A DNA stretch of 64,000 nt from Marsupella aquatica (lineage: Eukaryota > Plantae > Marchantiophyta). Where the stretch lies: the NCBI GenBank assembly GCA_973895155.1, contig OZ316892.1, positions 5,612,476 to 5,676,475 on the forward strand. Reading direction: 5' to 3'. Each line of letters begins with the position of its first letter. Positions within the stretch are counted from its first letter, which is position 1. The notes beneath the pieces were generated by a model that was given only the letters and a program-made list of their open reading frames with translations, made no database searches and was not told where the DNA came from. This document shows, piece by piece, positions 1 through 64,000 of this stretch. Both the position numbers and the translations under genes were made by a program.

Positions 1-749
1 GTTGTGTTGAAGCTAGCTTTTCCCCTAGGTTTGCCTTTGTTTCCAAAGGTTGGATTTATCTTTAGTCTTCCATTTAAGCTAAGTGTTCACAATCAAATGA
101 ATCGTCCTCTTCAATGTCCACACTTTCGGGTCTGCATTCTTCAAATTGGAAATCATTGCTTTCCAAGTTAGAAAACCTCTACTAATATACTCATCTCCAT
201 ACTTCTAAAGTGAAAAACAAAATTAAATCGTTTCCCATAATTCCAATTTATCTGTATAACATGCATGCTGCCAAAAAATGAAAGGCTTCCAACTGAGAGA
301 CACTACCTCACAGGCGAGAGACTCAATCAAGGGGAGGCAACCAAAGAGCCAAAAACCCAAGGGACCTGGCTGAATCTAGGGGGCTAATTGTTGAGATACC
401 CAGGGCCCACACGTTTGGTTCAAACCCAGAACATTTAGTATCTAGCTCTTGTTAGTTGCCCTGATCAGCAGGCTAAATTCTTTCTATTAGAAAATCCAAG
501 AAGGGCATAATCTGTTTAGACATCTTCATGACCAACATCTCTTTTGACAGACAGAGACAAGGATTGCAAAGTAATTTGACTGGGTGAGTGTGACATTAAA
601 AGAGTGTTAATTGATAATTATGGGCATAGTTACTTTCTGATATTGATCCCCGAATAGATCACACAGTCAAGTTCTGGCTGACACGAGTGCCATGCATTGA
701 AATACCTGTATTTAGATAATTGCATATCCAAATGTGACAATATATTATG

Positions 750-1820
750 GACTATGAATAACCATTTAAAAAGATTCAACCATGTCACTATGAAATGTAC
801 TATGAATAACCATTAAAAAATTCAACCATGTCACTCGAGATGTCACTATGAAACTACGGAAGTGGGACCACTTGCACTAGACTGCATTCTTATCTTAATT
901 ATCTCTTTAGTAATAACAACTAGTGACCTCCTTTCTCACTTCAAGCGGACTGACACAAAGATAAAAAAAGACGTAGTTAGTAAACCACACCTGTGTAATA
1001 TATAGTTACTCTAGTTTGTGGTAACCTGTAGTACTAATTTCAGGTGAACATGCTATATCTATATGGAGAATCCACCTTTTAGATTTTGTCTTATTCATAT
1101 TTTCAGTCATATATTTTTATTTTTATTTTGATGTACCATTACTAGGTGTATCATTTGTGTTTGGGTTTGTGTTATCTAGATTAGGAATGAATTTTTGTAT
1201 CCCTTTTAATTTTTGCTGTCCTAGAGTTCATTTTGACACGACTCTTTGCTACTCTCCGCATATACTTTACCCCCGACTTTACCACCAATTTTAAACTTCT
1301 ACCAGTTGAGAGAAGAAGTTTTAACTGTTCTCATGAGCGAGATAAATGAATTTGAGCAATATATGTTGACAACTAGTGTCTTAGGTTCCCCCCATGGTTA
1401 GGTTTCCTAAACTTATGGTTTTGATTGAAGTGATTGTCATTACCTCATGCAAGTGAATATGTGTACCTTATGTGCACAACTATTCAATATCTTTATTTCA
1501 TATCCACAAGACTTGTAATGGGCACAACTATTCATATCTTTATTTCATATCCACAAGACTTGTACTTTTCCTGATCATTATGCATATTTATTTGCTTGTG
1601 CCCTATTTCTAGGTTTGTATCCCACTCAAGATACTCTTTTCTTTGCATATACTATACTTCTACTATTGTATTTTATTGTAAAAAAATTAAATGTCTTACA
1701 CATATCACTACAAGACAAAAAAAACAAAGCATGTACATATCACTACAAGACAAAAAAAACAAAACATGTTCTAGGATGAACATGCTATAATTGTAACCTG
1801 CAGTACTAATTTCAGGTGAA
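750..1820. repeat. AT-rich degenerate repeat region with several short tandem duplications; related to an inverted copy at ~55320-55620
   Basis: Tandem duplications near 751-835 (actatgaataaccatt...ttcaaccatgtcact x2), 1474-1564 (gcacaactattc...ccacaagacttgta x2) and 1700-1765 (catatcactacaagacaaaaaaaacaaa x2). A 28-bp direct repeat gtaacctg(t/c)agtactaatttcaggtgaa occurs at 1021 and 1793. Confidence 0.7.
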
Positions 1821-2527
1821 GTGGAATTGTGTATACTAAAGAGCATATTTTATTTTTGGATATTTTTGAGTATGGGTGTCATCTCATTAGTTCACCCTAG
1901 GGGGTGGTCTCACTGAGATCTACGTCCCACAAAATACTGCATCTAAATTTACTTAAATTTTTTTTAAGTAGTCACCAAAAGTGGGTTAAGGGTACAAAGA
2001 CCCAAGACTTGGCAGTGAGTAAACGGGACTAGGTGTACTGTTCACCAACTAGGCAAAACAAAGGTGCCCCTTTTATAGCGGGGATTGTGGTTTAAGCAGA
2101 TTTGAGTATGGCTCAGAAAGAGACCCTTAGGTGTGACTGTGTCAATCATGAGTTGACTGCCCAATTCGCCCCTTAATTAAATTGCCAACATAATACAGCA
2201 CAAGTAAACAGGTAAGCCTGTTATTGTGGAATTCTTTTGAGCATGACAACATTCAGCAAGTGGTCATCCCTGTGGTCATTCAAGGATACTATCATACTAC
2301 TATCCCAAGGTTTCTATTTTTGTGAAGAGCAATCAGCATATTTAGCTTACTGGCTTGCTTTGACAAATAAGTTCTTAGATCAACCTTGGAGGGTGTACAA
2401 TTTCTTGAGTCGTCCTTTGAGACTGTCCATAATCACACCTATTATTTGTTGCCTTACCAAAAGCCAGCCCACCCAACAAAGGATAGACTACCAACTCTGA
2501 TGCACCTCTGTAGAGTAGCCCACAAGA

Positions 2528-2548
2528 GGGGGGGGGGGGGGGGGGGGG
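2528..2548 (+). repeat. G21 homopolymer
   Basis: 21 consecutive G. Confidence 0.95.
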
Positions 2549-2810
2549 CTGCACACACTCCCTTCACAACCCTTGCATGTGGAGGGGGATTGAACCTGGA
2601 CCTAGCCAGTTGGTTAAATAATCATATTTATTATTTTACTTGTGGTTGTAGTGACTCGAGTTTGTATGGGCTTCGAGATTCAACAGGCATTGGCGAACAA
2701 CAGCAGTGAAAGAAAAACACAGAGAAAAACACAGAGACGTACACTTTGTCAGGCACCAATGACCCCCTAACGAATTCTATGATCAGATGTGGCGCTCCCT
2801 GCGACTGAGA

Positions 2811-2832
2811 CTCTCTCTCTCTCTCTCTCTCT
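2811..2832. repeat. (CT)11 microsatellite
   Basis: Direct reading. Confidence 0.9.
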
Positions 2833-4600
2833 GCAGCTGGGCAGAATTCCGCTCCATGCAAAGCCATTTCCGATCGACCTTTTTACGTGAGCTTCGGCGA
2901 AGAGAATTGCGAAGCTGCTGCTGTTGTTTCTTTTTGCAGGCTCCTCAGAAGCTGTTCCAGCTCCAGCAGCACAGCAGTACTGCACTGCCGTCTCCAGTGC
3001 TCCAGGCGTATTGAAGAAAGGAACGTGGTCTCGCCTGCTAGCATTGGCTGGGACAAGCTATGGTAGACTTCGACCGTAGGCAGTTATCGGCACAGTACAT
3101 TGTGTGACCTCTTCGGAGTTCGAACGAATCAACTGTAGATCGATTAAAGCAATCAAGCAAACTGGCCGCCCTTCATCACCACAATTTAATGGCAATGGCC
3201 TTGCTTGCAGAGTCCAGAAGGTGTAAGGAGGATGTCGTCGCCGTGACAACAAACAACAGTATGATTTGTTAGTGCATTTGTTAGTGCAAAATTTTGATGG
3301 ATGTTCGGTCGACCCAGTTATGGGCTCTGCGCGGCTGGTCATGATGGTCCGGTTTTGTTGCCGAGTCTCTGCGCTGCTATACGGCGCGCAGTACTGTTCA
3401 TTCTGTGGTTTTGTTCAGCCCATTCACACCACGTCTCAAGCCGTCATGCACAGAATTTACTTGCGTACACCAGGCTTCGAACACTAGCCGGATTGCTGAT
3501 GCTGGAATTTTTGAAAGGCTGGGTGGCAGGGTCCCGTCATCCACAATCTTACTTGAGTGTGCAGTGTCGTTCTCTTTGCGACTGAACCATTCTGCTTATA
3601 AATCCGTTGAGTGAAACACAGTACAGCTTGAGGGCAGCTCAGGTATGACTGTATCCAATTTTACGCTGCAGTGGCCTTCAATGACTGTAACACGACTTCT
3701 GAACTAGCGGGAGAAACCTCTGGTTCAGAATCAGAAATGGGGTGTCAAATTTGTCTGCCAGGAAAGTTGGCTGAAGGAAGAATTCAAGGGGTCCGAAGAT
3801 ATCCTAAGTCTATTCACAAGAGAATAAACAATCGTAGCCTAGGGCGTATGGAAACGTCTGGTGAAGTCAAAAGTTCTTTGAGCAATACACTCTGGTGACC
3901 ATGATGAGCCTGAACAAGCCACCGAACTTGCAAGAATTCTGATCATGTGATTACAAAGCAGCAAGCATGAAGAAGACAAATCCACGAAGAAAATTCTCGT
4001 TTCAAAATGTCTATTCGGAGATCACGCCATTCTTGTCGGTCCAAATGTTTGACGCCTTCGAATCATGATGTGTGATAATCTTGTGTAAAAGCTGCAATTT
4101 AGTTGAACGAAATTCTACCGCTCCGAAGCCATAATAACAAGGGCTTTAACTATTGCAAAAGCTGGCGTCCTTCTCATCGTAGACAAGCGCAAAAGCGCAG
4201 TACTTTGGCTTTCATAGTCTGCACCCCGGCAAATTCCCGGTTGGTGAAACTCTCCTCTCATTCCACGGACGGTGTCTCCATAATTCCGTCCTGTACTGCA
4301 GAATATACAGCCGTCGAAACGGCATGTACATCACCCGATTCACCCCTTCGTTGCCGCCTTGGAAATTAAGAAGTCGGAAGAAAGTGGGCTAAGAATACGA
4401 CTACTATACTGTGAAGGCTGCATTGAAGTGGCCGTCAAGTGAAGGAAGCTCACTGTCACCTGGAGATCGACCTTGGGAATGGAAGGTCCCTATCGCATCT
4501 AACACCGCTGACGCGGCGTTGTGAATAGTAAGCTGATGACCAGGCTGGGTACCGCTGAAAGGGAGGTAAGTATATGCTCTGTCAGTGATAATAATTCATA

Positions 4601-4770
4601 ATCGGCGCACAAGACCCTTGCCTGGATAGACTCTTCATTCCATGATTCCGTACTCTCAATTCCATGATTCCGTCATTGAGCGCGGTCGGCGCACAAGACC
4701 CTTGACTGGATAGACTCTCCATTCCATGATTCCGTCATCGCAAGCGTTATCGGCGCACAAGACCCTTGCC
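4601..4770. repeat. Degenerate minisatellite with three copies of TCGGCGCACAAGACCCTTG
   Basis: Exact 19-mer at 4602, 4686 and 4750. The intervening segments share TGGATAGACTCT and TTCCATGATTCCGT. Confidence 0.9.
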
Positions 4771-7700
4771 TTTCTGGAATAGTTCCGAATCGTTCTCTCG
4801 GGCACTTTTTATCAATTATGGGATGGGATGGTCTCCGCACAAGACTCATCTTTCTGGGATCTTCCCTAGAGCACTGCAAATGTAGGAATTGACTGCACAC
4901 AAGAGTCTCGCTTTGTAGCACGAATTTGGAAAGTCACAATCCGACTCTAAACTTTAGACCACCCGTTGGAGGAAATATATGTCGTCGCCGAGATGATTAC
5001 CCTGACAATATATATAATAAGAGGAGTGTGCATACATGCATACTGTGCAGACACAACGCGGACTGACAGAATTAGCTCTTCAGTTGACAGTCACCTTGCT
5101 GATAAGCTAGTATGGCATCATGCATGGTCTACATTTATTCTAATTTCTCTGTGTGTCTCTTAGAATTCGATCTTCCACTTGCCAATGCATCGATCGATCC
5201 AGGAAAGCCAATGATACTTCGGGATTTTGGCTTCGGGATTTCTGAAGAAAGTTACATGCGTTGAAACTTCTTTTTCTTGTTTCTGGTTGGTTAAGTCAAA
5301 ACACGGAAAGAAACATTTAAAGTTTTGGACTGGAGAAATGTGCAATTGTGACGGTTTGAAGAGCGGATGAATCGTACGTATTGGTAACAATTGAAACCCA
5401 GACCTAATCCGTATGAAGGTCAAATCACTCGCTACACGACGGACAATGCCAGAACAGAACACTCAGAGAAAATAATTAATGCGAAGAACTCTTACAAATG
5501 ATGTCTTCAAAAGCGAGGCATGGAAGAAATATAATAGCGTCAGCGTAGTCATGACAAATTCCTGGTCTCACAATCCTTGATTAAAGCAAAAGAGGTTCTA
5601 GAAACGCGTCTGACCGTACTTGACGACGAGGACCACTAGTACTGCGACGTTTGTTGTGGATCAGGAGAAGCTCGACGGGTGTGACAGAATATGGCAAGTT
5701 GTGCTAATCCAGTAACTCAAATGATGTGACAGAGCATCAGCATTTCATCTTCATATACGTGAGGAAAGAGAAATTCCTGGAATGAGTCAAGGAAACCATA
5801 TTTAACCAGTACAGTATTCTACTTTAATTTCGGAATTCTGGTCTTATCAAGATGGTTTAGGAGTCTTTCACCAAGATTCTCACGTACTACGGAGTAAAAC
5901 TGGATTACAACAGGGAACTACATTTACGTAGTAGACTAGCTATTTGCTCACTATCTTGTACTTTCCAATAGTTACCCAGAGGATACGCCCAAGCCAATGT
6001 TTGTCCCACCCTGTGCCCAATATTAATTAGCAAAATGAAGACAGTGGGAATTTCTCTTTGTACTTTAAAATGGAATACTGAAGGCAAAAGGACTCAAGAA
6101 AGGTTGAATGCATGTTTGTATTGTCAAGGTCTAGTAGGGTCAGATCAGGATCCATGACGTGACACAAAGAGAGACCGGTGTTCAATTTTCTTATATAATT
6201 ATCTCTTCCGGATCAGAGTGGTAGATTGAAGCGAAGGGGACGGCTGCCTTGTGAAAGCGACAACTCAAGGCCGAGGTGGTCCCAACGTTACAACGATTGC
6301 GAGCACATATATCGTGTTCACAATCTGATATGCACAGACCGGCAGAAGAGCACCATCAGAAAGGATGAATTCAATGAGAGACGTGACACACCCAGAGATA
6401 CTAACTAACGGGAGAAATTAAAACAGACTATGACGAGACGAGCACGTGGAATCGATGCATTACATGCTATCGAAATTTTATATATTTAAACCATTGTTGA
6501 GATTTTATAGAAAGACATTTTTAACGTAAGGATTTGCAGACTGTACGTGATGCCTTTGACATGTCAGATCGCTCATCGTCTCGTTGATCGACAAGTCATG
6601 TCAAAATGATTTTTATGATTTTCATCAACAACTCGAAAGGGGAGGTGAAATGCAGTGTCGATGATAGATAACGAGAACCATGATCTGTACAAAGAATCGC
6701 TACGGAAGAATATCCATGTGAAATGATGGGAAACATCATAGCCTAGAGAACGGATACGGGAATGATTATGATCTTTCCGAAGTGGCTATCGAAACGCAGA
6801 AATGATTGGCAATATGATTGTCTAGCTAACGGACGTCGACGAGAAATAATAACATTAAAAAAGGACAGCATGGTACAGTACTGTACTCAGAGAAAATGGA
6901 TGCCGAGCAGTGTACTAGACAAGAGAATTTTTTATGTTGAAGCCAAGCAACCTTCTGTAGCATGGATGGAAATGGAGCAGGTCACGAAAAGCCTGTAAGT
7001 TGGCAGGTCAACTCCAGAAGACGAGCTGTGAACAGGAGATCAGAGAGTTAATTTATGCCGTGCCTTCACCGTCACCGCTTCGATTGGTGCTACTCAGGGA
7101 TTGAGGTATGGGCTCGGCTGTCCCGTTCTTCTAGTCGTGCTACTCTACTCAGGAGTCTACTCTTCTGGGCTCGACTGGGCAGGGGTGAGGCAGGTAAAGT
7201 TTCACAGGGTGAGGATAGCGCGCACCCACAATGTGTTATGAGTACAAACTACGACTGTGGGCCCATCTCGATCCGTTTTTTTCTTTAATCCGTTTCGGCG
7301 TCTGTGACCCAATAGCCTGCCAGTATTTGCACCGATAGTCAAGGCTGAAGCGTGTCCCGGTCGATGCCTGCCTATGCCCGTTATGAACACAAGTACTAGC
7401 TTTTGAACTTTTGGAGCTGACCCAGAAGGTCCATATGTGAATATTTGCTCAGTAAGTACGTTCGGGTTTGATGCGAGTGCTAGTAGCAGCCTATACACCT
7501 CTTCCAAGGTTTAAAGCCTGAAACGCAGTCTAAGCTTGAGTTTTGGTGCACTGTAATGATGTTCTGCATTTGCTTATAACTGTATAAGCTCGTGTGTAAG
7601 CTGTCCCTTTAGACAAGCTCATGGATTTACAGTTTCACAACTTTGGTCCATAGGCTCCAAGAAATTCTGACTGGTTAGGAAGAATTTTTAAGTTGACCAA

Positions 7701-10010
7701 CTGGGACACAGTAGCTACTCAACACCTACAAGTCATGGCATGCGTGATTCATCGTTACTTTAGCCATGACATAAACTGAAAACTCACCAGAATGATGATC
7801 AATACCCAACTAAGACCAAAATACTGACATTGAAGCTCGACATGATTTCATTCTTGTATGTAGCGTCGAAATGTAGACAAGGCAGTAACTGCATGTACGA
7901 GAGACCTTGAATTTCTACTTCTATTCTTCTCTTCCTTCTCTTTGCTAGGAGTGATCTTTTCAAATTATTCTCTATCGAAAAGCTGGCAAGCCAATCGCAG
8001 CACATCACTATTGTCTTGGTCGGCTCTGGCCATTCGTGCGCAGGAACTGGTAATGCTCTGAATGGAAACATGCAAGGATTACTGATTTTAGTGAGTGTGA
8101 TGATGCAGTTGTCGGGTGGAGTGGAGTGGAGTGGTTTGTGTCTCTCTGGACTTCTTGTTCAGGTCTTCAGACCCATGGACTGGAAGAAAACTCAAATGTC
8201 TTTACCTATGTCAGCTCACTGAGACTAGCTGCTGTGGAGAGCTCGGGTCCATGCAGAAAGCTCTCATTGAGCTGCCCGATACAAGCAAGAAAGCTAACAA
8301 CCCAGCTGACTCAACAGACATGTCTTACTTCTCGCCCAATTCACGTACAAAGGGCAGATTTCAATGTGTCAGTTCTGTCGTCGTCTACCCGTGTAAGAAC
8401 TCGGGAAAATTTAAGAATTCAATACTGAAACTGCAGTCGAGACGTTCCTACAATGATTTTATTTTACACATTTTACACATCCTACAATTTTTCTGCGTCG
8501 GGTGAGGTTTCTCTACGCAAAATCTAGCCTTTTGCAGTGCGACAGGGTGATGAATGGCCAAAATTAATGGGAAAAAAACATGCCGGTGGATCGAAGAGCG
8601 GCGCGTCTGTGCACAACCAGCTTGATGAACCATTCTTGATTCTTCGTACAGCTTCGGGACTGCTATGTTCCCTTTTCCCTTTTCGAGCTGTGACCTATGC
8701 GAGGCCTCCAGCTGCTCTTCGTCGGAGCTATGATTGCTCTGTGATATTTCTTTTCAAGGCCCATCAAGCCGATGAATCGTTTAATTTACAGTACCAAGAA
8801 GAAGCAGCTTTCTGTGTTATTTTTTAATTCTTCCAAGGAACGGGGACCACTCCAAAGGGGACAAAGGTGACAGGACCAGAAGCAGAATGCAACTGACTCA
8901 CCATAGCTAGATAGAAATTCACATCCGTAGACATAGAGTAGCTCTAATTACCAGACTGTCCCCGCCCTGAAACGGGAGTGGCTCCTGACAAGCCAAAGGA
9001 AACGGTGGAAACCAATAGAACGAAGAGTATGGCAATGTGGCCCTGTCCACTCAACTCCCGGGTCTAATCTAAGACAACCACAGAGAATGGGGGAGCTATA
9101 GAGGGCCTCTTGCTTCCTACCGAATACAGTCTCATATGGTAGAATTCAAAGCTCCACAAAGGAGCAGTGCAAAATCCGTCGTTCAGAATTGGGGCCCAGG
9201 GAAGTCAAAGCAAGAGTCTGTCCTATTGTCATAGACAACGTTACTTGCAATAAAGGATATATCAGCGGGTTGGCTGCATGTGGATTCTAGACCATTGACA
9301 AACAGTTGCAGCTAGGCTGCCTTCTTGGAGCTCTCAGTGATAGAAGAAGGGCTACAAGCTGCCGTACGTCGAGTTTCCCGATAGCTAAGATACAGAGACA
9401 CTCAGTTACAATTGGTAGAGCGCCAAATTGATTCCTTTCCTTCCTGCCAGATCTGTTGCAACATACTACTACGACGTGATTGGACTAGAATCAATCTTCT
9501 TAGACAGTCAGAGCGCCACTGTGAATGCGTCGGAACAAAGTCGAGGTAATTTGGGACTGCGTCGAAAATTGGTTCGTGTGTCGGTGCAACATTTCACCGA
9601 TCACTCAAAACAAATAGTGTGGGTAACGCTAACCTCAAGCCCGATCTCACATGGACAAAGAAATCAGGAACTCACACTGACCCACTATATTATTTTGTTC
9701 ATTAATTTACACTGTTTACCTGCACATGAAATAAAATTAAATGTCATTGGCACTATCTGTGGGGTTAACTTTCCACAGTCATCACCCTTCTGCCAACTGG
9801 CGGACCATGGTCGCCATACAAACTGTTTGGGAGTGACACCTCTTAACTGTTCGATTGAATTCTTCATTTGTTTTAACCATCTTGATCGTTGAATGTCCTC
9901 TCGGGAAATATATATCTGCGTGGTGGGGGCCGAGTCAGGCACCCAATGCACGATGGAGAAGTGGGTGCCGGTGAGGGGCAAGGAAGGCCAGGGGGAAAAG
10001 AAAAGGCGGT

Positions 10011-10044
10011 GGGGGCAGGAGGGATGGGGAATGGGGAATTGGGG
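10011..10044 (+). other. Putative G-quadruplex motif
   Basis: GGGGG-cagga-GGG-at-GGGG-aat-GGGG-aatt-GGGG: five G-runs with short loops. Confidence 0.6.
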
Positions 10045-12060
10045 ATGGACGTTTGTCGGGAAGAAAAGGGTGCCTAGCAAGAGAAACACATTTCTTGAAC
10101 CCTATCTCGATCTGCAATTATATCACTGCTTGCTAATCTTGTTAATCGCATATCATCCTTCTATGTTATTCCTTTCCTACTTGACACCTAGTTATGCGTT
10201 GGAGTCGTTAATTTCCTTAGTTCGTGCATTTATCGTCCATTTTCCTTTTGTCTCGCCAAGTTTTGCCTGTGTTGCTTTAGTTTACTTGGGCATTCCTCGT
10301 AGTAGTAGAACCATTAGGGCTTCTATTCGATTTGCCCGTGTCAACAAAGTAGTAAGGAATTTCTTCCATCAGCTAGATTTTTAGAAGTAATTGCTCGATC
10401 TTTCTGGTGGTATCAGCGGGTGTAATCGATTGAACATCATTCGCTGAAAACTGAACACCTTCCCAGCTTGCTGCCCAATAATATATGTGCCTCTACTGAT
10501 GGTGTCAGTCCAGAGTCCTCTCGTTGACAACACTCCAACTTGGAATTCCCGGACTGGCAGTTTTCGTGGAATTCTTGTTCTCGTAGAAAAGTTGTCTTGA
10601 AGACTTGCAATATCTCATCATCAGTCTGCACAGAAAACCAATTCATGTGCATGTTCGTGCTCCTTTTTAGCTTTTATATATGCATAAGAAAATTGAAGCA
10701 CCTGCTACTAGAATTGAAAACCATCCCCTAGAATTAAACCTAACACTCATTTCTATGCTTTCAGCTAGCCTCAGTTCTCCCCACTTGTACAACTATATTC
10801 CATCAAATGGATCTTCCGATTCAACAATGTCCGTCTAAATAACAAAGTAGGATCAAAAGCTGCTTCCTCAGCCTATTGTCTAGAGTGAAGCCTCTAGATT
10901 GTAACTAAATGAGGGCATATTAACTGAAAGTGACTTAACCAAGCGAGGCCATAACTGAAAGTGAGGGTGTAGATGCACAAAAAACAAGGATGGGGCAAAG
11001 ATGAATGGGAAATAAGGTGGCATCCTTTTTTCTGCAAGGTTTTTTTGTTTCCTCTCCTCATCTCTAGTTAGGTTCAAGGAACAGGTAACATGCTAGTCGC
11101 TTCAATTATTTGGCCTTGCTTGCCATCTCAGTAAACTTTGAACTCAATTGACAAACCCGTCCTTGCATATGGACACCTTTTGCCCCAACACCCTAGGCCA
11201 ATTTGGCATTTTGTCTCCTTGTTGTGGTTCTTACCTAACTCCATTGCCTCAACTACTCTCCATATTGAGTCCATATTAACTGTCTTCCTACACCAATAAT
11301 ATGGGCTTACTGAGAAGGTGGCTAAGACATGGGAAGTCGTCATCTTAGGAAGTTGGTGTAAAGGTACACCCCATATCCTAGAGGTGAACACTAACCCAAG
11401 ATGGCACATGATTGATTAGTGCACACATGGAGGATTGCAATTTGCTTGCACTATGCCCCTCCATCAGTACCCTCATTTTGGACCAGTTCCAAATCTGATA
11501 CTCATGGGAAAACGGGTGTCAATTGTTGTCCACTAGCAAAAACCACTGCATTTTGGTCTCCCTCTTTTCCCCCACTTTCATTGTAGGTCAAAGGGAGTTA
11601 GCTTGGACAAATTATGAGCCTCTATATATGTGTCCTCTGAGCAGCAATTCTGTGTCATTTGGATTAGTTTATAGTTCACCCACATACAAAATGAGGGGCA
11701 ACTTGATAGTTGTAGTTCTGCTGTCCAAAGGTTATTATAGTAATTAGTAATTTTGACTAGGTTGCCGGGGGTCAGGGAAAAAAATATATATTGAATATTA
11801 TATCATCCCTCCAAATCTTAAGTCAAAGTTTTATTTTTATCATATTCAAATACATTTGAAATTTACTGATTTATCTGGATTGTAAAATTTGAGCCCCATC
11901 TAGCCATTCATTTTATAGTTTTCTCCCTGAAATTGAATTCTGAAAAGTCTCCCAAAAAATTTCAACCTAATGGTCTTACTGTTCAAGGGGATATTTTGGC
12001 TCAAGAGGTCATTTGAGAAACCCATGATGGCCTAAATTCAAACCCAGAGAAATTTGAGAA

Positions 12061-12185
12061 ACTGACCTATAGCCCCATCATCCCTGTACCATCATCAGTT
12101 CCAGTGCGGGTCATTTTTAAACACCCTCCCTTGAGCCACAGTCATCTCAAGAGAAATTCCTGATCTTTAACTCTAATATCATGTT
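12061..12185 (-). mobile_element. Inverted partial TRIM copy (LTR end, PBS, internal part, PPT, LTR 5' half)
   Basis: Reverse complement reads aaca-TGATATTAGAGT (degenerate tRNA-iMet PBS)-aaagatcaggaa...tgtggctcaa-GGGAGGG-tgtttaaaaatgacc...gatgatggggctataggtcagt, colinear with the plus-strand units. Confidence 0.75.
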
Positions 12186-12240
12186 CATTGAGAATTTCAA
12201 CTGGAGGGATGTGTACAGGGAAGGTCATACCTTCCTCCTG

Positions 12241-12704
12241 TGGGACCTCCTATGTTCAATTCCTAGTGGGTCCATGTTGTTAAAAGTTCCAACATGGTAT
12301 CAGAGTCAATGATTAGGAATTTGTCTTGAAACAAGTGTGGCTCCATCACGGGAGGGTGCTGGAAATGAACCACACTCAAACCAGAGATGCCAGAGATGAT
12401 GCAGGCATGAGGGGCTTGTAGCTCAATGGTAGGGCAGAACAATGTACATGGGAGGTCCTCCATTCAATTCCCAGATGGTCCATGGTGTTGAAACTTCCAA
12501 CATGATTTCAGAGCCAAAGATCAGGATAGAATGTCTCCTTAAGCAATTGTGGCTCTGACAAGGGAGGGTGTTCCAAATGAACCATACTTATCTTGATGAT
12601 CGTGCAAGAATGATGCGTCTTTAGCTCAATGGTAGAGCACTACCACTTACACTGAAGCTCCTAGGTTCAATTTCTGGCCAGCCATGCTCTTGAAAGTTCC
12701 AACA
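12241..12704 (+). mobile_element. Tandem TRIM (miniature non-autonomous LTR retrotransposon) array with tRNA-derived LTRs
   Basis: LTR1 3' part ends TTCCAACA at 12294; PBS TGGTATCAGAGT 12295; PPT GGGAGGG; LTR2 12357-12502 (TGCTGGAA...TTCCAACA); PBS TGATTTCAGAGCC 12503; PPT AAGGGAGGG; LTR3 12569-12704 (TGTTCCAA...TTCCAACA). The internal parts are only 62 and 66 bp. A further LTR fragment lies at ~12785-12830. Confidence 0.85.
12412..12482 (+). pseudogene. tRNA-like 71-nt cassette inside the TRIM LTR (not a functional tRNA gene); also at ~12617-12684, ~12798-12830 (5' half) and ~12241-12274 (3' half)
   Basis: GGGCTTG-TA-GCTCAATGGTAGGGC (A box/D arm)...GGAGGTC-CTCCATTCAATTCCCAGA-TGGTCCA. The consensus of copies gives A box TAGCTCA(A/G)TGG and B box GGTTCAATTCC. 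The anticodon position reads TAC in two copies (TGTACAT, CTTACAC). Confidence 0.75.
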
Positions 12705-13465
12705 GTTTCCAAAGAAAAGGTGGCCTTGCTTCAAGTGCTGTGAAATTACTCCTTGATGTTCCTTGATGTAGTGACAGGTTTATGGTGCACGGATGATGGG
12801 CCTGTAGCTCAGTGGCAGAGCACTATATGTAGAGTTACGAACGTTTGAAATACGCATGTTTAACAGCAGATCGAACAGATGATCTGTTTAGAATTTTGAG
12901 CTGAGCACGGCAGGGAAAACAACTTCAATGAAGTTTTGGACAGAGCATAATGGTATGATGAACGTGATTGCATTGTGGATTCTGTTCTTTACAATTGGGG
13001 CAGCGAATGCAATGGTACTAGGTCAGTGACTCATGAAGACATCTGCTAGGGACCTTCCAACAATTGACCCCACAGTGATCTTTACAATTCCAGAGTCCAC
13101 AAACTACGAACCTCTCTCGCTACCTCTCTTTGACAAAAGAGGTCACTCGCTTTCTCTCTCCGGCCAGAGTTGGGGGCAGGACAATTCTCTCTCCTTCCAC
13201 CTCCGTTTGGTTTGCGCAGGTGACCCCATTAACAAACGGCAGCAGAAGAGTAGTTCCATCTTTTAACATTATAGCTAGATTTAAGCATCTCCTCCTGCCA
13301 CTGGGGTGGTAGTTGACATATTATATTATATGACGAAGCAATCCAAGAGAGCGAAATTCCTGAGCTACTGTGTCAACACTAGTCGTCTAAAATTTAGAGG
13401 TTAAAGTAGTTGAGTGTACCCTATCCACCTGTAACTTTAACAGGCGTTCCAACCAGAGACATTAT

Positions 13466-13542
13466 CAGCAACAGTACTCGGAACGAGTTAAATCGTGAAG
13501 AGCTAATCCAGCAACAGAACTCGGAACGAGCTAATTGTGAAG
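13466..13542. repeat. 43-bp period tandem duplication
   Basis: cagcaacag(t/a)actcggaacgag(t/c)taa...gtgaag at 13466 and 13509. Confidence 0.85.
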
Positions 13543-14083
13543 GTTGGTTCTGCGAGTAAATCTTCAAGAGCTCATCCTGCATTTGAACGGGCTAATCATT
13601 AGCACGAGACAAGCCATAAAGTCTATGTGGGCTGTCTTGCAAAAATAATAATTGAGGACTATCAGGCAGAAACATGAAACTTTGGCAGTAATGCGTTTGT
13701 GTAAAATGAAATGAAGTCTTTGCAGAAAGGTCGCTACACTCCTGGAAATGGAAATTTCAGTACAGGGCAGCCGAATTTAGAAGAGACCAAATACAATCAA
13801 TTCCAACTTGCTGGATCTACCGAACATGCCACTTGTAACTCAAACCTCCTCTTTCACAGTAGTCAGTCGAAGCTGTAGATGGACGAGAATTGGTTTCATT
13901 CACTCAGTGATGCAAGTGAAGCTACCGAGGAACGCAGAGCTTCAAATCACTTTATGCTCAGCATAATTTCAGACTCAGAAGAAGGTCGTCCGAGAATTCC
14001 GAGCTCTCTGTGTCCGATTCGTCAGGCAAGGAAAAAGAACAATCACTCGAGCAGGCAAGGAGAACACATTGTGATATGCATAC

Positions 14084-14252
14084 TTGCTCAAAGGCCTGGA
14101 ATCGAGCAAGGAAGCTCCCGAATTGTTCGATCGAGTGTTGCCAGAAAGAAGGTCAAACTTGCACTGTCCATATTTGCTCAAAGGCCTGGAATCGAGCAAG
14201 GAAGCTCCCGAATTGTTTTATCAAGTGTAGCCAGAAAGAAGGTCAAACTTGC
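14084..14252. repeat. 90-bp period tandem duplication downstream of psbO
   Basis: ttgctcaaaggcctggaatcgagcaaggaagctcccgaattgtt...gccagaaagaaggtcaaacttgc at 14084 and 14174. Confidence 0.9.
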
Positions 14253-14931
14253 TCTTCAAATTTTAGTTGCTGCCTTATCAGCCCGCATACTGTCTGTTTT
14301 CTGATTTCTTACTTTCTGAGGAATGGGGCTACAGATTGACAGCATACAGCCCATCTGTAGAGGACCTCGGCCGTCCCATTACGTAACGATACTAAGAAAT
14401 CCGAATTGAAGGATCCGGTGCATGATGTAGCCAATGATCAACCCATGACAATTACAAAGGAAAATATTGGTTGGCATCCGATTGGCCTGGCAATGCATTT
14501 CAATGAGTACGAGAGCACATCGTGTTGCGGTAGTCAAACACATGAACATAAGACATTCGTTGCGAAGTTGTAGGCCAGAGACATCGGTACCTTGCCAAAT
14601 TAGTTCCATGAACAGAAGTAGTCCTCCCATAACCATCTTCAAATGACTTGCTAACATTCTCACAGAACAATTCAACATTTTAGGACCTAGAGAGAATTAG
14701 AGTACAACTTCAATCGATGAACTCGGTTGGATACGATGTGCGTGCGACAAAGCCCTGAGCGAAAAGCTTCAGCTTTAGGTACACTCTGTAATGAGAGATT
14801 TCCTTTGTACACAATTACAAAATACAAGTCCACACGCCGCTGGTTGATTGAAGGTGATGAAGATTCGACAAATGACAAGGCAACTGAAGCAACTTCCTAA
14901 GATAAGACGAGACGATAGAAGACAGCTTCGC

Positions 14932-16190
14932 TTATTCGATCTGCGCGTACCAGATGCCCTGGATTTTGACATCCTTGGGAGCCTTGGAACCTAAATCTGT
15001 ATCAGAGGGTTGGATGCTCTCGAACACTCCGGCAATTTCTCCAGTCTCGATGTCGCTCTTCGCGAGCTTGAAGGTAATGTTACCCTTCAGAGCGGCGGTA
15101 TTCTTCTCGTTTTCCTTGGACAGCTCTTCCTCATCACCACGTCCTCCGGCGGGGAGGGCGACAGCGTTATCGTACCCAGTGGATCCACCCCGTCCCTTGG
15201 GGTCCAAGAAAGAAGAGCCTCGGTATGAAGGCACTAAGTAAGTTCCACTGAAGCTGTCTGCCTTGCCTTCAGCTACTAACTCCTTAATGGTGAACAGAAA
15301 CGGAACCCTCTCGCCTCCGGGGAGCTGCACTGTGACAGCTGCGTAGTCAATTCCGTCCTTCTCTGTGAACTTGACCGATCCGTCGCCGCCGACCTTAAAA
15401 TCTCCCTCGATGGCGTCCAGGGTGTACGTCAATCGGGTCATCAGCTTGGTCTTCTGGAATTCGTCACCGGCACCCTTGAAAAGCCCCTCGGACTTCACGG
15501 TGAAGGACGTCGGCTCCAGGCAGAGGTTCTTCAGCTGATAGTTTCCAGGTTTGAACTTGCTCAAACCGCCCTCGCCACTCTTGATAATTGGGCACTGATT
15601 GGCAGTTCCACTTCCCTTCACCTCCGAGTAGGTCTGTGCCTGAATCTCGTCGTAGCTCAAACGCTTTGGCACGCCCTCGGCATTGGCACCCTGTATTTAT
15701 TTTGCACCGCACCACACCACACCACAGCAGAACCACCAGAACAATGCAATGCCCTCAGTGATGATCTCTCAGAGAAAAGAAGGAAACACAAGAGACATGT
15801 ACAACGGCGTTGCAAAACAAATTTACACTAAAACAAGGCGATGTGAAGATAGAAGTGCACAACAGAAGACGCCGCATTGATGATCATGAGAGCTGAGAAG
15901 AAACTGGAAGGAGGAGGGTAAACGAGAAGCAAAGATCCGAAACTTACAGAAACAGCCAAAGCGGAGGCGGCGAGGGCGACAGTGGCCATCTTTCCAGCAT
16001 CAGCACACTTCTTCACGAAGGACTTGACATCCTCCTCGATGGAGCAGGAAACGCGAGCGCTGTTCCCGGCCCGAACGCCAAAGGCCTTGGAGACCGACAC
16101 TCGCTGAGAGAAACTGGCAGACGAGAGGGAGCTCGAGGCCGACAGTCCTGTGACCTTGCAGCAGGCCGACGAGGCAACAGAGGCCGCCAT
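14932..16190 (-). CDS. psbO: Oxygen-evolving enhancer protein 1 (33 kDa extrinsic PSII protein) precursor, 333 aa
   Basis: Exon 1 16190-15948 (MAASVASS...ALAVS), GTAAGT..ACAG phase-0 intron 15947-15691, exon 2 15690-14932. Bipartite transit peptide with ANA|EG thylakoid cleavage site. Conserved motifs [64 protein letters not shown] and [20 protein letters not shown]. Confidence 0.99.
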
Positions 16191-16372
16191 AGCTATCGTC
16201 TATATGGTCCCGTCGATCAAGCTCCAAATTTTCTCCTTCGTCTCTCGATCAATTCCTCCTCGGAAAATTGCTTTCCTCCAGCAAAGTGAATGCGGAATGG
16301 GACGATCGCTCTGCCTCTTCTGTCCTCAGAAATGGCGTGGGCAGGGGCGAGATTCGGGAATGGGGCGAGGTC

Positions 16373-16436
16373 CAATACGGGAACAGAATGGGAGGTCGAG
16401 GCGGATGAGAGTGTGGATAAGGGGGTTTTGACGTGA
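16373..16436. promoter_or_regulatory. Candidate light-responsive promoter module upstream of psbO
   Basis: CCAAT at 16373, I-box core GATAAG at 16416-16421 and ACGT core TGACGTG at 16429-16435, ~180-250 bp upstream of the psbO ATG. The motifs are short and function is inferred. Confidence 0.45.
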
Positions 16437-19400
16437 GGAAGGGAAGAGGTGCCATGGTGATTTATTCCACTAAGATCAAATCTCAACCATAGATTTCTCA
16501 AAAATGTATTTATTTCACTTTCTAGGGGGTCACTTTTGGATTGGGAAATCCTACATGTGATTTAGTGGGCCCCATGAAAATCCTTCTTGTTCTTTCGAAG
16601 AATGGAAGCCCCAACAACCAGAGGGAGAGATTAAACAAGACTAGTCCTTGGAAAGTCATGTATGCCTTTGCACTGTCACTGGCCCAAGTCCCTCTCCAGC
16701 CCCTTCAAATCAAATTAGTTCGTGGACCCATCATGCGCACTAGAGATTCTGCCTAAAGCCGCGCTGCACAAGGCAATGCGTTGTGAGGTGCTGCAGTACA
16801 CGCAATCTCCTCTCGTCAGTGTTTGTGTGCTCGTTCCCACTCCACTCCTGCCCTGTTTCAAGCAAGTAATGACCAAGTTTGAGCTTCTTCTGGTGGGGCA
16901 AAGCGACCGGCTGTCCCTTCCCCTAGCAAATTCTCGTCAGTGAATGGCAGTGTTACAGCATCAAATGAAGCTGAAAGTTTTGAAGCAAACATGAATTTTG
17001 CAACCGTTGAGGCACTCAAGGAAAGAGCATACGTCAAGAGCACTTCAGAGTTTTCCCCACTGGCTGAATCGACAATCACAGATGGTCAAACTTCCATTGC
17101 CTTAACGAGTGTTGTGGATACCAATTCCATGATTGATACAAGCAATGAAGACCACTCTCCAGAAATGCCGTTGAATGTTCTTAGCAAGGTATGCAACCTG
17201 ATGAAACGAGAACTACTAAGAGATTGTGAAGCTAAGTCGTCAACTGCATCTGCAGCTTTGGAGAATAAATCAGACCGTGACGATTCAGTAGGAATTGTTT
17301 TCATGGAGCAATTCTGATTCACATTTCCAAGACCGTCATCTTTGCAAAGAGGTGCAAACTGGGAGCACCAGGAGTTACTCTCTATCCATTCCCGGATCAA
17401 AAGTCAGGCATACGATTCAATCCTACCAACGAGCTGAATTAATTCGTTCTTCCCAAATGTTTAGTAAGTTATGCAAAAACAATGCTTTCCAACACAAACG
17501 CCACATTCAAGTTCAGAAGGAAACTTACGACACAACAATAACTTGCTTGACGACAGCTCAGGGTGGTGGTGATGGGGAGCCATTCTGCAGTATCCCATGA
17601 CAGACTCGTAGTCTGACCTTTGTTCTCAATAAAAATCGGAGGTTTGAAAAATTTTGAGTTGATACAATGACATTGTGTTTATTGTCAGCGCCCTAGAATG
17701 TAATGGGCCACAAGATTTAATTACTTACTTATTATTATTGGTTGGGGAATTGAACCAGAAAGAGGGTGGGCAGTCGGTTATTCGGGGTAAAAAAAAAAGT
17801 TACGAGTCTACTACTAATTCAATATTCTGTTACCTAGGGTAAATAAAACAGTTACTTTTCAAACAGTTTTACATCAAGGTTTATGGCATGACGTCCTCAA
17901 TTTTAACAAAATCATGCCACAGACATGAATGTTGAAGCAATTTTATTTTGTAAACCAATCCGTACCTGTTTGCAGCGCGTCTCGATGACGTGGCGCGCTG
18001 TGGAGTCTCAAATTTTGGAAGGGACCTCTAGTGGGGTCCATAAAGATTATAATTTTTCATCTAAGTGTCAAAATTTTTGTCCAAACCTCATTTTTGGGTG
18101 CGGTTTGTGTAAAGTGCTCGGTGTCTATAGCAGTTTAGAATTCACTTATACGAGTAGGGTGTTTAGCATTTAATGGTGTTCTGTACCCTTTGGATTTTAG
18201 TGAATATTGCTGGAATAAAAACACTTTAAGTGTCACTAGAGGCGTCTCAACCCCATTTTGGGGGGATTATGTGTGTTACCTTTGCTTGAAACAAAAACAT
18301 TAAGTGTCACTAGAGGCTTCTAAACCCCACTTTTGGAGGGATGTGTGTTCAAAAATGCATGATGGAGGCGAGTATCAAACTGGGCACCTGTGTCACCCCA
18401 CTCTTGCGCTCTACCGTAGCCCACGGGCTGCAGGACATTGGTCAATATTTCTTAGGTATTTATTTTCATTTTGCATGCATCAGACCTGTAACTCCCGGCT
18501 ACCTGCAGCCATTGACTAATGGAGCAAGTGCAAGAGACAACATTTAATGTGACTCCCGTGATTTATAGAAGGAAGTGGTTTAGAACAATGCATTTCCACC
18601 CCCATGCAAATGGTCCACAACACCCGTGCAAGTCCATCTGCTGCCTGTGAAAATCATAATTGCAATTTTTCATCTAAGTGTCAAAAGCTTTGCCTGAACC
18701 CCACTTTCGGGGAGGTTAGTGTAAAATGCTTTGCACCTAAAGGGGCTTTTGAATCCCACACCTCTGCCTAGCCACACAAATGGTCTACCACAACACCCAT
18801 GGCCTTGCTGGACAAAAGTAGAGGACCCATTCATGGTACATCTATTCTCATATTATTGCACACAGTTTGGGCAGCAATTGGTGGGCAATGGGCAAGGACA
18901 ACCATAAATGACTTTCCAGGGATCTGTCCCCCCAAATAGGGAGAGGAAGGGTTGAAACCAGTTTACTAGCCATTAAATCTCATGCGAGAGGGCCACACTT
19001 GTCATTTCTTCAATTTACTAGCTGCCCTCAAACTGATCTAAATGTGTAACCCATCCTACAAACTGTTTAATTCTCTCAGTCACCCCCATTTTGTATTGGG
19101 TTTGACTAAACTCTGCCTCCATGATTGGTTTGGTGCCATGTGGCAAAGTGTAATTGGTCCTGCCAATCCCAGTCAAAATCACAGCAGCAGTCCACAGTAG
19201 GCCAGTCCCTGAGTACTTGCACTCACAGATGAACTCATGGAGCTTCATCCCTGCCCCTCCTGCACTCACAGACCTCCCCCAAGATGAAGTTCTAGCCAGC
19301 CAAGCCAATGAAGCCCGCCCCTCTGGTCAGGTCCTTGATGTAGCAACATTTGGTAGTCTTTATTGGGAGGAAACTGGAGGGTGAGATGAATAGTCAGGGT

Positions 19401-20270
19401 CAACTGTCAGGCAAGGAAGCACCTCACAACTCAAGCTACTACTGCTTGCTTTTGCAATGGGGAACCATAGCATGCTTATGGGTAGGTAAGTGGGATCATG
19501 AGTTCAAACTTCTGACGCAGCAGCTGTTTATGAGCAGTACTCACCGAAAGTTCACCAAAGCCCCTTTGCACGACAAGCACTTGAACTTGTGACAGATTTA
19601 TAAGTGCTTCCCTCAATTACAAATGGTGTGTGAATGCAATGGGAGTGTATTTCAGGCTTATGCTGTGGAAAATAACTTGCAAACAAACTTGTCGGGTTGA
19701 GTTTTTGGTGTAATTGGGGTGCCCTTGCAACATTATTATTCAAAATTATTTCAAGCCAATTCTCAAATTTAAAGCTTTGTTTCTTTTAAAGGGTTTGCCC
19801 CTGAATAGTATCGTAGGGCTTTGTCTTTCAATCCTTAGATATTGGGTCTCTCTGGTCTGTGAAACTTAAGCTTGGACAAACTGAGTGATTGTCTAAGAAG
19901 CTCGGAAGGACTTTCTGAGAACATTGGAATAGACTCAGATAGCACCTCTTGCATTTTGAAACAAATGTGACCTGTAAACAGTGTGTGGTGTGTTTCAATT
20001 AATTTAACCGGTGTTCTATAAAACAGTTGCAAGTGCTCAAAATGGACCTTTTTGCCTTCTCTCAATCTCTTGAGAACTGAGTTCAGTGTCGCTGCTGTGC
20101 AGCACTTGGGGCGTCCTTTTCTACCAAACAACATCCTCAGTAAGGCGTGCAGGAGCAAAACAGTTATAAAGAAGTGTCCTCCGTTGTGCCGGCCCAAACT
20201 ACTAAGGGCATCCGTCACAAAAGTGGAAGTCCTTCACAAAAGTGATAATTTGCTGCTCAGATAGAAACTA

Positions 20271-20663
20271 CACTGTTCATCGTAATTAGTGTTATGCAAG
20301 AATTAATGTTAGTACAAAATTAGTGTTACACTAAAACTAATTTTAGTAAAAATGATTTTTTGAGTCCAAGTAACACTAATTTTTTGTCAGTTTTCAAAAT
20401 ATATATTTTTCACTTTAGTTTAAATTGCTTGTAAAAAATGGATAGTATTTAGTATTTAGTCTAAAGTAACACTAATTGTTGTGTATTTTTTAAAATAGTT
20501 TTTTCTCTTTATTTTGCCACTCTTAAGACCATAGTAACACTAATCCATGTGTGCGAAAATAGAGTTAGCACAAAATTAGTGTGACTAGCACTAATTCGCG
20601 AGTAGACCCTGAAAATGGGTGCTCCCGAATTAGTGTTAGTCACACTAATTATGGTGAACAGTG
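20271..20663. mobile_element. 393-bp MITE with TA target-site duplication (Tc1/mariner-type)
   Basis: TIR CACTGTTCATCGTAATTAGTGT versus reverse complement of the right end CACTGTTCACCATAATTAGTGT; TA on both flanks (20269-70, 20664-65); about nine internal copies of (TA)ACACTAAT/ATTAGTGT. Confidence 0.85.
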
Positions 20664-21185
20664 TACTGAACGCACTCTTTGCAAAAGTGAAATGCCCTTC
20701 TCAGAATTTCATAAACGCAGCTGGTCCCAATTTCTTTTTTCTTTAAATTTCTTTTTTGCTTGTAGATCTTGATTGCTATCAAAAGTGTAGATTGAGGCAA
20801 CCTCCAGAAATCAAGATCTACAAGCAATTGGCAAAAGCTTGGTCACCTTTTCCTTTTTAATAACAGTAACTAACTGAGCCCATCAACTCCTATGACAAGT
20901 TTACTTCAAGTCTTCTAATCCAGTGAAACTGAACAGATTAGGTGTGAAAGGATAAAACAACCCTTTAGCAATGTTTTGACAGACTTCCATTGTTAGCATC
21001 TCCAGTTAGAAATCTTGAAAAAATTGGTAACAGGGTACATCCAAGGACCAAATTTTACTTGAGGTTGTTTCAATTCAGCAGGAACCTACCACTTAACTCC
21101 TACAAGTATAAAACAATCCACATCCCTTAAGCATTCATTATCAATCTTCTCTCATTCAGATATCCTCAACCTTCCAGTTCCATTC

Positions 21186-22301
21186 TGTGACACCTGAATT
21201 TTTCGCAAAATCAATGGAAGATGGAAATAAGATACAAATTTCACAAATTAATTGCATTTTGGTACCCAAATGCCCAACTTTACCTTGCTGACAATACTTA
21301 TGAAGGACGCTTCTGAGAGGTGTCCCATGGAGACCAAACTTATGTATTTCGAAGACAGATTTTTGTTACCCATTTACCCTAGTTATTTAGTGATCTTTTT
21401 CTACCTTAGTTTAGTACTCAATTTTTATTATCTTTTTTCTAAGTTTTGAAAAGGCATGACTTTTCATTTCCCCTTTTTATGCTCCACTTAGACCTATAAG
21501 ATTATTGTTTTCCTCTTTTTGTTTTTCAGTGAAGCTTGTATTCAGTATTGCAAACTTTTGCAAGTTTCCCTCCTTCCTTTGTAATCATTGCTTTCGAGAA
21601 TGATTTATGAATGAAGTAAAACACTTCCTTTGTGATGTAATGAATTTATTTCAGAAGATTCCTGTTGGTGCCTGAGTTTTCATTACAGATTTCCAAGATC
21701 AGATGAATTCAAATTAGGATTGCTTGTGGGTCAAGAATCGCTAGGAATTTAATGATAAATGTGGATAAAAAGGAGCAAGATTCTGATTTCAGAATAGTTA
21801 GTACCGTTACCCTTACTTTGGCATACCCACTAGTGATAGATTGGAGTTGCGTATTGCCGAAGTTCTATCCATGTTGACGACATTTTAGTGAGTATCATTG
21901 TATCGGTCACCAGAAAGCTACTTTGGTGTTGGTGAGCATTTATCCTTTCTGTTTATATTTTCATGGTGATGGAGAAGAGCAATTGAGGCGAGATTTGTTG
22001 CAATCTTATTAACACGATAAGACCAGAATCCTTTTTGAAGGAGTGGCAGTGGAGATTCAATCCATTGGACCTTGGTTCTAAAAGCTTTTCCATAATCCAT
22101 GACTTGGGAATTAATCTTTTCTGTTCATTTTGTTAGTTTATCCATTTATTTTTCTTTTGTCTGAAGATTTGGTTGAGTGATACTCTTAAGTCTTCAAAAC
22201 AGTTACAATCATTCAATCCATTCCTTTTCTGTTCTTAAAGGGATCGAAACCTTGGTCTTTAAGTGAAAAGTGTCACTTTGGATTCTTCCGGCTATACCAC
22301 A
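21186..22301. mobile_element. Solo LTR, 1116 bp
   Basis: Starts TGTGA and ends CCACA; identical 5-bp TSD CATTC at 21181-85 and 22302-06; non-coding AT-rich interior. Confidence 0.8.
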
Positions 22302-22442
22302 CATTCTAGGACTGAAATGTTGTTTTGAGCATTGTTTGTGTGCAGTTCTCTTTTGACCAAAGCAATGCAAGTAAGCAAAACCCAGGGGATTTTCTATAGG
22401 TGTGACTTTGGATATCTCAATGTGTTACTGGTAGAGGTAAGG

Positions 22443-22444
<2 letters not shown>

Positions 22445-22486
<42 letters not shown>
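22445..22486. repeat. (TC)21 microsatellite
   Basis: Direct reading. Confidence 0.95.
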
Positions 22487-22489
<3 letters not shown>

Positions 22490-23895
22490 ATTCTGAGATC
22501 ATATCTCCTTGGTGGCTGTGGTCAACTTTTTTGAATTTGACTCGCATAATTCCTTTTTAGAGTTATTAATTACCCTGGCACAGTTTATTTCTCTATAATC
22601 CGTAATGGGAGGGCTACGGCAGCCCCCAATTTGAGGTCAACATCATCTCTTAAAAGAGACTGCATTCCTGCATCATCCCACAAAACTTAAGCTGCTTATC
22701 CCATTTTTATCCTTATTCTCTTTACAGTTATGAATTTTCCCTATTCATCATTGGCTTTATAATTAGCAAAACAAGCAAGACCTGCACGACCCATGTGAGC
22801 CACAAGCTTAGCCAAAGCTGATAGCTCATCCTCTGAAATTTGATAAAACAGGGCCTTGTACTCTAGTTCTCATTGTGGGGGTTCTCCTCCTTCTCCTCCT
22901 CTTCCTTCGCCTCCTCTTCCTGTTATTTTTGACTGAACTAAGTGAATGCAAAGTGACGGGATCCTAGAACTTGGTGCTATATCACTAGGAAAGCACAGTA
23001 CAACCATATATACAAGGACTATGGAGAGGGACGGTGGAAAATATGGAGAACTTCATTCAGTCTTCATGTCACCTAACTGCTCTTTGGTCCCAGGCCTGGT
23101 ATTTCTCGTGTACGTCTCATGTTGGGGGAAGGCAGAAAAGATGGGGGAGACTTTCATTAAGTATTATTTTGACCAAATGGCTCTCTGGTCTCATACCTGG
23201 TATTCCTCTCGCGTAGTTCTCATGTTAAGGGCCCAGTGTAGCAGAGACAGATCGCGGAGCCTATGACCAGATAAGAGAAATAGGGCAAAGTGGTAAATAG
23301 ACCTGGACGGTAAAAATGCAAATTAAAGCTTAGTAATGGGAGATTGAGAAAGATCAGTTTGATGGTAGGGTTTTGATAGAAGTGTAGAACAAATTATCCC
23401 TTAACCAAACTAGACAATGTTCCGCCGACTGAGAAATGTCTGAAGAGAATGGTTTGAAAGTCCTGGTCCGACGCAAAACATCAGTTCAGTGTTGGAAAGT
23501 GTGAGTACAATTTGTTGTACATACTGGCCATCCCTTTCAATTCTAGTGTGCCAGCTCCGTTTCCGGCAATTTCAGAGTTCAATCCACATATTTCCAATTG
23601 TTTGCTGTATATCCCAGCGAATTGTGAATGTTGATACCTCCATACCGAGTATACATGGGCGCAAATCATCAAAAGCTTCGAACTATGAACCAGGATGAAT
23701 ATAATACCATCATGCTAGATCTACAAGCTCCACCTCTGACGTACAATTCATGTCATTACGGGGTCAACAACAGTGGATCGGGATGTCTCCTAAATAGGGA
23801 GAATAGGACCCAATGAAGGGCAAAAATTTGATGGCAATGATGAATATGAATGACTGTACAAGGCCTTGCAGGTTGATCAACGTCAATGTGATTGC

Positions 23896-25855
23896 TCAAA
23901 CTTTGACAGCAGATTTGTCGACAGGTTTGAGAAGGACAACGTCTACATTATCGTGAACACCTTGTAGGAGAAGTTCTCCGTCGAATTTGAGGAGTTTCCT
24001 TTTCTTCGCTGCCCGGAGTGTACCCACAAGTGCCTCAAACATATTTGCACACCTGTCATCATTGAAAAGAGTTCCAAACTTCACCTGCAAATGCAGTCCA
24101 AACAGGCCATTTGTTAGGTAATTGAATTCATCCAGATAACGAGAAAGGCGATATGCAAGCGTGGACGGGTTGAACTTGCCAAGCATTAGCTGGAAACCAT
24201 GTTCCACTGTTCTGTTCTGTTCTGTTCTGTTCTGTTCTGTTCTGTTCTGTTCTGTATCATGCAGTCAGGTGAGGCCAATCTTAATAGGGACACTAGAAAA
24301 ATGCATATCTACAATAACACGTCACATGAATTGCATAGCACTCGAATTAGCTCTCTGATGACCATATGTGATCTTTCAGCTGTTCTTATCTCTCCATATG
24401 CGCAATACACATGCCCACACAAGACGTGGAATCCCCAATTTCTGTCGCATGTCGTGTTCCTCAGAATCCTCACAGAGTAAACCACACACTCTAATCAAGT
24501 CCGTACGTGTAATGTCAATTCATACATGAAAACCTATGAGAGAGCACTTTGCTCTTTACTTTACAAGAAAGGACTGATCGTTGGTCTCCCTCCGCCTTCA
24601 AGCACTTCTATCCAGCGGCAGGTGACCTGTAATTTTGCGAGTTCTACTCTTCCGCAGAAAAACCTGATTTAAAGCATCGCAGGTACTTAAGTTGCCCAAT
24701 CTTACCCTACGTTAGACATTGAAAATTTCCTGACTGTGATCGACAATAGCAACCACATTTTGGGGGCAAATGATGATGATTCCACGGTCCTCTCTTTGAT
24801 TCAATGGCAAGTGCAGCCACAACTTCTCTCTTCATTTGCATCACCACACACTTCACTAGATATAAGTTCCGGTCACGGCAGTCGATGTCCGCACTCCAAC
24901 TTTCCACTTTTTTCTCCCAGTCCCTTCGATGCCATTGATACAACCTCAGTAAATAGCCACCAATTAGCTACGTCTGCCTTCTAGCATCATTCCTTCGACT
25001 GTAATATAAAAAGGCCTTACAGCTCACCAGGTGTACTCTGAAGTTCTCAAAGTAACACATACTAGATCCCTACCCTGTTTTCACCCAGGTCGAAGCCTGA
25101 GCTTTCTTCTGATTCCTGCTGCTCTGTCCGTGCCTCATGGGAATGGCCTGGACTTGAAAATATCCAACCGAAGCTCGTTGTTCAACCATTCAAATTCAAG
25201 ATCCCATCCAACCCATGCGGTCTTCGTTGCGTTGGGAGATCTTTCGATGACTGAAATGGCTTCATCTATTCGTATGCTATCCCAACTACCCTACCTGTTT
25301 GCCTCTATAAAGTTCCAGACAGTCACTACCACAACACACCTTCTTTAGAATTGTGTCACTCTAGTCTGGCCGTGAAAATCTATCTTCGGATAAGGAACTT
25401 GAATTCTCTAAATGCAAAAGCCTGCAGAATATCACATTCTTGGGTCTTCCACAATCGTCGTTGTCGCATTCCTGTCTATCAAGGCACCCTGTACAATTTG
25501 TGAGGCTAGGGCAGCTCCGTATGTGTGCAACATGAATATGGATAGATCCTACTCCGTCAATATGACTGCAGTGTCAGACGTATTCGTATAAAATTCCGTT
25601 CCCACATACGCTCTTTGCCCTTTTTCTTTGTCACTTGTCTCCAAGAACCCTTGAGAAACTCATCCATTAGCATGGATGCTAGTTTTCCCTTCACAATGCC
25701 AATGCTTCTTCGTTGGGGGACTCGGAAATGCCGCAAGCGATGAAAGATGGAGGGCAAAGGCTACTTACAGAGATTGACCCATCTTGTTGAACCTGTCCAA
25801 GCCGAATTATCTCCACCTTCAGCTTCTCGATCTCCTCATCCACATTCATCGTCAT
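23896..25855 (-). CDS. Costars-family (ABRACL-like) small protein, ~89-91 aa
   Basis: Exon 1 25855 (or 25849)-25769 MTMNVDEEIEKLKVEIIRLGQVQQDGSIS; GTAAGT..TGCAG phase-0 intron 25768-24085 (1684 nt); exon 2 24084-23896 VKFGTLFNDDRCANMFEALVGTLRAAKKRKLLKFDGELLLQGVHDNVDVVLL, the Costars domain signature. Confidence 0.95.
24207..24255. repeat. (CTGTT)~10 pentanucleotide microsatellite in the Costars intron
   Basis: Direct reading. Confidence 0.95.
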
Positions 25856-28504
25856 AGCTAGCTCGCTGGCTGCGGTTGGGTTGTTACTATTGTTCGAAAA
25901 CTTCCACGGATAGATCGCTAACGTCTCCCTCCAAGGTAGAGATATACAGAAAATGAGTTTCGTCACGGCACGCCCACCTTCGACCTGGTCTCTGAACGGA
26001 AAAGAGAAAAGACACGAAGAACGGGTCCAAGGGTTATACTTCTTATCGCAGAGAGTGCGATGTCAAATGAACGAGATGATAGCGAGATTCTCACGGCAAC
26101 TCCAAAGAATGTACTGTAGACTCCAAACCTTGGAACCAAGGCTGCGAGGAAACGTATGGAAACAGGAAGAAGGTCTCTCTTCAGGGATGACAAGAGGAGC
26201 TTCAATCACACTGGAATGAACCTCGACCTCCGCCCCTTGGACTAAAATCGGAAGTCCTGACCGAACACAACAGAAAAACTTCTTTGACCCCGACCGATCT
26301 ATCGACACTGGGCTCCGGATGAAGAAGAGGAAGGAAAAAAAGGGAGAAAAGGGAGAAAAGACCGCAACAAACGACATCTGACGCATTCTGAATAAAACTG
26401 CACGGAATGTACGTCACATAACATGCAAGGACCGGCAATGCAACGGAGAGACGTATCATACATGCCAAGGAGCGGTCGTGGGTCGATGGATCGCGTGACT
26501 TTCACCAGACCTTGAATCCAGCCAGAAAACACTACAGTAGCTAGACACAGCTCAACCCAGTTCGCTTTTCCTTGAACAATCACTCACTAGACAAGCCAGC
26601 CAGTCGACCTTTCCTAGACAGCGTGAAGGCACGGATGAGCGCGGCTCAAGCAAGCAGGCAGGCATGAATAGGTAAGCGCAAATAGCAAGAAGGCACAAGC
26701 AACACAGTCAATCAACCAATCAACGCGCATCATGTTCGTGACAGCTTCATTGCCAGAAGCTGTAAAGCTCGCCACAGATCACGGAATCTGAGGAAAGACA
26801 CAGACGAGCACATTCTCCGAATCGATCGCGAGCCACGACAGTACCGATCGAGCACAGAGTCAGCGGCCAAAACAACGCACATTGCGTACTGTAACGTGGC
26901 CAGAACGACTCCGTCCCTCCATGAGTGCCGGTGACATAGCAAGAATGCAAAGGCACTAATTGTTGGGAGCGCAGCAAGTATAAGAAGTACCGTCTGCTCA
27001 GTTGTAAGCGACCGTGTTTGAAGGAAATCCGGTGACAGAAAGTCCCAATCACCTCAATCTTGCAGTGTGCTGTAGAAGAAGCACGAATTCTTAGCAAGTG
27101 CGCGCATTCGGGAATGAGTTGAAGAAATTGCTACATTCTTGCAATGGACTGTAGAAACAGGAATTCTTGGCTATGGCAGGACCGCCCGATTCGCAATAAA
27201 GGACGAGAACAGCGATGAAGGAGCGCTCTGGGTGGGGAAGAGAGCGCACATCATTAATACGCAGCATGAAGGGATCTAAAGGGACCGAACCACTACTTGT
27301 TTTGGATCGGCATTGCAGGATTGCGACTCGGCTCAGCACGTTTCTTTTCCAAACCAGTGAAGTTGAAACTCGGTTCGTAGGTCAGGTGTACGTTTCTACA
27401 GAAGTGTGGTGTAGGGTAACCTATGGTTCCCCTAAAGCACAACTGCCCTTCAAAAAGTTACCAGTAGTTACCATTAAAAATAGAATTTTCCTGAAATTGT
27501 GGAGCAAATTGGCATGTTAGAGGAGAACATTGATTGAAATGTGGAAAAAAGGGGAGGTCTTGGACACTTCCCCTTATATAGGGGGAAGTTGTGGTCTAAG
27601 TGCCCATCAATATATGAGATGTAAGGTGTAAAACATCACTCCTTACCATGATATTATCACTTTTACGTCAGGTGCACAATGTATATTATCACAATTTGAT
27701 GTGTATATTATCATATTTATGATGTGTGATTAGCAGCAGGCTGACCCATCCCCTTAGGGTAACCCATCCCCAAGAGGAGATAATGTATACAATAATGCAG
27801 GTCTGGTTTGGGGTTATTAGCCTCTAACCTCTGACCAGAAAGTGAAGAAAACTTGACCAGCGGTAGTTAAGAAGGTGTTTTGAGCTTTCTTTCTTGGAAC
27901 AAGGTTCAGGCTAGAATCTCTGTCTAGACATGCAATATAGCAAGTAATTTTTGTCCAGAAAAAGTTACTTCTGGGCAATAGATTATGGGAATAGCAAGGG
28001 ACTTCATAAATATTTACATGTTGATAGCCTGCCTTCCTGACAGGATTTACGGGATGTAATCCCACAGGGCGCTCCGAGAGAGAGTGTTTAGAATTCACTA
28101 TCTCAAACTGGAGATGAGTTACTTGCATGTAAGCGACCCTTTGTGAAGGGGCCCTCTACTTCACAATATTGTAGAGATACCTCAACTTCCTGCAGGGCCA
28201 AGGGCAAGTGCAGGAAAGTTTCTATCCCTTACAGGTCCCATCTTTTGCATGTGAGATAAACAGAATGTCCTGCAGATGAGGGAATTCATGGGCAAAGGCA
28301 GTTATCACATGTCAGAGGAACAAGAATGATGTACCCTAGAACCCTGCCCGCAACCCGTTATCATACATACATCCTGTCCAGAAAAGGACTACCCGGGTGT
28401 AAATTTGGGGGCACCAATTTATCAGAACAGGAGTGCAGGCTAGAAATGTTTACTCACAGGTAACCATCATTCCGTGCAAAATTTACATGGAAAGCTTTGC
28501 TCGC

Positions 28505-29685
28505 AGGTGGGAAACTTGCAGGTAACCCTAGCCCTTCCCTTTCTATAGTAGGGGGTGTCAAATATGCTCCTACAATAGGGGGTGTCTACAATCATGTTCC
28601 TGGCAGCAGAGTAAGGATGTCTGTTCAGCACACCGTGGAAAGTTTAGTCAGTTTGAGGTTTGGACAGGACATGGGTGGACAATGAGGATTTAACTGGGCC
28701 GGCCGGGTCTGTCGCCCCTACACCGGGCACCACTACTTGATTCAGGCACCACAGAACCTACATAGTGTCAGTTTTTGATGACAAAATAAATCCTGTTTAA
28801 GTTGGTGTGATCTTTCAAGTTCAAGTTACCCACTGACAAAAGTTGGGGCTTTTTTGGACATCTCCAACACTCAACACCATATCTTCAAAATCACTTTTTC
28901 ACAAACTACCATCTACATTTTTCTTTTGGTAGTAAAGCAAAGTTCAAACCAAAACTAAGCTAGGTAGCTTCTTCAATTACATCAACGATTATAAGTGAAG
29001 TTTACAAAAAGAATTATGCTTAAGTCAAACAAATCACCTAAGAAAATTGCACTAGTGTAGATTGTGAAAAGCAGAATTTTGAGGATGTGGGGTTGTGTTA
29101 TAGATGTCCGGACCAAAAAGTTCCAACTTTCCCAGTAGTGAGCTTGAATGTCAAACAGCACATGGAATTTTTTTTAGCTCAAACAGGATTCATGTTATCA
29201 TTCAATAAAATATTGGGATTTATGAAAATCTAACATTATGTAGGTTTTGCTGCGCCCTGAGTCAAGCTATGGTGCCATATGTACGTAGTAGCAGCAGACC
29301 CATCAACAACTACTATGAAGTTACTGCATTTCTGATGGTTCGTCAGCGGAAGGGCCTGGTCAAGTCCTGCATGGATCTTTGGGGTCCATCAAGTCCTGAA
29401 GATGTATGTAGGTGGGGCCTCGCTAAGTCCTTTGCAAGTGGAAAGTAAAAAGCCTTGTACACAGCCTGTGGAAAGCTTGCGGATCACCCTAGGGCTGTCC
29501 CTTTCGACAATAGGGGGTGTCAAACATCCTGCTGGCAAGCAACTAAGGATGTCTGTTCAGCTTTGGACAGGACAAGGTGGAAATCTTATTCAGGTGTAGC
29601 TTCAGACAAGAAGCAGGTGGATATAGGTGGATAGTGGAAAACTTCAGACATAGGTGGGAAGCTTGCAGATCACCCTAGCCCTGTC
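28505..29685. repeat. Dispersed direct repeats flanking the foldback element
   Basis: gtgg(g)aa..ttgc...accctag...caatagggggtgtc...taaggatgtctgttcagc...ttggacaggaca at ~28505-28680 and ~29468-29580, with a partial third copy at ~29654-29685. Confidence 0.7.
28705..29300. mobile_element. Old foldback/long-inverted-repeat non-autonomous DNA element
   Basis: The left arm (ggcaccactacttgattcagg...aacctacata...aatcctgttt...aaagttggggctttttt ggacatct...caaaatcactttttcacaaactac) matches the reverse complement of the right arm (~29056-29276) over ~200 bp with many mismatches. No TSD found. Confidence 0.65.
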
Positions 29686-30602
29686 TGGAACGAGTTGACT
29701 CCATTGGCAAAAACCTTGGTGCACGAGAACCTGGCTCCCACTTCTTCATGGACTAAAACAAGGAGGGGTCACAGTCACTACAAATGACACTTTGGAAACG
29801 TAGAGAGCAAATTCCATAACCATGGGCAGGGGCATGTCTGCGTGTGCCTTTGGACTTGTGCCCTCAAATTCTAGTGTCCAGCTCATTCCAGAGTCACTTA
29901 GTATTGGGATTTGAAGGAGGCCAATCACTTTTATTTTGAGGGTTGGGAGGGTGATATGATGATGCTTTGACAATACCAACAAGGTGCCCAAAATAATGGA
30001 ATAGATGTCTTTTCTAACACCTTCTAATTTGTGGCACATACTTTGTGCTTTCGTCATGGTGCAGTGTTTGGAAATGGAAAGTTTTTGGTCTTCATAAGAA
30101 AAATTACTTTCTGAAACTTGAACAATGTCATCAACACAATGCTGTGTTTGAATTGGTACTGTAGCTGGGTTCAAATTAGACCCCAAAACAATTGGACATT
30201 CAACTTTAGGAGTGCGAGTTGAACTGGAATGACTGAAATGACAATAACTCAGTACTTCAAGCCTCACCATTGCAGGCATATCAATGGTGACAACTGGAAT
30301 GGTCTTGTTTTGTATTAGATATGTATTCTCTGACTCCCCTTCTGTAATTGTAGTGGTTGAATTAGAATTGCATGCTTGGATGGACCCATGGGATGAACCT
30401 CAAGTCCATCATGGACTTTGTACTCCCAAAAGTAAAGCACTGACATAACTGATCTGACAAAAGTGATGTGGTCGTATACTTTAGTGTGAATATGAATGTA
30501 TTTTAATTATTTCCGTCAATGGTGGTTGGAAATGGTCCAAAATATCTCCTTCTCCCATGGACCCGCCCATGGATCACGGTCATGCTCCATCACAATCAGT
30601 GG

Positions 30603-30706
30603 ATCTTGAGGTTCCACAACGCAGCCCAGAAAAAACAGCAGAGACTCGATCTGAAAGCTCCACAAATCTTGAGGTTCCACAACACAGCCCAGAGAAAACA
30701 GTAGAG
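30603..30706. repeat. 63-bp period tandem duplication
   Basis: atcttgaggttccacaac(g/a)cagcccaga(a/g)aaaacag(c/t)agag at 30603 and 30666. Confidence 0.9.
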
Positions 30707-32129
30707 CTCCCAAGGAAAGAAGCTTAATTCTACATCCATCTTCACATCAGAGATTTTGATATCTACTTTTCAAAGTACTGACCGTCAATTTTTAACAAAT
30801 GTTGACAATCATGGGCTAATTAGAACCTTCTCGTCAAGATCTTCCAAAGCCATGTTATATGTGTATTTTTGTTATGATTTTACTCAACAATGTCAAATCT
30901 AAATTTGCTGCTGGAAAAATTCTGCGGTAATCGGAAAATTTTGATTGATTGTAACTCCTTTAAATCTAAACTAAAATATCTGATGTTGGATTCTTTGAAA
31001 GCATATTGAAAGAGATCTTTCTAATGCACCATATCACTCCCAATTTTGTTGTGGATTGATAGATTGACTCGTGTGATAGATTGACTCATTATTATCTTGC
31101 ATGAGTTGATTGGATATTGGGAAGCACTGTAGACATGAACTTCATCCCTGAAGGAATTCACAACTATCATCTCAAAACCTCACTGAAAATCATCCATGGG
31201 AGTGCCAAGCTGATTTGCCAAAGCTGAGTATCACGTGACCTTGCCTTTAGTTTAAGCTACATTGATGGATTGACTACCGGCTTTATAATTGAACAAAACT
31301 ACCAGCTCTATAATTGAACAAAACTACCAGCTCTACTGGACAGAATACCTACTGCACCCGGTGTCCCTCTTGTTACAGGTCATATTACAGACGGAAGTGT
31401 AAGAAGTACCATTTAAGTTAAAATAGATGTTTGATCAAGGTCCATCCGGGTTGTTAGAATCCATTAGGGCATTTTGCTATACTTGGAGTAACCTTCACTT
31501 TTGTTTGAATTCATTACACATTCCTTTTTGGGATGAAATGTTGTTGGGAAGTAGATTGAAGAGGCTTGCACTCAAACAATGCTTTGTAACATACATGAGT
31601 TGTGTGCCTATCATTTCAGCTTACACTCTAAATTAATATCACAATACCAAATTTGACCACAATGCCCAAACTCAAACACAATGCCAATTTTCAAACACAA
31701 GGCTGCATTTTTACAAAAATTAACCAGAATACAGTCTAGTCAGAACTTAAGCTTCTCCTCTCTTTACTCTTCAGAATTGTGATTTTCAGTTTCTTCACTT
31801 TTTAGAGTTCCCTCCCGGGGTCCTCACTTCTTTTCTTCCAACCCATTGCGCGCGAAGAAGTCGGGTTTTTTTTTAATTCAATTGCTTGGATGACTTTACA
31901 ATTTTTGTTGAAGAAATATATGGGTGTTTTAATCCAATTTTGATAATTATAAGAACAATAGGGTTTGTAATACCAAAAATTTGAGAATGTTCTCAAAATT
32001 TAGGGGTTAAAAATAGTAGATCTTAAGTTTTAGGGTATTTATTATTTGAAAACTTTGTGTGTGATATGGGATTGCCCTTGGAGTGAGGCCCCCAGGAGTT
32101 CCTAGGTGAAATAGATTTGGGGGCATCAA

Positions 32130-33005
32130 CACTATAATACAAGGGTGCATCCTTTTATGGCCTGGTCATCTTTCAAATTTGGCGGGGGCATCTTGGGTGA
32201 GAACAAACAAAACTCAAAGTGAATTATATTTGGTGGAGTGAAAAGTGAATGCACAGCTATCCAAGCAAACAGAAAAAAGGTTGTTGCACAAAGATCAAAT
32301 CTTCCCACTGTACGTCTACCTTCCATGCATACTTGGTCCTCCCTCTACCATCAAAATCAAAAATTATAATTATACAAGGTTGCACCCTTTTATGGTGTGT
32401 TTGTCTTTCAAAGCTAAACTAAAAAAAGTGAAGTATATTTGCTGTGAGTAAAAAAAAGTGAATGCAAGGCTATCCAAGCATACAGAAAGAAAGGCTAATG
32501 CACTAAGATAAAATGGTCCCACTAACATCCATGAATACCTGGTCCACCCTTCACCATCCATGCAAAGGAGCTCGATGAGATTTTGTATGCAACCAGATCT
32601 TTTCCACGTCAAAATCTTTTACTCAAGATATCTTATGCACCATGATATTTTCTCAACTACATCTTTAGCACAATGTTATCAATTACGCATTTACATCTTT
32701 TGCCAAACGACATCTTTAGTAATCTACATCTTTTGCATAACCACATATTTTACTTAACAACATCTTTTGAGCAAACCATATTTTTTTTTTAACTACATCT
32801 TTTGCATAGCAATTTTTTTTGTGCAATGACATCTTTACTTAGCGATATTGTTACGCATTGACATCTTTTAGTAATCTACATCTTTTGCACAACAACATAT
32901 TTTCCTTAAGTACATCTTTTGAGCAACCACATATTTTATTTAACGACATCTTTTGAATATCAAAATCTATTGCGCAATGACATCTTTACTTAACAATATT
33001 GTTAC
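32130..33005. repeat. Diverged ~220-bp duplication followed by an ACATCTTT-core degenerate array
   Basis: atacaagg.tgca.ccttttatgg and aaaagtgaatgca..gctatccaagca.acagaaa each occur twice (~32133-32350 and ~32365-32560); more than ten ACATCTTT/CATATTTT cores between 32590 and 33005. Confidence 0.7.
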
Positions 33006-33546
33006 ACAACAGCAACACACCTGAATTGAACTCATCTTCTTTATAAATATATAACAGAGTGCCCAAGGGCAAAAATCCCAAACTGGGAGACAAGATCCCA
33101 AAGGCAAAGCAACCCACTGAAGGGGAGGAAAAAAGGGGAAAGGGCCCCAAGAAAAAAACATGCCAAGGGGTCCGTAACCCAAAAACCAAAGCCAAAGTAA
33201 CTTATAAAGCACAAAGAGAAGCTACAGTTGGGGTTTTGGCGGAGGCATCTTACTTATAAAGCCCAAAGTGAAGCTACAGTTGGGGTCTAGCTGGGCCCAG
33301 AGGTCCACTAAGCATATCTCTGCTCGAATAGAATCTACACTAGAGTTCTACACTAGAGTTGTCGGACTAGGTTATAGAGTCAAGCCTAGTGACTCTAGGG
33401 CCTGCCAAAATATTTACTTGCATGGAATGAAGTAATTTACATTGGCTTTCTTAGTGCACACAATACGTGCCATCTCCATGGACATTGGCTTTCCAAGTGC
33501 ACAAGAAAGTCTAGGATTTGGCACTGAAAACTACTGTACCCAATCT

Positions 33547-35046
33547 TCATGAAGCACTGCAGAGCTGGTTCTCGAAACTCTGGATCTTAGAGTCGCCATT
33601 GTCTTTGCTGGTGCACAAGGAAGAATTGTGGAAGTTGTGGGTGATAGCTTGTTTCGATTGACTGTCCTCATGCACGCGGAAGAATTGCTGAAATTGTGGA
33701 TCCCTGTCAAGAGCTTGCAACACATCTGGAGTTGTCCGAAGGTTCAGAGTTGCAACAGATGAGGACCTGCTTGGAATAGGTGGGAGAACTATTGCCATCG
33801 CTAACATTGACGTAGAGCCAAAAGAGTTCGGCGTCGTAAAAACGTATGGCTTGCCAAAGCCGAAATCTATTTCATACATGCCGAAGTTGTACCATGAACT
33901 GAGGCACACGTGCCTAAGTTTACTGTTCGCCAAAGCTCCCATTGATTTCCCAATCACATCGGAATCGAGCCAATCCTCCCTCTTCGTTGTTTCCAATTTC
34001 TCACGAAATCTGCGCGCAGTGGACACCAAAGGCATCTCCAAAAGCTCATCGGTGGGGATTTCGGGCGGCAAGAGAAGTGTGGTGAAGTTTGCGCATACAT
34101 CGGGAACTGGATGGTCGAGAAACCGTGCTCTCCCTTCCACAGCGCGGCTTACAAAGACCCCTTTGTCAGGAAGTACTGATGGCCGAAGCACCTCGAAACT
34201 CCTCATCAATTGAGCCGCAATGCAATCTCCGGTGCTTACGTATCCTCGGTCCTCTCTAAGGCTTTTAGCTTCCTCTTTCAGAACTTTGATTGTCGATGCA
34301 TCAACTTCGAAAACTTTCGTTTTCCATGGTCCCAATTTTGCAATACGCTTGAAGGTAACCACGACGCCCGGGTCGGGGAATAGAGCTGCGAGGGATGGTA
34401 CGTCCAGCTGCGCTCTATTGTGATCCACTTTGACGTCGGTCTCATTGGTTCGAGAGAGGTCGGACCAGGCTCTCATGAAGTTGGAGAATCCCTGTCCATC
34501 CACATGCATGTGATCGAAGGTCACCGCCAGAACCAGCCCCCCGCATTTGAAACGGGTCACCTGGACGAAAATGGGAGTCGCTCCTCCTGGGGGCAGCTGC
34601 TGCGTGTGCTGCGTCACATCCAATCCAACGAAGCTGTGTCCCTGCAGCTCCGGGACCGCTTGAAATGCAGTAGAAGCGTGCACCACGGAGTCTATATCTG
34701 CGTCCATGTATGCTTCTATGAACGGAACGCCCTCATCGTTGCACAACAGCTTCCGTGCTCCGTTCCCCGGCGATGTCTCCACCCAGCGACCAGCGAACGA
34801 GAAGAATGGAATCAAGACCTTGGACAGAGACTCTTTGATGCGTTTCACTGTCTGCGAATACACAGCATCCGACTTGTCGCCAAGTCTGTAGGCGAAAAGA
34901 CATGGAAAGAACATCTCCGCGAAAAACGAGTCGAGGATTGTTGCGTCGATGGTTTCCACATGAGCAGTCTTCTCAAGTGGTTTGACGGTGGTGTGCAAGA
35001 CATCCGTAAAAGGAGGCAAATCCAGGGAGAGGAATTGATGCGCCAT
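33547..35046 (-). CDS. BAHD-family acyl-CoA acyltransferase, 499 aa, intronless
   Basis: Single ORF with SLSKVLIPFFSFAGR, CNDEGVPFIEA, QVTRFKCGG, catalytic HxxxD (HMHVDG), SSW and DFGFGKP (DFGWG variant). Confidence 0.96.
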   Translation of the reverse strand: MAHQFLSLDLPPFTDVLHTTVKPLEKTAHVETIDATILDSFFAEMFFPCLFAYRLGDKSDAVYSQTVKRIKESLSKVLIPFFSFAGRWVETSPGNGARKLLCNDEGVPFIEAYMDADIDSVVHASTAFQAVPELQGHSFVGLDVTQHTQQLPPGGATPIFVQVTRFKCGGLVLAVTFDHMHVDGQGFSNFMRAWSDLSRTNETDVKVDHNRAQLDVPSLAALFPDPGVVVTFKRIAKLGPWKTKVFEVDASTIKVLKEEAKSLREDRGYVSTGDCIAAQLMRSFEVLRPSVLPDKGVFVSRAVEGRARFLDHPVPDVCANFTTLLLPPEIPTDELLEMPLVSTARRFREKLETTKREDWLDSDVIGKSMGALANSKLRHVCLSSWYNFGMYEIDFGFGKPYVFTTPNSFGSTSMLAMAIVLPPIPSRSSSVATLNLRTTPDVLQALDRDPQFQQFFRVHEDSQSKQAITHNFHNSSLCTSKDNGDSKIQSFENQLCSAS

Positions 35047-38000
35047 TCTTACTGAATCGTTCTCCTCCTCGATGTTCAGAATTGTCGATTGAAATTGTCT
35101 GTTGTATCTACATTGAGATCGTCTATTGTACCTACACTGAGATCAGGACTTGAGCATTGAGTCGTCGTGCGTTTCTATTCACCGCACCCAGGACGCACAT
35201 CCTGAACCTCGACCAGATCAAAGCCAACACCCTCGACTGTGCGCACTTTAACTCCGTTCAGCTCACAATAAGGCTTGGAGAACAGCGTTCAACTACAGTA
35301 GCCCTGACTTTCACGACAAGTTGCTAGATTTTGGAAAGCATCTCTCAGCTAGCCCACTCTTTTTCTTTTCTTTTTTGCCTTGAAAGGACCAATTGAATTT
35401 CATTCAAAAAGTCAACATACAGAAAGGGGGGCCCAAAAGACACCAACCCAAAGGACCAAAGGTCAAAGTGCTAAGACCGGGGCCGGTACCAGGGAAGAAG
35501 TTGGCCCCCAAAAGGGAGGCACCTAAACAAGTAATTTAGAGACTACAGCCGGAGCAGCAAACTCCTAAAGACTGGCCAGTGATCAGGTTCCGGCGGGGTT
35601 CCTTTCGGTGGGTCCGTGAGAGAGCCAATCAGTCAGTCTGCAGTGCAACTTCCTAACCTGAGATAAGATTCTGATTCACGGGGGACGTGGAGGGACAGGC
35701 GGAACTTGGAGAGCTTCATCGTGGATCTCCCACAGGCCTACCCAGGTGCCGTAGTTAAAGGACATCTCATTTCGGGCCTCTCCTAGGGTGGTCTTGCCAG
35801 CCCTAATGTGGACTCTATGTCGTGCCCAGTCCTTTCGGAGGTAAATTCCGAGTCGATGCCAGGATTTCCGAATAACCCCCTGTGGGTTAGGTCTGGTGTG
35901 TTCAAAAAAATGTGTGCTTCTGTCCTTCCACACATTCCAACAAATGATAGCCCGAAGGGTATGCCATTGAAGCTTTACCGGTGTATACCACTCATCAGGT
36001 AGTGGCACTCCAACAAAAATGTGTGCGGGCTGAAGGCGAATTGAGTTGCCCCTAGAGAATGCACAAAGCTGGAGAACACCTTCCACCCATCTCCAAATGA
36101 TCTGAGATTGATGACAGCTCCATATGCAGTGAAGTATATCTTCCTGTTGATCCAATCCACACTGGGTGCACCAAGTGCTGGTATCGGAGGGTGGTAGCCG
36201 CGGAAATCTCCAATGTTGTGTTGCCGGGATCCTGTAAATCAACTGCCACAAGTAGCAATTTTCACTAGCAGCCTGAAAAGGTAGCCAAGTATCAGCCCAT
36301 AGCGTAAGTGGGTCCGGTCTCCAGTTCAAGCTGATGGCCCATTTCTGCACCGCTTTGTGAAGGGGTCCAGAAGTTGTACCTTGAATTTCCCTCAGATGTG
36401 TAGTGTGGGTGTCCAGAAAGGGAAGCCCATCTTTCCACTCATATTGTAGCAGGGGTGAAAGGGATCCCAGAGGCCTGCCAATCGGCTGCTTGAGAATGGG
36501 AGCTCTACCATGTGATCTCACTAGAACCCGGTGTAGAACGGTACCGATCAGGGGAGCTGAGTTGACCGATTTGTAGAGGAGTCCATTTGTCACCTTGAAG
36601 GTCTGCCTTGGATGTGAAGTATCATTAAATCTCTGCCATTGAGTTGTGACTCGATTCCGCTATATTTGGTATTCCCAAATGAACAGAGTTCCACAGGGCA
36701 TGGTAGCTTCCATAAAGACAGGAACGAGTTGCTCAGGCTCGCCATGTAGTTCTGGTACTCTCCTGAGGTTGGCAATAAGCTTGCGGTAGGCACGGGCGCA
36801 ATTCCCTGGGAGTATCAAATTCGAGCCTGCCTCCCATTCGATGAATCTTCCCTGTACATCTAGGACATCCTGCATGGAAATAATCCCGCCCTCCTGATTT
36901 TTCTCTGTGGATTGCTACGACATTTGGCTGCATTAGCATGGATGTGATTGATGTGCGGGGTCCAAAGAGGAAGATCACGCCATCCTTCTAAATGAGCAGG
37001 GGGTGTGGGACGGAGGTTCTTCTTGATGACATTCCACCCTGTACAAACATTGGTCCATACCTTCAAACCATTGTGTGGCAATGTGTGGCAGTCTCGGGTG
37101 GCAGTATGGGAATACCCAAGAGAAGTCTTCCCCTCCCCATTTTTGCTTAGAGAGTTGTTTAATCTCATGCTGTAGAATTCGACGCAGTGGGTAATCCCCT
37201 TCGGCCAGTGCCCAAGTGATGAAATTGCCTGCCAATGCCCTGAATTGCGCCACCAATGAGATGAGTCCTAGTCCCCCCAGCCGCTTTGGTCGAGTGATAG
37301 TAGCAAAGGCAACCCTCGATCGGGCCTTCTCGTTCTGCCCTGCCCACACGAAGGCAGTGATTTTCTTCTGAAGTGTAGCCAGGGTGTGCAGCTGCCCAGT
37401 CTTGATCGTGAGCATAAACCAAAGAGTGCTCATGACTAAATGGTTAGCGACCGTGACACAAGCAATAAGGGACCCCGAACTCCAACGGACCTTGTCTAGT
37501 CTGGATTCAAGCTTCTCCGCTAAGTAAGGAAAGCACCATTTGTTCTTTAGACTGAGATACTCTGTGCCACAGGAATTCCTAAGAGCTTAGTGGCGGTGGC
37601 TTCGGTCTCCCAACTCCAGGGCAAACGCCTGAATTGAATCGGGAGTCTGCGTGGGGAAATAAATGCTACTTTCGTTTTCTCCCAAATGCAAACGAGTCCG
37701 GAAGCTGGGCCAAAAAGGTCCAAGATCTGCTTACAATTGTCAACATTCTCCATGAAAGCGCGAATGAGCATAGCCAAGTTGTCTACATATAAATTGTGCA
37801 CATTGTGTACGCGTACAGGTTGAATGTCGACACCCTGAATGGTCCCCCTATCGACCGCCCATTGTATTATCCTGCTAAGGGCATCAATTGCAATAAGGAA
37901 CAAAAGAGGTGATAGGGGGCATCCCTGTCTGACCGATCGGGCTAGACTAAAGGATGAAGCCATTTGCCCATTGAGAAGTACTGCCGAGGATGCTGAGGCA

Positions 38001-38058
38001 TGGGTAGCTCCCAAAAATTGGATGAGTAGCCCGTCGAAGCCAACCTTCCCCATGAGAG

Positions 38059-38345
38059 CTCGGGGGGTTGACTATCAAAAATCTTAGGAACCACGTGCGA
38101 TCCAAAATAGGTATTTTTGGCAGATTTTCACTAAATTTTTAAAAAGCGTAGGAGGCAAAAGAAGGTATTATAAACTCATGTTTATAGAATATTCTTTAAT
38201 ATATACCCTTTATAAAGTAAAATAGATTATTAATATTGAAAATAGAGAGTATTCTTGGAATATTTTCTTTATAAAATAGGTCTATTTATATTAGGCTAGG
38301 ATCGCACGTGGTATCCCAAAATATACACTTAGTTAACCCCCCGAG
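38059..38345. mobile_element. 287-bp MITE with 8-bp TSD (hAT-like TSD length) inserted in the LINE RT
   Basis: TIR CTCGGGGGGTTGACTA / TAGTTAACCCCCCGAG (1 mismatch); inner inverted ACCACGTGCGATCC; TSD CATGAGAG at 38051-58 and 38346-53; removal restores KAFDKLEWPFLMALMGKVGFDG. Confidence 0.93.
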
Positions 38346-38608
38346 CATGAGAGCCATCAAGAAAGGCCATTCAAGTTTGTCGAAAGCCTTGGTTACGTCT
38401 AATTTCATCAGAATGTAATCCAGGCCAGAGACGTGAGCATGGTGTAACATTTCGTTGAGTAGCATCTAGGAATGGTGAATATTCCAACCTAGTAGAAAGG
38501 CAAATTGTTGTGGTGAGATGAACCTCTGTAGGACCGGAATCAGACGTAGCTAAAAGGCCTTCGCGCCAATATATCTTGTAAACCACATTCAGCAAAGTAA
38601 TGGGCCTT

Positions 38609-39252
38609 CTGGAAAGAACGCAATGCGGCGGCTTACGATCAATCTCATGGTAAAATCCCTATCTGGGTGGTCCTATAGAGGACTGCGGACCATCTCAAAA
38701 ACATGCTTAGGTCCAGCAGCACTCCAAAAAAGAGCCGACAGATCCAAAGAACTACTCAAGAGTTGACTAACATTCTCCACATTGTGGATCAGACTGGTGA
38801 CACTGGGACCATTGACATAGGTAGTCATGAAGAGTAAACTCTGGGGCTTTGCTTACTGTGCTTGGACTAGCCTGGGGCATGCTAGGGAGGATTGTGTTGC
38901 CAAAATTGATAGTACTTTGTCTAGGAAGGACAACCAGGTTTTTTCCATGGAGAGTGGACAACCCAGTGCTCACTTGAAGGCCAGTGTTGGGAATAATGAG
39001 ATTAGTAAGGCCAATGTTGGGAATTATGGGATTAGTAAGTGGCTTGGGTTGGATAGGATGAGCCTTGGCGGATCTAGTTGGGATTGTGGCAAGGATCCTC
39101 TGCTCACGGAGGTTGGTTGCTACAGGTGGGTGCGGGGTGAGGGCTTTGGGGAGCCCCCCTCTCCCTGCGTGTTTGTGCTCTGTCCTTTTTGCCTGGGTGG
39201 GAATTACCCCCGGTGCTAACTGACGAGGCTGGCCCCCCTTCTTTGAAAAAAA
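38609..39252 (+). mobile_element. 5'-truncated second LINE inserted antisense into the host LINE RT
   Basis: 10-bp TSD AATGGGCCTT at 38599-608 and 39253-62; A-run at the 3' end; begins with the ORF2 C-terminal motif WKERN; removal restores YLTNKRPITLLNVVYKI. Confidence 0.88.
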
Positions 39253-42200
39253 AATGGGCCTTTTGTTGGTCAAGTACCACTGATCATCCTTCTTTTGTAG
39301 GAGTACAATGAATCCCCTAGTAATCGCATCAGAGAAAACCCCCTCAGCCATTTCTTGCATAAGCGCACCAAGCAGAGAGGGACCCACAGTGTCCCAATGC
39401 GCCATGAAAAACTCCACCGGTACCCCATCTAGACCCGGGCATTTGTTGCACACCAGCGCTGTCGTAGCCTTTCCAAGCTCCTCCAACGTGAAAGGCTCAT
39501 TCAACATCTCTTGGTCCTCCCTTGTGATCCTTGTTTTTTGCAGCTCCAGCGGGAGCTCCAGAACCCTTGCAATGTGTTCCCACTATGGACTCGCAGATTG
39601 GCCCAAGATATCCTTGAAAAAAGTAGTGGCAGTATCAGCCATCCCGTCCCAATCGCTGACTAGCAGATTCTCCTTAGTGAAAAGTTGAGTGATTTCGTTT
39701 TTCATGGCCAATCCTTTGAAAGTTCTGAAGAAAAGCTTGGAGCATTTTTCCCCATCGCCAATCCACCAGGACTGCAGAATGTAGTCCATCCACTGGACTT
39801 TCTCAGCCTCAAATTCCTGCACCAATGTTTCAGTCGCCTTCAGAGCATCTTGATTTTGAGCTATGTGTGGGTCCCTCTCAAATTGAAGCTATGCCTGGGT
39901 GAGCGATGTACGAAGTTGTGTTTCCCGCAAGCGTCTCTCCAGGGCCTTCCTTTTCCCCCAACTTCTGTCAAACTTCCGTGCCTTCCCCAGACAATGAACA
40001 AGAGTCTTAGCTGTCGATAAACCTCCCCTCCAACAAAGCTCTTCCTCTCTTTTCCACATTCTTTCCATGCGCTCCCGGTACTCCGCCTACTTCTGGTGGC
40101 TGACGTTCATGCGGTGTTGTGAGGGGTGCTTGACAGGCACCACCGGGGTGATCAAAGCAATGACAAGGGCATGATCCGACAAGGGGATCCCAGGAATAAT
40201 AGTGGAAGAGATATCAAATTTACCACTAACCCCCCTGGAGGCATAAATTCTGTGGAGCCTTCTCAAAACTTGGCCTTCCAGGTTTTGTAGTTCTTGCATG
40301 GCAAGGGCATGGCAAAATCTTCTCTTATTATCCCAACTGAAGCGGAGATGTCCTTGTTGCTCCTGGAATGAGTCCACTAGGTGAAGTTGCCTCATGAGAT
40401 GGCACCAAGCTCGCCTTTCACTGCCTGATATAGTTGTGCCTGGCCCCCAGGGCTCTGATCGGAAGATTGTTCAATCATATTAAAATCCCCCATAAGAATC
40501 TAGGTGAACGATGGGTCCAGCCGATTGAAAAGCTCCTGCCAGAGGTTCGTCCTCTCCCTAGCCAAGTTTGGTGCGTAGATTCCAAGAAGACCGACCTTGC
40601 CCAACCCATCATGCACCAAGCAACACCAAACAGCTCTCCCTGAGTCAATCACTCCCTACAAAATGACAAATTGACGGAGCACTGGTGTAATGGCAAGAGC
40701 TATACCCCCCTGGCCAGCATAAACGTTATCGTTTTGGATGGAGTGGGCTCCATCCGTCGCAGGCGCACAAACCCAGTGTGCAGATCTCCAAACCTCTTGC
40801 AATTTGCAGATTCTGCGAGCACGCAATTTATGCTCTTGAATACACACCACGTCAAGGATATGTTGCAGCTCCTCCAAGATGAAACGGGCTCAAAGTCTGC
40901 ATCTCCGGGAGGCTAAGCCCCGCATGTTGTATGTGAGAATTGTTAGTTTGCACATTGGGAGTCGGAGGGATTCTATGGCAGTGCGTACCTATATGTATAG
41001 GTTCTAATAAGCGCGGTCTTTTGGCAGGGGCGGGGGCAGGGGGTGTATGACCCCCAAGGAGAGAGGCAGCGGGTCTGAGTCAGTTGCAGAGGGTTCTCTC
41101 GAAAGCGGACATTTGCGTATAGTAACGTTTGTCCTGTCAAAAGGAGGTGGTGGGGATGTCGTTCTTTCAATAGGAATCACAGGTGCAATAGAAGACGTTA
41201 CCTCCACCTCGCCTGTTTGGGGCCTTGCAATCTGTGAGACGGGAGTTTCACAAACCTGTGTAGGAAGGACCACCCACACCTTTTTTTTGGGCCGTCTGTG
41301 GGTGATTGGAGTATGTTTGGGAGAGGTAGTATCAATTTGCACAATGGGGAGCATAGTAGATTTGTTGTGCGTAGGTTCCACACTGCCAATTCTCTCATTG
41401 GAATGGACAGCCTGCAGACTCCTGCTTGCACAAGATATATCGTCTGTAGTGTTGTCGCATTTCCTAGGATACTTGGTGGTGGCACCTCTATTCCTCTTCC
41501 GGGAAGATCTGTTGTGGTGATTACTGGAGGACCGGTGCATGGCAGAGGATGACGGGTGAGTACCACTCGTTGCCACCTTCTCTTTCTCCAGAGTAGCCGC
41601 TTGATGTGCTAGGTGTTGCAAGTCCAGTTCCTCCTTCTGATGTTCTTCAGCTCGCACCCTCCAGTAATCCGCCTCCTCTCTGGCCTTACGGGCCTTCTCC
41701 TAGTAATCGTGCAGCACCACTGCATCCAGTCGTACTCTTTGTTGTGTGGATGTTGCGATAGGGTGCTGGGCATCTTCTCCTGGGGCGTTGAAGTGGAATT
41801 TGTGGCCCTTGAAGATATCAGGTCGTGGCTGCTTGCACTTTGCTGCGTAATGCCTGTATGAGAAACAGAAGCAACATCAAAGATTTATGCTGCTGTAATC
41901 AAAGGAAACAGTGGTGACACCTGGGCGACTAAGTTGAAACTTACCGTGTGCTGGGAAGATTTTGAGTGTGGTTTCAACAATAGCTGAAATGTGCTGCCCC
42001 TCAATGCCTGGTGCTTGCTTTGCGTGTATGAGAACCGTCCGATGGGTGCCACAACGAATTTAATGTACTCGTAAATCTCAGGACTGCCTTGTGGAATGTA
42101 AACCGTTACCAAATGTTTGAAGTCCTTGGCGTTGCATGGGTCGAAGCTTGGCGTGTAGTCGTTCATGGCTGCAAATCTGTCAAGTGCTTTAATAGGGGAG

Positions 42201-43167
42201 GCACTCAAAAGATTTTTCTTGATGTGGTCCCCTACATTAGCGTCAAATTGCACTACAAAAAGAGCGTGAGCCAGCTCGTCATGTAGAGTCAGTTTGATTT
42301 CGTTCTCCTGATTGAAGGCCGAGATCCAGTCCTTGGCTTGTCTCAAACTGAATTTGGACTCGAAGCCAAGCACCACCTTATTCCCAAAAATCCTCCTTGT
42401 GCCTAGCTGAAGAATGTCCGTTGGAATATAGAAAATTTATGAATTCAGAACCGTGGGAATATTGGATGTTTGCTTACTAGAATGAGGTTTACTGGTCGCT
42501 GCATTCTAGATTGCTACATCGTGGCCAGCTGATGCAGATTGCTGTGATGCCGGTCTTGCAGTTTGTCGAGATTCGCAACTGGCCATACTCCTACCGAAGA
42601 GGGCAGCAGGTCAAATTGAAATGCAGGATCCCCCCCAGCCGTCCGCATAGTAGGTTTACCCAAATTAACAAAGCCAGGATCCACCACCAAAATTGACCGA
42701 GTTGGAGCTCCAGCTCAGTTAATCCAAGCTTGTCAATCGGTATTCGCTACTTCGATTGATACACCTAGTGTCAAATGCGAGCTTGGGTGCCAGGGTATAG
42801 GAAAATGCAACAATTTCAAACAATTTGTGTAAGTTCTTCATAAAAAATGGTGAGTTCTTGCAGACTGGAGGATTACGAAATGCTAAGCGAGATAATCTCC
42901 AGGTGTGTGGAAAAACTTCATGTTACCCCAAGTAAATCAGAGTTAGCTGTTGGTACTGGACAAAGGAAGGTAAACGTAATCCCGTCGTTAAGCTATCCGG
43001 TAAGGTAGGACAAAAGGCGTCGAGAGGCTGAGGATTGTCATGCGTTTGAAATTCATTCAAACGGTAGGGAGGGGAAGCCGGAAATATCGTGAGTTAACTT
43101 GCCCCATTCCCCCTAAGTCAAAAAACAATGAATTACCAGCCCAACCCAATAGCAAAAAAAGACTAAG

Positions 43168-43796
43168 TGTCACAGACCGTCCACCGGTCTTTGCCTCCCG
43201 TTCTCTCTCCCCTCAGCGGGTTACCCGGAGCGTCACATCGTGGCCCCCGAAAATCCAGTAGCCCGTGACTCTCCCAGTAGTTTGAGCTTAATTTAGGAGA
43301 TGAACTTAATTTAGGAGCTTGTGCTCTCTTCTCCACCCCAACTTTGACCTTTTTTTCGTGAGCTTGTGCTCTCTTTGTCAACTTTTTTGCTCTTGAGATT
43401 GTTGATGCTCTCCACCCTCGTCTCCACCCGAGCTTTGACTTCTAGTAAGGGGCACTTACAAGATGCGAGGGGCGGGGCGTTTGCTTGCTTTTCTACCAAA
43501 GTTGAGCCAGCAGCAGTATCACATCTACAGTGATTAAACCAGTATACCTGGGCTAAACGAGAATTTAGAAGACTTTTATTGCCCTCGAGGTCTTGCAAAG
43601 GGAACTCCGGAAGAAGGCTTTTATTATTTCTAGGAGTCACGAGAATCGAATTTATTATTGTCGTTGGTGGAATGTGCATGACCGGACCTATTCTTTGGTA
43701 GCTGCCGGTCATTTTTGTTTGATCAGATAACGTCTCTTTGTGTGACGTTAAATTTACGTCCTTTAAGACACGGTAATTTGTACGTCCTTTAAGACA
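43168..43796. mobile_element. Possible LTR fragment or solo LTR without TSD
   Basis: TGTC...GACA termini and internal short direct repeats (gagcttgtgctctct x2, tacgtcctttaagaca x2). The flanks (CTAAG/TGGCA) do not match. Confidence 0.35.
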
Positions 43797-43799
43797 TGG

Positions 43800-45280
43800 C
43801 AAGATCGATCTATTTGGACAATAGATTGAGAGTCTCCATTTTTGGACAGAAGTCTCCTTAGTTCCCACTCCAAGAAGGAGTTCACACGAAGATTATGTGT
43901 CAAAGGTACTACTTTTTACTACATTTGTTCCCTTGTTGCCCCGGATATGCAGACTAAATCAGTAGGGGGGTCCAATTGCCCTAGAAAAGAAAGTTGCCTT
44001 GTGTCTGAACAGATTGGAAACTGGGAATTACTTGTTAGGTTGTGCTGACCTACTTGGTACGAGTGAAGCTTTGGCAAGTGTTGTTGTGCGAGACTTCTGC
44101 CAGGCAGTAAAAAAATTGATTCACCCTCTTGTTGTTCCGAGAATCAAGTGCTCTCTCGGATAGCAGCCAAGTTTGAGCAAAAGCACGGTATACTTTCTTC
44201 AAGGGAGCCATTGTTGGCTCCAATGTCCCCATCATTGCACCCTCGATTGCACCTTCTGGTGATCCAGCACCCTTCTATAACAGGAAGGGATTGCTATCCA
44301 AGTTTGAGCAAAAGCACGGTATACCTTTCATCATGGGAGCCATTGATGGCTCCAATATCCCCATCATTGCACCTTCTGGTGATCTTGCACCCTTCTATAA
44401 CAGGAAGGAATTTTATTCTGCTTTGTTGTAGGGAATTGTTGACACATAGACAACTTACGGGACTGGGAATTTGGTTGGGGAGGCTCGCTTCATGATTTTA
44501 CCCTTGTTAACTCATGGAATGAAAACAATTTGTGGGTATTACCTGCCCTATAACTTTACGGGACTGGGAATTTGGTTGGGGAGGCTCGCTTCATGATTAT
44601 ACCCAGGTTGTTAACTCATGGGTTAGAATGAAAACAATTTGTGGGGATTATCTGCCCTATAAGCATATTAATGGTGATGGAGCCTATCCCTTCAGGACCT
44701 GTATGAATGTTCCTTTCAAAGGATTGAAAGAGTATCTTGACCCTGTGAGAGCCCATTGGAACTTTATCCAAAGTTCGACAAGAATGTGTGTAAACCTTGC
44801 ATTTGGGGTCTTGAAATGATGGTGGCAGATTTTATTGCAACGCATTGAAATGGGATTGGATCATGTGGCTGATCTAGCTGGAGCTTGCATCTGTTTGCAT
44901 AACTTGTGTGTTATGCACAAGGACTTTGTGGATGAGTCACTGGTAGAGAAAGCCAAAAAGTGGCTAATGGATCAGTAGATTCAGAGCTTATGGGATTTAA
45001 GACATGCAGGGACCAAGGAAATTTTTTACTATGGAAAATATGAAGTTAGTAGAGTTACCATTGATTTAGAGGAGCTTATTAGAGTGACTGGCTTAGCAAA
45101 CAAGGATGACCATGATGAGGTACATATTTTTTAGGAAAGCAGCTTTGAAAGCAGGGGTGACAAATAATGCATTGGGAGTTGGCCAAGACCTTGTTTGCTT
45201 GCCATTTGCGTGAAAATGTGAAAATGCCACATGGTTTCTATGAAGAGGACTCTGACCATTCTAGTATGGCAAGTGAGTAA
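43800..45280 (+). pseudogene. PIF/Harbinger (HARBI1-like, DDE_Tnp_4) transposase relic
   Basis: Across frames: EFTRRL..TTFYYICSLVAP, KKVALCLNRLETGN..CADLLG.SEALASVVVRDFC, GAIDGSNIPIIAP, FYNRK, FGWGGSLHD, GDGAYP, WNFIQSSTRMCVNLAFGVLK.WWQIL and ACICLHNLC. Multiple stops and two internal tandem duplications. Confidence 0.9.
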
Positions 45281-45842
45281 GGGAAGTTGTAGAAATCAGG
45301 TGACTGTGAAAATAGAATCATTTTACATACAAGACCGGGTTCGCAGCTTGTGACACTATGAGATAGTCACTCGTTTTGAGAAGCTGCTTAGTTTAGAAAA
45401 GTATGGTCATGTTACAAACAGATCATTTGTCTTTTTTATCATTCTGTGCTTGGTACAGACTTAGCATTGTAGCAGCGCTAAGCAAATTGAGAGGTCATCT
45501 GCGTCTAATAAAAAACAGACTTTGCTTACCCAAGTCTTGGGAGAATAGTCCCAAATGACTTCAACTACCTTAGTACTTAAAGAATAAATAGATAGTAACG
45601 CCAATTGCCTATGCCACAATTACAATTTGTCGAATAATTACACTTCTAATCTTGGAACAGAGCACTTCAATCTAGAATATTAGTTGTCTTATGAATATCA
45701 ATTATAGCTAGATGTTACCCGTATGAGTGACCATGTCAGCAATAGCAGAAGTGACCATATCCCTATTGCTCTTCTTTGACAGTTTGCTGGATTGAGAAGA
45801 GCTACTATGGATTGAGAAGAGCTACTATCAGGAGTGGGCAGA

Positions 45843-48800
45843 CTACCTTGGTCTGAACAAGTAGGTTTGCCCACCTCTCGTGAGGCAAGTAGTTCCCCTG
45901 GCCAAGACAAGAATCAAAAAAACAATTACCTTGTTTTTTGGCATTCCTTTCAAATTTGTCATCCATCTTCCCTGGGAAAGCAATGACTTGGATAACCTCT
46001 GGGTTTGTCCAGCGTAGTCACAAACTACTATCCTCCCCTTCTTCGTCTTCGTCCTTGAGTTGCACCACCTTTTGAGCCTTTTTGACTTAGTTTCTTTGCA
46101 TGGGGCCTCTAGGCTGCCCTTCTTCTTTTGGGTAGCGATCGCCATTTCTTGTCCAGGCCCCATGGCTTCCCGAATCATCCTGGCTGCTTCATCCTCTACC
46201 TCCCATGACATGGTAATAGGTGGAGTTCCGAATGTAAACTGTTTTGTGCCCCAGTTTTCCACAACTTTCGCAAGGTACAACCAGGGTCGTCCTATCAACA
46301 CCCTAAATGAGGTAGGGTTCACCGGCTTCATCACAATGTAATTAATGTTGAATGCAATACCACCAATCTCCGTGCGTATTCCTCGAAGAATACCTGTGGG
46401 AACTACCTGGTAGCCGTTAGCCATATTCAATACCCTACCAGTCAATTATGGTTTGAATCCCCAAGCCGCCGCTGTTGAATCAATGAGTATGCATACCCCA
46501 GACCCTCCATCGATTGGTACATGCATAACCTTTTCTTTATTGATGATGACTGGTAAGCAAGGGGCTCCCCTATCCTCCTAAATCATCATGACATGCGTAC
46601 GAGTGGCTACTCTAGGAAGCCTTGGCTTCCCGGCAATGGCTTTTTTCAATTGCTTCCGAAAATACGGGCTATTTTTTAATAATTGACCCACAGTAGCCGT
46701 AACGCTTGATTCCAACACATCCTTTGCCAAGTTGTATGGCACCAGCTGTTTCCCTGTGTCATCCTCCTGGGGTAATTTAATTGCTCTAAGAGGATTCTTC
46801 TGAGTTGGTAATGATTCTGGTTCCTTTGGTTCTAGAGGTGTGCTTGGTGAAGTCAGTGGTGACACACTTCTGTCCTCCACTGTTTCCATTGAAGCGGAAA
46901 CAATTTCCTCCTTCATTCGCTTGACAGCTCTCTTAATATCCTTCTGGAGTGCAACCTCATTCTCGTCCTTTTCCAGCTCTACCAACTGCTCCTTCACACT
47001 AGCCGTGACTGCCGGAAAAAATAAACTGGGATGCGTTCGATCAAAATCACTATCCTGGGAAGGACTGGGATCACCACGTACGACTTGCGGGTCCTCAGTG
47101 ACAGGGGCTTTGCCGCTAGAACCCGAAGACGTGGAATCAGACGCATCTTCCTTCCACTGCTTCTTTTTCTTGGTAATCCCCTCCCACCTTTGCTTCCTTC
47201 TGGTGGATCTAGTGGACACGCGGTAACAATCGGCATCAACTTCTTCTTCAGAATAAGTGGACAGGGCGTCTGCTTCATCGTTGGAAGGTGCAAATTCCCC
47301 TCGTGCTTCTTTACGCCATCCTAAGTCAATATGATTTACCTGGGCTCCTCCTGGCATAGTTCCTGCTGGCAGTACCTTTGGTGCGGGTTTGACAGGTACA
47401 GCAACCATCCCGGATAACCAAATAAGGCATTGGGTAAGTATATGCCCTTCTCCTTTGCAACCCATACAAAGCTTGACTGGCTGACCATCCGCCTGCTTCC
47501 TTGCATTGGTGCACTCCCGAGAGAAGTGACCTGGTTGACCACAATTATAGTATGCTGCAAATCTCTGAACATTTGGTTGTGGAGGTGTAGTTGGATTTTG
47601 AATGATACATCTCCCCTGCATTGGTTCTCAATGCTCCCCACAAAGAGGTGGGTCGGTTAGCCAAATCTCGGGCTCCGGCCTCACTGATGCCACACACACT
47701 ATCCGCGACATCTCCAAGTATGTACTCCACCTCCAACTCTCCTATCGTTCCCTCGGTTATCAATCGAACATTCTTTGTACCACGCTTTGGACAAACATCC
47801 TTGTGATGTCCGGTGGTATAACAGTGAGCGCACCATACTGAGGTGTCATCGGCTGCCTCCCTCTTCTTCGGCTGGGAGTTGGCTAATAATGTTTTTAACT
47901 GCTCTGTGATCGCTGTCAATTGATCCGGAGATGCTTTCTTAGGATCCAACTTGGTTTTCACCTTTTCTGCAACCTTCTCTTTCTTCTTGATTTTATTTTT
48001 TTTACTCTTTTCATCATCCTCCGAACTGGAAGATGTTTCACTCTTACTAGTATCACTCTCAGAGCTACAACTCTCCTCCTTGGCTTTCTTGGATCGCTTC
48101 TTCTTGGCCTTTTTCTTGCCTAATTCCTCGTCTGAAGATGAATCGTCAGATTTATAGTGTTCTTTTTGGCTCGTGATATCAGCATTGATGTATAGCTGAA
48201 TATCATGAATCACCTCTGCCAAAGACTCCGGATTCCCCTTCCAAATTGCGAAACTCATCTTCTGCGGTAGGGCATTAACCAACCAGTGCAACTGCATTTT
48301 GTCTGATGCATTGGTCTTGGTTCGTCGCACCAATTTGTGGAATCGCTCCAAAAATTTCCGAAAAGACTTGTTCTCCTTGAATTGAAGCCGTCCTAGCTTC
48401 AACATTGCCAATTCAGACGTCCCAATGGGACAAAATTCCTTGACAAACAGTTGCTTGAAGGTGACCCATTCATTCTATTCCCCTGGTTCCAAATTGGAGT
48501 ACCATGGTCGAGCCTCACCCTTAAACAACCCGGGTAAGATTTGCATCTTGATAGCAGACTCTCCATTAGCAGTTGCAGTCCCATCAAACTCCTCAAGCCA
48601 GTCATCCGGGTCCTCCTCATGCTTACCATGAAATGCCTTGTAATGGATTTGTGATCTCTGATTGAGCCGTGGTGCTGCTCGCCCACCAAATTGTGGATCC
48701 GGCTCACCCATCTCTTGCACCGGTGAACTGGGTTGGGTACTGGGCGAGTTACTACTCAACAGATCCCCTTCCTCGTTCTCCAGTTCCACTCCAAAAAGCA

Positions 48801-48925
48801 CTTTGTGAACCGCCGTTGCCAATTGCAGTCTTCACCCTCTTGGTCTCCTTCCACCTCACAATTTGCTGCAACCGCGCTTCTTCCCTCAGTGTTGCTCGCT
48901 CTTCCCGTGGTGTGAATTTGTTCAT
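45843..48925 (-). pseudogene. Ty3/gypsy (Tat-like) gag + aspartic protease, decayed; RT/RH/IN absent
   Basis: Retrotrans_gag-like FHGKHEEDPDDWLEEF..ATAN..GEARPWYSNL..WVTFKQLFVKEF; three CCHC knuckles (CAHCYTTGHHKDVC, YYNCGQPGHFSREC, CMGCKGEGHILTQC); protease PIDGGSG...MANG...LIGRPWL. Confidence 0.9.
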
Positions 48926-48966
48926 CACCTAACACTGCGTAACAAACAATTCACAAGTACGAATGC

Positions 48967-48984
48967 CCCCTCCATCTAGCGCCA
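48967..48984 (-). other. Primer-binding site (TGGCGCTAGATGGAGGGG), probably tRNA-Asn
   Basis: Lies 4 nt after the LTR terminus ...CCACA (48989). As recalled, it is complementary with about one mismatch to the 3' end of plant cytosolic tRNA-Asn(GUU) (...CCUCCUUCUAGCGCCA). Confidence 0.75.
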
Positions 48985-48988
48985 AAAA

Positions 48989-51900
48989 TGTGGTGCATTT
49001 TCCAAGACCTCTAACCCCAAGAACTACCCTCTACTTATCATAAACCACTTGTTTAGGTCTGTCCTCTTGCCGTATGGCAGCTATTTGGCTTGGAAACGCG
49101 ATCCTCTCCTTCAATCCACACTTACCGGACCAGTTCTTTCACTGGGCTTGTGAATTGTGCACAACTGAGACACCTAATTCCTCTTTAACTTCTTAAGGTA
49201 TATTTGTATTCAGCCCCTGGAATGTACCTCTACGGCTTAATTTCTTAAGCTGGCTGAAGGTCTTTTTCAGACGGACTCAACCCACACTTCACCGACTAAA
49301 CACTCTCAATCCTCACTTTTCTCTCAGAGTTTGATTGGGCAGTCTCCAATCAAGACAATGCGATTGTACTTTGCTCAACAGTTCACCCTATCTGACTTAA
49401 ATCGATCAAGCAACAGATATCACAACACTCAACTTCTTGGATGGCAAGAATCTGCAAACTAGGCAACGAGGCCAACTCAATTCAAACAATTGCTTAGAAA
49501 TCCAAGGGAACTGGTAGTTTACTGATATCCTGCGGTCTAGATTTAGCCGAGAGCTACTTGTGCTCACAACAATACAGATTTTACACTAAAGCCTTGACTA
49601 AGAAAACAACCCCTCCCAGCCACGCTGCCCGGGTTTTTATCCTTGCAGCATGACTGAAAGAAGCGCGGGAAGCCTACCCCTACAATCCTGCCTTGCCACC
49701 GCGATAATCCTCTTTATTGAACAAAAAACAAAACTAATTTGCCTAAGCCGGAAACCCGATGGATCCGGACCTCTAACACAATCGAACTATTCAAGCCGAC
49801 AGAGCGCTACTTGCCCTGTCCACATCCTACAACGGCCGTGCCCTCTTGGCCCAAGCCCTTCTCCTTCCGCCACGTCCTCCTTCCAACTGACGACTGGCCC
49901 GCCTTAATTGTCAAATGACCGGTGGTAATCCTGAGCCATCCGACTCTGCACCTTCCCCTGTACTCGGCTTCGGCTGACTACCCTCGGCCACATTAACTAC
50001 GGCTTCGGGTTCGGCCTCGGCTTCATCCTCCTCGGCAACGGCCTGGAGAGCTTTTGCCTTAACTTCCTCAATCCAAGCCTGCTCCCCGATGCGCTCGGTC
50101 TCGATAATCCACGGCTTCACGTTCTGGGCGTCCATAGAAGCAGTACCATCGTCTGAACCTATCACCGTAGCTCCAAGTTGATCCGCAGTACTTACCTCTA
50201 CCATAGCTGCCTTCAGGGCCACAGTACCGCAATGTGAGCGGCCATGCTCTCGACTTCCTCTGGAGTGGCTTTAAGGGGTTTAACTTTATTATCGCCCGGC
50301 CCCATGAACGTCTTTGCCAAATCTGCCACTAACTGCATGGCTTTGCCCCCAGTCATGCTTGACAACAGTGAGCTCGGCTTTGGCTTTGGCTTCACTGTAT
50401 TTCTGCCTACCATACTACTGACGGGCAGCCTTTCAGTTGGTGACCCATATCCCGCTTTGGCATACTTCTTCAATTTCTCTGTTTGATTGTCGGCACGCCT
50501 TTGCAACCCGATCATCTTATCCTTGGCCTCCTCCAACTCCTGAGATACGTCTTCAACTTCATCGTTAAGCCATAATATCTTAGCCTTGGCCGCCTTCAGC
50601 TCCTCATTTAAGATCTGCATGATCTCCAACTCTTGCTTATCTGCAGCTGCCTTCAAGGAGTTATTGATGGTTTCCAGCTTCGTGACCTCTTCCTTCCATG
50701 CCTTCTTTGTCTTCTCTATATCCCCCTAAAGCTCCTTGCGTATTTGTTGGGCTCGGCTTAGGTGATCATTGGCCGCTGTACTCAGGGCGTCCTCATGTTT
50801 CTCCCGCATGGCATCCAGCTGATCAAGTAGCTTTTCATGCTTCCCTTGGGCTACGGCCAAGACCTTCTCGCTCTGAGTGGTCTGGTCTTTAGCCGCCTTC
50901 CTAAGCCTATCGACTTGCCGATTAAGACCCTGTACCTCCTCCCTCGAATCGGCTAACTCCAGCTGCACCTTTGTCAATTTCTCTTTAATCTGCTGGTTAT
51001 CCAATTGGTAGTTGTCCAATTGGTTGTTCGCCATCTCTAATTCCTGCTACTTAGCCAAGAGATCCTGTTGTGCTTGTTGATTCACCCTTGATTTAGCCAC
51101 CTCTGTTTGCATGCTGCGAAGCCGAGCAATCACTTCCTCCTTCTTCAATTGCTCTAATGTCATTGCCTCCTCCAGTCTCGTCTGATCAGCCACTTCTTTT
51201 CTAAGAAATGGCCCGGATTCCAACTCGTTGCCAAAGATTTCTAAGGCTAAGAGTCCACACATGTCTCCATACTCCTTAGCTCGATTTCTTGTGTAGTTTG
51301 ACCTCCTAGGTGATACTGGCATCTGCCATCGGGGTCGTCTCTCCCAAGCCTCCTCTCTCAGCTGATCAAAGTCAGTGAGAGGTTTGGCCTGCTTCTCACT
51401 AAGCCGTCTTATTTCTTCCGGCCACTCTCCTCCTGGTAGCTGGCATTCCTGTTCTGCATTCCGGGCCCCCCACTCCTTAATCCTCTCTTGTAGCCCAGCT
51501 TCAGCTTCCTTCATCTTGTCAAATTCTAATGGCGTCACATCTGGTGGAGGAGATTCTGGTGTTTTCTGGTCCTCCGGCTTGCCATAGAAGACTACAAAAC
51601 CTTCCCATCATTCTAACTCCTGGCACCGGCCTCTCCCCGTGATCGACATAATCGTCGTCGTAGTCATCCACATTAACCTGACTGTACCTAGCATGCCGAC
51701 CTCTTCTCCAAAGCCCCCGATCTCTTCCTCCGAATATTGTTGGGCTGCTGTTGGTTGATTTTCCTCCACAGGTCCCTCCACTTGGGCTCTGTTAGAAGCT
51801 CTTAATACCGGCCTCTCCTGGCTTTGGCTTGACTCCTCATCTGTCTCCGAATCCATTTGCTCGTCATATTTCTTTCTCTCTTCGGTAGTCATCTTCCTCT

Positions 51901-53570
51901 CGACCAATTGGATGCCTGCATATGGATTATTACGAGTAGGCCGGCGCAACGGATTTATCACCACATCATATGTTACTACCTCTGGCTCCTTGATAGGGGA
52001 ATGCTCCCGTTCTCGTGTTGTCTACGTTGCCAACCTCCTCCCGTGGCGTCGTTTGCTTAGAGGCTCCTCATCCTCCTTCACCTCCTCAAGTGGTGTAGTG
52101 ATCGGCATCCGCTCCTGTATAGGCAACACTGGTGCAAAAGACTAGCTCCTTGCATATTGGCAAAGTAATTGCAGATGGTACCCTAGTTTGGATACCGCTC
52201 CTTCCCCAATGCTCTACTTCTCTTCATTTAATGCTTTCTTCAACTGCATTAAGAGATAGCCATTGTAGTCTCGGTTTGCATCGTTATTCTCCACCAAAAA
52301 CACCTGGGCTTTGCCGATTTCTGCTCTTGGCAAGGTACAATGCAACGTGACTCTCAGGAAATCAATCAGCTGCCCTATATGCGGGTTGGTACATTGATTC
52401 CTGAAAAGCCCATTCTTAGTGGAAGGCCCTGGAAATGACCTGAACTGGTCATCCGTCAACGTCTTCCTCTACTCCACCTTAGTCTTCCTTCCTGCTGGTA
52501 AAGAGAAGACGGCTTTGATAAGCGCAGGTGTTAGTTCGAACACCTTTCCATACAGCAGCGTCGTGTTGGAAGAAGCCTCCCAGCATCCCACGAAGTCCAA
52601 CAGATCCTCATCTGGTATGTCTACCATCCTCCAGGACAACCTGACAAAGCCCTCCAACCCAGTGTCATTCATATATCCTGCATATTTATTATCCTGAACG
52701 GCACTGAAGACCTCATCCTCATCTCTGGAAAACTGTAATTGTAAATCGGCAGGTAACCTGTCCGCCCACCTTGTCATGGTTTTATCCTCTACAGCCCAAT
52801 CTCTAACTGGCCCGGCTTCCGTCTTGATTGGTCTCTCTGACCTAGTTCGCTTTGCCAGAGTTGCGGATGCCGACCTTCCCTTGCGCTTCATCTCTTCAGT
52901 GCCTGAATACTCCCCAAGAATAGCTTCCTTCGTCCACTTTGCAGTGTGACCCTTCAATTCCCAAAGTGGCTGCCTTGCGTTCTTGATATATCGCCTCCCT
53001 AATCCCCACGACCTTATTCTCCCGAATCAGCAATTTGTCAAGCTCCACACTGGTGGGTGTCCACGAGAACTTTTCCAACACCTCCTCCGTATCTACAAAT
53101 GTCGTTTTGTGAATTCCCCACAATCACGCAAGCTCCGCTCGTTCTCTAGCCGCGCGCTCCGGCTCAACGTCTTCATACGTAGGTATCAGCTGCCTTGCTT
53201 CTTCAAGCAAACAGCCCCAGAACTTCCCTACCTGGTTCACCGTGTTCATTCCACTGAATGCCAAGAACTTGCGCAATCTCCCAATCTACCACATGCACTC
53301 GACTGACAGTCGCTCCTCAATGTCGAGACCATGTACACGAGAACACGAAATGGCAGAGTATTGGTCTCTTCACTCCGAAGCTGCCACTTAGGGGTCTTTG
53401 TGATCAAGCCTGGATTAGGTCATAACTCCAACTTAATCCCGCCGGATCTCAACCGTTGGATCTTTCCCTTATCATCTAACACGTAGAAATCGGCATCGTT
53501 CTTTATTGTTACCTTATACCCTATTATTTTAGGCTTAATTATTACTTCGTGATCCTGGCAAGGCATCACA
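48989..53570 (-). mobile_element. Putative 4582-bp LTR containing a long ORF
   Basis: On the minus strand it begins TGTGATGC immediately after a PPT and ends GCACCACA (7/8 inverted match) just before the PBS. No second LTR copy is present in the window. Confidence 0.65.
49791..53330 (-). pseudogene. Decayed ~1100-aa retroelement accessory ORF: PMD-like N-terminal domain plus long coiled coil
   Basis: Consecutive minus-strand ORF pieces (53123-52896, 52957-52469, 52459-52214, 51964-51608, 51538-51047, 51034-50726, 50656-50213, 50222-49911) separated by single stops or frameshifts. LLDFVGCWEASSNTTLLYGKVFELTPALIKAVFSLPAG resembles the plant-mobile-domain core; the C-terminal half is E/K/Q-rich with heptad character. 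The ends are approximate. Confidence 0.7.
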
Positions 53571-53580
53571 CCTACCCCCC
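53571..53580 (-). other. Polypurine tract (GGGGGGTAGG) abutting the LTR start
   Basis: Minus strand reads TTTTT-GGGGGGTAGG-TGTGATGCC. Confidence 0.6.
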
Positions 53581-55319
53581 AAAAACAAAAAACCCCTCAC
53601 CCTGACAAAGAAAAAGAAACAAGGTTGCCTGTTGTTGGGAGTTTGGCCACTTGTCATTCTATTAAAAGAGTTAGAAGAAAATTAATGTCTTTACATTAAT
53701 TTTTTTTTAAACAAACGGGCAAAAGAAAGGGGAAGCCTAGGTGCATGTAGGCATTGTGGGCCAGGCTAGGCACCCCCTCAGCACGGGCTATCACATTGCA
53801 TTGTGAGCGAGGCACCAGGCTACAAAGCACTGTGGGCAATAAGCAAATTGAGAGGTCACCTTTGGGTGGTCCAAACATAAGGAAAATGCCCTTTATATAC
53901 AATGGCTTAGACAGATTAATCCCGTCCAGATCTGCTTTTGTTTAGCTAGCGGACTACTACGCTTAGAAAAGGGCAGGATTGAGTAATATAATTTTTGATA
54001 GAATGCATTGCCACTAAAGATGTGTTTGAGCACTCATCAAAACCTATCACACATAGTATAATATCTAATGCAAAATTTTGTATCTAACTCCTTTTCTCAT
54101 AGTTTCAAATTCTCAAATTAAACCAATCCGATAGAGACCACCAGTTTATAGCACAAGTCATGGCAAATCCAACCAACGACCACCATTCATATGGTACATC
54201 CCAGAAGTAGGTCAAGGACCACCATTGTCTTGTACATGACAAAAACCTACTCAAGTAACAATATCTCTCACATATCTCAAAAGCCACTCAAGGCTCATGA
54301 ACTTCATTATCACTCCCTATGGCAATCCCTGTAATATTCCATTTTGATATTTTAGTTTGCTGCATTGCATTTAGTTAAGATGTAGAAACTAACTATCCAG
54401 TCATGCATCTAAGTAATGGTGGGTAAAAAGAAAGTCTTGCTGAATTTGTGTAAGTGTCACATGGTCAATTTAGCCAGGTTGTTGATTGTTCTCTAGGTTT
54501 TTCACAATGAAACTGTGAGTGTCAAAATTGATCAGAATCATTAACCTAGCTATACTAATCAACTAAGATCACTCACTGATCATCCACTTATAAATGTCAA
54601 GATGAATAGTCAGGATCAGAAAACCACACAAGCAGAAACCAGTTGACAAATACCCATAAATATAGAAAGGCTTTTGTGCTCAACTGCTCTGCATCCACCA
54701 AGGTTGTTGAGTCTAGTACACAAGTGGTCTTAACTCATCTAACTTAAGAGAATTTAACAGCAAACAGTGACATCTTTCTGAGAGCACAAACAGTGGCAAG
54801 TGATGCTCCCGTTGACCAAGCCAATGAATTATGCAACCCCCCTGGCCCATGACACCTTTAGACCTTCACTCACTGACACCATGTCATTTCCAAAAAGTTA
54901 TTGACAGAAACAAATTTGACCTCCAACATCTCCTGTCCTCCAGCAGAATTGGCTACTCTTGGGCTCATTAGAAGCGGCTTGGAAAAATCCAGTCAAATAT
55001 CTCATGAAGAATAATAGAGAGCCTTGTGAATTTCTAAAAGCAATCCATTACTTATTGTCCGCACTTTTTAGCAGGTAACTTTGACATTTAATGTCTCCTT
55101 CGACATCAAATGGAATCTTCTATTCATGGGATTGCTAGAAATTGCTTTGAAAAAATCTTTTGAATTAGTCTAATATAGTAAAATTTCATTGACAATGGAG
55201 ACCTACGAATTCTCAGAGATATATGTCAAGATTGTATTCTTGCCACATTTTTGTCATATGTGTAATCTATACAATATGAGTAGAAATAGGGGTTTGTTGC
55301 AGTCCATCAGAGTTTCAAT

Positions 55320-55620
55320 ATTAATAGCATCTTCATCCTAGAACATGTTTCATCTTTTTGTCTTGTAGTGATGTGTAACTGACTATTGCATAGTATTTGA
55401 TAGGATTGAGTGGGAAAAATACATCACATGCCAAATAAAAATACATGTTAGGCAATGACTAGGAAAAGTATAAGTGCACAAGACAGTACGTCTTGAAAAG
55501 TTATCCACCTCAGGTACAGATCCTCACTTGCTTTCATGACACTTAATAAATCAAAACTTGTGCACATAAGGCAGAGAAGATACTCCCTTGCCTTTGATAA
55601 TGACAATAAGAACCATAAGC
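55320..55620 (-). repeat. Inverted diverged copy of the repeat at ~1400-1800
   Basis: Reverse complement contains cttatggtt, ccttatgtgcacaa, tacttttcct, cccactcaa, atcactacaagacaaaaa and aaacatgttctaggatgaa.atgcta in the same order as 1412-1790. Confidence 0.75.
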
Positions 55621-55678
55621 TTAGTAAATAAATGTTTGAGGACTTAAAGCAGGAGTTGTCCACATCTCAAAGCATCAA

Positions 55679-55704
55679 CTCTCTCTCTCTCTCTCTCTCT
55701 CTCT
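55679..55704. repeat. (CT)13 microsatellite
   Basis: Direct reading. Confidence 0.9.
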
Positions 55705-58700
55705 AGAATTCGCAGAAATTCCATAAAATCTGCTAAAAGGGGTGAATGCACTATATTGAAAACTAAATGTAGTGGGGAAGAGAGGTGCCAAAGTAACCTA
55801 AAATCTGAATTATGCAAGTGATGCACCTTGTTACTGCACATTGAATTGGAAATATATAACCAAACAATTCTTAGTAAGACAAAACACTGAAAGGTGGATC
55901 GGCCATATAGGATATAGCAGTGTCAGAATAATCTATGGTAGAAATAAGGCTTTTTTGCAGTCCATCCGAGTTGAAAATCTCTATCCTAACCTCTCTGCTG
56001 TCCCAGCCTTTTGGCAAAAGTGGAGGTCCATTTGGACTTCCATTTCACAAACAGTGCTTTGAATTTGATAATTGGCTGCCACTATTTAAAAAGAAAACGA
56101 CTTTATAAACTCCCCTCACTGGAAGACTCCACTTTGAGGCAGTCCACTGAATTCTCATTTTGTCACAGTAAATGGACTAGCTTGCTCCAAAAGGAAATTT
56201 AAGAAAGACCTCCATAAGTTGAGATCACTACTTCAGTCACTTAGCCCTTAATTCAGTCCCTTATACACTTTGGTACATTTGGGACTTTAAACTGAGCCAC
56301 CTATGACTGTCCTTCTACTACGGACTTATCCTCTACCTCCTTCTAATGGGCATTAGTTTGGATATTCATACATTGTTCAACGTTATTCGTTTTACTCACA
56401 TTGATTATAGAGCATTCTAGAGCAGACATTTTTGGCTCATGAGTGAAATCATGGTAGAAAAAAACCCTATTTCAGACCACACAAGAATTAGTTAGTGCTA
56501 CTTTTGACCCAAGATCACCCGTTTTCACCAGCACTCTAAACAAGAGTGAAAAACAAAACTATTGTGAAAACCGACAAGAATTAATGTTATTTTGGCCTCA
56601 GACTGCCCCATAGGTCTTGTAAAGCCACCGTTAGTCTTCTTGGGATAAGATCTCGATCATCCAGTTGTATTGGATTTTTGTGATTCTCGGTTTGACAATT
56701 TTGGGGTCAATTTATTCACTTCGACGGTGTGACGATCTGTTCTTAGTGTTTGATATTGTGATACACATTTGGTTCAGAGATCTTAGAAGGCTTCTGGCGC
56801 AGATCGCAGGCTGACCATGGTTCTAGCAGTCCGTAGCAGAAAAGCCTATTGGAGAAGTCCGTGTTAGCATTTTTTAGGCTACGATGTCTACAGTAATACT
56901 CGGAGAGAAGTGGAGCACAGCCAGGGCTCTACTGACATAAAACTATTGTCTATCACTCGGTCCCTCTGTCCAGGGGGGGAAACAAGGGTGGGCATGGAAC
57001 ATTGTCGAAACACAACACGCGACGTTAGGACCTTTGATAATGCAGTACAGTCATGATCTTCTACTGATCGGTGGTTGGTATTCGATTTCAAGCTAGGCCA
57101 AAGGAAAAAGTCATGTCGTGTGAATTGCAGAACTAACAGTTATGCACTTGGATTTCAGGCCTGATGATATACAGAATCAAACCATGACCTGCGTGCACTA
57201 GTGTCAGACAAGGGCTGGCAAACAATGGGAATCAAGTTGACTAACTCTGACAAGATTGAGCCGACTAAGTGTTGACTACATAATCAAGCGTAGCCCACCT
57301 GGACAGGGATCATGATGCCTTGGATCTAGTCTACCACACATCAGCGTTCCCACTTGGGTTTTTCTGGCTTCTTTGCAGGATGGACAGGCTGAACTGTTAC
57401 AAAAAAATCTGGTCATCATTAGATGCGGAGTCCTTTCCCTACATAATTCTAGCTCTCATCACCGAGATATAGTCAAGCATCTTTCTTCGTCTTCAAAGCA
57501 ATTTGTTATCAATAAAAACGCACAGCTTAGAGACAGGCACGGTCAAGTGCAAATAGACAGGTCGTATTTTATCGAAACAATTCCACGGGTGGTAGCCGCC
57601 CTCACTTCATAAATAGAGAGTGAGGGAATAGGGTGTTCACTACGCACTTGATCAACAAATATGGCAGCCAAAAGTCATGTATTCTGATGTGCCCCATTCA
57701 TTTGCTGGCTTTGTAAGTTCCCTTCCCAGAACTGATAGGCAGAACCTGGGTTCACTTTTCGGTTAGGGCCGATGCTTTGGTGTACGAATACAAGTTAACC
57801 TCCCCCAGTGGATGAGGTTGGTGGACGCTATTTCTTGTCCACGAAACGCAGGCAAAAGCCCATAGTGGTTGGACAATCAATGTGCAACCGATGCTGCGGG
57901 CTCGACAACGCCCCTATTCAGAGCATCTCTTTAGTCTGGAGACACGACTTCAAGTTTCACCGCAGTTCTGGTTCTCCAGAGATATTACCATTTTCATAAT
58001 GATTCAATCTCTCGGGATACATCGGTTTGCATTTCACCTCAAACACGTTGCATGAATCCGTCTATTCACAGGATGTCTAACAATTTGAATCAGTAATAAA
58101 ACTTTTCGAGGTCGCAACATTTGTTGTGAGAGTGTTCTACAGTCGTGGTCTCAAGATGGGAGGCGTGATTAAAAACTGTGGAAAAGCCCAAAAAGGTTTT
58201 TGGCACTATCCATCTCTGTTCTCCAATGTCTCACGCAAGCTTAAATCTCAGTTCCTGATGAACCCCAGATCTTGAACTATTCAAGTCCCAGCAGGACCAA
58301 CCACATTTAAAGCTGGCAACCTTCTCCTTTATCAATGAATTTCATCGCAGATTCTCTTAGAGGCCCTACCATGGTTATCCAGATGACAATTGGATGGGAA
58401 ATGGAGTCGGCAATCCATTATATACGGCAGTCTACATAACTCAGATATTCTAAAAAATCCATGAAAGATCGTTCGAGGACGATTTTTAGAGTTGTTATTA
58501 GGAAAGAACTAGAGACTAAACAAACTGGAGACTCGAAATAACTTCAACACTTGAACATCAGGCAAGTTTCGAGACGATTCACTTTCCAGAACAGTACCTA
58601 GAAAGTCAATAGGGAATGATGCCTCGCTAGCTGTGAGTTACTCCAACAATCCTGACAATATTTCTTACTGTGAAGGGTTGAAGTGTCACAAACCCAGAAA

Positions 58701-58839
58701 CCCCAAAACCTATACCCAGGAATGAGTAACTTGGGAAGCATGTATAGCTAGTTGACCCGTTAACAGTGGCTTGCTAGCTCTAAAGCCCCAATTGAAATTA
58801 TACAAAACCAGGTAGCCTTCAGGGTCAACGGACTTATTT

Positions 58840-60157
58840 TCACAATGCATCTGACATCAGGAACGTCCGAATCCGCTGCAACAATTCAGCTTTCACATTG
58901 TCTGGCACCATTGCTGCAGCCAACCATACCACCAACAACATTAAGCCCCTCGCAGTCAGTTCTTCACTTATATGCTGTACCTAAAGTTTTTAGAAGACTG
59001 GCGTGATTGACCACGAAATTACAGGTGACTTGGGGTCTCATTTTTAACATCCCACCTCGGCCTTTAGGGGTGATGTTGCGTACAATGTCGTCCACAGTGA
59101 TGTTTCCTCGCCCCTTTTTCCTTGTGAATGCTCGACATTGGGCTTTGAGTTCGTCTTTCCATCCACATTCGATAAGCCTTTCCCTCAAGAGCTCCTTCAG
59201 CCTCTCCTTCTCGCCACTTTCTATCAACTGCGAACGCAATTTCGTTAAGATCAGCCCGTAGCTTTGAATAAACAAATTTCTGCTCAATTTAGAACTGATG
59301 TACGTCTGTCTCCCACGTGGACGGATTCTGCAAGATTCATCGTCCAGTGCCCATCAAGAATTGGGGCCAACCGGACGAACACCGGATGCCACAGGAATGA
59401 AGGTCACCTTAATATTAATGATCTCTTGAAGCGTTGGCTCGGCTTCCTTGTCTTCATCCGCGTCAGGAGTAGGTGGACGGTTAATTGACGCCCTCCTTCA
59501 ACGACAAACAACACAAAACAATCGGCTATCAAATCCTTCAGCTCTGAACACCACCTTAGTCATTCCAGAACTAATCAAAGGAACGAAGAGACACAGACAA
59601 CGTTGACGACGGGAAGTCTGGTCAGGCAAGGGAGGAGAACCAACCGCGGAGACAATGTCTAACCAGGAAAATCTCATGACCTCCCTAGGACACAATTCGC
59701 CAAAACTAAACGGTAAATGAATTCTACCGTTCTACCTCTATACGAAACAAGACCGCATCGGGCATGTTGCTCGTAGACTCTGGTGATCTGCACCATCCAA
59801 TGATGTAAACCTCCATCGACATTACAACCCCACAGACAGACCCCTAACAAGGGCAACCCCTATCTCAATTTCCCGATAAACCCTAAAGCGGAGACAAGCA
59901 AGCCTCGCACAGACGAGAGACACCGAAAGCTTTCGCAGGCAAAATTCCGAGTCAAAACAATTTCACTCAATTCAAGGGCCTCACATCAAAGCGAGAGACA
60001 GACCCTCACAACAGCAACTCCAATACCACTTTCCAGATAAACCCTAATGCGGAGACGAGCAAGTTTCGGACCGACTCGCAACAACGAACGCATTTCGCAG
60101 GCAAATTACGAGTCAAAGAATCCATTCCTTTCCGTTCCACAGAAGAGAGCCTTACAT
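58840..60157 (-). CDS. ENY2: Transcription and mRNA export factor ENY2/Sus1 (SAGA DUB module/TREX-2), 111 aa
   Basis: Coding exons: AT 60157-60156 (alternative 59986-59985), 59495-59408 (G+RASINRPPTPDADEDKEAEPTLQEIINIK), 59227-59056 (LIESGEKERLKELLRERLIECGWKDELKAQCR...TVDDIVRNITPKGR) and 58913-58840 (AMVPDNVKAELLQRIRTFL). All introns are GT-AG and the total is 336 nt. The first exon is inferred. Confidence 0.93.
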
Positions 60158-60165
60158 CAAAGCGA
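59872..60165. repeat. Diverged ~160-170-bp tandem duplication spanning the ENY2 exon 1/intron 1 junction, each copy with a telo-box
   Basis: gataaaccctaa.gcggagac.agcaag, tttcgcaggcaaa..cgagtcaaa and cct(c/t)acatcaaagcgag each occur twice; AAACCCTAA at ~59878 and ~60038. Confidence 0.8.
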
Positions 60166-61436
60166 GCTGCCGTGCTCCCTGGCGGGCTTCAGGGGCTCAA
60201 TTAATCAGCAAACGAAAAACCTGAGACGGAACCTCGAGCAACGGTCAGAGCCACCACTGCAGAACGAGAGAGCGAGAGGATCGAGAGGAACGTCAAGCCG
60301 AACGATTGAGCTCTCGATGGAAGTTAACTCACGGAGAGAGAGAGAACAGCGGATTGTCGAAAAATGCGCGGGATGCTGTCGACGGAACGGAATCTGGACA
60401 CGACAGAAAACGTGAACCTGGAATGTAATAATAGGGCGTCTCAAACTAACGGTTTCGAGGTTTCCACTTACCAAAATTATGTTGAGGTTCTCACAAACCA
60501 TGACTAACTTTGGTCGAAGAATTGATTAGCAAGAAATGTGTCAGGGCCCTTCAAGAATCTTCAGTGCGCATTGAAAAAGTGATGATGTGTGCTATTCCAC
60601 AATGGCATGGTGTGACCCGTCTCAACGCAAAGCCCGGCAAGGTAAAATTTACCGAAACATAAGTTTCTGTCACAAACAAGAACTCTTGGGTATGCAAGAA
60701 GAACCAAATTTGATTATTTGTGTTTAAGAGAAGGCAAATAAAAAAAGTTAGACCCTGTAATTGCAAAAACAATCAAAAACTAAAAAGTAACATTTCAAGT
60801 CAAGAGAAAAATAAAATAGGGGTGAAACAACAATCTTTTGATTAATTGTGATTGATATATAAATGTTTTCTGGTAAATTATTTTAATTTTCTATTTAATT
60901 TACACTTTTTTTAAATAATGACAAGTAAAAATAAACTCTTCAATTACTTTAATATTTAGTATCAAGACAACATAAGAAACCCAAGAAACTTTTCAACTTC
61001 TCTAACATTTACCAAGATAATTTAAAAAACATATCCATATTAACCAAGTGGTCCTCCAACTTATTTAATATGGATATTTACCAAGATAACTTAAGCATTT
61101 CATTCAAGACAAAAACAGATGAATTCATTTGTATTTTTCGGTTGTGTGTGGTAAAATAGTGGTACCCAAGCAAAGTGGGCTATATCTTGACAGGAAGGAA
61201 ACCAAACGGATCTACTATATTTTAACCCCCTCCCTAGGTCTGTTTCTTCTTATATACAGTGTGGGGAGTTTAGAGCCTGTTGTGAACTTTTAGGTTAAAG
61301 TTGTTTTCTACGTCCTCAACTTCTCTACCACGGCTACTCATCCCCCAGAGGTGACCTCACTTCCTCAATGTACATAGCTCATGGCTAACTGAAATAACCA
61401 ATGGGAAGTACTTCAAACAATTGGGCTGTCATATTA

Positions 61437-61892
61437 GGGCCACTTTACAAGATGAGCACAGCAATTTGAGTACTTTCTACCAGGGCCCTAACAGAGCCCA
61501 ACTTTTTGTGTGCTGTAAGACTCTAGACCAATCCAAGACAGGAATCATAGGAGAAAACGGCCTGCCCATTTTCGCATCTCCGGAGATCCAATAGTCTAGC
61601 ACCCAAATGAGAGTCCCAAGCCGGCTAGCCCGAGCTGGTCCATACCAAAATACAGGTTCGATCATTCCCGTAGCTCAACTTGCCGCGCCAGTCTTCTAAA
61701 GCAAGGAGCACAAAGGCAGGCTAAAACAACAGCAGTGATAGAGTCCCAAGCCGGCTAGCCCGAGCTGATCCATACCAAATGCAGGTTCGATCATTCCCGT
61801 AGCTCAACTTGCCGCCAGTCTTCTAAAGCAAGGAGCACACATGCAGGCTAAAACAACGGCAACAATTGATTGCCCTTCTTGTAAAGTGGCCC
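61437..61892. mobile_element. 456-bp Tourist-like (PIF/Harbinger) MITE with an internal 130-bp tandem duplication
   Basis: Perfect 16-bp TIR GGGCCACTTTACAAGA / TCTTGTAAAGTGGCCC; TTA TSD at 61434-36 and 61893-95; near-identical units starting at 61611 and 61741. Confidence 0.93.
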
Positions 61893-63269
61893 TTAGCTTG
61901 TGGGTGAATGAGGGACTAGTGGGTGGAGAAGAGAGATGATAGGAGAGGGACTGATTGTCACTTCAGCTCATATATGTGCTAGATAGTGCTTCTATTACAA
62001 ATTTGCGTCTCATCATAGAAAAGTGAGAATTGACACTTATGTGCGTATGGAATTCCGCCTACGTGTGAAATCAATCTGTTTGTTTACGACGGCCAAAGTG
62101 ACAAAGCAACGAGGGCTATCGCTTCCGTAACTCATTGACGGTGGGGGATTAGTCCCGAGCGAGAAAATCGGGAGACACTAGTGTCTACCTTACTCCCAAG
62201 TGATGAAATACGCAAAGGTAGGGTCCATAATGCCATATTGTCCCTCTAGGCATTGACAAGCTCAGCACTCCAATCGACACGCTACTGCTCTATTCCCAGC
62301 AGTGGAAAAACTGACCCTTAATGTGAGCAAGGTGACGCCCACCGTCTCTCAAGAAATCCTAGCGAGTTTACCTTGATACAAGTACGCACTCATTCGGAAA
62401 GGAAACTTCAAATTTTAGATCAGATCCATGTTGTTCCGTCCTTCAAATTGAGCTATACCCTCCCAAACAACGACACGAGTATCCTTTATATTGCCTTCGT
62501 TAGTGATTTGCCAAACAGTGGAATAATAATATCCGTCACACCTTCTATCAAAGCTCCCAAGAACTTTGAAATTAAAAGCTTGACTTCGCTTACTCACAAA
62601 GACAGTCTAGCAAAATATGTTGGTAGTGGGCATTCATGAAAATTCGCCAGTTCAGAGGTGGTCTGTGGATTCTATCGAAACTATTGAAGCAAAACGAAAG
62701 GCCGCAACCAATTGGCTCGACACTACAATTTTTTTGAATCAAAACAACGCCGACTGCTCCATGGAGTTGAGAGGTAACTCCACGTCGTCGAATCCGCTTG
62801 GCCCTATGCGAGACTAAAACCAAAAATCAACAGGAAAATCGCCGGCGCTTTGATATATGAAAAACCCACAAACCATTTAAATTCTTAGTTCAAAATTCCC
62901 GGCCGAGCAACCAATAAGGAAGCTCACCTTCCATAGCCTCAGCAAGTTAGCTACGGAGAAGAGGTCAAGGTCTTCAAAAGCTACACGAAAGGAAAAATAC
63001 CGGACACGATTCGGATCAGTCACATCCAACACAACCAGACTGAATAAGCAACAATGCTAATGCGCACAGACAAATCCCAGTGGTGACTAGTCCACATGGA
63101 GTCGTACAAGGGATAAAGATGAAACTGGAATCAACTGCGGCTGTAGTGAATCCGTAGAATTTCATTATAAAAACTTCAGCGAAGGAATTGGCTAACCCTC
63201 GCTATGCAAAAAAAGTCACTCCCGGTACCAAAGGTGTGCAATTTGATAACCTAAATTTCAACTCATCAT

Positions 63270-63962
63270 TCATTTTCGCAGGGCTTTTCTTGGACCCTTC
63301 GAGCTCTTCTTTCCAACTCCAGCCTTAGATACACGAAGGCTCTTGTGTACTGCTGCTAGCCGAGCCAAAGCAGCTTGCTTAAGATCAGCTCTGTAACCAT
63401 TTTCTGCTACCTGCGAGAGTGATCCAAGTAAGTGAGAAACTCGCACTCGACCAGTCATACATCGGTAACAACGCTCAAATTTCGTCTCTGTATCGTCATT
63501 CGCAACGCTGCCATCACAACAAAAATTGCAGGAGAAATGAGGGTAACTAACCTGGTTGACGACAGCACGAGCCATCTTCCTGAAATCCCTCTTCAACACT
63601 GACGTGTTGACGGACTGGGCAGGCTGGGTTCCCTTCTTGGTCTTGGTGGTAGAAATGGCCACATTGAGCCCCTCACCGGCCGCTACGATGGCAACAGTCT
63701 TCCTGTTTGCCAAACCTGCAGGAGCAGCGGCAGTGTCAGCTAAAAGCAACTCCCCCAAGACCCATGCACTACCATACCAAATAACCCATCAGACAACAAT
63801 CTGCACACAAGCATACTCACCTGAGTACTTGAAGGTGTTCAAGTTGTACAAGTTGTTAGGCTCGGAACTGAACTGCACCGAGGCGTTGTTGTTTCCGTTC
63901 CTCTTTACCAAGAAGCTGTTATTTTTCTTCACAAGCTGCCACAACAAATCGGAGGACGCCAT
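63270..63962 (-). CDS. RPL28: 60S ribosomal protein L28 (eL28), 148 aa
   Basis: Exons 63962-63821 (MASSDLLWQLVKKNNSFLVKRNGN..FSSEPNNLYNLNTFKYS), 63715-63552 (GLANRKTVAI...KRDFRKMARAVVNQ) and 63410-63270 (VAENGYRADLKQAALARLAAVHKSL); GT-AG introns; a probable 5'UTR intron acceptor (CAG|G ATG) just before the start. Confidence 0.97.
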
Positions 63963-64000
63963 CCTGCATAGTTTCCCATCTCTTCGGTTAGATTGAAAAC

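Follow-up and report, generated by a model that had tools for sequence, protein, structure and literature searches.

An ancient tandem array, inverted in part, of a Helenus-type element with tRNA-like LTR cassettes in the liverwort Marsupella aquatica

The stretch of 64,000 nucleotides of Marsupella aquatica DNA analyzed here (hereafter, the window) very probably carries tandem copies, old and inverted in part, of a dispersed non-coding element of the Helenus type. Active members of this multi-copy family likely rely on Pol III, acting on a tRNA-like cassette in the LTR, for their transcription and likely on the enzymes of a helper retrotransposon for their copying. On the plus strand, the array reads as half an LTR, a PBS, an internal part, a PPT, an LTR of 146 bp, a further internal part and an LTR of 136 bp, with one inverted piece and one lone half LTR beside it (Table 1). 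The motif TTCCAACA closes the LTRs at 12294, 12502, and 12704, the PPT GGGAGGG begins at 12350 and 12562, with a minus-strand copy from 12130, and the A box lies at 12419, 12622, and 12805. The PBS directly adjoins the CA end of the LTR and the PPT directly precedes its TG start; within the window, the LTR starts are worn (TGCTGG and TGTTCC). The LTR-internal-LTR segment (12357-12704) covers 348 bp of an element of about 350 bp, includes internal parts of 62-66 bp, and contains no ORF of at least 130 residues; the element is devoid of coding capacity.

Table 1. Features of the array and of the pieces beside it (positions in the window)
Feature	Position	Strand	Remarks
Inverted piece: 5' part of LTR	12061-12123	-	U3 up to worn A box; 41/54 to LTR2, z 7.3
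Inverted piece: internal part	12124-12181	-	Worn PBS, intact PPT; 47/58 to internal part 1, z 10.3
Rearranged junction	12182-12240		Worn minus-strand LTR 3' end; TGTACA at 12212-12217; short inverted duplication
LTR1, 3' half only	12241-12294	+	B box region, acceptor 3' arm, end TTCCAACA; 43/54 to LTR2, z 13.0
Internal part 1, 62 bp	12295-12356	+	PBS 12295-12306, flush with LTR; PPT 12350-12356
Predicted short stem around the PPT, 3' internal part to start of next LTR	12339-12375	+	z -1.84
LTR2, 146 bp	12357-12502	+	
tRNA-like cassette of LTR2, 71 nt	12412-12482	+	A box from 12419; T loop 12463-12469
Palindrome TGTACA, anticodon-position loop of LTR2	12443-12448	+	Also the family majority
Internal part 2, 66 bp	12503-12568	+	Worn PBS; intact PPT 12562-12568
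LTR3, 136 bp	12569-12704	+	Cassette 12615-12684; palindrome gone from loop
Lone 5' LTR half with cassette	12782-12833	+	U3 end, A box, D arm, worn loop; 39/50 to LTR2, z 10.6

Comparison with shuffled sequences bears out the LTR-internal-LTR-internal-LTR order with shared LTRs that a first-pass annotation had read from the letters. LTR2 and LTR3 agree at 97 of 133 aligned letters (z 11.8), the two internal parts (12295-12356 and 12503-12568) agree at 47 of 62 (z 9.0), and none of 1000 shuffles scored as well in either case. The first LTR of that order is present, but as a 3' half only. The inverted partial copy and the orphan LTR piece, also proposed in the annotation, match LTR2 or internal part 1 significantly. 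Of its finer motifs, the PBS reads TGGTATCAGAG in the first copy as announced, whereas the second copy carries two changes, and the B box GGTTCAATTCC is not found in its exact form in any of the three.

The units of the array are only 73-81% alike, with K2P distances of 0.22-0.34 to which no rate was applied, and the array is therefore old, in agreement with the copies having been described as old and diverged. The inverted piece corresponds to positions 7-69 of LTR2 and LTR1 to positions 93-146, and since these parts are complementary, we infer that an inversion cut through LTR1. The region left of the inversion, where its other end might lie, holds no 5' half of a further LTR (z 1.0), and neither flank of the array holds LTR remains (z at most 1.0). 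Reading 12705-12781 as a third internal part with the start of a fourth LTR did not reach significance (z 0.2-1.7), which leaves the lone piece at 12782-12833 unexplained. The inverted piece and the array together (12061-12430) can fold into one long hairpin that could yield small RNAs if transcribed. An Rfam match to MIR7533 (43.5 bits, against a cut-off of 230) corresponds to this hairpin and was rejected as a microRNA family match.

The contigs of four public sequencing runs (X1 to X4, from two studies with two species labels, one of them perhaps that of the window) were aligned to the stretch, with at least 80% likeness required. On 11900-13100, they number 127 in X1, 83 in X2 (about 57% of the run covered), 202 in X3, and 202 in X4, most of them less than 90% alike, and their depth peaks at the LTR end and PBS, at the PPT and LTR start, and at the cassette. 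Three of the eight pieces listed for X1 (in contigs of 2483, 955, and 5262 nt) span the succession LTR end, PBS, PPT, and LTR start with 16-22 other letters, at a depth about equal to that of the window's own contig. In the best-supported rows, loose contig ends diverge past the LTR ends 12294 and 12704 (agreement 0.47-0.53) and likewise ahead of the LTR start at 12360 (0.61-0.67), where they end in TGT, but match one another inside the element (0.74-0.97). This pattern is as expected from separate insertions bounded by TG...CA, and it substantiates the multi-copy family that had been supposed. At 12306 and 12349, the majority letters of the family are C and A, respectively, and its PBS reads TGGTATCAGAGC. 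A single 57-nt contig over 12622-12672 reaches a depth of 1178 in X2, against 46 for the window's own contig; as a rough hint only, depth points to a family of tens of copies. A small depth peak formed by other contigs at 12966-13006 perhaps marks a different repeat.

A second, diverged version of 12099-12257, junction included, is found in X3 and X4. There, the locus as a whole has a second version about 90-93% identical, flanks included, with rows at 12740-12779 that are absent from X1 and X2. It could represent a second subgenome, a mixed sample, or a duplication. Because this version includes the inversion junction and the flanks, the array and its inversion are likely older than the divergence of the two versions.

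A tRNA-derived SINE or a satellite, the tandem copies of which would merely mimic an LTR-internal-LTR order, might have been suspected from the tandem period of about 203-212 bp and from the TSD, none being seen at the array, whose 5' end is lost; the GTTTC following LTR3 has no partner at any LTR start, and no TSD is claimed. However, neither a SINE nor a satellite accounts for a PBS set flush after the CA end and a PPT flush before the TG start, and the other loci leave the repeat at those same LTR ends, so that such an origin is barely credible.

Each full LTR contains a stretch of 70-71 nt in which acceptor, D, anticodon, and T arms can be parsed together with an A box and a discriminator, and the LTRs possess the box A (TRGCY, YGG) and box B (GGTTC) of the Helenus definition. 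The 71-nt tRNA-like cassette of the first-pass annotation stands as far as this parsing and these boxes go, but the Rfam tRNA model matches LTR3 only, with 19.1 bits (E 0.98), below its 29-bit cut-off. ARAGORN makes no tRNA call at its default setting, and at -ps85 it reports LTR3 as Val(tac), one of five calls in the window. The D and T stems can pair in LTR3, the acceptor stem is imperfect, and the cassettes, as worn single copies, fold no better than shuffles (z 0.83 and 0.07). Taken as an anticodon, TAC suggests a valine parent tRNA; it lies in a loop whose family majority has G where tRNAs have U33. The pair G3-U70 together with A73 is the alanine signature. A functional tRNA gene was rejected in view of the G at the U33 place, the imperfect acceptor stem, and a cloverleaf score that nowhere exceeds the cut-off. 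In 11500-13500, no match to 5S rRNA, the sequence from which the Cassandra cassette derives, was returned up to E 10.

The low tRNA scores, the poor folding, and the imperfect acceptor stem would also suit an ordinary Pol II TRIM in whose LTR a tRNA or SINE survives as a dead relic, with a cassette devoid of any role, the more so as the Pol III function of Helenus is not validated according to Kojima (PMC10886601, in the part available). Yet it is the core from the A box to the B box that draws the greatest depth on 12608-12708, gathering the largest number of contigs and the one collapsed high-depth contig, the D and T stems can still pair in LTR3, and the same boxes are kept in the available Selaginella consensus. 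We therefore consider a roleless cassette improbable, and retain the Helenus-type reading with a likely Pol III promoter in the LTR.

Judged on its sequence, the element is of the Helenus type (TRIMp3) and forms a new Helenus family, as the first-pass annotation had proposed: its LTRs have TG...CA ends and tRNA-derived boxes, it possesses a PBS and a PPT, its size falls within the 311-1263 bp published for Helenus (Kojima 2024, PMC10886601), and its family is dispersed. That paper reports a 5-bp TSD for plant and fungal Helenus, tandem arrays for a fish Helenus family, and a single plant member, Helenus-1_SMo from the lycophyte Selaginella moellendorffii (LTR 120, internal part 85, TSD 5 bp). 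By eye, Helenus-1_SMo and the liverwort element share the LTR start TGTTRGAA, the LTR end TTCCAACA, the iMet PBS without spacer, and a GTGTGGC motif ahead of the PPT. With the anticodon arm set aside, their cassettes agree at about 46 of 55 letters, also by eye, when the liverwort family majority is taken. Their sizes are similar (325 bp against about 350 bp), although the liverwort LTR is longer (136-146 against 120 bp) and its internal part shorter (62-66 against 85 bp), and the TSD reported for Helenus-1_SMo is not seen in the bryophyte array. A run of T follows the cassette in Selaginella and in most of the families examined, whereas no T4 run follows it in the liverwort.

Fungal Helenus, for which a Copia helper is inferred, comes about as close in its cassette (about 45 of 55 letters in Helenus-1_AmAr, by eye) and also has a palindromic loop, and cassette likeness alone thus proves no plant-only lineage. 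Fungal members differ from the liverwort element in the letters of the PBS, in the internal part, and in their CTAG or CATG cores, located two letters earlier. Compared at the level of the consensus sequences available, the LTR ends, the PBS, and the internal motif favor Selaginella over AmAr as the closer relative. Cassandra TRIMs resemble the element by their Pol III-type cassette within the LTRs, their tandem arrays with shared LTRs, and their proposed read-through (Kalendar 2020, PMC7215508), but their cassette derives from 5S rRNA instead of a tRNA and they measure 565-860 bp (PMC10886601). The literature search, confined to openly accessible papers, found no report of a bryophyte Helenus; PMC13570524 and PMC12859917, in the parts available, merely cite Kojima 2024. 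Pattern scans for relatives returned no match in JGI metagenomes and none in viral contigs. The single match in a bacterial genome has neither LTR nor A box and was set aside as chance.

As for Helenus in general, we infer Pol III transcription and mobilization in trans. Pol III would start just upstream of the tRNA-like cassette in the 5' LTR, and its RNA would run through the 3' LTR and, in an array, through further units. This read-through is suggested by the absence of any T4 run in 12240-12835, an absence that is not significant in itself (261 of 2000 shuffles also lack T4). Initiator tRNA-Met would then prime at the PBS and the PPT would prime the plus strand, the cassette would serve as R for strand transfer, and the integrase of the helper would insert the copy. 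Read-through combined with template switching may have produced the array itself, or else recombination between LTRs, with a later inversion in place through LTR1. For the arrays of Cassandra, which has read-through transcripts, both LTR recombination and template switching have been put forward (PMC7215508, in part), and by analogy either route would fit the liverwort array.

The helper would more likely be a Copia than a chromoviral Gypsy element, for just two reasons: Kojima infers a Copia helper for fungal Helenus (PMC10886601, in the part available), and a stem possibly encloses the PPT, weak here, as reported for Sireviruses (PMC2829016, in part). For the stem at 12339-12375, 9 of 200 shuffles are equally good, the other two copies are not significant, and no double change is observed. 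A stem-around-PPT layout is visible by eye in Selaginella and in several of the fungal Helenus consensus sequences. Priming by tRNA-Met does not single out a Copia helper, since most chromoviruses use it as do most Copia lineages (PMC6317226, in part). The window contains no helper candidate, and the PBS string occurs in it only at 12295. A broken LTR retrotransposon gag region at 45843-48474 (-) reports a zinc knuckle and Retrotrans_gag just under the cut-off, and no link between it and the TRIM was found. Another broken element, at 35676-39582 (-), carries a reverse transcriptase fragment (RVT_1, E 5.6e-09) and looks non-LTR-like by eye. Elsewhere in the window, a PsbO coding stretch (14932-15696, -) lies about 2 kb from the array and shares 88% identity with Calypogeia fissa, 79% with Marchantia, and at most 80% with any further named plant in the top 120 of 966 matches, which on this one gene makes a leafy liverwort the likely host; an ORF of the transferase family (BAHD-type, E 2.5e-44) is found at 33547-35142 (-), and short direct repeats, with a 26-nt pair and a duplicated stretch visible in the translations, at 13466-13534 and 13879-14339.

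The loop at the anticodon position has a feature of its own. LTR1 and LTR2 read TGTACA at this place (from 12212 and 12443, respectively), LTR3 reads CTTACA, and neither LTR3 nor the lone piece retains the palindrome. Among the aligned contigs, T at 12646 and G at 12647 are carried by 17 and 16 of 27 in X1, 9 and 10 of 15 in X2, 24 and 23 of 39 in X3, and 24 and 23 of 40 in X4, making up more than 87% of depth in each run, and 12648-12651 show no variant row. Since T and G dominate at these positions, the family majority is a perfect hexamer palindrome, TGTACA, with G at the otherwise invariant U33 place, keeping in mind that the cut of at least 80% likeness favors conserved loops. At this offset, six letters past position 26, Helenus-1_SMo has ACCGGT, and the two palindromes differ at all six letters. 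By eye in the consensus file of Kojima, a Watson-Crick 4-mer palindrome lies in or beside the loop in 108 of 116 fungal Helenus LTRs, with cores that are mostly CTAG or CATG, but also GTAC, CCGG, and ACGT; the families are related, the letter window was judged by eye, and the idea was formed after seeing the data, so this count is a lead. In animals, about 49 of the 81 LTRs examined possess a palindrome, two of them doubtful. The expected share is 24% under a canonical-loop model and 28% for random 9-mers of the window.

These loops suggest an RNA dimerization signal, possibly class-wide. A self-complementary loop could bring a pair of RNAs, or both ends of a single RNA, into kissing contact and so serve packaging or strand transfer. 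This is the least certain step of the proposed cycle and one that we regard as doubtful. In its full form, the proposal would be that Helenus captured a tRNA and recast its anticodon loop as a kissing loop that dimerizes or circularizes the RNA of the element within the particle of the helper, and that compensatory changes preserved this signal in fungi as well as in a lycophyte and a liverwort; we advance it tentatively, as a possibility that may well fail. The genome of HIV-1 dimerizes through the DIS, a hexamer palindrome in a loop (PMC7357161), and Ty1 dimerizes through its PAL palindromes, although initial kissing-loop contacts could not be confirmed (PMC6844567; both sources in part). 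A short palindrome is common to these and to the present loop, but function was shown there and is predicted here. The present hexamer is also the weaker one, UGUACA pairing with itself at just -4.8 kcal/mol where GUGCAC reaches -7.9.

Within a Helenus element, the palindrome could instead be inherited from a few ancestors, be a by-product of CpG decay, or form a DNA site for a dimeric protein, and explanations of this kind have, taken together, not far from an even chance. Because the families are related, the 108 of 116 stand for a much smaller number of independent events, CUAG arises unaided in a canonical loop whose anticodon is AGN, TG and CA are products of CpG decay and are favored by it, the duplex energies are weak, and fungal cores span only four letters, while animal families are mixed. 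Against them, the cores differ by double changes in the consensus sequences available (CTAG, CATG, and CCGG in fungi, CTAG and CCGG in oysters, AGATCT and GGATCC in wasps), the liverwort and Selaginella hexamers differ at every position and are both palindromes at one offset, and three of the eight fungal LTRs without a palindrome have CTGG, a core still able to pair in RNA by means of G-U but not palindromic as DNA. The searchable text of Kojima 2024 (PMC10886601) holds no mention of a palindrome, dimer, or kissing contact, and a search of openly accessible papers for a palindrome or dimer signal in Helenus or TRIMs returned nothing; the palindrome looks new as an observation.

This array itself is a dead relic. 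A liverwort Helenus would nevertheless double the known plant range of Helenus and, if descent was vertical, would place it on both sides of the split between bryophytes and vascular plants, making it older than the approximately 250 million years given for Cassandra. If the kissing-loop signal is true, it would point to one very old Copia-dependent lineage and not to many separate SINE insertions. The loop palindrome would then offer a testable answer to the question raised by Kojima of how dependence on a helper is maintained without LTR likeness, and the element would provide a tiny RNA for studying retrotransposon dimerization.

Follow-up and report, generated by a model that had tools for sequence, protein, structure and literature searches.

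Evidence for a large decayed reading frame within a probable 4.6-kb long terminal repeat of a liverwort Ty3/gypsy retrotransposon

Introduction

Can the long terminal repeat (LTR) of a plant retrotransposon hold a gene of its own? Such repeats are usually regarded as non-coding, and a locus of the liverwort Marsupella aquatica raises this question; it is located in a 64,000-nt stretch of contig OZ316892.1 (hereafter, the window). Reviews place extra open reading frames (ORFs) in the internal region only (PMC7264820, PMC6317226). An earlier note, by contrast, proposed that an LTR of this locus encodes a large PMD-like/coiled-coil protein in its U3 region. The evidence discussed below indicates that a large frame at this place is a real, family-wide feature, in which an accessory gene of a known kind occupies a new position.

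Structure of the element

The segment 48989..53570 very likely represents the 5′ LTR of a Ty3/gypsy retrotransposon that has been truncated. Read on the minus strand, the order is a purine run (53580-53571), TGTGATGC from 53570, GCACCACA ending at 48989, TTTT, the PBS-like TGGCGCTAGATGGAGGG and gag, with all of these landmarks at the positions claimed for them in the earlier note. The 5′ LTR (48989..53570, minus strand; 4,582 nt, TG...CA) is defined by its termini, which form an inverted pair matching at 7 of 8 bases, by a depth step and mixed flanks (see below) and by the adjoining PBS. The latter, a 17-mer at 48968..48984 (minus strand), begins 4 nt behind the LTR and is not of the tRNA-Met type; it is putatively of the tRNA-Asn type, which is used by Athila, TatII and Retand. 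Non-Met primers (Asp, Asn, Arg, Lys or Trp) are typical of the Tat/OTA non-chromovirus lineage, which is further defined by its RT phylogeny and an additional RNase H.

Behind the PBS there is a decayed gag with three CCHC knuckles (47360..48930, minus strand; PF03732, E 1e-11; PF00098, E 1e-6), followed by an aspartic-protease-like region (46203..46577, minus strand) that is recognised in the translation (IDGGSG ... LIGRPW) and reaches only E 0.21 with Pfam Asp_protease. The Ty3/gypsy assignment is based on an LTR with inverted TG...CA ends followed by a PBS, and on a gag with a capsid domain and a zinc knuckle. The element ends after the protease, and RT, RH, INT and the 3′ LTR are missing from this copy. 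The approximate cut-off is at 45920..46000, as single-copy contigs are identical to the window up to 45947 and depth rises in the next bin. No second LTR was found in the window.

The window also contains a decayed LINE-like element (36000-42450, minus strand; RT match PF00078 at 37550-38071), small local tandem duplications (32597-33008, 44158-44662 and 61610-61861) and several host genes, all on the minus strand: PsbO (14932-16190), a Costars-domain gene (23900-26060), a BAHD-type transferase (33547-35046), EnY2 (58900-59460) and ribosomal L28e (63270-64000).

Limits of the LTR

The ORF lies wholly between the 5′ terminus of the element and the PBS. These two landmarks delimit the 5′ LTR and so place the ORF inside it, barring a family that exists as a stable composite. 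In agreement with the proposed lack of an internal LTR boundary between the ORF and the PBS, neither another end-like 8-mer (at most one mismatch) nor a second PBS-like match (at most four mismatches) was found within 53570-48989; the sole other PBS-like match in the whole window, at the same threshold, is at 16226. The terminus at 53570 pairs only with the PBS-adjacent end.

The stretch was also found in five public runs from three studies, one of them possibly the source of the window itself, and contigs were finely mapped over 53300-53660. In four runs, the summed depth falls from 1094, 18530, 30084 and 1105 (53560-72) to 26, 74, 206 and 0 (53573-85), and then to single-contig level. Additionally, loose ends occur exactly at 53570 in at least two contigs of run X2, five of X3 and four of X5, and at 53572 in at least four of X2 (counted in 24 of the 70 rows, with none of the six X4 rows there). 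These loose ends, 102-244 nt long, agree with each other at only 52-62% of positions, which means that different flanks join one terminus and that 53570 is the 5′ end of the family. The TG boundary at 53570 is thus reproduced in other copies. Between this point and the PBS, repeated sequence is continuous.

It could be argued that the true LTR is short (~0.9 kb, 49900-48989) and that the ORF is internal or derives from a second, inserted element, the window being a composite. The window has no second LTR for direct comparison, depth dips at 49676-50009 in X1, and extra ORFs are normally internal (PMC7264820, PMC6317226), all of which would fit such an arrangement. Nevertheless, the family ends at the TG of 53570 with mixed flanks, there is no partner terminus or PBS between this point and 48989, and no self-similarity was found between the two ends of the interval. 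Dips similar to that of X1 are also present inside the ORF, and the depth of the ORF equals that of the non-coding 3′ part: in all four runs, the 3′ part/ORF ratio of mean summed depth is 0.93-1.35, and the ORF/gag-protease ratio is 2.5-4.4, values taken only as agreement, as contig depth is not copy number and the bin directly behind the PBS reaches the level of the LTR. Furthermore, at least four joints in other copies link the ORF to the 3′ part (49310/51912, in all four runs; 49885/50017; 49885/50376; 49031/50401; among 15 of the 83 joints, together with 12 of 20 table rows). A short LTR is, in our view, improbable. Among 24 of 1,700 loose-end rows, mixed flanks were observed neither at 48989 nor near 49800, and no two-LTR copy, target-site duplication or solo LTR was encountered. 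By contrast, the proposal of a 4.6-kb LTR with a large internal ORF gains independent support from the point at which the family ends (53570), from an ORF that is as repeated as the 3′ part and more so than gag, and from the joints between ORF and 3′ part, and it is highly probable that the whole 4.58 kb is copied as a single LTR, gene included.

The earlier note reached this LTR through the interval between a polypurine tract (PPT) and the PBS, a route that has proved weak. The PPT-like purine run (53571..53580, minus strand), which lies behind a T tract and in front of the LTR, is either flank or a short PPT remnant. Comparable purine 10-mers precede 0.45% of window positions, and 6e-5 when the T tract is included, with criteria chosen only after the run had been seen. 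DNA from 53586 upstream is single-copy in all the runs compared, so the 3′ internal region of the family is absent from this side, and what is seen is a 5′ LTR bordered by its own flank. The unique contig starts at 53551 in X1 and X4 and at 53544-5 in X2 and X3, as would be expected if a few copies had the 10 nt in common or, alternatively, if the homopolymer border were variable. The run is possibly a short PPT remnant; the LTR boundary is unaffected by this. A contig of depth 3 in X5 follows the flank (53588-53651) and departs 17 nt before the LTR; it may represent an empty site in that sample.

The terminal ~48 nt of the LTR (53523..53570, minus strand) are common to a wider set of related elements, as indicated by a depth peak and by loose ends before 53523 in at least three contigs of X2, eight of X3 and five of X4. 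Loose ends also indicate that both LTR termini (53523-53570 and 48962-48998) are common to further element families, which diverge right behind them.

The decayed reading frame

The decayed sense ORF (49912..53342, minus strand; ~1,140 codons) has nine in-frame stops in its two main pieces and at least two to four frame changes in this copy, with in-frame ATGs at 53294 and 53249. Including its N-terminal and tail pieces, it spans ~3.43 kb; ~230 nt of the LTR precede it and ~920 nt follow it. Stop depletion relative to 2,000 dinucleotide shuffles indicates that the frame is real. For instance, 7 of the 937 codons of the main frame (53026-50216) are stops, whereas the other two frames contain 58 and 61 and the shuffles an average of 48 (P=0.0005), while the tail piece (50270-49915) has none in 118 codons (P=0.004) and the N-terminal piece two in 147 (P=0.06). 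The frame of ~3.4 kb, ~240 nt inside the LTR, that had been proposed is therefore borne out, whereas the non-coding segment behind it, claimed to be ~800 bp, measures ~920 nt. This 3′ part (48989..49911, minus strand) is not depleted in stops (13, 20 and 22 per frame in the last ~900 nt of the LTR; shuffle mean, 16.9) and does hold the predicted GATAAAA, at 49641.

At least one of the nine stops falls on a site of difference (among 40 of 1,491 sites) where all contigs of the four runs read another letter; that break is thus private to this copy. Copies with large LTR-internal deletions also exist, and one of 2.6 kb (49310-51912), present in all four runs, removes most of the ORF. Separately, a frame that starts with an ATG at the fifth base of the LTR (53267-53566, minus strand) has one stop in its first 100 codons, where each of the two alternative frames has 10 (P=0.02), and is broken by indels in other copies.

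The encoded protein

The ORF protein contains a conserved globular domain of ~210 aa (52145..52800, minus strand), possibly PMD/DUF1985(VANC)-like, and, behind an acidic low-complexity linker, a predicted long coiled coil of ~250 aa (50447..51199, minus strand) with no Pro and 64% E/K/Q/L/A/R. In Pfam, the latter region retrieves weak coiled-coil families only, below the cut-off. Homologues at 20-37% identity make this a conserved protein family; one of 787 aa has the same domain-linker-coiled coil order, and two named ones, annotated as unnamed proteins, come from the liverwort Calypogeia fissa.

The description of the protein as PMD-like finds no backing in Pfam, as the ORF protein does not match PMD (PF10536) at E<=10 and none of the 16 homologues scanned matches it either, but it has gained a weak, if pointed, structural lead. 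In a blind structural search with the modelled domain, no Foldseek match at E<=0.001 was obtained; VANC21 (9lnk_A) shares the top rank among 48,161 chains, with weak resemblance, and its alignment of 115 residues is the longest among the best 50 matches listed (the next has 93). With a poorer model of the domain, VANC21 is missing from the best 50 matches. No sequence similarity between the ORF protein and VANC was detected. VANC and the PMD of MAIN/MAIL1 are reported to have a common fold (PMC13547354; bioRxiv 10.1101/2024.09.27.615353), and Tat extra ORFs consist of PMD plus coiled coil (PMC4408406). A PMD/DUF1985-type fold appears reasonably probable.

A different interpretation would keep the LTR layout and regard the protein as an unrelated helical accessory that plays no part in silencing, such as a coiled coil of a structural, env-like or particle-associated kind. 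The missing Pfam and Foldseek matches agree with it, as does the fact that extra ORFs form hundreds of unrelated groups, with only 21% matching CDD (PMC6317226). However, it would leave aside that the one solved structure reported to have the PMD fold comes joint first in a blind search and that domain and coiled coil follow each other as in the Tat PMD-coiled-coil ORFs; moreover, no long hydrophobic stretch is evident by eye in the translation. We consider this interpretation rather unlikely. The preferred reading is that of an LTR-borne decayed gene of ~1,140 codons, whose product probably combines a PMD/VANC-fold DNA-binding domain with a coiled coil and would aid resistance to silencing.

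Expression and possible function

The only TATAA word in the LTR (53514..53518, minus strand), 52 nt from its 5′ end, could serve as the promoter of the ORF; a TATAA word likewise occurs in the loose ends that diverged subfamilies (mixed contigs) show at 53523. In turn, a T-rich stretch with AATAAA (49713..49740, minus strand), 190 nt behind the ORF, is a candidate poly(A) signal. It is about an even bet that the gene forms its own small transcription unit, transcribed from a promoter within the initial ~230 nt (the TATAA at 53518) and ending with a poly(A) signal at ~49718. Any LTR copy could then make the mRNA, and genomic RNA would read through the signal near 49718.

The placement of the ORF in U3, as originally proposed, is weakened by the fact that the only T-rich plus AATAAA signal of the 3′ part (49718) is upstream of the proposed TATA (49641), the only TATAA being at 53518. 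The ORF may lie in U3, in which case a further promoter would follow it, or it may form part of an R of very great length. If it were in U3 and had no promoter of its own, its expression could depend on a subgenomic RNA, spliced or started internally, that only the 3′ LTR yields, and the 5′ and solo copies would be silent passengers. Retroviral nef and sag set a precedent for this, the length of long plant LTRs is usually in U3, and the TATA-like GATAAAA sits behind the ORF. Additionally, the extra ORFs of Bagy2 have spliced subgenomic RNAs (PMC7264820). By contrast, TATA precedes the poly(A) signal in LTRs (PMC3601003), so GATAAAA, being downstream of AATAAA, is in the wrong order, although plant signals are loose; and the 3′ internal region of the family, where any acceptor would be placed, was not recovered. 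Expression by this route seems unlikely.

In reverse transcription, a single U3-R-U5 set is the source of both LTRs. Consequently, the layout predicts that the gene would be doubled with each insertion, standing at both ends of the element, and that it would be retained in solo LTRs upon recombination between LTRs. Recombination to solo LTRs is the main route by which hosts remove such elements, and a gene of 1,100 codons within the LTR would outlast it. By analogy with VANC, an anti-silencing function, exerted as an oligomer on the DNA of the element itself, would be the most likely one, a role that we suggest only tentatively; the link of the LTR gene to anti-silencing proteins is pointed but weak. 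It is conceivable, though somewhat doubtful, that in a liverwort-lineage Ty3 family an anti-silencing gene of VANC/PMD type has been transferred to the LTR, where it forms a self-contained transcription unit, such that every LTR, solo ones included, carries a counter-defence protein together with its DNA target.

If the fold is PMD/VANC, this gene would be a testable retrotransposon counterpart to VANC anti-silencing and would bear on whether PMD originated in Gypsy elements or in host genes (PMC5418596). It would also place the fold in retrotransposons of early-branching land plants, far outside the seed plants where it has been described, and suggest the LTR as the route taken by extra ORFs between 3′ and 5′ internal positions. 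In practical terms, LTR finders with short length limits and gene annotators would misread such a gene; the two Calypogeia homologues are listed as unnamed proteins.

Comparison with known systems

MMTV sag and lentiviral nef are protein-coding ORFs located in the LTR and duplicated with it; they have ~200-320 codons and act on immune cells. The likeness to the present case is coding sequence inside an LTR, duplicated with it (here, as the layout suggests). By contrast, our ORF has ~1,140 codons of unrelated sequence, belongs to a plant retrotransposon and is only putatively located in U3.

Rice Retrosat2/FRetro3 share with our element LTRs longer than 3 kb and, ahead of gag-pol, an additional ORF0, but they belong to the Tekay chromovirus lineage and, in part of the source describing them (PMC3485330), the LTR and ORF0 appear as separate parts.

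VANC21 of VANDAL21 (PDB 9lnk), which is reported to have the fold of the MAIN/MAIL1 PMD, shows a weak structural resemblance to the domain over 115 residues. It is likewise transposon-encoded, combines a conserved domain with variable low-complexity regions and is predicted to oligomerise via a coiled coil (PMC13547354). Unlike our gene, however, VANC is carried by a eudicot Mutator-like DNA transposon, and no sequence similarity between the two was detected.

The extra ORFs of Tat/Ogre (PMC4408406, PMC6317226) resemble ours in being large, in sense and upstream of gag, in encoding a globular domain followed by a coiled coil and in accompanying a non-Met PBS; LTRs of up to ~5 kb are also known in these lineages. 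Early-branching Tat lineages and moss Tat-like elements are reported to have no extra ORFs (PMC4408406, PMC6317226). In gymnosperm TatII elements, sense extra ORFs occur in 23% (5′) and 26% (3′), the pattern expected of an LTR-borne ORF (PMC6317226 supplement table 5). The differences are that our protein has no Pfam PMD match and that, while Tat/Ogre extra ORFs are internal (either separating the PBS from gag or following pol, ahead of the 3′ LTR), the liverwort ORF is in front of the PBS, inside the LTR.
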